DNA of 64,000 nucleotides from Takakia lepidozioides. Its lineage: Eukaryota; Plantae; Bryophyta. The stretch lies in contig CM060731.1 of the NCBI GenBank assembly GCA_030704615.1, forward strand, positions 29,884,001 to 29,948,000. Reading direction: 5' to 3'. The notes under the pieces are model-generated. The model did not search any database. It was not told the origin of the DNA and saw only the letters and a program-made list of their open reading frames with translations. The position numbers and the translations under genes were made by a program. Shown here piece by piece: positions 1 through 64,000 of this stretch (within the stretch, counting starts at the first letter, position 1; each line of letters begins with the position of its first letter).

Positions 1-73
1 GCAGAGATGACCTATCACTGTTCAATTCGATACACCCTCCTACAAAATCAGAGGAATACAGGTGCAACAGTAC

Positions 74-1500
74 CTGAAATGTCGAGTGTATACTTGGCTG
101 TTCCATCGTAGTTGAAAATACCCCAGTGCCTCTCAAAGGGTCCTGGTAAAATACTCTTAGCATCCTCATCCAGGAGGCCAAACAAATAGCCCTGGATCTG
201 CATATTTGGGCGCAATGGTGTGCCCTGCCCATTCAGCAGGTGATTCACAAGCTCCTGGTTAAACCTCTGTGCATATTGTATGTTTGCAGAAGGAGTACCA
301 TCGGTAGGCCATCCAATCTCCCCAACGATTATGGACATGTTGCTATATCCAGCACTTGCCAAGGCTGACACCAGACCGTCATAGCTTGCATCAAACACGT
401 TTTCGTAAGTGTTTGCTCCGTCATGAATTGGACTCGTACTTCCATCGAAGAAAGCAAAATCTAACGGGAAACCGGGATTTTGGTACAAGGTGATGAAGGG
501 ATACAAGTTGATACAGAATGGGGCCTCCCACTCATTTAAGAACTGCACAATTTGATCCATGAGGGAAGCAATGTCACTGCGAAATGTGACCTGCGATGGA
601 AATGAAGCGCCACTCAAAACATCTGCATTGAATGGGACTGTTGCCTTCACTCTCGACGCATATCCTGCCTGAGCCAGGGCATTCTCCATGTTTTGAAGTG
701 CTGGAAATAAGGTGCTCTGATAAATTCCATTGTACGCGGCCAGAAATGGCTCGTTCCCCACCCCCACATACCTGCCAACACCAGCCTCTTAGGGATCTAA
801 GTCGGACTGCATAAAGAGATGTATTGCTCAAATTCTTGGTAAGAAAGATCTTTACCGGCGCGGATCTCGCTCGCTTCATCATCTCTCTCTGTACTTTGCA
901 ACCATCCCCAATCCATCACTTAAAGCCATGTGGGAGGACAGATAGAGTGAGGATCAACTATCAATGAGATTTTACTTCTTGTGAGGAAGCCTGCGATCGC
1001 CAGTATATGACGACACACTCTCTCTCTCTGTCCCTCTTCACCTACACATACTAGCGGATATGAACGTGCGCTTAGCCAGCTATGTAAGCATACATTCTAG
1101 GGGTTGTAAGCGGAATCTCTTTCAAATGCAAGAAAGAGACCAGCGAGACTTACTTGATGTTGACGCCCCCACTGTATAAAAACTGGGTGACATTCTGCTT
1201 GACCCAATTTGTGGCAGCATTTGGGTCATTGGCAAGAGAGTCAAGCAAGTCATTAGGAGCCGCCACCATGACCTCGATGTTGGTTCCCGCAAGAGCTCGA
1301 AGCACCTCGTTATCAGCATCAAACAGCTTCACTTTAGTGATTTTGTTGTCCTGCAGCATGTTCACCACAATTTGTGGCGGTAGGGGGTTGATGGAGATTG
1401 TCCCCCAGTTTACCCCAATTGCATTCACCCCTTCTTGTAACGCACACCCTATGAAGAGGATCGGAAGCAGCCCGGTACACAAGCGCCAGCTCACTGCCAT
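74..1500 (-). CDS. Glucan endo-1,3-beta-glucosidase (GH17), first two coding exons; 3' end continues off the window
   Basis: Exons 1500-1154 and 771-74 joined by a GT-AG intron give a signal peptide, IGVNWG, K|YVGVGNEPF, GEIGWPTDG and FERHWGIF GH17 motifs. Another donor site at 73. Confidence 0.93.
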
Positions 1501-2459
1501 CCTGGCCTTTCAGATCAATGGTCGCTCTCAAACAAGAATCCACTCCAGCGGCTCGCAATGGCTTTCGCTTAATGCTCCACCGGCGGGGTCGTACAACAGA
1601 TCCACGAGACCTGTTACCAAAGCCGAATGAAGTGATCTTCACTTCCTCTGCTGGATGCTCCACAAGAGCTGTTGCTCCAAGCTTTCCCGCCGACGTTCGT
1701 TTCTCTGATCCCTCTGAGCGCAAGCTACAAGTGCTGATATAATGCTGCTGCTGCTCCACCCAGAGCTCGTTGCAAGCTGGAATCCTGCAAGCAACTTCAA
1801 CCGTGCCGACCTCTGGACTCCAGAACCCGACACGACAAACCAGACACGCCTCCTTCCAGCTCAATCTCAAGTGAAGACAAGCACGAGATGGAGAAGATTT
1901 ACAAACGTGCCCCACATATAAGAACCGTGACAGATCCGAACCAGGAGACCACCGGAAGAAATGCGAACGTCTACCCCGTTGAAGAAGAAAGGAAACCGAA
2001 GACCCCTTTGAGATGCGGGGGAGGGAGATGCGTTGTAGGGAGGGAGGACGTTCCCAGGGCAGCTCAGGCTGGCGAAATCGAGCTGCCAGCACTGGCCCGC
2101 TTCACCATAGCCGAGCGAGGCAGAGCTCGCTTCGCTAATCAACCCCCCCACACCGTAGTGCTAGTAACTAGTAACTTCTTCGTAGCTTACATTCTGCTGA
2201 CCTGTTTCACTACTTCCTTGTAACCCGCCTCACTAGTTGCTTTTCTCCTACTTTGTTTTTGTTTTTGTTTTCAGAAACAGGGGGATTGTAGCCCGGTAGA
2301 ACTTTATTACAAGAGGTAAGGAAAAAATAACCTTACAAAGGGCCGTTTGCTTTTCTCCTACTTTTCCTCAGTTTCCACGGTCTTCAGTGACTTTTTATTT
2401 TTATTTTTGATTTTTCATATTTTTGGTTTTATTTTTTTATATTTGTTCTCATTTTTATT

Positions 2460-2675
2460 TTTTATTTTGAGAGAAGAGGGACAGTAGCCTCAAAAAATTT
2501 ATAGATAGTGGAAACACCAGCCCCAACAACTGGGCTTGGAGGGGGGAAATAAACCCCCTTTCTGAGCCGTGGAGGAGGCATTACAGGGGCAGAGCCACAA
2601 TCGGAGACAGATGAGGCTGGGGTTTGAACCCCAGACCGGGGGTTCAATACACAGGTGGCTTAACACCAGGCCACA
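2460..2675 (-). mobile_element. tRNA-derived SINE
   Basis: Minus strand reads TGTGGCCTGGTGTT (A-box-like) ... GGTTCAAACCC (B-box) with an A-rich tail; no intact tRNA cloverleaf. Confidence 0.6.
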
Positions 2676-4280
2676 GCACTGTTGTGACTGTATTTTTTTT
2701 AACATTTTAGTGTTAGTCATTTCATTAGTGCTCATAATCTATTTACTATCTCTTTTTACTATTCACTACATAGTAGAAACATAATGATTTGAACAGAATT
2801 AATTTATTCTTCATACTCAACAGTTAAGGGATGGATGAATGTCCTATATGTGGACGGTTGTCCCATGATTGACTTGTCCCCTCCTTTTTGGGACGACTGA
2901 GGTCAATAACAGGACAAAGTTACGAGTTGAATATAGTCAAATTATTCTATTGAATCATGACTAATGCTACTTTTCAATTAAACCAAATAGTAGCCTCTGT
3001 TTCTACAACCGGGAAAAAAAAGAGAAAAAGTTTGTGATGGATACCAAGTTACCGTTACCATTTTTGTAATCCGCGGATTTGTGAGCCATTCCCCGTGGTG
3101 GCACTAGTTGCTCTTCAGATAAGGAAATAAACGGAGAGCGGAAACCCTTTCATTTTATACAAGGACTAATGAGTCGCACCGTGGATCTTGTTCACAACGT
3201 TAGCTTCGGCCGGAGTTTTTCTCAAAGCATGATGCTCCCACCGGCTATCTCCTCCCTCTAATCCAATTTAAGCTTAGTAGGCCCACATTGTCCAACAATT
3301 TTGGCCACTAGTTGAATGTAAGTGTATAATACTAATATTTCTAAAAAATGACTGTCAAGGTTCGTTAAGTAATGTGTAATGCACGGTAAGAAGGACTAAC
3401 ACTATTCCATCTATCACTGCCGTAAGTTTGAAAATACTAACATCAATGGATGAAAGGGTAGTATTTACATACATACATACTTATGCATGGATGGATGAGA
3501 TTACCAACGTCCATCTAGATCAGCGAACGAACGAAGTTAACGACCGTTGGCTCACGAAAACGTTCGATCATGCCTGAAATTACAGCCCTTAATTATGTAG
3601 ATAAGCCACCACCAGTAGCTAATGACATACCTAGTGCCACGTAATACATATACATATATCAAGAAGGATCTGTGTACTGCCCTTCCGCCATATCAGTTTC
3701 ACTTCTACTTTCAATTTTCGCTTGACGGGAAACTAGATGAACGGTCAAATGGACGGAAAGAGCCAAAGAAGAGTTGGGACAAGTTGTACGGATGAGCGCT
3801 GTCAGCGAGGATGACTCAAGCGACAGATTTCATCCAGGACCGACCGGGATATCGTAGAGATACCTATATATGCGGCTGCAAGATTTACGCAGCGGTACAT
3901 ACGCCTCCAATACCGTGCGCTATAATGTCGGTGGGCCACGTGGCGTGCCTGGCTGTCGCCTTTGCGGATCCACCTACCCTTGTACCTTGCGGGCCCTATG
4001 ATGCCGCCTTTTGGTGTACGGAACCCTAATACCGCGTAAATTGTAATACCTACGCCTAGGTATCATCCAGGACAACTCACGAATGAACAGCTTTACAATA
4101 GGGTTTCATCCATTAGCGGAACAGCTAATGAACCGCCGATTTATCCACGTGTCAAGCATGCGCACGTGTACATGCACAGGGCAGTAATGACGAAAACAGG
4201 CAATATTCAACCAAAAAACAAAACCAAAAGTTGTTAAAATGGTTTTGCTTAATTTTAGATTTTCCTGGGGATGTTCTCAC

Positions 4281-4560
4281 GAGTGTTTTTTTTCTTAAAT
4301 TTTGAAAATAAACTGGAGTGGCTAGTGGTTTTGCAGGAAATAGCCATATTTTCTGTCCATCCACTGAAATTTGGATACGATCATCCTCCTCTGTACTTTC
4401 ATCCATGTATATCATCCATATTAGGCAAATTCGTCCATGATTTTTATTTTATTTGGAGAAGTTTGGCGATTCGTTAGAAAACAGGGAATTTACGACAGAA
4501 TATTCTATTTTATTTTGTGAGGTCGAAATATTGCGAAAATTGGCTAGAAATAAAAACACT
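4281..4560. mobile_element. hAT-like MITE, paralog of 58925-59255
   Basis: Ends (G)AGTGTTTTT...AAAAACACT. The internal sequence (ttttgcaggaaatagccatattttctg...catattaggcaaat) is nearly identical to 58975-59075. Confidence 0.7.
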
Positions 4561-5937
4561 AATACAAAAGAAAAAAAAGAAAAAAACCAAAGACACTTAC
4601 TCCAACTTCTTACCTCTGTGAAAGTTAGCAGCAGCTTGGAGAAGAGTATCTTTGCAGTGTGAACAAGTTTCATAAAAGCACATGCCAAATCCAGGGTCTC
4701 AGAGAAAGACGGTGGGGGCACTTGGATAGATGTTAGATGCCCATGGTGGTGGTGGGGCCTCGAGCTGCAGAGACGAATGCCAGTAGAAACTGTGAGACTG
4801 AAATGGAGACGTTGGATTGGGACTGGGGAGAGCTGCAGCAGGGAGGGTGGGCCCTCCTGCTGTGTTGGGTGCACTTGTCGTGGGCCGACTTGCAGAGAGG
4901 GAAGAAGGAGAGATTGATAGCGATGGAGAGCTTGCGTAATGAGCGCCCCCCTCCCCCGCATTGCCCTGGACTGCTTCGGAGGTGGGTCTTGAGTAAACAA
5001 CAATTTCATACCTCATAACTTGTGGTATGCAAATCAGACCCCACTCTTATTATTGATGTTGCCAGGCTCCACTTTTGACTTCGCTGCATCGTCTGTCAGA
5101 ATCTCTCTCGCTCCCTCCAACTCCGCGCTCTTGGGGATTTTCATGGGTGTTGCGAAGCTGCTTCCGTCACTACAACCAGTGTCTATTTTTGAACTGCAAC
5201 GCCCTTCATTTTGCGAAAATGCTCCGTATGAGGGGCAACGTGCTGCCATATAAAGACAGTGGATACTGGGAATGATGTAGTCAGTATTGAACGGAATGGA
5301 CAAAACTGCGAGATTACCTGGGTAGATTATTAGACAGGGATCTTCAAACTCCAGTGTCGGGCCAGTCTGGGAGTGATCAGGTCACTGCTAAATCTGGAGC
5401 GAGGAATTTGGCTTTACTCAAGTACGTACCACAACACAAATACTGCAACCCTGTCTTGTAAATGCCCTGCTGTGGCTCAGAAGGTGGCACCTGGCATTCC
5501 TCATGGGCCTTGCCTCATTACCTCTTGCAGACCCACAAACAAGGAAACTGAAGGATGGATCCTGCAAGTCTAACAAAGCAAGGAATTGGTGTTGGCCTAT
5601 GCCTTTGTACCTCCCAGGAGTTGTTGCCACTGCTGTATAAATCCAAATCCAAATAGTATTCACTCTTCCTCTACCCTCAGCCTGGGGATGGCTGCCAATC
5701 TCTTTTGGCAGGGGACATTGTTGTGTTCATAGTTGAACTTTTTTGTACAGAGGACGTAGAGGAGGACAATTCAACTAGTGTGATGAGGTGAAATCAAGGC
5801 CTATTTAGTTCCCAAACATCCACAAACGAATGGTAGATCTCCAACCTTGTGTGGAATGAAAAGCAGTTCATTAACATTAGGTGGATTAGGAGGTGGGCAA
5901 CTCAAATCAGTCAACAAGGGAATGTACACAAAGGGGG

Positions 5938-8900
5938 TCATAGCGTTAAGGACATTTCTCTTAGCGGTATGAATGGAAGCATTCCTTCCCCAAATAAGTC
6001 GACCAATGATGCTAACAATGACCCAACATCTGCATCCTCCTTCCATGCTTCCGCCAGAGGTGTTGCTTTGGCCCTAATCCTGTCCCTTTTACCACTGTCA
6101 TCCATGGAGCTGGCCTCTGGGGCCTTGCCTCTCCCTTTACCTCCGTCTCTGTCTTCTCCTGGGCTGATGTCCTCTGCCCCATCTGTATTTCTTTCCTCAC
6201 TCACAGAACCTGCTGCATCACTGGCAGATAATTGGGGGCCTGCAGGGGTCCCACTTTCCATGTGCAGTTTCTTTTGAGTGTGCTGAGTTGAGTCACCAAT
6301 GACAGGCCGCTTCCTTGATGGAGATACCTGCATCGGTGATGCCAGTCCTTTTGAAGGTGTGCCTGCACAATGCAACAAATACAGACCACATTCACTTAGC
6401 CAGTCAACAGGACAGCTCTTCCACAGGAACACAGTGGTAGGTCACCCATGCCACCGCAGCCCTGGGCAACTTACTATGGAAAAGGTCCACAAGAAAGCTT
6501 GTGTCTTGAATCAGACATAGAGCTCTTCATAAGATTGAATTCTGGAGCCTGCATTAGGCTACCTTCTCTGACACTATCATGAATTCACATCAATACACGA
6601 CGAAATACTCACAGTGGTACATATGCATATTACGAGACCATATCCATTGAAAGTACGGAAAAGCATTGGAAATGGACCCATGAAATCACCAGAATCTGTC
6701 TGAGGTGTGGCGACTTTTGTCAACGCCTTGAGGGGTGTGCGCAGTGTGGGAGGCAGAAGGTGCAAGTGTCCCTTCAGTTTCTCATACATACATGCCCCAG
6801 AAGCATTCTGTAGGTCCCCACCCACCCCATTAGCAACGTGCACATGGGATATAAGCCCTCCGAACATCTGCAGATGTAACTTTCCCATATCTATGCCTTT
6901 TGAGGACGTAATTTCTGCTTTCAGATGCAACATATTGAGTGACAAAATGTGTCCAAGTGGAAGAGGGCAACCTGTAGAGCACCATAGACACGCCAAGCCT
7001 CATATCGCTTCATCTCATTGGGTTGACTGTCAGAGCTTAGCTCAGGGGCTAGCAAATGAAGGTATAGCTCCAAATTCGGCAGGACCAACAAGCGCACCTA
7101 CCATCCACATTACCTTCTGTCATTGAGCACTAGTTCTGCCATCATTAATCAATAGAATGACACAAGTTCCTGCCAAATAACTGTCCATCAATTCAGAAAG
7201 GCACACACTATTATAGAGGCGTAGAAGATCATACCACACGTGATCCGAGAGCAGCTAGGCCTCGAATAGCACCGTAATGCTGAGTCATGGCTCGCTTTGG
7301 GTCCAAAAATGCATGCAGTAGGGTGCGTGTGACCCGCGGCTGTAGATTGTGATATACATGGCCGAATCTGTACCCAACTTACACCCAATAAAGTCAGTCT
7401 TGAGGGGTGTAGATGCTGAACACCATACACAGAAACAGGCACAAACAAAGAGAGAACCTATAACCGTGCAGAGGGCCAAGAGAGAGAGAGAGAGAGAGAA
7501 GAAAGTGGGCCCTCATGAAGCAGCACAAAAACAACTAGTCATCAAGTGATTCTCTAAGATGGATATCCTCATGCAGACATGCTGGCCGAATCTCTACCCA
7601 ATTTACACCCCATAACAGGTAGTCAGTCTTGAGGGGTGTAGATGCTAACCACCATACATAGAAACAGGCACGAACAAAGAGAGAACCTATATTCCATGCA
7701 CAGAGGGGCCAGAGAGAGAGAGAGAGAAGAAAGTGGGGCCCTCAAGAAGCAGCACAAAAACAACTAGTCATCAAGTGATTCTCTAAGATGGATATCCTCA
7801 TGCAGACACGCTGCCATGACTGTCTGATCCTTCAAATGAAAGTCCTCGGCAAGGGATTGTCTATCCTGGAATAGGCGATAGTATCGCCCTGGATCTTGTA
7901 GTAAGAAGAACAGTGAAAGAGAAAATGTTTTGCAGTTTCAATCTCCCCTCTCTAATCTCTAGCACAAGCTGGCAGATGCGGTGACACTCCAGGTTGTCCC
8001 AGCTACCAGTCTCTATCCGCAGGCTGTCTGAGTCTACCCTAAACCTTCTTCTTGCCCATAGAAGAGATGGAGATAGAGTTGCAGGCATGTAATTGGAGAA
8101 AGAGAGAGAGAGGACAAGGGGCTGAGGGGGAGATGAATGAATATATATCATAGAATCAGTTACAGGAGCAACATGGGGACACACCGTCTGCAGATGAATG
8201 CCACAAGACCCGCGGTGAAGTCACGAAGGTCCCAGTGATTTTCCACAGCCTTGCCACCCAATCGCTTGGCCACCAAGCATGTTATGACGGACGGCATCAG
8301 CTGGTGCAGCTATCACACACATTACCAACAATCAATAACTCTTATGTCCTAACAGGCTTTTCTTGACAGAGTTCCAGACTGATGCTTATAGGCCTACTAC
8401 ACAATGCTATCTCTCCATCAAGAACAGGTGGTAACCCATCAGCAAGCACAGGCCTCTGCCTCAGTGATCAACCCCAAAAAAGGAGACGTTGACGAAAGCT
8501 TACATAAGGCTCGATATGTATATGTGGGTTGAGCAACAGACTTTGGACCAATCGCATCAATGAAAAGAGCAGCTGAAAGTCATCCAGACTGCGGGTTACC
8601 TGCCAACACTATTCACTACCCATCAGCAGCAGCCAAAGACTTCCTGTGCCAGAGCACCCAGTTAGACACCTCCCCTCATACAGTTGAATCGATGATCTGT
8701 ATCAGATGTTAAAATGAGGAGCTTTTAAGATTTGGTGGTGATGTAGTGTACCCATAACTCAGAAAATTGAAACAATGAGCAGAACATCTACAATTATGTG
8801 AGGCCCAGTCAGAGGTAACAGGACTCTGAGCCGTCGAGTGTCAAGCACTCACAGGGATAAGAATAATAAATCCTAGTTGGAAGTAAAATCGAGACAACTT

Positions 8901-11207
8901 TTTCGAACTAAAAATCACATGTATACATCACCAAGGTGGCACTGAAGCACATTGGCCTGGAATGGTGATATTATCATGACTGTAGTTTACCAGCCAAGAA
9001 GGAGAGATCCCACCAAGCAGTTCATTGTCATCAGTGTAAGAAGTGAAAGTGGTAGAGCAATACCTCATCAGCCACAAACTGGGTAAAATAGGGGACCAGT
9101 GGATGCAGGCCAGAATCGGTGGCCAAGCTTACAAATGCATCACGAAGCAGCAGTGTATCACCTGCTGTTATGATGAGCTCCGTTATTTTCTCAAAGTAGA
9201 GCTGCACTCACCACCAGTGAGACTAGCTCAATCAGATTTGATTTATACAGGAAACAGCTGCTTCTTCTGCCTCATTCTGTCACTAGTTATTCAATCATGC
9301 GATGTCTCATGTAATTGGCAGGGTACCCACCTGAAGCTCTCTGGAGAGAACATGTTTGACTGGCGGTTTCACATCAATGGCCCCATCATCATCCTTGTGA
9401 ACACCATGACCATCTGCCCTTGTTGTCTCAGGAGGCACTGCAAGATCTGGGCGACCACACCACGGAGAACTCCTGAGCCAGTTAGAGAGACACCACCAAG
9501 GAAGACCTTACACAGTCAAGCAAATCTTCTCAACTGGTCGAAACCCATTCCCTTGCACAATAAGGATAACCCTGGCTTAAAAATATGCTGGTGGTGGAGA
9601 GACAAACCTGCCAGAGTATGAATCACATGCGTAAAAGGAAGATTCTGAGCTTCTGACATGAATGGCTATGTTCTGGTAGATAATACAGCATCCAAGTGAA
9701 TTGGGGCGATACCCTTTGCAGTCACACCCACAAGCCCAGAATCACATAAGGAAATTCACCTAAATACCACAAGATCACACACATGACTTGCTGGAAATTT
9801 CTACAGGAAGTCGTTAAGAATGTAATGTTCCAGAAGCTCACTCTCAATAGGAGCATTTTCAGGAATAGCTGGCTGCACACCCTCCACTGCTAGCCAGTGC
9901 GCCACAACTGACGTGTCCAAAGGAGCCTTTGGCAATGGTGCATCAATTATCTGCATTAGATCCAACCACATGATGATAGTCATAACATAGTACAATCAGC
10001 TGAAATTTGTTCACATACACGCAAGATGATGCCTACTCCTCACTCCATGGCAACCGACATGCACATCTTTTCCGCAGGATCAAAATGGAACAAATTCTTT
10101 TCAAGTTTTATAGACCCCTGCTAAACCACCACTTGATCTTAAAATTGGAAGTCCTTCTGATTGGAAGAGCCTCTGACAGGAGACTGGACATTGGCTATAA
10201 CATCCTCTGGGCCCAGTTTCAATATGAAATACTCACCCTCCCGAACTTCTTTCCAACGATACAAACTCAGGCTGATATTGCATTACGTTGATTACAGCAC
10301 TACCACCAGAATGGGTAGAGAGTGAGAGAAAGAAGATATCTGCTGTAACACCATTGCGTTGAGACAAAGAAGAGAACGGTACCTCTTTGAACTCAAGATC
10401 ACGATCTTCAACATAGAACAGGTCGGAATGGCCGAGGGCCCTCCGGAACCGTAAGGGGTCACCAGATGCAAAGCCATACAGCGGCTGCAACAAATGCCAA
10501 TACCACAGCCACAAGAGAATGCTTCAGCTCTATATTTCTAATAAACTGAATTTTGAGCTCTATAATGTAAAGGTCTGGACTACAAATCATCATGAGGTCT
10601 TATTGGATGGTGAGGGACAACAACAGTGTCCTACAGTTTAGGTCAAGTGTTGAAACCATAAAATCTCTGCTTGCAAAGAATATACTGAATATAAGAGACC
10701 TTGACTGTATTCTCACAAAACGCTAATCAGATTCCAAAAGACCCTCAATGAGCCCTATTTCTGTAGGGTGAGGATAAATTGATTCTGAAAGGGAGAGGGT
10801 GTACCTCAACATTACGGAGACTGAGAGCACTATTGACATCGTCAGTGGTAAGAATGGATCTCTTGGAATGTCGCATGCACTTTATCGCCTCCTGCACCCA
10901 CCGTGAACGCTCAGATGACTCGAGAATATTTGTATTCTCAAATCAGGGAAGACACGAGAATGAATTGTAGCTGTGTGGGACTCATTGGCTTCAACATATT
11001 GAACGCGAATTCGGACGCATCACTGGATTTCTTCAACCTGAATGGCAAAAGCGATCGACTTGCAATGTAGTTTAAATTTACCTGCATGATTTCGCGCATA
11101 CGGTACTCCACATCGGGTGCCAGCGCTGCGGCGACATCGTCATGCAAATTGGTGATGCCAATGCTCTGTGCAATGATCTGAATGGTGTCCTTTGGTACAA
11201 TACTCAT
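5938..11207 (-). CDS. TAF6: Transcription initiation factor TFIID subunit 6 (multi-exon)
   Basis: [17 protein letters not shown]...[11 protein letters not shown]|[11 protein letters not shown] histone fold; [13 protein letters not shown]; [15 protein letters not shown]; [18 protein letters not shown]; [12 protein letters not shown]; C-terminal [14 protein letters not shown] boundaries traced for most exons. Confidence 0.95.
7360..7813. repeat. ~225 bp tandem duplication in a TAF6 intron
   Basis: 7360-7583 and 7584-7813 are near-identical, including a (GA)n tract. Confidence 0.9.
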
Positions 11208-12419
11208 CTCCGCCCGCCTACAAACTCCGATGGCCTCAGCGATTGAGAAGCCTGTACATCTCACCTGCTAGCAACACACTCTCTAACCCTAATTCTTCAC
11301 AGAGAGCTTCCTTGGTAGGATTCTCACACAGTGCATTCCTCCCCAGTTGTAGTAATGGACAATTATCATCCTTCAGGATCATATATATTCTCGGTATCAC
11401 ATCCACAGGAGTAGCTATGTAACCCCTAACTATGTAACCCCTAACTTAACTTGGCTGCTGCAGGGTGGTCCCACACATTCGAACTGGAGTAAGTGATACG
11501 CTGTGAACAAGCTTGTTTTGGCGGCAAGTTGCTTCACTGCATGCATCACCTTACAATTCTTCTGCAAACGCTCACCTACACAGATTCCATGGATCCGGAA
11601 GCTCTGTTTTAATGCATCCATGTAACTGTGGGTAGAGAGCGACCAGAAAGATTGTCTGTTATGAAGCTAGGGGTAGAGCCGTCATGTTGGAAGGTGGGTT
11701 TCATTAGAAGACGTTCACAGAAGCCTAGCCCAGAAAGCATCGTTTCATTCCTTCTCCTTGCATGATCCACTGTGAGGGCATTGTGAGATGAGTGGGATCA
11801 AGTCTGTATGTGTTGCGTTGGTTGCTTAAGTGAAGGCGGTTCTGAGTAGCGGCTACTGGGTGTTTCAAGTTCCAGAAAGGTCAGCTTCTATCTGCACTCT
11901 CCTCGGAGGGAATCCACTGTGCGGGGCTATTGTGTTCAGTTTCATCTCCTGGGGATTGGGCTTCAAGGGAAAGCTCAATTGTTTATAGGCGTTGTGATGC
12001 CTCGATGCGTTGGGTAGAATGGATTTCGATCTCTCGTTCTCTTGTTAGCTATGCCTACAGGAAATGGGAAACGACATTGATCCAGAAGTTTCTCAAACGC
12101 TTTCCTGTTTTACCATGCTTGGATTGAAGGTGCTGAGCATCACTTTTTCAAATTCATTATGCTGGAAATGGAATCTGCAGTCGAAGTGGCACTTGAATTT
12201 CTTGCCTATCTCAATGTACATGTAAGCATACCTCAAAATGCATCAGACCATAATCTTGAGAGCTCGGGATGAAATTGCTTATTGCAATTTTCAGCGAGCA
12301 CTCAGAGCAATTTATGCCTTAGTAATGGTTGGTAATAACTGCTGTCCAGATTAACACAGCCCTGATCAGTGGAAGAGTGACCACATCACAGAGTAGGTTC
12401 ATGGGTATTGCAGGAGAAG

Positions 12420-15400
12420 ATGCATGACACTCTGTCAATGGAGCGGTGGGATGGGCTGGCACTCAGTCAGCAGCTGAGCCAGGTCTGTATTGAGGAGCCT
12501 CCAGTGTCAGAGACAAATGAACCAGCAGCAGATGACAGGGTGAATCTGTCTGACCAGGAAAACCTGCATGACTACATTTGCAGCCAGGATTTCTTCTGGT
12601 AACTCTCTCCCTGCTTGTCTTGTCGGTAAGATTTTTTTGGGGGAGGGGGGGGCCACAACATGTTCGCTAAAAAAATTACCACTAGCTAGCAATTGTTTGA
12701 TTGCCCTATACAGTACTAGCTACTCAAGACGTCTTTAAAGTGATTGGAGGGATTAGTGCTCACATTCCTAAATTCTCGAGTTTAGCATTAGCAATAGATC
12801 TAAGAGTTGACATCAGTTGACTTAAGTCTGAGAGATTGTTGTCTTGGCCTTGTGGGTGCAGCACACCAGACTTCATCACACCAATTGAGCAACAATTCTC
12901 TGTTGATTTTGATAACAAGGTGATAAACCTTGGGCAGACCGCCTTGGTAGTATTGAATGACATCCTAGGGGAACTCCATGTGGACAGAGTCCCATCAGTC
13001 TGAGTAGTTTAAACTTCATATGATGGAGAAGTGTGGGGACCAAATGCCTTTCCTAGATCCAACGAAACTAATTGCAAGCTGAAATAGTCGCAACTATGGT
13101 GCAGGAGACTGTGGGAAGTATAAGGTTACCTGGGGTGTTGACGCCCCTGCGGAGCAAAAGACCAAGACCAGGTATGCTTATCTGAAAGACTGGGGATCCG
13201 GTGCTTGTTGAAGACTGGGTGCAACCTTTGAGTTTCATTCTAAAAGTGAATGCTTTTAGAATGCAACGTCTATGGCAAACAACGTCTTATGAGTACAGTG
13301 TCTCATAAGTTTAGGGTTTGAGTTCACTTCACCCTTTCGCTTGTACTCAACGTCACTACAATAACATGTCTCCTGTATGATTCCCTTCTGAAACATCCTT
13401 CATATCATTGTTCAGCAAAACAGACAAGTTGTTAATGAGACCCTTGATATGGGCTGCTTAAGTGATAAATGACATCAGGGCTTCTGTGCCCCATTTTGAG
13501 GCAAGTTAGCATAATAGCTGGGTTGTTGTATTGCGGAGACCATTTTGCCATCTATTATACCAGAAGCTACATTTATATTACTTGGAGATGTGAGTGTGTC
13601 GAGAGTTGGTGCTACACCTGTGTACAATTTAGTTGGAGTGTGGTCTTCCTAGTATTACAAAAGTTTCTTTGAGGCTCTTCTGCATGTTTCTCCCTCCTCT
13701 TCTTCTCCTCTCACCTCTCCCGCTTAACATCTGGCCTCATGTTTGCAGACACCGAGCCCACACGAGTTGCATCAGCCTGGCTGGAGGACAACCAGCCACA
13801 CCAGCAGCTGAAGGTCCCCCAACTTTCAGAGCTACCCGATGAAGCAAGTTCAGGTTTTCCACTTACTGGGAAAAAATCACAGAAGCAGGGAAGCTCAGTC
13901 TACGACCCACCCAATTCGCGTGCATTGCTGACATCGCTACGGCGGCGTGTGCAATCTCCAGTGTGCATACGAAATCCGTTTCTGGGAGGAGAGCTGGAGA
14001 AGCCAGATAACTCAAGAAAATCAAGGTCACAAGGTATTCCCTACATAAGCACAACGTATAGCATTTTCAACGTAACTCTTGCTGGAACACCTACTGCATG
14101 CGATGTTGGGGGTTGGTATTCCCTGTCCTAGCACCACTGAAGCTTCTCGAATTGAGATTTGCCAAAGAGTGTGTCTGTCTAACTTTTCATCATCATGACA
14201 AATTTGGAAGTACAATCTGCTATCCATGCAGCAATTGAAGTTAACTGTGCTTCACCTGTGGTTTGCAGGTCTCCCGGTGCCAATTTTTGGGCAAAACAGC
14301 ATGTCTCGGTATCGTGATGAGTTTCATGAGATTCAGGTCCCATACTTGTGAGCTCCTTCGTGATTGTTTGCTTTTCTCGCTTCTGCCCTCCCCACTAGAA
14401 GGTCCATGGAAGAGGCTGCTGTATTTTAAGGGATTTCGTATCCCCATGTGGACCCAAAGTGCTCAGTGGCTTACCTGTATTCACTCCACCGTCCGTTTGG
14501 GTTTGGTTTGTTGTTTAACAGATGTCATACATCTCTGTCTATCCGTCTATCCTTTGTTCTCTCCCTCATCTGGATGTTATGTTTGAAAGCATGATGCCAG
14601 CCCTTGGTTAACACTCACTTCCATTTAACCAGATCGTCGTCATTAGTTGGAAGTACTTTGTCGATTTTAGGTTACCCCGGTGGGTTGGAACCCGCCATGT
14701 CTCCAGGAGGGTTAGCATACCTGGGGCCCTATGCTCTCACAAGGGTAGTTGACAGCCGACGTTCATAGGAAACATCAATGAGGACATTTGCTTCCTACCT
14801 AGCCACTAATAAATGAAGGGATATGAGACATTGCAGAAAGCAAACCTCCAGGTTTGACTAGTGGGAAAATGCAGGAGATTGGGCGTGGCAATTTCAGCCG
14901 CGTGTTCAAAGTCCTGAACCGAATTGATGGCTGCCTTTATGCAGTTAAACGCTCGCAACACCAACTGCGTCAAGACAGCGAGAGGTACTGTCTGATTTGC
15001 AAAGCCACTTTCCAGACTGCTTCAATTTCAGTTACAATTGGGGCATTCCTGTTCTCTGATTATAGTTTATATTAGATATAAATTATACATTATATTATTA
15101 TTATTTTCCTCCCCTGGTCCTCTTTTCTCAAGTGCACTATTGCCTAAGAGGCTATGGGTAAGCAGCACAAAGGTGAAATGGGCGTAATTATTGAAGTTCT
15201 ATGGTTCTGGTAAATGCAGGAAGCAAGCTCTCATCGAGGTGCAGGCATTGGCATCTATAGGTGAGTCCAATCTGCAATGTCATCTCACATTTTAACAAAC
15301 ATTGACAAGTTGCAGAGTTGTCCTCTCTCCACACTGTCTTTATTTTAAAGTTTTTCTGGGCTATTATGGCTTATACTTCTGGCTCAGTCGAGCTGCTTGT

Positions 15401-17359
15401 TTGATCACATCAACAAGCTTGTGTTTTATGTCTAACCAATATTTCTTCTTCGAATAATGATGTAGGTGGTTGGAAGCAGTGTAATCTGTATATTGCCCTG
15501 TCTCAAAGTACCAAATTTTCCATCAATGTTGTGATATTGTCTCATGTTGAGCAGCCTGCTTATTGTTCTGTATTTAGGGCCATGTGGGTTAAACATCATA
15601 ACCCAGTGCCTTCCAACTACGCATGGTCAACAGCTACTCAAATTGCCCACAGCTTGTAATGGTAGGTCTTCCTGCCACAGCAGGTTGTGCAGCCTTACAG
15701 TTGTCCTCTCCCAGAGCAAAAGGTTTGACATGCAATATGAATACTCTGCACCTTATTGGTCGCAGTAAAATGGAATGGTTGAATGATCAGGTCTCTCAAG
15801 ACAGCCTGGTAACCCTAAGCATGAACAACAATCTCAGCAGACCAGGATCTGCGCAAAGTTCTTTTCTTTGCAGGTTCCCAAGTATTCACAACTTCAATAT
15901 TCCTGAGAGGTGCACTTATGGAGACAGTTTCATTAGTTGGTTGTAGTTGGTTGGAGCAGATCTACATTCTACCATTGGGATGTGCCTGGCTGTGCGGTGG
16001 TAGTTCATGATTGGATTGACCTTTACAGACTTCTGTCTGGGCACATGGTGGCTGGTGGTGCAGGGGCACATGAAAATGTGGTGAGGTATCACACAGCCTG
16101 GTTTGAGAGTGACTACCTTTACATCCAAATGGAGCTCTGTGATGGCAATCTCACTCAGCTGCGTGCTTCTAACCCAGTTACAGCCCTTGAACGCACATTG
16201 CTGGAGATTATGCGACAGGTACAGCTTCTTCACAGCTGCCTGACAGTGTTTGGAAGCATAAGAGCTCTGCTTAACTGGGCCCACAATAGCTGATCTTTCC
16301 ATTCTGCTGAGTGAAAGTGCACAGACCACCAATCTGCTGAGATTGAAACACAGGTTAGAGAGGGCCAAGCCTTGTGGATCAGTCATTTTTGGACACCATC
16401 TGCGAACTAGCCGGATTCAGAACATCTGCTCAAGCTAATTGTCAGCTGGATCACATGCACACAAATCCACTCGAAAGTTAATCCTCAATTGTAGATAGAA
16501 TCAGACTGATTATTAACTGTCATTACAGGCTACACCGATAACTACCCGACAGTCTTTGGGAGCTTTTCTCTGTAAGATTAGCACTTTGAAGGATTGGTTG
16601 TTTCAATTTAAAGATGTCAATTGGTTTGGATGACAAAGAGTGAGCCCTTCACTTGAGGTGTTTAACTTGGATTTAAATATTGCCAGATCTTGCAGGCTCT
16701 TACTCTCATCCATTCAAAGGGCCTAGTGCACCTGGACCTTAAGCCAGACAACATGTATGTTCTGAATGGTGTATACAAGTTGGGTGACTTTGGCCGTGCC
16801 ACGCACGTTGATGGGAGTTTGGGCATTGAGGAGGGTGATGGGCGCTATATGCCCTTGGAGATTTTGAATGACGACCACAGCCAGCTTCAAAAGGTGGACA
16901 TGTTTGCACTGGGGGCTTCCATGTATGAACTGGCGAGGGGCTCGCCTCTGCCATCTTCGGGGCCCAACTTCCAAGCATTGCGACAGGGAAAATTGACACT
17001 CCTCCCTGGTTTCTCTTTGTCGTTTCAGAGTCTTCTCAGGGTGAGTTGAAGTCGTTGACTCATTCAACTCATGGTTGCATGATAGTGGTCTTTATGGCCT
17101 TTGGTGAAAGAAATATGAGTGTTGTGAATGTTCATTATGAGTAGCTTGCTTTGAAGGAAGCTGCAAACTACTTGGTTTGGACTTGTTTCATGCACGGTAC
17201 AGCGTAGGGATATTTTCATCAGATGCTGACAACTTGTGTGTGTTGCTGCTGCAGGGGCTGATGCACCCCATGTCCAAAATGAGGCCCACAGCCAATGAAT
17301 TGCTCAGGCATTCCATCTTTCACCGTGATTCCCTTGCTTCTGATGCGGCCAAACTGTAA
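12420..17359 (+). CDS. WEE1: WEE1 cell-cycle kinase (multi-exon)
   Basis: SQDFFC|TPDFITP; MSRYRDEFHEIQ|EIGRGNFSRVFKVLNRIDGCLYAVKRS; HENVVRYHTAWFE; HLDLKPDN; KLGDFG; EEGDGRYMPLE. Start codon assigned tentatively. Confidence 0.93.
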
Positions 17360-19030
17360 GATATATTGAATTAAGTTTCTCAGTTGAATTGGATTGTATA
17401 CAATATGATAAGATTGACAGGCACCATGTGGTATTAATTCTGCACAGTGAGTTGGCCTGCTTAGTGATTCATGTACATTGTTTGCCTTGCGGGTTGAACA
17501 TTGGAGTATGGCCCCTTCTATCTCAGGTGTGGTTCAGTGCTGTGTGTACAATGTGGGTTTCTTTGAAGTTCAAGTGTGTGCAGGCCCCTTAGTGATTTTG
17601 AAGCTCTACTATGGATTTCTGAGCTGACTTCTGCCCTTTCTGAATAGCTTGGGACCAATTGAAGAGAAATTTAAGAACCAACTATGAATAGTGCAAAACT
17701 ATACATTCAGCACAAGAGCCCCAAATTCTGAGGGAATGTTTTAGTCCGTGTCGTATTCCCCTTCCCCCTGGACTCTTTGGGTTCCAGCGCCCACTAAAAC
17801 TTTCACAGACTGCTGTCTGGAAGTCTGAATCACTGGTCAACATGATGAACACTAAGATCTGGTCTACAACCCAACACAGTTCAGATTACGTTACGAATGC
17901 CCAATCTCCAGAGGGCATGAGATTCATCGTTGTGGAGAGCAAGAGGTGGTGCCAACACTAGTATCGTTCAGACTGCAAGGGGAATGCTTACGAGAAACAT
18001 ATCCTCCAGAAATGGCTATCAAATGTCCGAATGTTACACTGGCCCCATGTTAAGAAAAAGTAAGGAGCCCTTGGAGAACTCTTTCAGGATCATATCCCTG
18101 CAGGACCAGTGGTTGCGGTGAGAAACAATCTCGAGCACTGCGGACCCACTGCTTCACAATCTTGCAAATCAGCCAAACAGATTGATAGACGGAATCCAAT
18201 CTGCCGCGAAATTTGCTCCAGCGAACTTCGACAATAAAGTAGGTCATTGAAGAGAACACAGCTTACATTGTGACTCCGAGAACGAAATGTTCTGCTGATT
18301 GCTTAGAGAGTTCTTCATCTGGAGAGAGGGTTCGTTGTTTGTTGTACTAAGGAGAATCTTTGCAACTCAAGATTGAGGATGGGGGGACAAACAAGCCTCA
18401 AACGGCAATTGGCTCTCTAGCTTTGCTTTGGCAGAACATAAGAGGAAGGTAAGACTAGGGAGCATGACTCAGCACAACACACCAATCAGCGCCTTGACAC
18501 GGTGTAACGTACTTTGACCACATTTTCTCCATTGACTTGCATGTCTCCGCAGTCTCTCTCTACAAGAGTATGGACGTTGGAGATGCCTGAAATGGAACTT
18601 TATTTTTTTATTTGTGTATATATATATATATATATTAATAACTTACTTTATAACATACGGAGAAAGGGGAGTCAAGAAAATGAGAACAAGTAAATTGCAC
18701 CATCCAATCGAGAAAATCTGGGCCGTTGAGGTAGGAAAGAAATCCATCTGTGTTTAACGCCGGGTAAGCAGGGCGCGAACGCACTGCACGAGGCTGCATA
18801 CACATACTCACATACTTGCACGTATATAAGCGGGGGTGAGCACCCTCTCTCTTACTCTCTTCCTTCTGCCCGTCTTCCGTGTGCTCTCGATAGTTGAGCG
18901 TTTGGCTGGCTGATTCTCGGAGGTTCACTTGAGGACGAGTCTTTCTTTTCCTTTCTTTTTCTCCCAAGCTCAGGATCGTGCAAGAACACAATCGGTGATG
19001 AGGTGTTGTCACCACAACCACGTCGGCAAT

Positions 19031-20143
19031 ATGGAGGAGGAGATTTGGAGCAGGCTCCCTTTGGAGTTAATGGAGGTGGTGTTAGGCTGTGTGCCATATC
19101 GAAGTCTTGTCCGCTTCAAGTCAGTTTGTAAGTTGTGGAATGCCCTCCCATCTACTGCTAGTTTCCAGCAACTTTGTCAGCAGCTCCCTCTTCACGAAGA
19201 GTCCTACGTCTTATCGTTCGACAGACAGCTAGGTTGCATGTTGTATGCCCTCACAACTGGACGGTGGCACAAGATCGGCCTCAAATTCCCCGAGGGTAAT
19301 TCACTATACACACCTCGTGCTGCACATGGGGGCCTATTTTGCATAACGGAGGAGGGCGTTGATGAGGGCAATGACTACTTATCATGGATTGTATACAATC
19401 CTCTCTTGAACAGGTCGAGACAATTGCCTGCCCCGCCTCACAATCCAACGCATTTGGACGTGCAAAGTGTAAATCTGATTGTGAATAGACGCACCAACAG
19501 CTACAAGGTCATTCTGATTTCAAACGACTACACCAAACATTGGAGAACACACATATACGACTCAATTTGCGAGTATTGGACCGAGACTGGAACTATGCCC
19601 AAAGGAGGTGATTGGTCCTTTACAACACAAAGTGTGATATGTGGCCCTACTCTCTTTGCTTTAATTCACATACGGGAGCTGGGTGACCACATTTTGATGG
19701 CTTGTGACGTTGGCAGCGGTGCGTGGACTACAGTTTCTACACGGATGCCTAATTGTCGTGGAGGTGGTTACGATGTAGCTGGTCCATTCCTTGTAGAGAG
19801 TGGAGGGAACTTATTGCTAGTTGGTCATGAAGGCTTCTCTACCTCGCCCATCTCACCCATCACCAATGTGTGGGAGTTGATAGGTTCTACAACGACTCCA
19901 GAGTGGCTGAAGATTGCAAATACTAGTTTGGACGCCTTCTGTTTGAAAGTGGTGAGCCAGGACAATCTCTTATTCTTTTGGAGCAGGGAAAGTTTTTCTG
20001 CAAAACCCGAAGTAGTTGGGATATATGACATGAAGCAAGACACATGGACATCCCCTCAGCATTTCTTTCCGCCTCAGTTACCAGTTACTAGGCTAGATAT
20101 CTGTATGGTCAGCGGGGGTCTTAGTGTAGGTGCAAAAGTCTAG
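19031..20143 (+). CDS. Intronless F-box protein with C-terminal kelch-like/beta-propeller domain
   Basis: N-terminal IWSRLPLELMEVVLGCVP...RFKSVCKLWN F-box; intact ORF of ~370 aa. Confidence 0.88.
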   Translation: MEEEIWSRLPLELMEVVLGCVPYRSLVRFKSVCKLWNALPSTASFQQLCQQLPLHEESYVLSFDRQLGCMLYALTTGRWHKIGLKFPEGNSLYTPRAAHGGLFCITEEGVDEGNDYLSWIVYNPLLNRSRQLPAPPHNPTHLDVQSVNLIVNRRTNSYKVILISNDYTKHWRTHIYDSICEYWTETGTMPKGGDWSFTTQSVICGPTLFALIHIRELGDHILMACDVGSGAWTTVSTRMPNCRGGGYDVAGPFLVESGGNLLLVGHEGFSTSPISPITNVWELIGSTTTPEWLKIANTSLDAFCLKVVSQDNLLFFWSRESFSAKPEVVGIYDMKQDTWTSPQHFFPPQLPVTRLDICMVSGGLSVGAKV

Positions 20144-21378
20144 ACAAGTTTTTCTTTTATTGTCTCGTAGAACACGTTCCAGTCCATCATGACAGTCATT
20201 CTAAATTCCATCAGTTTGTAATAACTTTCCTTGAGACTTGTAAGACTTCTTCTTCCCCTTCCCTGCTTGGTGGGCTCCCATGGGCCTTGTGCTTGGCGCC
20301 TCATGGTGTGGTTACTTTAATTGAAAGTGATTCGTTTTTCCCGCACAGTCTCACCTCTTGTGGCTTTTAGTCGATGATCCATGCACAGCCGTGTGATTTT
20401 TGTGAGAACTGTGTGTATTCAGCTGCCAAGGCATGCCAAAGTGACACTGCAGATCCTGAAAGTTTAGAGTTTATGATGAACAAGTTGAAGCATGAAAAAT
20501 CAAAAGTAGTATGAGCCAGAAAACCCAAAACAAGTTGGCATACACGTAAGCGAACTGCAGTATGACATTCCTTCTGCTCAACCGTAGTGTTCAAAAATCC
20601 CATTCTCTCCTCCCGAGGAGAGGGGGAGAGAAAGAGAGAGCGCTAAACGGATGAGAGAAATCATCCATACGGAAGATCATTAGTCCGCATTACGAACGTG
20701 GATGGAAGCCGACTCGTCGATGAAAGCACGGGGTCGATCATTCATCCGTCAAGTGATGTCGGATTGCATGAGAGACATGCAAGTGATGTCTCCGCAAAGT
20801 CTCTGTCTACGAGAGAGCCAATTAGTAAGAATCCTATGGAGGTTGTGGGTCCGACCAGGCTCTTGTTAGAATCGCTTTGTATATTGATGCCAAAGGTCTT
20901 GGTAGTTGAGGTCGGACTACATGTTTGTCTGTGATTATGACAAACAATCGTGCTCCATTCTTCAAGACGCTTGCCATAGGATAGCTTCATCAGGATCTGA
21001 ACGGTAGGTTGCCGTTATTGGTGGTGCTCTTGCCGTGCGACAAAGGTGTTCGGTCCAAAAAATATTCCAAATCTAATGAGGGTTTTGGGGCTTGGTGCAC
21101 TTCGTTGCCATGGAAAGCTGCCCAGGAGTTCCACCTGTGCTAGGATGTGAGACACAGCAGTGCCAGAAGATGGACTCCGGGGTGGTGTTATCGTGTGAAT
21201 GGACCATAGCCTGTCTGCCTGCCTGCGACAGTCAATTCGAGCTCAGCTTTGCTTCACTCTTAAGAGATTAAGAAGGCAAAATATCAAGGCATTGGTTTTG
21301 AGGGGTTCAATTCCTTTGTGTACATTGGCGAGGAGTGTAAAGCTTTCATTTTTGCTAAAGGTTACTTCCATTGTCAGT

Positions 21379-24300
21379 ATGTCAGTATCTGAATTGACCG
21401 TCGAGCATTCTGTTACAAGGGAGGAAGGTTCTGAGATTGAGGCAGCTGTGATTCATGCCAAGGATCGAAGCTCAAATCAAAGAGAGCAATGGATCAAGTA
21501 AGTGCCGCTCCCTTACAACTGCACTTTCTGTTGTGTCTCTCCTCCAAGCTTTCTGAAGACGTACTCATGGGCCAGCCTGTGATGGTGGGTTTTGACAAAT
21601 TCTTGAGGGCACAGTTTTGGCTTAATCCCCAATATACTTACGAGTGTCACGTAAGGACTACCTTTTGTACCATATGTCCTCAATGCCACTTCGACTTTCA
21701 TGAACTTCCAAATTTAATGGCATGTGTTTGGCTTCTTTTCAGGTTTGCTTGTTGGTATTTTGTCCAAAAGGTTCCTGACTGTGGATGCACTGCCAATCAC
21801 AGTGTCCAGAAAAATAGGGTATTGAGGGATTACAATGTAATTCAAAGCAAGGGAGAACTGAAGAACTGAAGAAATGAACTTCATAATGCCCACCAGAAGC
21901 CCCAAGAGAGGAGACGCATACCCAGCACGTTAGTCTTGGACAGTTCACATTCATGCTCCCACAAGCATGAGGTCAAGACGTGTTTTGTATTTCGCCCTTT
22001 ATGAAGTTCCCAGTAGATTGAGCTTGTAACTTCAGTACAAGAAACAACTATTTTCTATACCACAACATGAGAATGAAGCAGATGTTGAAAACTTCCACTT
22101 TACACAGGACTTTGCTGGATGCTCTTTCCTTCAACATCAAGGTAATTTCAGTCCATCCATTGCAGGGAACAGGATCTATTGAAGAGAAGTTTGGTGCTAC
22201 ACGATGACTTCTCTTGGAGACTCGTCCCAACTCCTCTAGACAACCAGGGGTTGTCTGCTACCAGTTCCAGTGGAATTGTGGACCTGCACAGGCTGCGATA
22301 CATAGGAGGCGTGGATCTGAGTTTTTCAAAGCAGGATACTTTGCTTGCATGTGGAGCTCTTGTGGTCATGGAGCTGGACACCATGCAAGTTGTCTACGAA
22401 GACTTCGCCATTGTGCATCTTACCATGCCATATATCACTGGCTTTCTAGCCTTCCGGGAGGTTCTCTCTCTCTGCTGCCTGAGATTCCCGATCTTTGACT
22501 GAGGGCCTTCCTCTTTGAGGATCAGCAGTGGCAGCGTACCTGCATGAGTCATTTCATCTTTGGGCCACAATTTAATGTGGTTTTCTTGCTGTTCTACCTT
22601 GTCCATAGGGCCCCTGTGGATGCTTTCTTTCTTTCTTTGTCCCATAAGCTCTTGAGCTTCCCACGGACGTGATAAAGTTCGATTTCTTTCTCCCTCTCCT
22701 GCCCTGTGTATTATGAGATTACAGGCAGAGACTACCATCTTTCGAGAGGCTGCTGATCCTTGTCCAAGGCAGTCAGTTAAGGAGATCAACTGTTCATGAG
22801 GCAGTCCATCTCCGGGCAGTCCCATAGGCCTAGGAATTTTGTAGCCGTTTCTTTGTATAGTAACCACTGTTGTCCCCATAAGCTCTTTGTGCTTCCTGTG
22901 CAAATTTACTTTTCTTCTTCATCATCTCTCTCTTCCTTATATTCTTGGTGAGGAAAGGGGAAACAGCCCAGATCAAACTTTATGATGAAACAGGTTCATT
23001 ATAATTCTTTTCTCTTGTAGTTCTACTTTGTCCTGTACCCTCTTGGTTCACCATGGTCTTTCTTTTCTATTTTCTTTTTCTTCTCTCTCTCACAGTTGCA
23101 GGCCAGGTCCTTTTGGGGCCTAGTTATTGGGCAACCACACACAGCAGATTGATGCTTGTGTGGAGGGATTTCTAGAGGATATCTGGAAAACCCGGATCAA
23201 TTGTTTGTTCCAAGGTATGTCATCCTACCGGCGTCAGCCCCTGACAAAGGTAGGTTCTGTCGCTTCGTGTTCCACTCAAACTGGGCGCGGGGTCAATGGC
23301 CACAAGGCTAAACAACCTCTTATGAGTACATTCTCTCTCACAGTTGAAGGAAAGCTCAATCTGCCAAATGGCCATTGTTGGCAGCAACCATGACAATTCA
23401 TTTTTCTGTCACCCAGAAGCAGTTATATCCATGGAGGTCACAGGTAGCAAGATTAAAAGATTTGTCATGTCGAAGCATTCCACTTCTATACATCCTCTCC
23501 ACCGCTTTGCCTTTACGGGTGTTGTGGAGAAGTGGGTATAGATGTTCATTCTGAGATATGAACTACTACCAGGTGAACAGATACATATGTTATGAACGTG
23601 CCAGCATGAACTGATCAACTCCAACTTGCCTGTATGGTCTTTTGGAAGCAGACTCCAGTCCTATTAGGGCTTGTGAAGAAGATGGCCCTTCTTGAACCGA
23701 CCTTATATCCTCAGGTGTTTCTTCATCTATGTTTACACTCTTAGAATCATTCTGCAGAAAGGGTGCTTGGACCACTGTACAATGGGAGTTGGTTGCCAAA
23801 TCTTAAGTGTATTTATGGGTCTCTTTCTCTCCCTCTCTCTCAAGGTTATCCTCAGTGCTGCACCGGTGCATGAAATTTCTCATCCTTAAGTTAAAGCACC
23901 TTGATTGCAACATTTTGGGTTGGGGGCTGGATTGCAGTTGCTGATGGTGGATGGAAACGGGATTCTTCACCCTAGAGGTATATTTCCCAAAAGTTATTGT
24001 AACTCTCTTCCCAAAGGGATGAAGCAGTTCATGTTCTCCAGCAGCAGCTGTTGGGTATTCCTATCAAGCAAAGTCTTATTACAATGGTTTTGCTTACAGA
24101 GCTTAGGGACCTGCTGTCAGATTTGTGGAAAACAAAAATATTGTGGATCAAGGGTTTCATGAAAGACCATACACCATGCATTGTTAGTTATTGAACCAGC
24201 AGCGATATGGTTGGGCCCACCTTGGCTAGATGTTTGTTTCCGTGTGCCTTCGGTTGCATGTGGCTGTCATTTTGTAGATGTTGATCTGACCAATTTTTTT

Positions 24301-25940
24301 GAAATTGTGGATTCTTGGACACCACTCTCACTAACCAGGGTTTCTGCTCTCAACGGTGTAGCCTGTTCAGCTGGGCACCACCGTGGATTCCAAGAAAGTC
24401 TTGGTTCGGTTTCTCTGGTTGTAGCTACAGAGCCAATGAAGTTTCTTCACAAAGTGCTTGAAGACTGTTTCCCTAATTCTCGTTGAGCAGTGATCTTTCT
24501 GCAGGTTTTGGGCTGGCCAGCCACCTGGGAGTGCTAGCAAATATGCCTACCATTGGGATTGGAAAAAATGTTAGCAACACAATCACTCCTATCAATTTGT
24601 TTCATTACAGGATTTCAATATGCCCTGCCAAGTATTCTTTTTCACCATCCAAGCAGTGAGATTTGTTCTTCAGCAATTTTCCATCTACGGTAATTTGAGG
24701 GTGTTCCTTGTTGCTCGACTTGTGCTGCACATCCCATAATCAGGAGTTTGGTAGTGCCATACGACGTCTGACTGTGAGGTTGTAGTCCCTCTTTGTGAAG
24801 ATGAGAACACAGAGACCAGGGAATCCAAACTGTGGGGGAGGGAACGGCACAGTGGGAGTGTTTTAAAGGAGTATTTGGTATGATGTGCAGCTGCTGCATA
24901 TTGATGGGTTGACAAGTTTGGAAGTGAGACATGTTGCTTCAGAGAGCAGCCTGCAAGCTGGTGATTCAGTGCCACTAATTGGAAGCACTGGTCAAGTCTG
25001 GGGTGTTGTAAGTGTTTCTGCTCCACTTTCAGTGTTCTTAGGCAGGAAGGAGGTGAGAACCTAACTACTGAAGAAAACGGAAGCAGATGGAGACAAATGG
25101 ACACAGGATCAGAGTATGTCATGTGAATTGCAGTCAGGTCAGTTAAGTGGAGCATTGAAGTAGGGTACTTCTTGGATGACATCCAGCTCAACTGAAGCCA
25201 ACCATATCTCAGTCTTTTCTCATTTTGTTATAGACATAGGTCTGTTCTTCACCACAGCTGAGCTGAGGATGGACCGCTACTGCCAGGCACTGAGGAGCCA
25301 TGAAGGGTGTCAGAAGCCTGTCTTTGTCTCGGTTGGACATCGCATCTCATTGGACACTGCGGTTGCGGTTGTTCGTCGCTGCTGCGTGCATCGCATTCCT
25401 GAACCTGTTCGACAGGTGTCTCTCTCTCTCTCTCTCTTTCTCCCTCTATTAATTTTGTTGAGGTTTTCTTATTCCACTTTGTCCCATGCACCCATGGACA
25501 TTACAGAGATTTTCTCTCTTGTGGCTCTGAAGCTAGTGTATAGGTCAATCTTGCAAAAGAGACATTTCGGTAGTGAGAGCTACATGATAGCTGAATGGTG
25601 TGGAGATCATAGCCACAAGGCCACGGTATTGGTGAAATAGCAAAGTTATATATCTATGAGCATAGTCTCTCCAACTACATATGCATGCCTCCTCTAATTG
25701 GTGCAGATTATTGCATTGACTTTGTCAACAAAAGTCTGAAACCATAATATCATCTAATTGCAGAATGCTGGAATGGTTCAATTTGCCATCCCACACCTAC
25801 CTCTTCGCTAAATACTGTTGAATATATAACTTCTCTGCCATACATGGTCAAAGTGACAACTTATGCTAATCTCTGTATTGAGACTGGAGCAGGCAGATCT
25901 AAGGTCCAGAAAGCATCTTCGTATAAGGGTTCCACAATGA
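21379..25940 (+). CDS. ENDOV: Endonuclease V (inosine-specific endonuclease)
   Basis: Exons give GGVDLSF, PYITGFLAFRE, TPVLLGLV (23652-23714), LMVDGNGILHPRG, FGLASHLGV, PVFVSVGHRISL, RIPEPVRQ|ADLRSR. Confidence 0.92.
23095..23330 (+). repeat. Dispersed repeat in an ENDOV intron, paralog of 39580-39790
   Basis: Shared cacacacagcagattgatgct...gcccctgacaaaggtag...caaactgggcg blocks in the same orientation. Confidence 0.7.
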
Positions 25941-26450
25941 CTGGAGCATGCATGGAAGGTGGAGATCATCGTCCTCTAGCGATTCAGAAATCTTTGAACT
26001 GCAAGCTGTCCTTACACAACATTCTGATTGCTATGGGGTTGGTCATGACACAGACAGGCATTTCCATTTGTATCAAGCTAGTTATATGGGACAGTTTCAT
26101 GAAAAGTTCTATGAGCCCATCAGATCGCCAGCCAGGTTCCACATTGAGGCCAAATTGGAGTTGAAAACCTCAGGATTGTGGCAGGCTTTGTACCCTGCAG
26201 GAATTCCTGTGAGGTTGTGGGTGAAACTTAAATGAGAGAAAGGCAGAAGACTATGGCTGAAGCCAGTGGAAGTAAGAGCCATTTCTCATAGCAAGCTAGG
26301 GTACTGGTGCTAGCTCTATGAAACTTTCATTGCACTAGAAGCATTCTTGTCATTTACTACTGGGGAAACGACTCATTTTCAGTCATAAAAGTAAAAAAAT
26401 ATCCAGTGGTATAGCTTGCAGCTCTCATGATGGGGATAACATTTGTTCAG

Positions 26451-26706
26451 GACATGGGAACTGAAGGCCCCATCGACAAATATGGGAGTGAAGACACCTT
26501 GTTTGTTCATTGCTGGTGATAGAGACCAAGTTCGGGAGTTACCGGGGCTCAAGGACTACATCCATGGTGGGGACTTCAAGAACCTGGTGCCCAATCTGAA
26601 GGATATTATTGTGCTCAAAGGTAGTCATTTTATTCATGAGGAGCAGAGCGCCAAATTCAACGAGTTAGTGATCAAATTTTTTAAAGATTGCCAACCAGAG
26701 CTGTGA
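26451..26706 (+). pseudogene. Orphan terminal exon of a soluble epoxide hydrolase (alpha/beta hydrolase)
   Basis: TWELKAP...TPCLFIAGDRD...VPNLKDIIVLKGSHFIHEEQ behind a TTGTTCAG acceptor. No upstream EH exons found in the window. Confidence 0.7.
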
Positions 26707-28049
26707 CTACTAATAACTCTTCTCCCGCACACTGGTTCTCCCCATCTTAAACAGTAGTAATTTTAAGAGAGCAGACATTGACTTGAACTTTGACACAGTG
26801 TGTGCAATCTCGAAATGAGAAACCTAGAAGTGGACATGCTGAAAGGCACTTTTATTTGTAAAATTATTTTATTTCAATCAGATTGGACGGGAGGGCAAGA
26901 TTGACTATGTACTTAACCAGTCTGCTGCTCTAAACGAAAAGAGTAGTTGATTTTGGTAGTCAACCCAAAACCATCAAACACACTATTGAATCCATTGCTC
27001 ACATGCTAGGACATTTTGCAACACTTCAGGTGGTTGTGTCAGTGGTGACCACTCTTGATGTCACCCTTGTGTGTTACAGACACTTGATTTCAGCTGTGAA
27101 ACTGTAAAAATATGTTATGCAAACACCTCTTTCTACAGTGGATTAGTCTTCGAGTCATCTGTAGGGGAGGGATACCATACCAACCCTCATAATGGTTTGT
27201 GAAGATATTCGCATTGAGCCATCAAAATTTGGAACACACGTTGCTAACTCACAGCTTTTACCTCTTTGACCCTCAAAGCTAGCTATTCCTACTGGTCAAC
27301 AGCTTGTTCTATAATCCATACATAGCTTATGATACTTTTGCCAGGTATATGTAGAAGTAAGGGTGCACTGGTGCGGTAGACAAATGGCAATTTTGTCATA
27401 TTGTTACAGAATGCCCTGTGTGGGGAGGCACTCACACTGAAAAATCTCAAATTTTGGCATGGAGCCTGTCTGTATGGAGGATCTCAACTGTAGATGGCCT
27501 CTCTGCTGAAGTCACTAAAGCTGACAGGAAACTACCTGTGCGAACAAGACAGTGATCATTGAACCCGATTGTAGAAGGGAGTAAACATGTCCTACCTAAC
27601 TGTCTTCTCATCCAGGCTTGCTGAAGCATCTTCTCAAAGTGGGTGCGTGCACCCACAACTTGTGGCATTGCTTGTATGTAAAGTAACTGCCCTGTGCATT
27701 CCTCCTGGCACTAACCACAGCTTGTGCTGCTATACATTTGACTAGTGGAACTGGTGCCTATTCTTTCTCTAAAAAATTTCTCTTACTAGGTGGACACAGG
27801 TAATGAATGTGGGTGTGAGGCTAATTATGTTGCGAAGGAAAGAGGGCTAGCTAACCTGAATTCAGCTGTAACACTACAAGACCCCCATCGCATCTTAAAA
27901 CTAAGTCGAAAGCTGTTGAATGTACGGGTGCAACAATTTAGCTATCAGCAAGCAGAGTCACTCCAAGACAGCACAAGATCACGGGTAGCGCTTGGGATCC
28001 CTGCACACACTCACAAAGCGAGTACTGAACGCCCACCAAAACTAGCCTA

Positions 28050-29493
28050 AGGTGTCTCTGAACTGGAAAATCGCCTTGAGCTATGAGTAGGCCTGATATG
28101 GAAGGAGTCATACCTTGCACCAAATCCGTCACCACAGTTGCTGGATCGAAGTCTCCTTGTACCAGCCTATATATATCCAGCACCTGCAACCCAGAGCCCC
28201 ATGCCCCAATGACAAAGATATGGCATGACAGGTCACTTTTACCACAACTCGTCAAAGTTAACATACATTGAAGGTCTGAAAACATAACTTTACTTCCTTG
28301 TCAACAGAAGGATGGGTTTTTTTGGTGATACTTTAGAATAAACCTTGAGCCTAGTCTTCAAAAGGCCTATGATCTGGATTTCGTGGTCCAACAACTAAGC
28401 CAAATTGATGCTTATGTGGTATAACACCCAAGGCAAATTGGGGTAATTATCTGTGGACTACCGGTCCCATAGAACCACAAGACTAACACAAGACCAACGT
28501 GATGTGAAGCTACTATTTCTTAGTTGCTGTAAAAGATGGAAATATGTGGGCAAACCTCCCGAAGGTGCAATCGTGAGTCCTCTGTGAATGCCATAAAAAG
28601 CTGCCTACGCAAGCTGGCATCAGTGGCCACCACTTGAGCGCCATCTTTTATGGTGTCTGTCAAATCTAGCTTCCCACCAACCGGCATTCTATTCCTTGCA
28701 GGGCAGCCTCTGAACATCCAATCAGATCAAAGTCCACATGAAAGAGTTGTAGAAATTCCATGCTTGCAAGTGTCAGACTGCTTAATTTAAAAATTTCACA
28801 AAGAAGATAGAGTGATAATCCCATGTACCTGCCACTAGACGATGAGAGAGCATACTGTAACGGGGTATTGCGATTCATTAGAGTGACTTGCACTGAGTAC
28901 CTCAAGAAACTTGAAATCGGGCAGAAGAGAGAGAGATTCCTTCCTGAGTTAGCAAAGATCGAATCACTAAAGAGAATCTCTCCGGAATCGAAATAGGGTA
29001 CTCATACACAAGCTGATTGAACTTGCCTGCACCAGACCGAATTTCAGATTGTATCTAGAGGGAAAGAGAGAGAAAATGACAATCATGTGGTACAGTACAT
29101 ACAATGTGCCAGAATAGAAAACCTTTCTCAAAATAACTGAACCAGGTCAATCTACATACAAGCCAATTGATCTGAACAAAACAGGGCCAAACGCAAAATA
29201 AACCGACATGTAGGTACGACCTAGGTGATACTCCTTTCAGACACCCTTACTCCCATGAGTCATTTGTGGGGGAGAGAAGTAAGAGATCGAGGCTCACCAG
29301 TGACAGTGCGGCAGTTGAAATCAGCGAGGCCTTTGCCAGTGGAGTTTTGCCAAATTGCTTCAAGAGCAGGAACAATGGGAGTAACGTTGGTACCAGGAGC
29401 AAGAAAGCCAAGCCTGGTAAGATCTCCCGCCATTTCCACATAGTCTTCATTTACCGCATGGACAACTGCATCTATCAAAATTTGCTTGTTTCG
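28050..29493 (-). pseudogene. ABC1K1: 3' fragment of plastid ABC1K1-like kinase (pseudogene)
   Basis: Exons NKQILIDAVVHAVNEDY...ALEAIWQNS; KFNQLVYEYP...RSLLTQEGI with a frameshift in a CT run near 28925; LDLTDTIKDGA. The VAYPY exon and the 5' half are absent. Confidence 0.8.
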
Positions 29494-29735
29494 CTGCACA
29501 AAGAGGTATAAACAACGTACATCAACAAAATTGGCTGGAGTTCAAGCAATGAGATATTGGCGATCAAATAGATGCAAAGAAGGAGCTTGAAAAGAGCTTA
29601 AAGATGACATGTGAGCAATTCATCATGTCCATAACCATGCTTGCAGCTTTCTTTCATCACCAAGGTAACAGCTGTAAAAATGATATCCAACCCCAACTCT
29701 TGCACAGAATTCATTCAGAAATATGTACACCAATG

Positions 29736-31480
29736 TGGCGGCGCGGGAGGGCGGAGCTCCGCTCAACTCTCTGCTAACAACGTATAATTTTAGGATTCCG
29801 CTATTTTTCGTGCCATCATCGTGTTTTTCTCTCATCTTCGTTAGCGACCCCCCCTATTTGGCGCCCACTAGCGATCTTAGCCATGCTCGCCGCCATAGCT
29901 CGTGTCCCATAGCTCGTGTCCGCGCTTCCTCTGATGCTACGCATTAGAAATAGAGCCCAAGCCTTTCTCTATTACAGCTTCCCACCCTCATTATTCTTAG
30001 TCGTGTCTTGCAAACCATCTCTGGCAGTTTCCACGACGTTTTTAATACTAGAGCTTTCATAAGTTTTTCGCTCAAGTCTTACTGCTTTGCGAGCTTTGCG
30101 ACTTCACTTGCGGGGCTCCCTCGACCTTGGTCTGCCAACCCCGGCGATTTTGGCGTTTTCTCACCCCGATTTGGTGTACAGGAAGTCATGTATTTTCAAT
30201 AGCACAAGCTTCAAGCCTCAGCATATCTTTCTTGTCATGGTGCTATGGCTACCGCCAGTGCTGCAATGTTCTTAATGCTACTTCTATTGGTCGTCGACAC
30301 CACATGCAACGCAAGCACGAGGCCCGAGACATTCTTTCGGGACGCCAGTACTTCGGAAGGGCCCACTCAAGATATGGGGAATAACAGTTCCCCATCAACT
30401 AGCTTCAGATTTGATCTCTCTTACTGGATAAGATCTGATACGTCCAGCTCTGAGCAAAATAGTCATTACAGGCGCGGGTCTGGCATCCCTCCCAGCATAA
30501 TCCTGCAAAATGGGTCGCTTTACCCTATGATGCAAGCCAAGGCAACCGACGCCATTGAGTGCGTGTTTTTCTCCACTGATGTGCAAGTCCAAGGCTTGGA
30601 GGCCCGAGGCCCATCTCAGAAGCCTTTCAGCTATATGACGACTCTCTCCCGACAACATACCATGAAGGCTGGTATCATGAAGGCTGGAAACCAATATTGT
30701 GTTTGGAAGAAGTTGAAGCTGTTGGCTGGCAAGTAGCTTATGCGGCTTGATTCCAGAAGTTCAAACAGCAATATGAGGACCAACGCTGGTGGTGCTCAGT
30801 TAACTATTGCTCCGCATCCGCCCTGCTTCTTCTCGACTTCCTACTCAGGCAGACGCAGACCGACTATCGGACAGTTTATGACACATAGGTTGGCTATGAC
30901 CAACGTACACGCCCAAGAACGTCTTGCTCATCAGACCGCACACAACACTTTCTCAGCAAGTGCATGGTGCTGAGGCACTTGAACTGTTTCATCAGTTTCA
31001 TACATCTACACCCCACAGTTGGGATCACCGCTATCGAAAGTGCAACATGACATGTTTCATTCAGATACGACACCAAGTTCGGCCTCAGGATGTGAACTGG
31101 CACCAAAGTTACGTTTTCCCTCCTTCTATGTTCAAAGCGAGCTACCCCTCAGTTGTGGCTGCCCTATTCTTTCCCCTCTGCTGCACAAGCAGGCTCTTCC
31201 TCACCTCCCGGTCTGCACTACTTTGTTCTCGATCGACCTGTCAGGGCGATGTCTACTTTCTGTCATTACCAAGGAACCGAAGTCTATGAAGATTATGGCC
31301 ATTACATTCCCGAGAACCATGGGCTGCCGACATCAAGAGTACTCCGCCCAACTCAATCTCGAGCCAGTCACCCGAAGGAGCACTGGCCCCGCCGACAGAT
31401 GCTGCAGATGCGGGTGTCTGATGGATGCGCGCCGTATCTTTTTTGGCAGCACTCCCTGTTACGCACCTAACGCTTAGAAC
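29736..31480 (+). mobile_element. Highly degenerate retroelement-like sequence
   Basis: Broken frames include THRLAM and CCRCGCLMDARRIFFG, resembling the C-terminal zinc finger of a non-LTR ORF2. The segment abuts the truncated ABC1K1. Confidence 0.3.
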
Positions 31481-32416
31481 AATCTTGGTGACTACTATGC
31501 CAATGCCCTCTCTCTCAACCAGGTACACCTCCCCCATACTTGCAACAGGTACTTGCAAATACCTCATCCCACTTTGATCTCTGCTTTTGTTCCATTGCCC
31601 TTGTCCTGTGTGCTTCAACATCTGATAATTATCTACTTGATTGTTGAACCCTCATATACTGTTACATCCCTGAAATACACCATGCCCTACGTAGTTATAC
31701 TCATTGCGCCTTTCTTCTTGTCAGTCTCCATTACAGTTGTTTTTTACCCTCCTCCTTGCTCTAAGCTACAAACAGCTTGGCCACAATACGTCAACACCAT
31801 TTCCTCTGACCGGCGACCCTATGATAAATATCTAGAGGCATTTGCCTCTGTTGCCCTTCAATGCTTTGCTTCCAAAGATATTGCATCCAGACACATGTCT
31901 TCTATGACTATTTGCTATTGCTATAATATGCGCATGAACTCTTTCTCCTCACATCTCACATAGTCCCATGTACATCCCAAATTTTTTGTATCTGGTTCTC
32001 ACCTTTATGTGTCCTGGAAATGCCCAACAATTGCACTCGGCCGCAAGCATGTCTACAAGGACCACATGTTACTTCCTACTCATACCAAGGTAAAGGACCA
32101 GTGTTGGGAGGTTATTAGGTTCCGGGTATTGGTGGGGTGAGGTTGTGGACATACCTACCGGAGACCAATACTAGAACTATTTAGGATTTTACATACCCAG
32201 GGGTTATCAATCAAGCCCATTATCAAAATTATTAGACAACATATCAAGAACAATGAAACATGGATGATAACCTACTGTTATCAACCCGGGGCCGGGGTTT
32301 TAAAAACATTCTTTAAGAACGCCCTAAAATTTATCCAAACTTATCAAAGTGATGAGAAATATTAACTAATTAAATTCAAATGTTATCTACTAATTAATAC
32401 TAATACTAATGTACTT

Positions 32417-34110
32417 AGGCCTCGGCGGCACTGGTGGCTAACTAGCCACTATTAATTAGCCACTGATAGGCAGTGGTTAATTAGCCCGGGATAATGTGCA
32501 GCCGCACTTATGGCTAAAAGTTAGCAATGGCTAACGAAAGTTATTCCGCGAGCTGCTCGACATGCGCCCCTGGAGCGGCTCGTCGAGGACACCATAGCTG
32601 CGAAGCTCGCGATGCACACAGATAGAACGACAGAGTACATAAATCTACGAATACATGGTGGCGCCATCTCATTGGCCTTACATTTGAGTCCTAATAACCT
32701 GCAATGGCTAGGAGAGAATCCGCATCCCACTGAACTGGTAGTAGGTCGGTTTGTGAAGAAGCTTGGACGTAGCCATAGCTAGTTCTTGCTTTGAGGGAGA
32801 TAGACGTTGATGGAACAAAGTTAGCTTGCTTGATTTATCCCTGCAAATGAATTCGCTAATATTTCCTCTGGATCAAATCCCTCTTCCATAATGTTTCTTG
32901 AATCAGCACGAACCAAGTCTTGCTAAAAATAACAGTTCTTTGAAAAACTTGGAATGGAGAACCGCTTCTAGGCTTTGATCCACTACTTGACTAGACCAAC
33001 TAGATCATGAGCTCATTCTGTTAAGTTATTGCTAGTGCTCAAAATGATCTGCATGGAACCGGGCTTCAAATACATTTGTTTATAATTTAGTGTTAAAATG
33101 GGGATAGAGGCTCTTTTAATTGCCAGCTGTTCTCTTGTAAGAACCTTTAATGGGAAGAATAGGTGCACGTTGTAAGAATTGAATTCCAGATCTATGCATT
33201 CTATCATTTAAGCTTAATTTTCTCTTAGAGTCTACCAATTCAAGGGACTAGAAAGATGTGGGTGATTCTACTGAAATCGATCGTTTTGAACTGAAAAATA
33301 GGTCTCGTCTTTTCATACATCGTGCGACGTCTGCAGGCAAGGGCTTAGACTACATTCAAGAATTTTAGACTATGGAGCCGATCATCTAGATCTGATGTCT
33401 CCGCCAGACCACGATGCATTGACAACCGACTAAATGCACATGAAGAACAAACATACAAAAAATCGAAAGGCTTTCGGAGGAAGGTTGACGTAGATTTAGT
33501 TCCGAAATTGTCCTGGGAATGTTGTTAGCTACTGCAGATGATCTTTCTACTTTGCTATAGCTGGTGCTATGTTAAATTTCTTTGCTCTGAATCTGAAACC
33601 TTGTCCCCCCTCTGGAGCCTTTTCAGTTCTTGCTCTTATCTGTGATGTGTTTCTGAGTGCTAATATGTTAGCAGCTGCTTGGCGGATTCGTCAATGATCC
33701 AAATTTTTGCGTCAATCTTGCTTGCATCTGGAATTTGGTGGAGCCCAGCTACACTACGTTAGTTGCGAGGCCTGCGTAGAATGGGGAACGGAAGTAGAAC
33801 AAGGAGCGTTGGAATTTTCCATATGCTGCTCCGTGTGGCTAAAGTTAGTACGTGGGGGTGGGTAGGGGTTATCTTGTCCGACAAATACTGGGGGTAGTTA
33901 GCGACGTTTAGCGTTGAGTTAACTAACTTTAACAGTGGCTAAATCGTCTAGTGCGGCAGCTACATAAACTTAGTCATGGCTAAATCGTTTAATGCGGCCG
34001 GGCTTTTATTTAGGTAGCTAGAATTATAAAGTTAGTTAGTATTCCTACTAAGGCCCCAACCGCACTTGCCGGTTAGCTAGTAGGCCACTAGCCGCAGCTA
34101 GTGCGTCGGT
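32417..34110. mobile_element. Possible PIF/Harbinger-like TIR element remnant
   Basis: TTA|GGCCTCGGCGGCAC and GCGGCCGGGCT|TT ends, repeated tggcta/tagcca subterminal motifs, decayed interior. Confidence 0.3.
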
Positions 34111-34988
34111 TAGCTAGCAGGTATGGCAGGAACCTTGACGACGGCCGCACGTGCAACAACTGTCGCGCACCTCACTTCGGTAAGCTCCCCTTCAAGTCAT
34201 AGTTACTCGCTTGATGCGCGCGCCTAACTCCCAAACTGGCTGCCGGGCCAACTCGGAGCTTCGGCTGCTCACCGGGGCATAACGGTCCCCCTTTATTCCT
34301 CCACAAGACCCTCTCCCAATTTGGGCTTAGTGGAAATTTCCTTTGGTCGATGGCAGTCCGGCATAGCTCCCCACACCTTGGTCGCTTTCCGACTCGCACG
34401 CTTACGCACTAGTTTTTGGACACTAACGGGCTTGCACCGTTTTCGGGGTTACTACTCCCTATATATACTTCTGTGACTGTCCGCGGGGGTTTCACAAACA
34501 ACACCACCATTTTATGGCGAACCACCACGAAAACCCTCGATTCCTGGTGATGAGTCGCGGTGAGTCTTGGCCCACCCACCACAGTCCTCTTGGACCGTGA
34601 TGAGTCCCAAGACTCCCCATGACTCCCACCACAAGGTCTCCGCCCCCATGGTGAGTCCTATGCCACCCCCACTAAGACCCACTAAGTTACCACCACCCTT
34701 GTAGAGCCACCCGCACCGTAACCCGGTGTGCGAGGCTCTACCTAGTGAGTGTCTCCGCCTCTTCGAGTGCCTTGGGCACTCGAGGTTGTTTCAGCCCCCC
34801 GTACCTATTGCTGCCACCGTCCCCACCACAGGGGCAGCCCCTCTGCGTCCCGACTCCCTGCCCTCAAGGCAAAGGACCGCGACAACGACTGCCTTCATTG
34901 GAGAAGAGAATGAGTAGAGTCCAAGTTTTGGAAAGTTGTTTCTCACTCCCACCAGTCAAAAGGCCTCAACTGATTGTATGGATAAAAC

Positions 34989-35743
34989 CAGTGTTGGCCG
35001 GGTATAACACTCTATCCCGGTTAGTAGGTATATATATCCGCATACATGGTATTTTTACAAAACAGAACAAATAGATAACCGACGGTTGGGAGGTGAGTAT
35101 GTATATGTATATGTACCATATATTAAGGTTAGCACTACACTGTATACCCGGATTAGTAAGGCGTTTTGACCACCCCTAGAGTGGTTACAGTATAGGACAC
35201 GTTCATCCTCACACAACGCAGCTGCATTGATTGTCATGATTGTCTGCATGCCTCAGTATTGGCAACTTTTGCAAGAGGTGCGCTCAATATGTATAACTTA
35301 TTGTTATGTTAAATGTTAGCCAACTTCCCTCTTTGGCTTTGTTCCTTTCTTATTTTAGTCATTTTATTTGATAAATTTCTCATGTACTTTGAGCATTCTA
35401 GCATTACCTATCTATTACTCATCTTTATTAAAGGTTCTCATCTTCATTTGGATGTCATGTAGGAACTGATTATTTTTAACGAAAATCATTGAGAAATACA
35501 AGTGCCCATTCAATATGTTATATGTAACCGCCAATTCTATATATATCCGCCAATTTTAGGACACCTCTAACCGTCCTATTTATAACCGTCTAAATTTGAA
35601 GAATTTTGTAGAATAGATAACCGGTGGATATACTAAAATAAAAAAATTATCCTTCTACATAACCATGGAATGTGTCCATCCCAAAAATATTGAAATAACC
35701 TTAACCGGCGGATATGTAAAATTCTTATAACCGGCCAATATTG
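34989..35743. mobile_element. hAT MITE with 8-bp TSD
   Basis: TIR CAGTGTTGGCCGG.TATAA / TTATAACCGGCCAATATTG; flanks GATAAAAC and GATAAAAG; internal ataaccg repeats. Confidence 0.8.
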
Positions 35744-36759
35744 GATAAAAGCCAGAGTTTGGACAGATCAGAGTTGTCTGTAACGGTCTCTTCTGCAAAA
35801 GGCTTGTATGCAGCAGCTGGGCCCAGAAGAAGCTTGTGCAATATCATTATGTCATCTGTCAATTGAAAGTTCCGTAGCACAATAAACTCAAACAGCCCAA
35901 AGGTCCAAGAATATCCACCCATTAAGTGAACTGATGGCCACTTTCAAAAATTGTCGAAGTTCTCCCCTTCACAATCGATATGAAAGTGGTTTCTATATTT
36001 TTGTCTTTGGTAGCACCCATCCATGTCCAGTGGCAAAAAAATAATTGCGATTTGAGATATGTTTCCAAATCTGAGGTCAATTTTGGAAAATTTATGTTTC
36101 TCTTCACTATATACATCAACTTGCCGACTGATTTATATCAGTCCGTCGCCCTACATCCGTCACTTGTTTTGACTACTTTCATCCATCCCTTTCTCCAAAA
36201 AATAATAAATTACTACTGGTGCATTTAAGCACCGACACCTAGTTAAAGTTTTTAATTAGTTTTTCCTAGAGTGTCTATTAATATAATATATAATCTTTTT
36301 ATTTTAATCTTTCAGATCTGCTCCCTCCACCTGAACGGATCAGATCGAACCACATGTTTTTCCTCCATCCATTGTCATCCGTTCAGAAATCCAGCCCGTA
36401 ATCCATCCATCCATGGTTCCATCCGATGATTTCATCCATTTTCATTCTTCCTCAAAATTTTCATCCATCTGTAACTTTCATCCATCTGTAACTTTCATCC
36501 ATCCAGGAGCATAACCAACTTCAGTTGGTACATGACCAACTTACATTGATACATGAGCCGTTTTAAATCCTATGAATGTTGCTCATCATCCATGTCATTC
36601 ATCTGTTTGGGAAGTGAGGATCGCTACCCTTGATCAACCAATATCCAGTGGTTCACAGTTATCCTTGTTTTCCCATTAGCTTCCTTTCCCGTGCTATGTT
36701 GAGGTCAGGGAGAGGTTCCTATGCTTGAAGTAGCGAGTTGTAGCGTTGTTTCGAGAGTC

Positions 36760-37302
36760 GTCTGCTGGTGAGATCCTTCAGCAAGATAAGCATATTTTCC
36801 TGCATTTGCTAATTTACAAATACATCGATCCTGAATCATTCTTGGCGCTGAAGACTATTCATTGATTTCTAGATCATACCTCCATACCATGTAATCTCTA
36901 GAGTACTGTCCGCAAACCAAAAGCCGAGTTCCTGTAACTGCCGACTCTTTGTCAAAAACTTCAAAGGTATAATCCACAGGGCAGCCTGACAGACAACGCC
37001 AACATGTACTAACGGAATCAAACGCCCCCACTTTCGTACACTTATAAGAGGCTGTACATTGTGTGCAGGCCCAGCCAGCATGTAAACCCATTCCTCCTTG
37101 ATCTCTACCCGTTTGCGAATATCAAAGACGTCGTTGAGGCCTTCGTCATCAACCACCGCTAGCACATTCTGTCATTTCTTACAACTACCTGTCAACGGTA
37201 AATAATAAGAACGAGACACCGTTCAACGCATTCTAGTGTTACATGGTCTGTCAATCCCGGAATCAAGGAGTTGTCATTCGACTAGTCCTCCAGCTCTGCC
37301 AT
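36760..37302 (-). pseudogene. F-box/kelch-repeat pseudogene
   Basis: MAELED*SNDNSLIPGLTDHVTLEC (F-box start with a stop codon) and WRYDLEINE*SSAPRMIQDR (kelch motif with a stop codon), plus frameshifts. Confidence 0.65.
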
Positions 37303-37574
37303 TGCTAGAATTTTATTTTTTTAATAATTTCTTACTATGATTTCGTACTAAAATTCATAAAATATATACTAATGTACATAAAATGTGATATTCTAAATTA
37401 TGATCCGAAAAAGTGATCGACACCTCTTTCTCCACGTGACTACGTGTTGTGGAATAGTTATATGTCACGCACACATAAGTTGTGTGGAGAGGAAGTGAGG
37501 AGAGAATGAGCCTCCACTGGCTTATTTGCCCTCCCCATCTCATTCCTCGGTCCACGCGTAAGGCACACCTTCTA

Positions 37575-38790
37575 GAAGCGACCGCCACCATGGCGGTCGC
37601 TACATTTTAGAAAAATAATAAAAAAACGACCGCCAGTAATTGCGGTCGCTCTATTTAAAAATTAAACAATAAAAACGATCGCCAGTAACGACGAGCGCTC
37701 TACTAAAAAAAAACAAAAAATAAAGCGACCGCCACTACTGGCAGTCGCAACATTTTCAGAAATTAAAAATATACAAGCGACCACCAGTAATGGCGGTCGC
37801 TCTATTTAAAAAAATGAAAAATAAAAGCGACCACAAGAGCTGGCGGTCGCAGCATTTTCAGAAATTAAAAATATACAAGCGACTGTCAGTAATGGCCGTC
37901 GCTTTAATTTTTATTTTATTTAAAAAAAAAAACCGCAAATAATGGCGGTCGCTCTATTTTTGTTTGTAAAATAAAATACGACCGCCATTACTGGCGGTCG
38001 CTGTATTTTCAGAAACTAAAAATATACAAGCGCCCGCCAATAATGGCGGTCGGTCTAATTTTTTTAAACAAATGACCACCAATAATGGCTGTCGCTCTAT
38101 TTTTAAAAATAAAAAATAAAAGCGATCGTCATTACTGGCGGTCGCTGGATTTTCAGAAATTAAAAATATACAAGCGACCACCAGTAATGGCGGTCGCTCT
38201 ATTTTTTTTAAAAACAAAAACAAAAACGACCGCCAATAATGGCGGTCGCTCTATTTGTTTTTTAAATAAAATAAATGCGACCGCCATTACTGGCGGTCGC
38301 TGTATTTTCTGAAATTAAAAATATTTTTAATATTTAAAAACAATTACTATATTTACTATTTCTAAAATAAAGCGACCGCCATATTATGGCAGTCGCTGTT
38401 TTTTTTGTTTTTTTGGAATTAAAGTGACCACCATATTATGGCGGACGCTGGTTTTTTAATATATTTGTAAAATAAAGCGACCGCCATATTATGGCGGTTG
38501 CTTGCTTTTTATATATTATTGAAAACAAGCGACTGCCAATTCTGGCGGTCGCTTGTTTTTTTTAAATATTTTCAAAATTATGCGGCCGCCAATACGGAGG
38601 TCGCTATATTTGAAAAAAAATTAGACGACCGCCAAGGCGACCGCCAATTTTATTTTTTTAATAATTTTTTTAATAATTTTTTTTAAGCGAACGCCATGTT
38701 GGTCAGTCTTATTTCTAAAATTCCGAAATATAAAGCGATCGCCAAAAGTGACGGTAGCTCTTATTTCTAAATTTCCGAAATATAAAGCGA
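37575..38790. repeat. Array of palindromic GCGACCGCCA-N(2-5)-TGGCGGTCGC units with AT-rich spacers (transposon subterminal/foldback-like)
   Basis: Roughly 25-30 variably degenerate copies visible; the array is cut mid-unit at 38791. Confidence 0.85.
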
Positions 38791-39247
38791 CAGGAATAGG
38801 GTGCCATAGTGCCACGTTATCGTCGCCACGTCATTGTAGCCACGTCATTGTAGCCACGTCATCGTAGACACGTCATCGTAGACACGTCATCGTAGCCAGG
38901 TCATCGTCGTCGTCAATTTCTTTGGAATCTGCCCGGACGGCCCGCGCGAAATAGGCCAATAGAAATCACCGCGCCAACGTTTTTGGAACTGCCTGCAATG
39001 CCTGGATCTTGATCTTCTTGAACTGCAGGAGCTCTGTATTTTCCGCCATCGTTCACCTTGCAAGCACATGCATGGATAGCTGAAGGAGCAGGGATTGAGT
39101 GTGGGTCCAGATTCATCCAAAAGGGCCGGATTTCAAGCTCCAGATTAACTATGATTCGAATAGAGAAGAAAAGAGGGAAAGAGAGGAAGGGGAGGGAAGG
39201 AAAGGATGGACCAATGAACACACCAGGGATGGTCTCTGCTGTAACAG

Positions 39248-39366
39248 AGCAAATGAAATATGTCGTGAATCAAAGCGACAAACCATCAATGCTGAGGATG
39301 TGCTCAAAGTTGTTGTGGAGCTGGACCTCACCGAGTTTTGTGAGCCCTTGAGAGCTGCACTTGCAG
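39248..39366 (+). pseudogene. Captured exon of a DPB4/NF-YB11-like histone-fold protein
   Basis: AG|ANEICRESKRQTINAEDVLKVVVELDLTEFCEPLRAALA|GT with both splice sites retained; no other exons nearby. Confidence 0.75.
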
Positions 39367-40589
39367 GTGTGTATGGTTCTCTCTCTCTCTCTCTCTCATG
39401 ATGATTTGCAGTGATGACTTAAGTGGATTATTTGAGTTTTTTGTTCTGTCTTTCTTTATGGGGCAAGGTGCCAGATCAAACTCTAGTAAAAACCCTCTTC
39501 AGGGAACACCTCATAAGTTTGAAAAAGCCAAAAAAATCAACAAAGACACTAATCTTTCTCACACTCTGTGTATCTTCCCTGGCCCTTGTTGGGGTCTAAT
39601 TGTTGGGCAGCTCACACACAGCAGATTGATGCTCGTGTGAAGGGATTTCTAGGAGAACCTGGAAAGCTGTTTATACCAAGGTAAGTCCCACTACTGGAGT
39701 GAGCCCCTGACAAAGGTAGCGTCTGTTCCCTCTTGTTCTACCCAAACTGGGCGTAGGGTCTATGACAACATCATCTCATGAGTACATTATATGTCTTCCT
39801 TTTGCATGACTTATCTAGACTGTCTTTAAGGAACAAAGTTCTTGAGCAGTTATGGGTGCTTGTAGGCTTCAGGAAAGGGTATGGAAACTTAGGCCTACGG
39901 AGAGATGAAGGGAGCGGTAGGGAAGACGATTGTAGCTAGGAAAAGGGCGGTGTGCCATGGAAACTTGTGTGGTCAAGTTGTGAATATTACCCTAGGGTAA
40001 GAGGGCAGTAATGGGTACTTAGGATAGATGTTGTTGAAATTTCTTGGTGATGCTCTCAAGTTAGCATGAGAGAGGTGATAACTTTCTGAAAAATGGAATG
40101 GAGGGACTGCCTGGACTTCAAACCAGGAAGGTGTAGAGAGAACGAGAGGTGATGCAAGCATTGCAGTGGAATGTTGATTGAGGGGAGATTCTCCAAACCC
40201 TCAGTCACAGAATGTATTGTTTTGATTCTATTTTCTTTTCTTTCTGGTTCAGCACTGTGAGTCTGGAATCAACGTAGTGGTGATCATACCTGCAAAGTGC
40301 ATGCTGTAGAAACAAGTAAGATTTGCTGGTCAGTATTACAGCATAGGAATGAGGGTTCAGTTTACCAAGAATTAAGGCCTGGCATATGCATGCACAAAGT
40401 AGTGGAATGAATGGTAGATCTCTTGCAAACTGTTGGGTGCTTCTGCATTGCATGTAGCTGCATAAGTGACATTGTCATTTCATGTTAGTTGTTAGACTGA
40501 GAGGGATCTGTTTCTGGAACTCTGTTAATTGGGAGTTGAATGCAAACAAAGTTGTTCTGTAGTTGTATTTACTGACTGACAAACATTCT

Positions 40590-41230
40590 CGATACACTCA
40601 CATTTGACATACATGTCCAGCAGGGCTGTGTTCAGGATGACATCTGGTACAAATCAGCTTTGACAATGTCACCATGGACCTCATTGCACCTTTCCAGGGC
40701 TGCCAGGCTTGCACACGCATTGCAAATGCAAACAAACATCAACAAGCTTCTCCTCATCTATGTTATCTGTTTTTGGATACTTTCCTGCTGCCACATCGGC
40801 AGTAACTTGTCAAAGTCACTCCTAACCACCACAGATACACCCAATGACCCATGGAGACCTGCTAGCACAACACATGACCACCCTTCTGATTGCATCTTTT
40901 TCTCTCTGTATCCAATAGGCACAGAAGAATCCCAGTGTTGTCGTCTAGTTGGGCTGAGTGTGATGGACTAACTTATTTCTGGCTGTTTGCTGCTGCAGAC
41001 CTTTTTGTCTCCATTGTCCCACCATCGGCTAGGGTCGGAACAGTGAAATGGTGCAGCTAGTCAGGTAGAGATTGAAACACGGCGCATACATATCGACAAG
41101 GAAAGTCTCCAGAATGATATCTGGTTTCCAGCTTCCACCATGTCAACATGGACCTATGTACCTTTTTCCAGGGCTTCTAGGCTGACACAAGCATTGAGAA
41201 TAGAATGAATGTAAATGTTGTTGGGTGTTC
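40590..41230 (-). pseudogene. Short PLS-PPR fragments interleaved with unidentified cargo
   Basis: CNACASLAALERCNEVHGDIVK...VPDVILNTALLDMYVKC at ~40590-40735; a second PPR piece at ~41090-41230. Confidence 0.7.
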
Positions 41231-41512
41231 ATACATCTGGCAATCCGCCCTACACAACAGCCATGCTGATCATCATCTTGCAATGATCAGACGCTCTCAG
41301 GCCCTATTCTGATGAGAGGGAAAAACATGCTGAAATAGGTCGAAGAAGAAGGTGCCCTCACCACATTGTCCTTGACCTTGTGGTCATGACCCATGGAGGA
41401 TTTGACGGACCATCACCCAAAGGACCTTTGTGTACACGTTCTGCTTTTGTCTGTAGTCAGGTAATGTCGGATTGGTCTATGAGAACCACCACGGTGCAGC
41501 TGAGCTGCAGGG

Positions 41513-42060
41513 TTTGCATGGACAATTGAGTGCCAACACGCCTTCAAGGAACTGACATTGTCAGTAACAACTACACTGTGCTGATTAACCCACATTGGCT
41601 ATGATATTTCATGTACATTGTGATGCCTCAGGAGAAGCTTTGGGAGCTGTGTTAGCTCAAAACGTCATAGGAAACATAGACTCACCTGTGTACTATGCTA
41701 GCAGATTGTTGAACAGTGCTGAGAGGAACTATAGCACTACTGAAAGATAAACTTTGGCAATGATTTATGCAGTCAAGAAGTTCAGGCATTGTTTACTTGG
41801 AAGGAAGTTTATATTTTATGTGGATCATCAGGCTCTGATTTATTTGGTGAACAAGCCTTTCATAAGTGGAAGGATAACAAGGTGGCTGATTATCCTACAT
41901 GAGTTTGAATTCGAAGTTATTTACAAACCTGGACGGTTGCATCTGGTGGCAGATCACTTGTCACGCCTCGCAACAGGAGAGCCCGCCACAGGAGTGGATG
42001 ATCAACTACCTGATGCTAGTTTATTTGCAGTAGAGGTAGGGGCTGATGACTGGATGGATT
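41513..42060 (+). mobile_element. Ty3/gypsy pol fragment (connection and RNase H)
   Basis: FAWTIECQHAFKEL, HCDAS...LGAVLAQ, YYASRLLNSAERNYSTTER*, VDHQAL, YKPGRLHLVADHLSRL; in-frame stop; no LTRs. Confidence 0.88.
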
Positions 42061-42494
42061 GGTAGTGGCCAATCAGATATTATTTGAAAATATCTAAAAT
42101 AAAAAATATATTATGGAGACACAAAAATGTACTCACAAGAGAAACATTGTGAAACTATTCCAAATGTAACAATATAACCTTTTCTTTCGGATTAGCTCTA
42201 ACCAAGGTTAGCACTACTCACAACTCCGATTACTCCATACCAACCCCGTATAGGGTTTTAGTATCGTATCTGGGGTAAGTTTTTGTATGTAAAACCTATT
42301 GAGTGTATTCGTAAAGTTTAAAAACATTGTTTCCATTGCAGAATGCCAAGTGAACTCCGGCTGATAACGCAATGGAGAGTGCTAGTCAGGGTCCATTATG
42401 GCCGGTTTGGTGTCTTGCCTCTACTTCCTCCTCGCCCTAAGAAATGAATTGAGCGTTTTTCTACCCATATTTGTGGATAATAAAGTATGAAGTA

Positions 42495-42655
42495 TGACGC
42501 CTCCCGAAGGAAGCGTAACTTATGGAGTCACTTCACCCCGAAGGGCTACTGCCTTCCGCTAGGAAGGTGGACACCTTCATGACATACCAGACCGTGGTTT
42601 GAACCCACAACCACATCCAACGTGGTATGTGCCCATTACCACTGGGCTACATGCT
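42495..42655 (-). mobile_element. tRNA-derived SINE (family shared with 58095-58240)
   Basis: TGTAGCCCAGTGGTAA...GGTTCAAACC boxes; body similar to 58095-58240. Confidence 0.6.
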
Positions 42656-42949
42656 GGTTGTCTTGTGGATAATACTTTCTAGACTAGGGCTTCGCGTTGC
42701 TCCGCACTACTAGCGACGAATTCTGATAACTATGTTCAATTTTCACAAAAAGGGGTGGGTTATCCCCATGGTGTTATATACAAACATCCCGTATTTCATT
42801 GTTTTTCAGAAGAGTATGGCGAAGTGTTGCCCAAGCTATCATGTCACGTCTCCACATTTCCTTGTTTGATGCAGCTAATTCTATCTATGCCCAAGAAGTG
42901 AGGGGGAGGGATTTAGCATTTGTTTTGTCTAGAACGGAAGTCGGTTGAG

Positions 42950-43175
42950 AATTTATTTATTTATTTATTTAAATGAAACCTGGGAACGACTGCTCACAAT
43001 TCAGGCCTTGAGGAGGGGAAAAAATTAACTCAGATAAGCCATTAGGCACACAGGTGGGAAACGTCACCACCAGACCAACCGGTCACGAACAATCCACACA
43101 CCAGGCAGGGCAGTGGGTTTGAACCCCCAACCACCAGGGCGACACACTGTGCACTTACCAGCTGAGCTACCAGCT
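42950..43175 (-). mobile_element. tRNA-derived SINE
   Basis: GTAGCTCAGCTGGTAA A-box, GGTTCAAACCC B-box, (AAAT)n tail. Confidence 0.7.
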
Positions 43176-43900
43176 GATGTGCGAATTTTGAGAACTACCG
43201 TTCAATTGGCACAAAAAGGGGTGGGTCATCCCCACGCATACAATGATTCTTTTGATAATTGGAAATATATACTATGCAGAAAACATGAGGAACTATGCAA
43301 AAGTATAATCGTCATAGGCATACCCCTATCTATGCCCAAGAAGTGAGGGGGAGTTGAACCCCCTTTTCTGCCCGGTAAAATTGCGGGATTGTCTGTGAAT
43401 ATGGGAGACTTTGTGACCATCAAGTGCCACTCAAGATATTGGCAAAACCTCCGAAAGAAGAAACATTGGATTTCTTTCCAGATAATAGCAGTTAAACTTT
43501 TGGCCAAAACTCCTATACACGTAGAAAATACGGAATTTATTAAAGTTGTAGTTTGGTAAATCTTTGAAAAAACCTGTGTAAAACATTGAAAACAATTATC
43601 AATGACTAAACAATTATTTTTTTATGAAAAAAGATCACTTCTCTTGAAATTGTCCTGTCTCTTTGTATCTTTTGATTGGAAATGTATATTATGCGAAAAA
43701 AAATTTACCTCTCTGTGGATGTTATAAAGTTCATTTCTCTTTCTCATTCTGTTCTAGTTGATACGCCCTCTTCACGAAAACAAACAGCCACATCTCGCCA
43801 GATTTGTGAGCATATGAGCATCACATTAGCCAAAGCCACTTGCAAGGCTATGAAGATGGAGGCATGTGCTCTGTCCTCTCTCTCACAACAGAGGAGGTAC

Positions 43901-44145
43901 CTTCTCAACTTGCTGCCTACTAAGGTCAACCAGGAGCTGCTCCATAGCCTTGCAATTTGCCATGAAGCTCTCGTCCTTGATATCAACCCTGTCTTTCAGT
44001 ACATTTAACCCCTGATCCAAACTCATAAACCCCCTCCAGCCACCTGAAATTAAGGAATCAATCGATGGAAGTGACAGTCTAAGAATGTACTCACCAAACA
44101 ACATTGCATTGCTGATGAAGCTGCGTAAGGCCTCCTTGTCTGCAG
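43901..44145 (-). pseudogene. Captured N-terminal exons of methylcrotonyl-CoA carboxylase beta subunit-like gene
   Basis: VLKDRVDIKDESFMANCKAMEQLLVDLSRQQVEK|GT resembles the plant MCCB N-terminus (recalled from memory). Short GT-AG intron at 44094-44044. Confidence 0.55.
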
Positions 44146-46384
44146 CCAAAGTGCTTTACTGTTGGAGTGATACCATGATCTTGACTCAGGGAATCAAAGT
44201 ACCATATTCCTTCATTTAGTATGCCAGTGTGGCTGCATGCAGAGAGAACACATATAAAGGTTGTCCAGCTTCAAGCCATTCTTTTGCATTCCCTTCAAAT
44301 AGTTGCAGGACCTCCCTATGACAATATGCTGGGCATATCCTGTGATCATCTCATTCCACATCTAGCATACATGTCCACAAGGGGATTGTTCAGAACTACA
44401 TCTGGTACAATTCCAGCTTTGGCGATGCAACCATGCCCTTTTCCAGGGCTGCCAGGCTTGCATACGCACTGCAAACGCACGCAAACGTGATGTGGTCGGG
44501 CTTCACCACCCCCCCTCATTTGTTCAAAGGTCTCCAAAGCCTCGAGTCTGTCTTGCTGCAATCTCTCGTATATCTTGAAAGCCTCCTTGCCACATCCATG
44601 TTGAGCACACCCTGCGATCATGGCGTTCCATGATACTATCTCTCGTTTAGCCAATTGTCAAAAGCTTGACGCGCATCTTTTATGCTCCCACATTTTGCAT
44701 ACGTGTCCACAAGCGTAGTGTTCTTATGTAGCATGCAATTCCAGATTTAATGATGTCAGCATGGATCTCTTTGCCCTTCTCCAAGGCTCCCAGGCTGGCA
44801 CATGCATTGAGAACACAAGTGAAAGTGACGCTGTTGAGCGTTAGCCCTTTATTTTGCATTTGTTCATACATCTCAACAGCCTCCCTGCCATACTCATGCG
44901 GAGCGTATGCTGCAATCATGGTCCTCCATGAAACCACATCATGTTGTGTCATATTGTCACCTGCCAGATGCGGCGTAGATGTTGGATAACAGCACATAAG
45001 TTGCATGGTGGTTGGGATCGCACTTGAGAAGAGATTTTGCTACATGTTTTGCTACCTCCACATCCCCATGAATTCTGGCAGTAGCAAGCAAGGTCCCCCA
45101 AACCAGAGCATCTGGTTCAATTGGCATTTTGTTGATGAAGTCCTCTCCCTCATCTCATCGGCCTACACGGCCAAGAAGGTCCACAATGCAGCAAAAATGC
45201 TCCACTGTAGGAGTGAGGCCGTGATACCATCTGGCTTCAAGTCTTCCTGCTGCATCTGTTCAAATAGTTGGAAGGCCTTTGTACTACACCCATGCTGAGC
45301 ATATCCTACAATTATGGCATTCCATGCTTGCTGAACCATATTTTCAAACACTTGACGTGCATCGTGAACACTCCCACATTTGGCATACATGTTAACAAAG
45401 GCATTGTCCAAGTTAATATATGACACAACCCCAGCTTTGTTAATATCAGCATGGACCCGCGTGCCCTTTTCCAGGGCCCCTAGACTAGCACATGCATTGA
45501 CAACAGAAACGAATGTGACCTTGTTCGGTGTCATCGCGTCCAGTTCCATTTGCTTGTATCTTGAAAGCCTCTTCAGCATAGCCATGCTCAGCATATCCTG
45601 TAATCATGGCATTCCATGAGACCACATCTCGTTCAGGCATTTTGTCGAAAACCTGACGTGCATCTTTTCCACTCCCACATTTGGCGTCAAGAAGGTTGTT
45701 CTCCACTTTAATATCCTGCAATCATTGCACTCCATGAGGGCTTCACCACTTCCCCCATCATTTGTTCATAGGTCTCCAAAGCCTCCATCCCGGGCCCCTA
45801 CTGTGCATACCCTGCAAGCATAGCGTTCCACGACACCACATTTCTTTCAACCACAGTGTCGAAACCTCCCTTTGCATCCTCGATCCACCCATATTTGGCA
45901 TATGTCCATCAGGGCAGTGTTCAAGGGCAGTGTTCAGGATGAATCTGGTGCAATTCCAGCTTTGACAATGTCACCACAGACCTCTTTCCTATTTTCCAGG
46001 GCTCCTAGGTTTGCACACTCATTGCAACCTTGGTACAATTCCAACTTTGATGATGTCATCATGCACCCTTTGCCCTTTTCCAGGGCTGCCAGGCTTGCAC
46101 AAGCATTGCAAACACACACATGCTGTGCATATCCTGCAAGCATGGCATTCCATGACATCAAATCTCGTTCAGCCATACTGTTGAACACTTCATCCGCATC
46201 TTTGATGCACCCACATTTGGCATACATGTCCACGAGGGTATTGTTCAGAATCACATCGGGTATAATTCCAGCTTTGGCGATGCAACCATGCACCTCTTTG
46301 CCCTTTTCCAGGGCTGCCAGACTTGCAAACGCATACAAACGTGATGTGGCTTCACCCCTTCCCCCATCATTTGCTCATAGGTCT
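44140..46384 (-). pseudogene. Mosaic PLS-class PPR fragments including E1/E2 and L2-like motifs
   Basis: Repeated [34 protein letters not shown] and NTALVDMYAKCG. E-domain MPIEPDALVWGTLL...YVLLSNIYAASG at ~44960-45130. ACSHTGILNEG...DHGITPTVKHFGC at ~44140-44260. Many frameshifts. Confidence 0.9.
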
Positions 46385-47238
46385 CACTACAACAGATCGC
46401 GGTATTTACGACTGTATATATGACTATTCTGCAGTCATAAACGGTACATATGACTTCTATGACTGTAAGTCGTGCAAACCAAGTCAATACAATGAGTACA
46501 GGATGGTACGGTCCGGATGACTACAGTCATATGAACCAAGTGATATCTCTCACTGCAGTCATATATACCATACTGCAGCCGCCGCCGCTGCCGTGCCATG
46601 TGGCGAGGCGCAATTGATTTAAAAAATTAAATTAAATTAAATTAAAAACTAAAAAAATAAAAATATATGTCAAACGCCGCGTCGCACCGCATTGTGCCAC
46701 GTGGCATAATGCATTTTATAATAATGAAAAAACCACGTGGCAGTCCATCTAGGGTACCACGTGCTATCCCTAGCTCGCCTACTAACCCTAGGGCCATCTT
46801 ATCTATTTGATTGTACTTAGAGAAGTTTGAACCTACAACCTCTTTACTATAAGAGTTATAGTTCACTACTTGTCAACCAATACACCCATTAGTCATTCAT
46901 ATGATCATATAGTGTTTTAATTGTATTCTACACACCAAATTACAAAATCCCCAGTAGTCATCATGACTATGTAACCTCATCCATGTACACTGTAGTCATG
47001 GAAATGACTATGAATGGTGAGCTAAATCTGGTCAATTGCCGTTGACCAGCCTTCCGCCCATTCCGGAGCCATGTAGTCATATAGACGACTATTTAGATAG
47101 TCGTTCATATGACTACAGTCGTATGAACGACTGCGGGAGATCAATTTCATATAAAAACATGGTGCAGTCATGGTCAAAGTCATGAAAACTATGACTACCA
47201 CGGTTTGGCAGTCATAACTACCGTGATCTGTTGTAGTG
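46385..47238. mobile_element. Non-autonomous CACTA (En/Spm) element
   Basis: TIRs CACTACAACAGATC.CGGT / ACCGTGATCTGTTGTAGTG, exact 3-bp TSD TCT, subterminal tgacta/tagtca repeats; interrupts a PPR motif. Confidence 0.93.
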
Positions 47239-48745
47239 TCTCCAAAGCCTCCATCCCACGCCCCTGCTGTGCATACCCCTGCAAGCATCGCGTTCCACGA
47301 CACCACATCTCGTTCAGCCATGGTGTTGAAATTAACTCCCTTCGTATCCTTAATGCACCCACATTTGGCATACATGTCCACCAGGGCAGTGTTCAGGATG
47401 ACATTAGGTACAATTCCAGCTTTGACGATGTCACCACGCACCTCTTTTCCCTTTTCCAGGGCTCCCAGGCTTGCACACGCATTGCAAACACAAACAAATG
47501 TGATGTGGTTGGGCTTCGCCCCTTCGCACAACATTTGCTTCTAGGTCTCCAAAGCCTCCATCCCGCACCCTTGCTGTGCATATCCTGCAATCATCGCACT
47601 CCACGACACCACATCTCGTTCAGCCATACTGTCGAAAACTCCCTTCATACATGTCCACAAGGGTATTGTTCTGAATGACATTTTGTACAATTGCAGGTCT
47701 GACAATGCACCCACATTTGGCATACCTGTCCACCAGGGCAGTGTTCAGAATGACATCTGGTACAATTCCAGCTTGGACGATGTCACCACGGACCTCTTTC
47801 CCCTTTTCCAGAGCTCCCAGGCTTGCACACACATTGCAAACAACAAATGTGATGTGGTTGGGCTTCGCCCCTTTGCGCAACATTTGCTCCTAAATCTCCA
47901 AAGCCTCCATCCTGCACCCTTGTTGTGCATATCCTGCAATCATCGCACTCCACGACACCACATCTGGTTCAGCCATACTGTCGAACACTCCCTTCATACA
48001 TGTCCACAAGTGTATTGTTCTGAATGACATTTTGTACAATTGCAGGTCTGAAAATGCACCCACAACACCACATTTTATTCAGCCATATTGTTGAACACTG
48101 CCTTTGCATCCTCGATACCCTACAAGCATGACATTTCACCACATTTGGCATACATGTCCACCAGGGCAGTGTTCAGGATGACATCTGGTACAAATCCATT
48201 TTTGACGATGTCACCATGGACCTCTTCCCCCTTTTCCAGAGCTCCTAGGCTTGCACACGCATTGCAAACACAAACAAATGTGTTGCAGTTGGGCTTCACC
48301 CCTTCGCACATCAATTGCTCATAGGTATCCAAAGCCTCCATCCCACATCCTTGCTGTGCATATCCTACAATCATCGCACTCCACGACACCACATCTCATT
48401 CAGCCATACTGTTGAACACTCCCTTTGCATCCTCGATGCACTCACATTTGACATACATGTCCAACAAGGCAGTGTTCAGAATGACATCGGGTACAATTCC
48501 AGATTTGATGATGTCACCATGGACCTCTTTGCACCTTTCCAGGGCTGCCAGGCTTGCACACGCATTGTCATCGCACTCCACGACACCACATCTCATTCAG
48601 CCATACTGTCAAACACTCCCTTTATACATGTCCACGAGGGTATTGTTCAGAATGACACTTGGTACAATTGCAGCTCTGACAATGTCGCCATGGACCTCTT
48701 TCGCCCTTTTCCAGAGTTGCCAGGCTTGCACACGCATCGCAAATG
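47239..48745 (-). pseudogene. Tandemly amplified, frameshifted PLS-PPR units
   Basis: About five related blocks (catcgcactccacgacaccacatct..., ccagggcagtgttcag.atgacatc.ggtacaattccagc). Two ~360-bp units share the same aberrant junction. Confidence 0.9.
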
Positions 48746-48782
48746 CACACAATCTCAACAAGTCAATTGTGGTCATAAGATA

Positions 48783-48885
48783 CATTTTTCCAGTCTCTGC
48801 CATATTTCCAAAATGCTTGATAGAAGAGCTCCAGGTCCTCTTTGCTCCAGGGAGGTCCAAGCATGTCCGACAATTTGCGCTTCTG
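48783..48885 (-). pseudogene. Captured exon of ALWAYS EARLY (Lin-9/DREAM) Myb-like domain
   Basis: [33 protein letters not shown]|GT matches the plant ALY N-terminal motif. Confidence 0.8.
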
Positions 48886-50779
48886 ATCACCAGCCTGCCC
48901 ACTCACCTCAGTCCCATAACTGCATTCAAGCAGCATCCAAAATTGGATTTCACTCTTGCTCACGCTGGGTGTGCTACCCATCTGCCCAGTCCCAATGGCA
49001 CCATTGCTCCTAGATATGGAATTTTGCCGGGATCCAACAACCTGCAACCTGACATCACCAGAATCAGGCAAATTGTTCAATTGAATGCCTTTGATGAGGA
49101 TGGATCTATAGGCAAAAACAGAAAGAGAGCTCAATTTGCTGGGACAGAAAGTGCTATTCCTTCTTCAAGTTGCTTAAAGGGCTCATGCTCAGGTCTATGG
49201 GCACTCCCCTTTTTCATTATCACCACGTTTAACAAAACAATGGTCACAAAAATAATGACCAAGAAGGCTGAAACATGGAAAAAGAGCAACCTTCAGCTTT
49301 GAATGTCAGTCTCACAGTTTGCATTTATTTTTTCCAGTGAACACTGGTTATAGGGAGATTATGGCGGACAGACAGCAATTACAATCTAGTCAATGTAAGA
49401 TTAGGTTTGAAACTTAGGTCTAGTTTCAAGCAGATGTGGGACTTTTGCAACCAGACACAACCTGACATATCCTTCGTGCTTATGGAAAATCAATCATGGA
49501 GACTCACTGTGCCGGTCTGAAACAAGGAAGTAAGGTGTAATCTAAGTTGCACTTTTCTTCTTTCCCACCCAATCACGAGTGAAAGCTTCCGATTCCGTCT
49601 GCAAGAAACTCCTCCCCATTTGTTGTCTTTTCGAATCATAGGTAATCTGGAGCTTGAAATCCGGCCTTTTTGGATGAATCTGGACACACACTCGATCCCT
49701 GCTCCTTCAAGCTATCCATGTCTGTGCTTGCAAGGTGAACGATGGCGGAAAACGCAGAGCTCCTGCAGTTCAAGAAGATCAAGATCCGGGCATTGCGGGC
49801 AGTTCCAAAGACGTTGGCACGGCGATTTCTATTGGCCTATTTCGCGCGGGCCGTCCGGGCAGATTCCAAAGAAATTGACGACGACGATGACGTGGTGATG
49901 ATGACGTGTCTACGATGACGTGGCGACGAAACGTGGCGACGATGACGTGGCACTATGGCACCCTATACCTACTCTACGCTAAACTAGCTTCCGACCTTCG
50001 GTCGTCGCTAGAATTTTTTGACAAAACTATAGATTGTTTCATTGGCGAGATCTAATGTGCTTCTAGATTTTGCCAAAACACAAGATTGATAAGCTGATGA
50101 AACCTATTTTTGTCTACAAGAAATTTTTTTGTGTTTTTACAGGGATGTTGGACTTGAATTATTGATATTGGCATTCATACGTGTTTTTTTTTTTTTTTTT
50201 TTTTTTTTTCCCCTAAAGAGAAAGGGAGGTAGCCCTTGAGAACTTTATTCATGATTACATTTGAAGGGAGAAAAATTAAAACCCTTTGAAGCCCGAAGAT
50301 AGCCATGAGGCACAGACTCACGAAGAATCGTGAAGGATAATCCAAGTAACAATAAACGAGGTTGGGTAGCACGTGTGCACTGACATGAGCATGCTCATGT
50401 GAGGACAAGGGTATATTCCCAGAATTTCCACGAAATTTCCGTGAAATTTCCACAACGAAATGAAATTGGCGAAACAGCTAACACATAAAAAACAAGTAGC
50501 CCCTATACCTGATGAACATGTTACCCTATAGGCGTGGCTTTTTCTCCATTATAGACGCGAGAGTTAGGCAATGAAGTTTAAAGTCCTCACCCATGGATAA
50601 TTTCGCATGGCGAAACTCTGCCTAAGAAGAAATCACACTGTAGCTAAAAAGATGAATATGTCACTTTTAAAGCCCCCACCTTAATGGGTCCATGATGGCA
50701 AAATCAGACTCCTGATATTCAACTACTGGTGCTTTTCGGCGTTTTTTCCCCCCCATAATACAAGTAGCCGACCCATTAC

Positions 50780-51330
50780 TCCTGTTGAGATCTAGCGATT
50801 TTTTGCCCAGAAAAGATCTGAATTTCCAAGGGACCATTATGTGCAGCTGTTGCTCAATTAATGCCATCGAATCTCTGGAACACTGCTTCATCTATTGCTG
50901 GCCCCCCATTCTATTTGGCCATTGGTGTCAGGGTTCTACCTTATCTAGAACAGCCTATCGATGCAACCGGTGACACTTCTCTTCAATTATGAGCAGGGAA
51001 GAAAAACAATAGCCACTAATTGGCCCGTGTTCGAGGCATTGAGACACTCAACCCTTTGGCACTTGTGGAAAGCATGGCGTGGTTGGACCTTGGAAAGGAA
51101 AAACACGTCAGAAACAGCTCTGCTTACCAGGCTTGTCTACTTTGATGTCATAGTTGCTGCCAAAAAAACGTGGTTGGTCTTCTGTGCAGCTATCGGAAAA
51201 AAACCAGAATGTCAGCACTTGCTCCTCGACACCTTCAGAGCAACTTAGGGTAGGCAAGGTCACGTATGCAGCTGCATTGAAGCTCACTCCTGCGTCTGGC
51301 CACAAAGAACTACCCTTCTATGGCAGCTGC
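50780..51330 (+). mobile_element. L1-type LINE ORF2 C-terminal remnant (zf-RVT region)
   Basis: CSCCSINAIESLEHCFIYC and LWHLWKAWRGWTLE motifs, frameshifted. Confidence 0.6.
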
Positions 51331-51984
51331 AGGTCCTAATTCCTCTTCGGCGTCCCCGGAGTTCGACCGGGGACAACCCGCTCACATAAGCATGCCCACG
51401 GTCATGGAAGTTTTATGTTTTTAAACCTCGGTCATAGGACTTATATGTTTTCAAAACGGAATAAAACCATAAGCAGGTATAGAGGACTGGTGCATTTGAA
51501 CAGTACATCTGCGCCAATCCAGCTGCGAGGAGAAACGTTCAATAGTGTAGCCAGAAACCCTAAACCTATAGCATCGGCGGTGAGTTTCGCATTGGGAAAT
51601 ACTTGGTGATATGGGCACAAACTAAGCAACGGTGCGTTTTGCATTGAGACATTCCATCACCCAACAATCCCACATCCAAAAGGAATGGGTGGGGGGAGAG
51701 AGAGAGAGAGAGGACTTCGGCCAAAGCCGGCGTAACTAAGAGCCACTTCGCAAGGTGGGCCCTAATATAGCCACTTCTCTGACCCTGCCACCTCATTACT
51801 CTAGCCACATGTGTGCTGGGTAGAATTGAATTCAGGCCGGGCCATTTTTTGAAAAATAAACAAAAACACTGTGGTAGTACCACTTGTTACCATGGATTTG
51901 TGCTCAGCTTGCAACAGGCCAACAACTAACAACCCTCCGAAAGGGGGCAGTATCCTCAAGGGGAAGAGGCTCTTATTTACACTA

Positions 51985-52664
51985 CCGTAGGGAAGGCTGA
52001 TCCGGGACTAAATAATTAGAAATGAATCTGCCTAATAATTAAGTGAAAATTTAGGAAAAACTGCCAAAATTCCAGAAACTTTAAAAAAATGCCTAAAATC
52101 TCAAACAAACTCCAAATGTCAAATCTCCAAATGCATGTTTCAAGGCAGAAAGCTCTAGGAAAATATTTTCCTTAGCTCTGAGAAATCCTAGAATAATTGG
52201 CTGAACAATCACTGCTCTTAACAACCCACATAATTTGTTTTTTTTTGTTTGTTTTTTTTTTGAAAAAAGGAAACACCTGGGAGCGCCAGCTCACAAATTT
52301 GGTCCCTTAGTAGTGAGAGGAGAAAATAACCTCTGTCATTGATGCGCTATGGAGGCGAACGTGGGACACCGCCCAGGAACCATACCACACCCGTCAGTAG
52401 GAAGATTTGACCCCAGAATCATCTGGGTGGCACTCAGTGCACTTAACCATCTAAGCTACTGACTGTTGGTACATAATTCTCTTTATCACATCTGGTACAG
52501 TAGATAGAGCAAGTTCATGCAGGGAGTCACTGCCGAATTACTTAAAATCTCATCGTGGCAGTGCTGTAAAATCTTGAAATCTAGAAGTGTTTTGTTGTAA
52601 AGAAAATAAATATTCGGCACTTCACTGCAGGATCAGCCTTCCCACTACAGCCTTCCCACTACGG
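51985..52664. mobile_element. Tc1/mariner-type MITE (CCGTAG ends, TA TSD) with a SINE inside
   Basis: TA|CCGTAGGGAAGGCTGATCC ... GGATCAGCCTTCCCACTAC..CTACGG|TA. Confidence 0.75.
52245..52465 (-). mobile_element. tRNA-derived SINE
   Basis: Near-identical to 56280-56465 (gatttgaccccagaatcatc.gggtggcactcagtg); poly(A) tail. Confidence 0.75.
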
Positions 52665-53527
52665 TAACTCCAGTAGGTTACATCTTTCTCTCTCTTATTC
52701 CTCAACTCTTCTTGTTTGCAGAGTGACAACAAGGATTCAACCTGTGATCCCAACAACTTCCTTATTTCTAGATGTTTGGTCCACAGAGTTGAGGAGAACC
52801 TTTTGTGACAGGTTTAATGGAGGGTGGCATCTATCTGAGACAATAACCTCTTCTCCTTCCATCCTCCTCCCACATAGGCCCGAGCCTTCTCAGCTATTAT
52901 TTGGCTATAGGGGAAGGTACAGCCGGGATGGGATGGCTTCATCAGTGGGCCTGCTGGCAGTAGAGGTGGAAGGCTTGCATGCAAATTAGAGCATCGATCT
53001 TCTTACATATCTTTGACAACCAGTTTTTGGCAAGATGCATAAGGCACTGAGGATTCTTATAACTTGGAAAGCACCTATATACTGCAAAGAGCTCAGTGCT
53101 ACATATGCTTGACTGCAAAGAGACTCCTTGATACACAAACATGTTAAATCTGCTGACAGAGTAGCTGTGCTTAGTAGTGAACAGATTGCAAGAATTTACT
53201 AACATCAGAGTTGAATTTCACTTCTGTAACATGAGCTGTACAACTCACAGGTGTCTGAGGGCTTGCGCCAACACCTGCAAACAGCAGCCAGCTATGAGTG
53301 GGCACAACAATTGTCGCTCCCAGAAACTGCTGTGTTTGTTGGTATAGAAAGTTATGTACTCAATACTCAATGTTGTAGGGCTATTAGCATGCATCCATCT
53401 TTACCAAATACAGCTATACAACCACCCCTGCATCCTCCTCTTCTAATCACCTTAGTGCCAAGTGATGCAGGATCAGCAGCAGCAAATACTCTGTGTGGTC
53501 TGTTTCCTTCAAAACGGGAGAGTATAC

Positions 53528-55576
53528 TCAAGCCCAAATGCCAACAGCCGCCATGGCAAGGGCTCCTGAGAAAAGGGCCAAATAAGACCACAGTTGCAGG
53601 CTGCATTTGCCTTGCAGGCGCTTGCTTAGGAAGTCCGCCGCGATGAGGTCTACCAATGACATGTACACAAGAATGCCTGCAGATATGGAGTCGAATATGC
53701 CCTCCACAATGAGTGCCCTTGGACTATTCTCATTATAGCTGGATGCAATTCCCAGTCCAACTGCAATTCCTGCCGGGGTGGTAACCGCAAAAAAAAACGC
53801 CATCACTGTAGCAGACACATAATTGAAAGCTGCCTGTCCCCCACCAACAGCGGACAGTATTAGAATTCTTCCTAATAGTGAGCTAGTCAGTCGATTCTAG
53901 ATTAATTAGGCCTATCCAGGGGAAAGTGGGGTGGTGTCAAGGAAGAATAGGTCAATCACCAACATCTGACAGCAAATCACCACATTCCAGTACACATTAG
54001 GCTAGTATGTGTGGGGAAAAAGAAGGCAGGAAAAATGAGAGGCACGGTTGCAGTGGGTACCCATCAAAATGACTCTCTGGCTAACACCACTTTCAGCAGA
54101 AAAGAAGAGAACAAATTGCCAACCTGGGAGATGCAGCCACCAAGGGCAAACCCTTCAAAAAACTGATGGAAGACGAGAGCAGCCATGAGGGGTCTTATGG
54201 TACAGGGGCTTTGTGAGACACCCAGTGCTATCCCTATGATCACCGAGTGAGCCAAGATGCCAATTTCCAACACCTGCATGTTTGCAAACATAGCAATTGT
54301 AGTCAACACGTCAGAAAATAAATTAAGTATGCAGTGCCTGTAGGTCTATATGTCCATGTAAGCTACCTGTGAAAAATCACATTTTCCAGCTTAAAAGACC
54401 ACTATCTAATGGAGTGTGCAAACTAGCTTACTTGTGCAATAACCACGTGTCTGATATGTGAGACACTGTCATTGAATGGAGGGAGGTCATGAGTGTGACC
54501 CAGATGCCCTGGAACATTGTCTTGAACATGGGATGCTGCATGGGCGTTCATGCCAACTATGTGTAACTGCTCGTTCCCATTCTGCCCTCCTTCGACGTCC
54601 TTGAATTTGCTGGAGGGCGCATCTGCGACTGCTTTGTACCTTTCTCCCCCTAGATGAAACAAAAACTAATCATTAGCTAGAATGCACAAGCCTGCCACAC
54701 ATGAACTAATGGTTAGTCCAGCTCCAGAATGGTCCACAGTCATCTCTTTGCATATCCAAAATGAATCTGGCATGGGAAACATCAAGGACCGCACAAGGGA
54801 ACCTAGCATGGCACATGAGCAAGCGAATTACCATCTTTGTGGACCTGCTCTTTCGATCCTGGGATCACTACTGGTATTTAGGTTTGTGACCACTTCATTC
54901 TGCAGCTATTTACCACTGCTTAACCTAAATTCAGCAGCTTGTCTTGACGCTGCCAACATCCTACACATGCGTGGAATCCAGATGTATGAAAAGAATCCGG
55001 TGGCCATGTGAAAGTGTTTCAAGAACCATAGCTTATTTGAGTAATGACGGGGCCTCCTTGAAGGCCTGGCAAGATCAGTTTCCGTCCGAAAAAAGGTATG
55101 TTTCGAAGTACTAAGCAAAAAAGTATGTATGGTGCAACCTTACCCGCGTGCGCCGGTAGGGGCTCCCCATTCTCCCCATTCTCAATCTCGCCTCCATGAT
55201 TTTTCTTCCTCCCATAGAACTCAGTAGCAGCAAAGTCAATAACTAAGGTCCCAAGTGCCGCTAGCATGGAAAACAACCCAAAAAATGGATACTTGGACCA
55301 TGGAAAAGCAGGCAGGCAACTGCTGTTCAAGGCATTCGCTGCATCCGGCAACATGTGCACAAATGCAGTCGCCAAGATGACCCCAGCTGCAAACGCCTTG
55401 GCAATGAAGAAAACATTCCCATCTGTCCTCAAAAAACTTAGCCGCCTTCCCACAAGGGGTAATGCTACACCAAGGGCACTGGCAAAGAGAATCAACGCTA
55501 CTGCAGCCAATTTTAAACGTAGAGCCTCCGGCTTATCTCGGCACGAGAGATCCAATGAAGCTCCACAGTCTGCCAT
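53528..55576 (-). CDS. ZIP-family Zn/Fe transporter (ZIP4/IRT3-like), 4 exons
   Basis: Exons 55576-55144, 54649-54432, ~54273-54124 and ~53834-53528. Motifs [17 protein letters not shown], His-rich loop, [33 protein letters not shown]. Confidence 0.94.
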
Positions 55577-55767
55577 CCCCTCTCAAGCACCCGCTCCTGC
55601 ATGCATCAGTTTTACCTTAATCTGGCAGCACCTGTACATATGTAAGCTTGGTTTACTTAACAGCATTGCCCCGGGAGAAACAGCCCCCAGCCTTGTACTG
55701 TCGCTACATACTTACCTTCTGATCAGCTGCCGCGGAACCTGCATGATGTGCTCATTATGTTCATCCG

Positions 55768-55790
55768 ATGTCGACACCCAATGTCGACAC
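55768..55790. promoter_or_regulatory. Tandem Zinc Deficiency Response Elements (ZDRE)
   Basis: Two perfect RTGTCGACAY motifs (ATGTCGACAC at 55768 and 55781) ~200 bp upstream of the ZIP start codon. Confidence 0.85.
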
Positions 55791-56264
55791 GAGGGACCGG
55801 TTCGTTCACCTTCTTATACTTACCTCTTTTCCTTTTTAAAAAGGGCAGACAAATCAGGTCCCCCGTTTTTCTTTTCTTTTTTTGTATGTATATTCTTATA
55901 CCTTTTTTATAAAAACATTTAGAGAACAGGGGACAGAGGCTTCCAGTGTTTTTTTTTCTGGCGAAAAATCGCCAGATTTCGACCTGAAAAATGGGTCGGC
56001 TACTTTTACTAAGGAGTTATGGGAGTAAAAATAAAAAAATCTCCAGAAAGCGCCACAAGTTAAATAACATGAGCCAGATTTTTCCTACGTGGACCTAGTA
56101 AAACATGACACTTGTATAATATCCACTTTTCTAACTTTGTTACCTCTTTATTCTCGCCACATGGGCACTGGGTAAAATCTACATGTCGCCATGCCTGCGA
56201 TTTTGGAAAAGTGACAAAAAATTATTTATTGATAAGGTGTAAGGAGAAAATAACCTTACAAAAC

Positions 56265-56465
56265 CTTTTTTTTTTTTCCAAAGGGAAACACCTGGGAGTG
56301 ACAGACTGAATAACCTCTTTCACAGTAAGCGTGGCATGGAGGCTGAGAAGTGGGACACCGCCCAGGGAAGGGGGAGAAGAGTAATACCACACCCGTCAAG
56401 TAGCAGGATTTGACCCCAGAATCATCCGGGTGGCACTCAGTGTGCTTACCAACTGAGCTACTGAC
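56265..56465 (-). mobile_element. tRNA-derived SINE
   Basis: GTAGCTCAGTTGGTAA A-box, GGTCAAATCC B-box, T-run on the + strand forming the tail. Confidence 0.75.
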
Positions 56466-56799
56466 TGATGATTCTTTATTTGAGTGTATATTTTTGTTTC
56501 CAAGGAATCAGCGGGCCCAGCAACTGCGCCTTGGAAGGGGAAAGTTAACATGCTTTGTGCTATAGGGGAGGTGCCATCTGCCGAGGTGGCACCGTTAAAT
56601 GCGACGTCATCAGATGACATCTCCCATGGCCAGACGAACTTTGGGTCAAGGGAGATCCAATAATAAAATACAAAGAAAAGTAATGGCAAGCTCTTTACGA
56701 GCCATGGAGACATTATAAGGTAGAGAGACAGATGACATGGGTTTGAAATCCACGCAGGCCAATACACTAGTGGCTTATCACCAGGACACGGCCTGTTGT

Positions 56800-57772
56800 T
56801 GTTGGAAATCAACTCCTGACCAAGTTACTACTACCTAGAGTTACTGTGATGACAAGTCATGCTTCCATAATAGGAGTGTTGTCAAGTCACAGTTAACAAT
56901 AGAGATAAGCCTCGGTTAGCTAAAGTTAGCTTGACTCAAGTCATTGTACCCAAATAGCAGGTGGAGATAACTTAAGTAAAAGCATGGAGTTATGCTATAG
57001 TTATCTCAGCTATTTCTGGATTAGACTTTGAGTATAAATAGGAAGAGCTCGGAGGGTGGACACACAACTTGTTGTGGTCCTATGGTTTGGTGGAGAGTTC
57101 TCCGTAATCAGTTCATATTTTATCTCTATTCTCTGTCAAATTCCAACATGGTATCAGAGCAAGGTTCTGTCTGAGAGATAGAAGGAGATGAGTATTTGAT
57201 TTACAACCAATAGGCTTGAGCGCTTGGGGTTAGATCTGAAAGCTTGAATGCTTGGAGTTGAGTGCTTGGTGTCAGATCTGAAAGCTTGAGTGCTTGGAGT
57301 TAGATCTAAAAGTTTGAGGGTGTTTTATGGTTGGCAAAACATCAAACCAGTATCATGGCACACTCTGCTGATCATACCTGAGTGTGCTTAACTTGGTAAT
57401 TCGTTGAGTGGGGGTGTTGGAAATCAACTCTTGACCAAGTTACTATTACCTAGAGTTACTGTGATGACAAGTCATGCTTCCATAATAGGAGTGCTGTCAA
57501 GTCACAGTTAACAATAGAGATAAACCTCGGTTAACTAAAAGATAGCTAAAGTTAGCTTCAGTTATTAGTGACTCAAGTCATTGTACCAAAATAACAGGTG
57601 GAGATAACTTAAGTAAAAGCATGGAGTTATACTATAGTTATCTGAGCTATTTCTGGATTAGACTTTGAGTATAAATAAGGAGAGCTGGGAGGGTGGACAC
57701 GTTTGTTGTGGTCCTATGGTTGGGTGGAGAGTTCTCCGTAATCAGTTCATCTTTTACTGTCAAATTCCAACG
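56800..57772 (+). mobile_element. Complete TRIM (terminal-repeat retrotransposon in miniature)
   Basis: LTR1 56800-57148 (TG...CA), PBS TGGTATCAGAGC (tRNA-iMet) at 57149-57160, ~265 bp non-coding interior, PPT GAGTGGGGG, LTR2 57415-57772 (ends CG), 5-bp TSD GTTGT. Confidence 0.95.
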
Positions 57773-57789
57773 GTTGTGTGGTCCTTTAA

Positions 57790-58435
57790 TTATACGGAGA
57801 GGAAAAAATAATCTATAAAAGAAACCTCGATATGAGGCACCAATCTCACAAGGCTCATGGGACACCGCCCAAGGGAAGGGGGAGAAAACCCGATAAGGTA
57901 ACACGATTTGAACCCAGAATCACCTTGGTGGCAGTCAGTGCTCTTTTGAATTGAGCTTACTGGCTGGTGGTTTGACCATTTTTAAAAGATATTTTTAGTA
58001 AATTATTAAGTTTATTTAATTCCCATTTAATTTTTCTGTTGAAATATAAAATATATTTGAGGTTCTCAATTATAATATAATATAATATAATATTCGACGC
58101 CTCCAAAAGGAAGTGTAGGTGTCTCTTGACCCACTGGCTTCCCCTCGGAAGATGGACACCTTGTGACACCAATTGGTGGATTGAACCAACAAGCACTTCT
58201 GAGGTGGTAAGTTATGTGCCCATCACCACTCGGCTACAATTTGGTGTCAAATATGAGCCTAGCTAAGTCAGTTGGATGCTGCAGTGAGTACTAGGCAGGT
58301 GCTACTAGGTTCAAATCCTGCTAGCCTACATAGTTGTGTGGGTGGTATATTTGTCTCCCCTGTGCTGCAACATAGCCTTGTGAATTTGGCACAGTTAGAG
58401 CATCCATACCACTGTTGTGCAGGTAGTCCCTTTTT
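57790..58435. mobile_element. Cluster of three tRNA-derived SINEs (two minus, one plus)
   Basis: B-boxes at ~57905-57915 (-), ~58180-58190 (-) and ~58308-58318 (+, GGTTCAAATCC). Confidence 0.6.
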
Positions 58436-58590
58436 AAGGAACCGGGCGGATCCGGTTCGGATTTTCTTCTAGGGCCAAGTTAGGGTCCCAATCCGAGTTT
58501 TCAAAATTGGGAAAATCCGGGTCCGGGTTTGGGTCCGGGTATTTGAACACAGGGTCTGATCAGGGTCCGGATGGTTGCTGCAAAATATTA

Positions 58591-58901
58591 CCATACTTAC
58601 CTGGCTTATTAGGCACTTCCGCGCCTAATAATTAATAAAAAGGGAATATTATTAGGCAGATTCGTTTTTATTATTTAGGCACCTCACATAGGTAATTTCC
58701 AGACATTAGGCATGTATTACAGCTGACCCTATTGTTGAGGTAATTTTCTCTTAAAAAAACATAATGGTTTTGAAAATAGAATTTGAGCAATTAGGCCTTC
58801 TCAGGAATTGTTTCCAAGTTTTAGGACATTTTCCAAAAATATTCTAAATTTAATTAGGCACTTGATTTTGAATTATTGCCTAATAAGCTAGGTAACTACG
58901 G
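58591..58901. mobile_element. Tc1/mariner-type MITE (TA TSD)
   Basis: TA|CCATACTTACCTGGCTTATTAGGCA ... TGCCTAATAAGCTAGGTAACTACGG|TA; internal ttaggca repeats. Confidence 0.75.
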
Positions 58902-58924
58902 TAGTGGGTTTCACGGGTCCGGGT

Positions 58925-59255
58925 CAGTGTTTTTTTTTTCAAATTTGGAAAAGAACAGGAGTGGCTACTGAGTTTTGCAGGAAATAGCCATATTTTCTGC
59001 TCATCCACTGAAATTTGGACAGAATCATTCTCTTGTGTACTTTCATCCATATATATCATCCATATTAGGCAAATCCCTTCCCATCGTTAGGCAGGCACTT
59101 CCCGGAGATGCGGATAAGCTCAAGTTCGCATTTCCATCCAAGATTTTTTTTTGAGAATTTTGGCGATTTCATTCATGAGAAAATAGGGAATTTCAGAATA
59201 TTCGATTTTGATTGTGGTCGAAAAGTGCGAAATTTCACCAGAAATAAAAACTCTG
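58925..59255. mobile_element. hAT MITE with perfect 8-bp TSD
   Basis: CAGTGTTTTT...AAAAACTCTG flanked by GTCCGGGT on both sides. Confidence 0.88.
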
Positions 59256-60660
59256 GTCCGGGTCCTAACTAATTGATTAAATAAATTGGAAATTACAAAT
59301 AATTAGAAATATAATTACATTTGGCTAGAAGAAAACTAAATCCGAATTGGTAGATTTTATTTTAAGACATATTCTTTCAAGATGTACTGTCCATACTCCT
59401 TCACAAATTATAACATGATGACACAGGAATTTAAATATAATTTAAGATCCACCCATCTTTTTCAATTCTTACATGGTAAGAAAAATAAGTTGATGCTGCT
59501 GAAGAAACGGAATGAGAGATGTGTAGATGGAGCAGGCCCGATTGAAGGGGATTTGGACCTGCAATCCTGCTAGTATCTGTCCCCTATTTGTTGATAAATT
59601 GCTGTTCCAAAGTGAATATCACAACTGACATCAAAATGTTGTTCAATGCTTCACTGCGATGGGTATTTGGTTTCTATCTGAAGTATGGAGAAGAAAGGTT
59701 TTTCACATATGAAGGTAGTGAATTCTGAGAACTAGGTAGAGAAAAGAATTCCTTACGTTGTGTTGTTTTACAGCTTCTTTTACCCATGGGTAGTTTCTAC
59801 TATCGGCCTACACAGGCCTTCAATTCTGATGGAGTGAAAGTCAATGGTTTACACATAGCTCCAGAAGCACTATGTAGGCATCAAGCACGTCTAACCTGGA
59901 GTTCTGCTTTCATTGTCTTTTGAAATAATAATAATAATAATATGCCTCGTAGGTCACTATAGCAAGAAAACCGCCCACCACACCCTAAACAAACAAAAAT
60001 CCAAATGAGAGAGAGTAGAAGGGGCATTATCTACGAGAAGCTCATATATATATATATATGACACTAGCCGAAGCTAGCGTAAATGAGAGCCTCCTCCCCA
60101 TGTGGGTTCCGCCCCTTTTGAGGGGTGGGCTCTATCAGAACCTAAACAATATCACCGTAGCTAGCTGACCACTTTCAATCTTACGCTTGTTGATGATAAG
60201 AGATGTGAGCCAAGTGATAGCTGTAAAATGTATGGTACCTAGGAAGGGGGTGATATGCGTAGGGGGTAGTTTGAGGTTCTCTTGAAGGATGTGGACGTTG
60301 TGGCTGTGTGCAGCTCCTCTTGCACCTGCAGTCATAATAGTCAGGGGAGCTGTGTTGTGTTGGGCAAGGCCCTTCTAAGGGGTTCGTATTTGTCTATTTC
60401 GTATTGGATGGATTGATGTGGGTATCTATCATGGCAGAATGTGAATTCTATAATATGAATAGTAAGGGATGGTAGCGGAGTGGGAGGAGAGACGGCACAA
60501 GTATAAGGTAAGAGCTACATTTTATTTTATGTATTATGGAGTGGGCAAGCCACTGGCCATCCTACCAATCAAATGTTACAGACCTTAATGGTCAAACTGG
60601 TGATAACTTTAAGAGCATAATGAGCAGTTCTACACGACATCGTAATGGGCTTCAACAATA

Positions 60661-61186
60661 CCATAGTGGGATAGCCGGTTAGGCACTTGCCTGCCTAATA
60701 ATTATTTTTGGGGCCACTTGGCAGTTAGGCACTTTTGAGATTTTTTTCTAAATTAGGCATCTTGGATGTGTAATTTTTTCAAATTAGGCAATTAAAAATA
60801 ATGATCACAAAATAAAAACACAAAAATATAAAAATACAGCCGCAGCCATGGATGAAAATTGAAAACTGAGTCCATGGATGACGTTTTAAATAAAAACTCA
60901 GCTGCTGCCATGGATGCAAATTGAAAACTGAGTCCATGGATGACGTTTTAAATGAATATCATTCTAAATGGATGTCATTTTTAGATTTGTTTTCTATTTC
61001 ATATTTTTTTCTAATTTAAATTCCAGTTTTTATAGTGACCATAGGCACTTTTAGAGAAATTTTTGAATATTAGGCACTCTTTGAAAATATTTTTAAAAAA
61101 TTAGGCACTCTTGTCAAAAATAATTTATTTTGATTAGGCACTTTTTTTTCGAATTAATTTCTGCCTAACCGGCTATCCCACTACGG
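60661..61186. mobile_element. Tc1/mariner-type MITE (TA TSD)
   Basis: TA|CCATAGTGGGATAGCCGGTTAGGCA ... TGCCTAACCGGCTATCCCACTACGG|TA; internal ~60-bp tandem duplication. Confidence 0.85.
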
Positions 61187-61628
61187 TAGGTTATGTAACT
61201 CAAGTGTTGCTTATTTATTGTCATAATATGGTGCATGCATACTAGGACCGGGAATATACGTGCTATCCCCGCTCCGTCATTCCCCACCCCGTTCTCGTAT
61301 GTTCCCCCATATTGGTCATCTCGTGGTCGCCAAGCTGCTGGTGGGAAACAAGTATGCCCTCTCTGACACGGCCATGGTCACATTGACTCGGTTTCAAGGG
61401 CGGGTTCAAGTCATTGTACACTGCGCCCGGGTTCAGGGTTCCAAATGACATAGAGAGTCCGCCTTTTATGGTTCAAGGGCAAGGGTTGGACCAGTGTTTT
61501 TTTTCTTGCAAAATCGTCAGATTTCGACCTGGAAAATGATTTCAGTCTCCTCCACCGTAGCACCAAAAGAAGTTTCCGTTGAGTTTTGACAAATCATTCT
61601 AGCGGTCGAGAGCTAGTTTAGCGTAGAG

Positions 61629-62890
61629 CAGGAATAGGGTGCCATAGTGCCACGTCATCGTCGTCACGTTTCGTCGCCACGTTTCATACGTCGTCAATTT
61701 CTTTGGGCCCTGCCCAGTCTGCCCGAAAATAACTGGGAAAAAAACCCGCGTCGTTTACAAGGTTCTTGGAAGAGTCAGCTTGGTCTTGCGCTGTGTTTCA
61801 ATCTCTTTCTGCTCAGCTGCACCGTGGTGGTTCTCACAGACCAATCTGGCATTACCTGACTACAGACACAAGCAGCACACAGAATGTGGAACCTTTGACC
61901 AATGGTACGTGAAGGGGTGATGCCCACCAAGGTCACGTTCGTTTCTGCTCTCAGCGGCGTGTGCCAGCATAGGTGCCCTGGAAAAAGGGAAAATAGGTCC
62001 AAGACATTATGAAAGCTGGAATTGCACCAGATATCATTCTAGAGGCTTCCCTTGCTGCCATCTATGCCAAGTGCGGAAGCATGAAGGAGGCCCGTCGAGT
62101 TTTCGTCAATATGGCTGGACGAGATGTGGTTTCATGGAGTGCGATGATTGCAGGATATGCTCAGCAAGGGTGTGGTCAGGAGGCCTTGGAGACCTATGAG
62201 CAAATGATATGGGAAGGGTGGGTACCGGACAAAGTCACATTCACTTCCGTTCTCGATGCATGTGCCAGCCTAGCAGACCTGGAAAAGGGCAAAAAGATCC
62301 ATGCTGATATTATCAAAGCCAGAATTGAGCCACCCGGCATCCTTGAGCGCGGAGGGGTTTCACGCAATATGGTGACGGCACCCTCTTCTTCGACCTATTT
62401 CAGCCTGTTTTTGCCTCTCATCAGACTCGGCCCTGAGATGCCTGTTATCAGAATCAGCCCTAAATTTTCATGTTGAATTCTGCAAGTTAGCTGGTTGACT
62501 AAACCTTTGATAGTTTGGAGTGACTGACATGATACTGCCAATGTGACAACAGGAAAGTATCCAGAAACAGGTAACAGAGACGAGAAGCTGTGGAATGAAT
62601 ACTTTTCTGACCCCTGTTAATGGTGGGACAATCGAGGCAAAAAGGTAAATGCCTGTTGGATTACAGAGAGTAGCAGATGCAATTGAGCATAGGAACTAGT
62701 GTGATAAGTTGAGTTGGGTGTTTCCTAGAACAAATCTAGGCTGTCATTGTCAGCTGCTAGCAGCAAAGCAAGGATGTATGCATGATTTGTACATAGGCAT
62801 GGATAGCTGAAGGAGCAGGGATAGAGTGTGGGTCCACTAGACTCATCCAACAGGGCCGGACTTCAAGCTCCAGATGACCTATGATTCCCT
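61629..62890 (+). mobile_element. Second member of the Pack-type TIR family (left end plus cargo; right end not in window)
   Basis: CAGGAATAGGGTGCCATAGTGCCACGT terminus as at 38791. Cargo is a PPR fragment plus pieces homologous to 40740-41370 and 39070-39155. Confidence 0.75.
61870..62330 (+). pseudogene. PLS-PPR fragment
   Basis: AIYAKCGSMKEARRVF...[16 protein letters not shown]...TFTSVLDACASLADLEKG; fused to unrelated sequence after RIEP. Confidence 0.85.
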
Positions 62891-62979
62891 GTGGATCAAT
62901 AGCTACAAGAAACCTGCATGGGGAAATGGTCAACTAACTAGCGCAACATAGAGAGTGCAGCAAACAACGTCTTAGGAAT

Positions 62980-64000
62980 ACTTGCTGGCTTTCGGCGAAA
63001 CAGGGGCTATGTGGATCATATCCTGGATGTCAAAAAGGCTTATGACACAGTGTGGAGAGATGGCCTATGGTTCCGCCTCTGGTCTTGTGGGATCAAGGGA
63101 AAGATGTGGAGAGTTGTCCACAACTTGTATGCTCACACCAAAAGCTGTGTCACTGTTAACGGACAGAAGTCCAACTTCTTTGACATAGACCAAGGTGTAG
63201 CTCAAGGATGTACTCTCTCCCCTCTGCTCTTCAATGTTTTCATCAATCAACTCCTCGAGGATGTGGAAAGTGAGGGATTTGGGTTAAGGGTGGGTGATAC
63301 CACCATACCAGCCCTTATGTTTGCGGATGACTTCGCAGGCATAGGGGAGACTCCAACCAATCTCCAGGAGTTGATTGATTGCGCAAAGAGATACTTTGAT
63401 CTTTGGGGGCTAGAGGCTAATGTCAGCAAATGTGCAGTGGTAGCATTCAACGACAGATGAGAGGGAGGAAGTGATCTTTAGTGGCAGTGGGGTAGCCAAG
63501 AGATCCCGGTCCTCCCTTCCTACACTTACCTGGGCGTTGAGTTCTCCTCCAATTGTAATTGGGATGCACATATCCCGAAAGTTGTTCAAACTGGCAAGGG
63601 CAAAGCTCTGGGGCTCACTAAATTTTTCCACTGCAGAGGGGTCAACTTTGAGGTTAAGAAAACCATGCTTTGTCGCGTTATTAGACCTGCCTTGGAGTAC
63701 GGATCTGCTATATGGGTTGATAACTCCAACCAGGCTAAGTCTCTAGAATCCATTCAAGTGGGGGTGCTTAAGGAGTGTATGTCAGCATGCTCCAAAACAG
63801 CCAATGTGGCTGTTCGGGGTGAGTTTGGCATTCCGTCCTTAAGCTCCCGACGAGATGAATTCAAGGTCAGATGGTGGGGTCAGCTGCAACATATGCCCAA
63901 CACCAGATATCCTAAGTTAATCGACTCTATATCTTGGAAACAGGACCGCCCTGTCAAACAGGCTAAGTCCTGGCAGAAGAGAGTAGAAGAGATCCTCAAG
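62980..64000 (+). mobile_element. 5'-truncated non-LTR retrotransposon RT (RTEX/CR1-like), frameshifted
   Basis: AGFRRNRG, LDVKKAYDTVWRDGL, GVAQGCTLSPLLFN, LMFADD; after a frameshift near 63460, YTYLGVEF and RPALEYGSAIW. Runs off the window. Confidence 0.9.

Follow-up and report, generated by a model that had tools for sequence, protein, structure and literature searches.

A pair of inverted arms about 11 kb apart, with a patchwork of gene fragments between them, raises the question of what moved at this locus of the moss Takakia lepidozioides and by which mechanism. The original prediction read the interval, within the 64,000-nt stretch analyzed here (the window), as one long-TIR Pack element that collects and shuffles PLS-PPR modules with host exons. 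Instead of an 11-kb transposon with long inverted repeats, the interval most likely holds a rolling-circle (Helitron2-type) element, 7.3 kb long and packed with fragments of broken genes, which is faced by the damaged front end of a sister element. The mobile unit, hereafter unit R, is probably a non-autonomous element of the HLE2 (Helitron2/Helentron) type on the minus strand, running from 50012 to 42684 (probability of about 0.72; Table 1).

Table 1. Coordinates of unit R, its cargo, and neighboring features in the window
Feature	Position	Strand	Remarks
Palindrome array	37571..38789	+	~23 palindromes, 52-bp period; fused to left arm
Left arm, probable head of sister element	38790..39171	+	Opposite direction; without outer ~40 nt; no 3' end found
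Captured DPB4/POLE3 (NF-YB-fold) exon	39248..39366	+	Both splice sites
Exon-like piece	39578..39788	+	GT donor; 75% copy at 23103-23332
Block opposite to left head's orientation	40584..41505	-	Two PPR scraps and three pieces common to copy 2
Ty3/gypsy RT-RNaseH fragment	41510..42062	+	Pfam RT_RNaseH, E 1e-11
Unit R, probable complete non-autonomous HLE2-like element	42684..50012	-	5' end 50012, 3' end 42684; T flanks on both sides
Unit R 3' terminus	42684..42705	-	Twin GC-GNA-GC mini-hairpins 42689-42705; terminal CTAG 42684-42687, then T
Unit R 3' subterminal asymmetric inverted repeat	42710..42719	-	Exact 10-mer, 11/12 when extended
AT-rich 3' region of unit R	42720..43750	-	Old duplication 42717-42908 / 43182-43353; SINE-like insert (by sequence inspection) ~42960-43180
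Exon	43901..44043	-	AG/GT-bounded; splice context
Decayed PLS-PPR block	44090..48760	-	~9 P1-L1-S1 triplets, one P2-L2-S2-E1-E2 end, second L2-S2 end; no DYW
Nested non-autonomous CACTA element (MITE)	46385..47238	+	TIRs 17/18 identical; 3-bp TSD TCT; splits PPR motif
Captured Myb-domain exon	48784..48882	-	AG acceptor, GT donor; Pfam Myb E 9e-5; Atlas 0.88
Right arm, subterminal head of unit R	49619..49971	-	14-bp ACGT-core repeats 49882-49951; captured "PDF" piece 49633-49726
Unit R 5' terminal hairpin	49984..50012	-	T, CTAGC/GCTAG stem around CGACC-GAA-GGTCG hairpin
Copy 2, further 5' head of this family	61598..62890	+	T^T, shorter hairpin; carries PPR, shared pieces, "PDF" piece

Ends of the probable mobile unit and the facing arm

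The right-hand end of the family lies approximately 40 nt beyond 49971, at 50011-50015: homology with copy 2 runs past 49971, and five long contigs of three runs (X4, X6, X7) cease matching at 50013-50015. A candidate terminus at 50028 was rejected because the contigs stop before it, and a 2-bp "AC" TSD at the ends originally assigned was discarded since most contigs carry G at 49971, where the A is private to this copy. CACTA ends were likewise rejected for the main element. Contig depth was taken solely as a rough sign of repetitiveness and not as copy number.

The first 10–12 nt of the 5' end of unit R constitute the subterminal inverted repeat, with which the predicted 5' hairpin is nested (z -2.2 to -2.8). 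The exact 10-mer occurs in the window only at 50002-50011 and 42710-42719 (0.02 expected by chance), and its placement is offset, 1 nt from the 5' end and 26–35 nt from the 3' end. The twin mini-hairpin pattern has a single perfect occurrence, 5 nt from the 10-mer, and appeared in 0 of 100 shuffles; jointly with the inverted repeat it arose in 0 of 3000 simulations, both tests using patterns drawn up after the site was seen. No stable long stem was predicted at the 3' end (z +0.7), where the mini-hairpins are 7 nt each, and one 3' end of this type was seen, that of unit R. The polarity, with the 5' end at 50012, follows from the hairpin with its GAA loop, from the T^T site, and from cargo orientation; the cargo adjacent to the head reads inward in all three heads. 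Unit R and copy 2 keep the terminal stem despite an internal 10-nt indel, as expected if the structure is read.

A T is present on both sides of unit R and before copy 2 (T^T), and the direct repeat TCTAG present at each junction of unit R permits a second parse. The flanks are AAAT and TCAT. Joining them rebuilds a copy of a repeat of which an intact version stands at 50061-50090 (score 34 versus 26, a result matched by 3% of random flanks). No combination of ends gave a TSD of at least 6 nt, which had been proposed as a check of the Pack reading; the longest direct repeat was 5 nt, and the left flank is possibly rearranged.

The inverted repeats of ~350–370 bp that were said to enclose the 11 kb do exist, aligning over 334 nt with 92% identity (38839-39171 / 49951-49619), but they are not terminal, since the family end lies about 40 nt outside 49971. 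With the 14-bp repeat arrays, the arms span about 38790-39171 and 49619-49971; their non-repetitive part differs at 14 of 262 aligned columns. Over its inner ~90 nt, each arm consists of sequence captured from a different, highly abundant repeat, and the same piece is located 1.1 kb inside copy 2, which is interrupted by a LINE RT region and has its 3' end outside the window. The outer 40 nt of the left arm are replaced by the 52-bp palindrome array; of the 15 nt with which this array begins, 12 are identical to the 5' end of unit R. The array as a mere target split by the insertion was rejected, because it does not resume on the right.

The left arm has the family-majority base at 5 of the 10 sites where the right arm deviates. 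It shares the base of the right arm at 49669, 49896, and 49897, the latter two within the 14-bp repeats, which align poorly, and has a third base at 49971. Thus, little marks the two arms as a pair. The "long TIR" is most likely an accident, in which a sister head of the same subfamily lies in the opposite orientation with its outer 40 nt lost or replaced. A single Pack-MULE- or Pack-CACTA-type element is not supported: a TSD is lacking, the position of the arms is subterminal, and in an HLE2-like layout the right arm has its own short partner end at 42684-42719, an internal element end that was overlooked when the 11 kb were taken as one unit. This likely corrects a misannotation in which two facing rolling-circle heads mimic a long-TIR Pack element, and it supplies a short two-end signature for a genome-wide census.

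Captured exons and the PPR block

Several observations of the original prediction on the cargo were borne out. No transposase was found among the ORFs or Pfam matches, which gave the gypsy RT-RNaseH scrap alone, and P1/L1/S1, L2, E1, and E2 landmarks confirmed the PPR fragments. Capture of host DNA at the DNA level by a non-autonomous family also held, as the exons retain intron flanks and splice sites. The exons of three genes with splice sites were recovered in part by name. The DPB4/POLE3 exon, between the left head and unit R, matches proteins named DNA polymerase epsilon subunit 3 or Pol II subunit B4, and its AG and GT borders fall at the same alignment positions as in the homologous exon of L005. 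The Myb exon was confirmed, and we take it to be ALY-like. The exon at 43901-44043, which we assume to be MCCB-like, plausibly enough, has the expected AG/GT borders but obtained no name from Pfam, PDB, Atlas, or tblastn, exons having been searched singly by reference and not as a joined spliced model. Sibling contigs carry the same Myb exon with different neighbors, indicating that capture followed by amplification is real.

The pieces common to copy 2 (40750-40834, 41295-41368, and 41438-41505) received no names from searches, and Rfam gave no matches. HMMER with the reverse-frame translation of the "PDF" piece matched two bacterial repeat proteins without relation to it, scans of metagenome, viral, and bacterial collections for DNA patterns returned nothing or two chance matches, and exact-protein look-up with homolog searches for the PPR piece and the arm ORF recovered no other locus of the genome.

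The PPR cargo is a frameshifted pseudogene without a DYW domain, split by the CACTA MITE. The block shows 10 frame switches among 28 motif landmarks, its longest open stretch is 146 codons, and it contains internal tandem duplications (349-bp unit). No DYW hallmarks were found in it, and it does not form the uninterrupted PLS array ending in E1-E2(-DYW) of a functional editing factor. The proposal that the family is an "engine of editing-factor diversification" accordingly receives no support from this frameshifted, DYW-less copy. Elements that scavenge genes in the manner of unit R are already known, and none of the present evidence shows that working RNA-editing factors are made. PPR motifs are so abundant in the genome (contig counts near or at least 128) that capture without special targeting suffices. 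Counts of PPR genes are inflated by the pseudogene fragments in copies of this sort.

Movement, capture, and alternative readings

Unit R may have moved by rolling-circle transposition, in which a RepHel enzyme supplied in trans would nick at the 5' hairpin, and one strand would be displaced as far as the 3' hairpins and then inserted at T^T. Host DNA (PDF/PPR pieces, the Myb exon, and the MCCB-like exon) may have been gained in successive steps, through read-through beyond the 3' end or during repair, and the captured cargo would afterwards have decayed through frameshifts, internal duplications, and the CACTA insertion. The insertion site T^TCTAG resembles the 5' end of the element itself, a likeness that might account for clustering and for head-to-tail arrays. 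Two heads about 93% alike and 11 kb apart exceed the prediction of random insertion, so that local transposition or rearrangement is needed. Several features count against the HLE2 reading, this proximity of two heads among them: no transposase is linked to the family in the data analyzed, a 3' end was seen in unit R alone, the inverted repeat is short and close to the 3' end, the CTAG 3' terminus is HLE1-like, and the TCTAG repeat also fits a 5-bp duplication or Replitron-type ends.

These ends allow for another single-strand (HUH) element, such as a Replitron, whose direct terminal repeats would here be TCTAG, or an HLE of reversed polarity with 50012 as its 3' end. Replitrons have short direct terminal repeats and occur in mosses (PMC10288648), TCTAG stands at both junctions of unit R, where it may be target sequence, and the 50012 end is more widely shared among contigs, as is usual for 3' ends. 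We nevertheless regard this as unlikely: the Replitron paper does not describe inverted repeats, and the GAA loops, T start, and sense cargo suggest that 50012 is a 5' end, as in FoHeli (PMC5148889). Even less probable is joint movement of the whole block 37571-50012 as a single composite made up of the array head and unit R. There are precedents for composite Helitron events (PMC4224331, PMC5148889), and both outer ends start TCTAG after T and match at 12/15; however, two facing 5' ends cannot start and stop one rolling-circle copy, there is no TSD, and the flanks of unit R alone, when joined, rebuild an empty-site look-alike.

The arms could also belong to one cut-and-paste Pack element, as originally predicted but with shifted boundaries and ~420-bp TIRs starting TCTAG; the 52-bp array would later have destroyed its TSD and the outer 40 nt on the left, and the motif at 42684-42719 would be incidental. 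The arms are 92–95% alike, share one captured piece, and have a common inner border, and the outer end of the array likewise starts TCTAG..CGACCG. Sola-type targets are AWWT, which the AT-rich AATT flank resembles. We consider such an element quite unlikely, since it has no TSD, leaves the exact internal partner end unexplained, and finds little that marks the arms as a pair, given the family-majority bases of the left arm (5/10 right-arm deviations). The 10-nt indel of copy 2, 5 nt from the terminus, is also hard to square with end binding by a DDE enzyme.

The broader idea, that in this moss an HLE2-like family targeting a mimic of its own 5' end is a main DNA-level vehicle dispersing and recombining PLS-PPR(-DYW) modules, some chimeras becoming expressed and selected editing factors, appears improbable to us. 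If true, it would offer an extra route for PPR expansion beside retroposition, which has been proposed for this process; Takakia has the lowest share of intron loss, 52% (PMC13386178). If intact, expressed PPR chimeras did arise from some copies, which unit R does not show, this would bear on the expansion of the PPR repertoire in editing-rich non-seed plants.

Comparison with known systems

Pack-MULEs and Pack-CACTAs resemble this locus in being non-autonomous, with chimeric host fragments and apparent long inverted arms. The long TIRs of Pack-MULEs lie at the very ends, whereas here the right arm lies 40 nt inside the family terminus and the left arm is joined to the array. Pack-MULEs have an 8–11-bp TSD and a G-start terminus, both absent here; the 3-bp TSD and CACTA termini of Pack-CACTAs are absent at the element ends and present just in the nested MITE.

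Canonical Helitrons (HLE1; maize, bats) share with unit R several host exons with introns, the lack of a TSD, and a CTAG 3' end followed by T. They begin with 5' TC, end in 3' CTRR, and insert at A^T; the 5' TC and 3' CTAG^T of unit R fit, yet the 5' flank is T in both heads. The 16–20-nt palindrome that HLE1 carries ~11 nt before the 3' end is absent from unit R, which has only the 7-nt mini-hairpins, and HLE1 lacks the asymmetric inverted repeat and 5' hairpin. The Phytophthora proto-Helentron also joins a 5' TT with a 3' CTAG. Replitrons (PMC10288648) resemble unit R in hairpins and in occurrence in a non-seed plant, and their short direct terminal repeats may have a counterpart in the TCTAG at both junctions of unit R, unless this is target sequence; they differ in that unit R has an asymmetric inverted repeat, and the accessible part of that source describes no gene capture.

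HLE2 elements differ from unit R in a 3' end made of one stem and a T-run, in place of CTAG after two 7-nt GNA mini-hairpins, and in their transposase, not seen for unit R. The heavy multi-gene cargo is rare in Helentrons according to Thomas et al. 2014; unit R adds a moss example of such capture by HLE2-type elements, thought uncommon. The inverted repeat (10 nt exact, 11/12) is at the short edge of the published 11–18 nt, and lies 26–35 nt from the 3' end, compared with 38–60 nt in HINE. In contrast, the elements HINE, DINE-1, and FoHeli share with unit R internal tandem repeats, the lack of a classical TSD, and an asymmetric inverted repeat of short length, one copy of which is at the 5' end and the other some tens of nt inside the 3' end; their 3' palindrome may correspond to the twin mini-hairpins of unit R. 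FoHeli also has a GAA-loop 5' hairpin nested with the inverted repeat, and its TNAT^T insertion is similar to the T^T of unit R with flanks AAAT and TCAT. HLE2 elements are known in Sphagnum (PMC11417382), and the layout of unit R fits the HINE/FoHeli definitions (PMC4067079, PMC5148889, PMC11417382).

Termini of the right unit

The original prediction took two inverted arms as the ends of a long-TIR "Pack" element at 38791-49970. The arms exist (38839-39171 vs 49951-49619; 334 nt, 92% identity), and both carry an array of 14-bp ACGT-core repeats. Judged from the sequence, however, they are non-terminal, since the family match to copy 2, a further 5′ head at 61598-62890, continues about 40 nt outside the right boundary. 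Among the contigs aligned to 48600-50600, five long ones from three runs lost the match at 50013-50015; coverage, a rough guide to repetitiveness only, was above 100 at 49967-49971, about 30–45 in mid-arm and 6 at junction 49721. No direct repeat longer than 5 nt was found at any pair of candidate ends.

A hairpin lies within the outer 40 nt of the right end and reads, inward from 50012, T, CTAGC, a GAA-loop stem, GAA and GCTAG; in copy 2 the stem is identical and the loop is 10 nt shorter. A k-mer search revealed that the first 10 nt of this terminus recur inverted at 42710-42719, giving two copies in the whole window vs 0.02 expected. Next to this repeat, reading on along the minus strand, come a GC-GNA-GC mini-hairpin pair (42705-42689), the only perfect one in the window, then CTAG (42687-42684) and T. 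The joint pattern, formulated post hoc with the site already seen, appeared in 0 of 3,000 simulations. Thus, the terminus at 50012 and its inverted partner end at 42684-42719 delimit a 7.3-kb unit on the minus strand, from 50012 to 42684 (the right unit).

Joining the flanks of this unit gives T^TCTAGAA, which fits an uninterrupted look-alike at 50061-50090 better (score 34 vs 26; 3% of random flanks perform equally well), lending modest support to a putative empty site. The 5′ flanks of the right unit (50014-50028) and copy 2 (61582-61596) agree at 12/15 positions (4e-5 by resampling). Together with the look-alike about 50 nt away, these flanks may reflect either a preferred target repeat or a common ancestral flank. 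A T^TCTAG target, if that is what the element uses, would resemble the start of the element itself and so favor insertion beside sister elements.

Features of the window (window coordinates)
Feature	Position	Description
"PDF" repeat, GPDFKLQ frame	49633-49726, 39070-39157, 62797-62930	
Myb exon	48784-48882	AG/GT kept
Further exon	43901-44043	AG/GT kept
Nested CACTA MITE	46385-47238	Complete; TIR identity 17/18, TCT duplication
Stretch inside CACTA MITE	46590-46800	CCACGTGG-rich, closing with a motif that resembles subterminal sequence of the family; plus SINE-like piece
SINE-like insert	42472-42675	12-bp target duplication; related to 58077-58238; adjoins 3′ end of right unit
Copy of exon-like piece 39578-39788	23103-23332	75% identity; AG and GT; within endonuclease V-like gene region
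Hairpin CTAGC-CGAA-GCTAG, then CGTA	60064-60077	Similar to family 5′ hairpin; perhaps end of a related small element
Small LTR element, TRIM-like in appearance	56800-57771	LTRs 56800-57147 and 57415-57771, 86% alike; TG..CA-type ends; primer-site-like TGGTATCAGAGC
Related small repeats	50410-50830, 55943-56280, 61491-61538	CAGTG-type ends; hAT-like MITEs by appearance
LINE reverse-transcriptase region	62930-64000	Interrupts copy 2
Ordinary host genes (ORF translations only)	1-31000, 55019-55576	Beta-1,3-glucanase-like, TAF6-like, WEE1-like kinase, F-box, endonuclease V-like, ZIP transporter-like

The left arm and rival readings

The left arm lacks the outer 40 nt; at 38790 it runs directly into an array of about 23 palindromes that recur every 52 bp. 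Of the first 15 nt of this array, 12 agree with the 5′ end of the right unit, suggesting that the array may have arisen by amplification of the left head's 5′ hairpin. The arm has cargo of its own that reads inward, namely a "PDF" piece, a DPB4 exon and an exon-like piece with a second copy elsewhere in the window, followed by an opposite-strand block (PPR scraps and pieces that also occur in copy 2) and a gypsy fragment. No 3′ end for the left arm was found on its own strand. The most likely interpretation is that this arm represents the head of a sister element in opposite orientation.

We put the probability at about 0.72 that the right unit is a gene-carrying, Helitron2/Helentron (HLE2)-like rolling-circle element beside this damaged head. 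A true long-TIR element whose left end was destroyed is improbable. The right arm differs from the contig majority at 10 sites. At five of these the left arm agrees with the majority, at three it shares the right arm's base (two of them within the poorly aligned 14-bp repeats) and at one it has neither; one more majority match falls within the 14-bp repeats. Little therefore pairs the arms beyond a common subfamily. A Replitron-type element, which would fit the TCTAG repeat at both junctions, is a less likely alternative.

Captured exons and PPR cargo

As originally predicted, no transposase lies between the arms: none was found among the ORFs, and the Pfam matches were to PPR, the E motif, Myb, an NF-YB fold and a remnant of a gypsy RT-RNaseH. 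The segment with the NF-YB fold represents an exon of DPB4/POLE3 whose acceptor and donor (AG/GT) align with those of the homologous exon in locus L005, and it was therefore captured at the DNA level, as had been proposed; the other two exons also keep their splice sites. Exons were searched separately. The Myb exon may be ALY-like and the further exon MCCB-like, the latter a name that no database search confirmed.

On its inner side, the arm includes ~90 nt captured from another, very abundant repeat ("PDF"), whose GPDFKLQ frame has no Pfam family; the loose ends of this piece run on into the context found at 62770-62930, 1.1 kb inside copy 2. This piece is joined to PPR sequence in DNA contigs and in contigs of both runs guessed to be RNA, a guess that is no proof of transcription. 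Sibling contigs contain the same Myb exon with changed neighbors. These joins and altered neighbors indicate that mosaics are being copied.

With the CACTA MITE removed, the 3.8-kb PPR block comprises about nine P1-L1-S1 triplets, one L2/E1/E2 end and one more L2-S2 end, its repeat number being partly due to local tandem duplication (349-bp unit, 93%). The frame switches 10 times over 28 landmarks, the longest open stretch is at most 146 codons, and the block contains no DYW hallmarks. Contig counts for PPR motifs of this type are close to saturation and Takakia is reported to have 2,016 PPR genes (PMC13386178); thus, PPR cargo is expected without enrichment. PPR expansion has been attributed to retroposition, with the intron-loss share lowest in Takakia (PMC13386178), a pattern compatible with an additional, DNA-based route. 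That the family is an engine of editing-factor diversification is unsupported by this copy, and we consider it improbable.

Relationship to known rolling-circle elements

HLE2 and its non-autonomous forms are recognized by a short inverted repeat, one copy at the 5′ terminus and the other some tens of bases short of the 3′ terminus, together with a hairpin nested at the 5′ end, a palindrome at the 3′ end and T^T insertion with no duplication (PMC4067079, PMC11417382). The right unit has such a repeat, the 5′ hairpin and T on both flanks. HLE2 is present in Sphagnum (PMC11417382). A RepHel acting in trans would mobilize the right unit by rolling circle, and its cargo may have been captured stepwise through read-through or repair. 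In FoHeli of Fusarium, the 5′ end begins with T, contains a GAA-loop hairpin and is inserted after TNAT (PMC5148889); the corresponding flanks in this window read AAAT and TCAT. The 3′ end of the right unit, CTAG, resembles that of HLE1, as is also the case in proto-Helentron. Membership in HLE2 is probable, and "HLE2-like" is the apt term. The right unit is probably a further example of a kind already known, the gene-carrying HLE2-like element.
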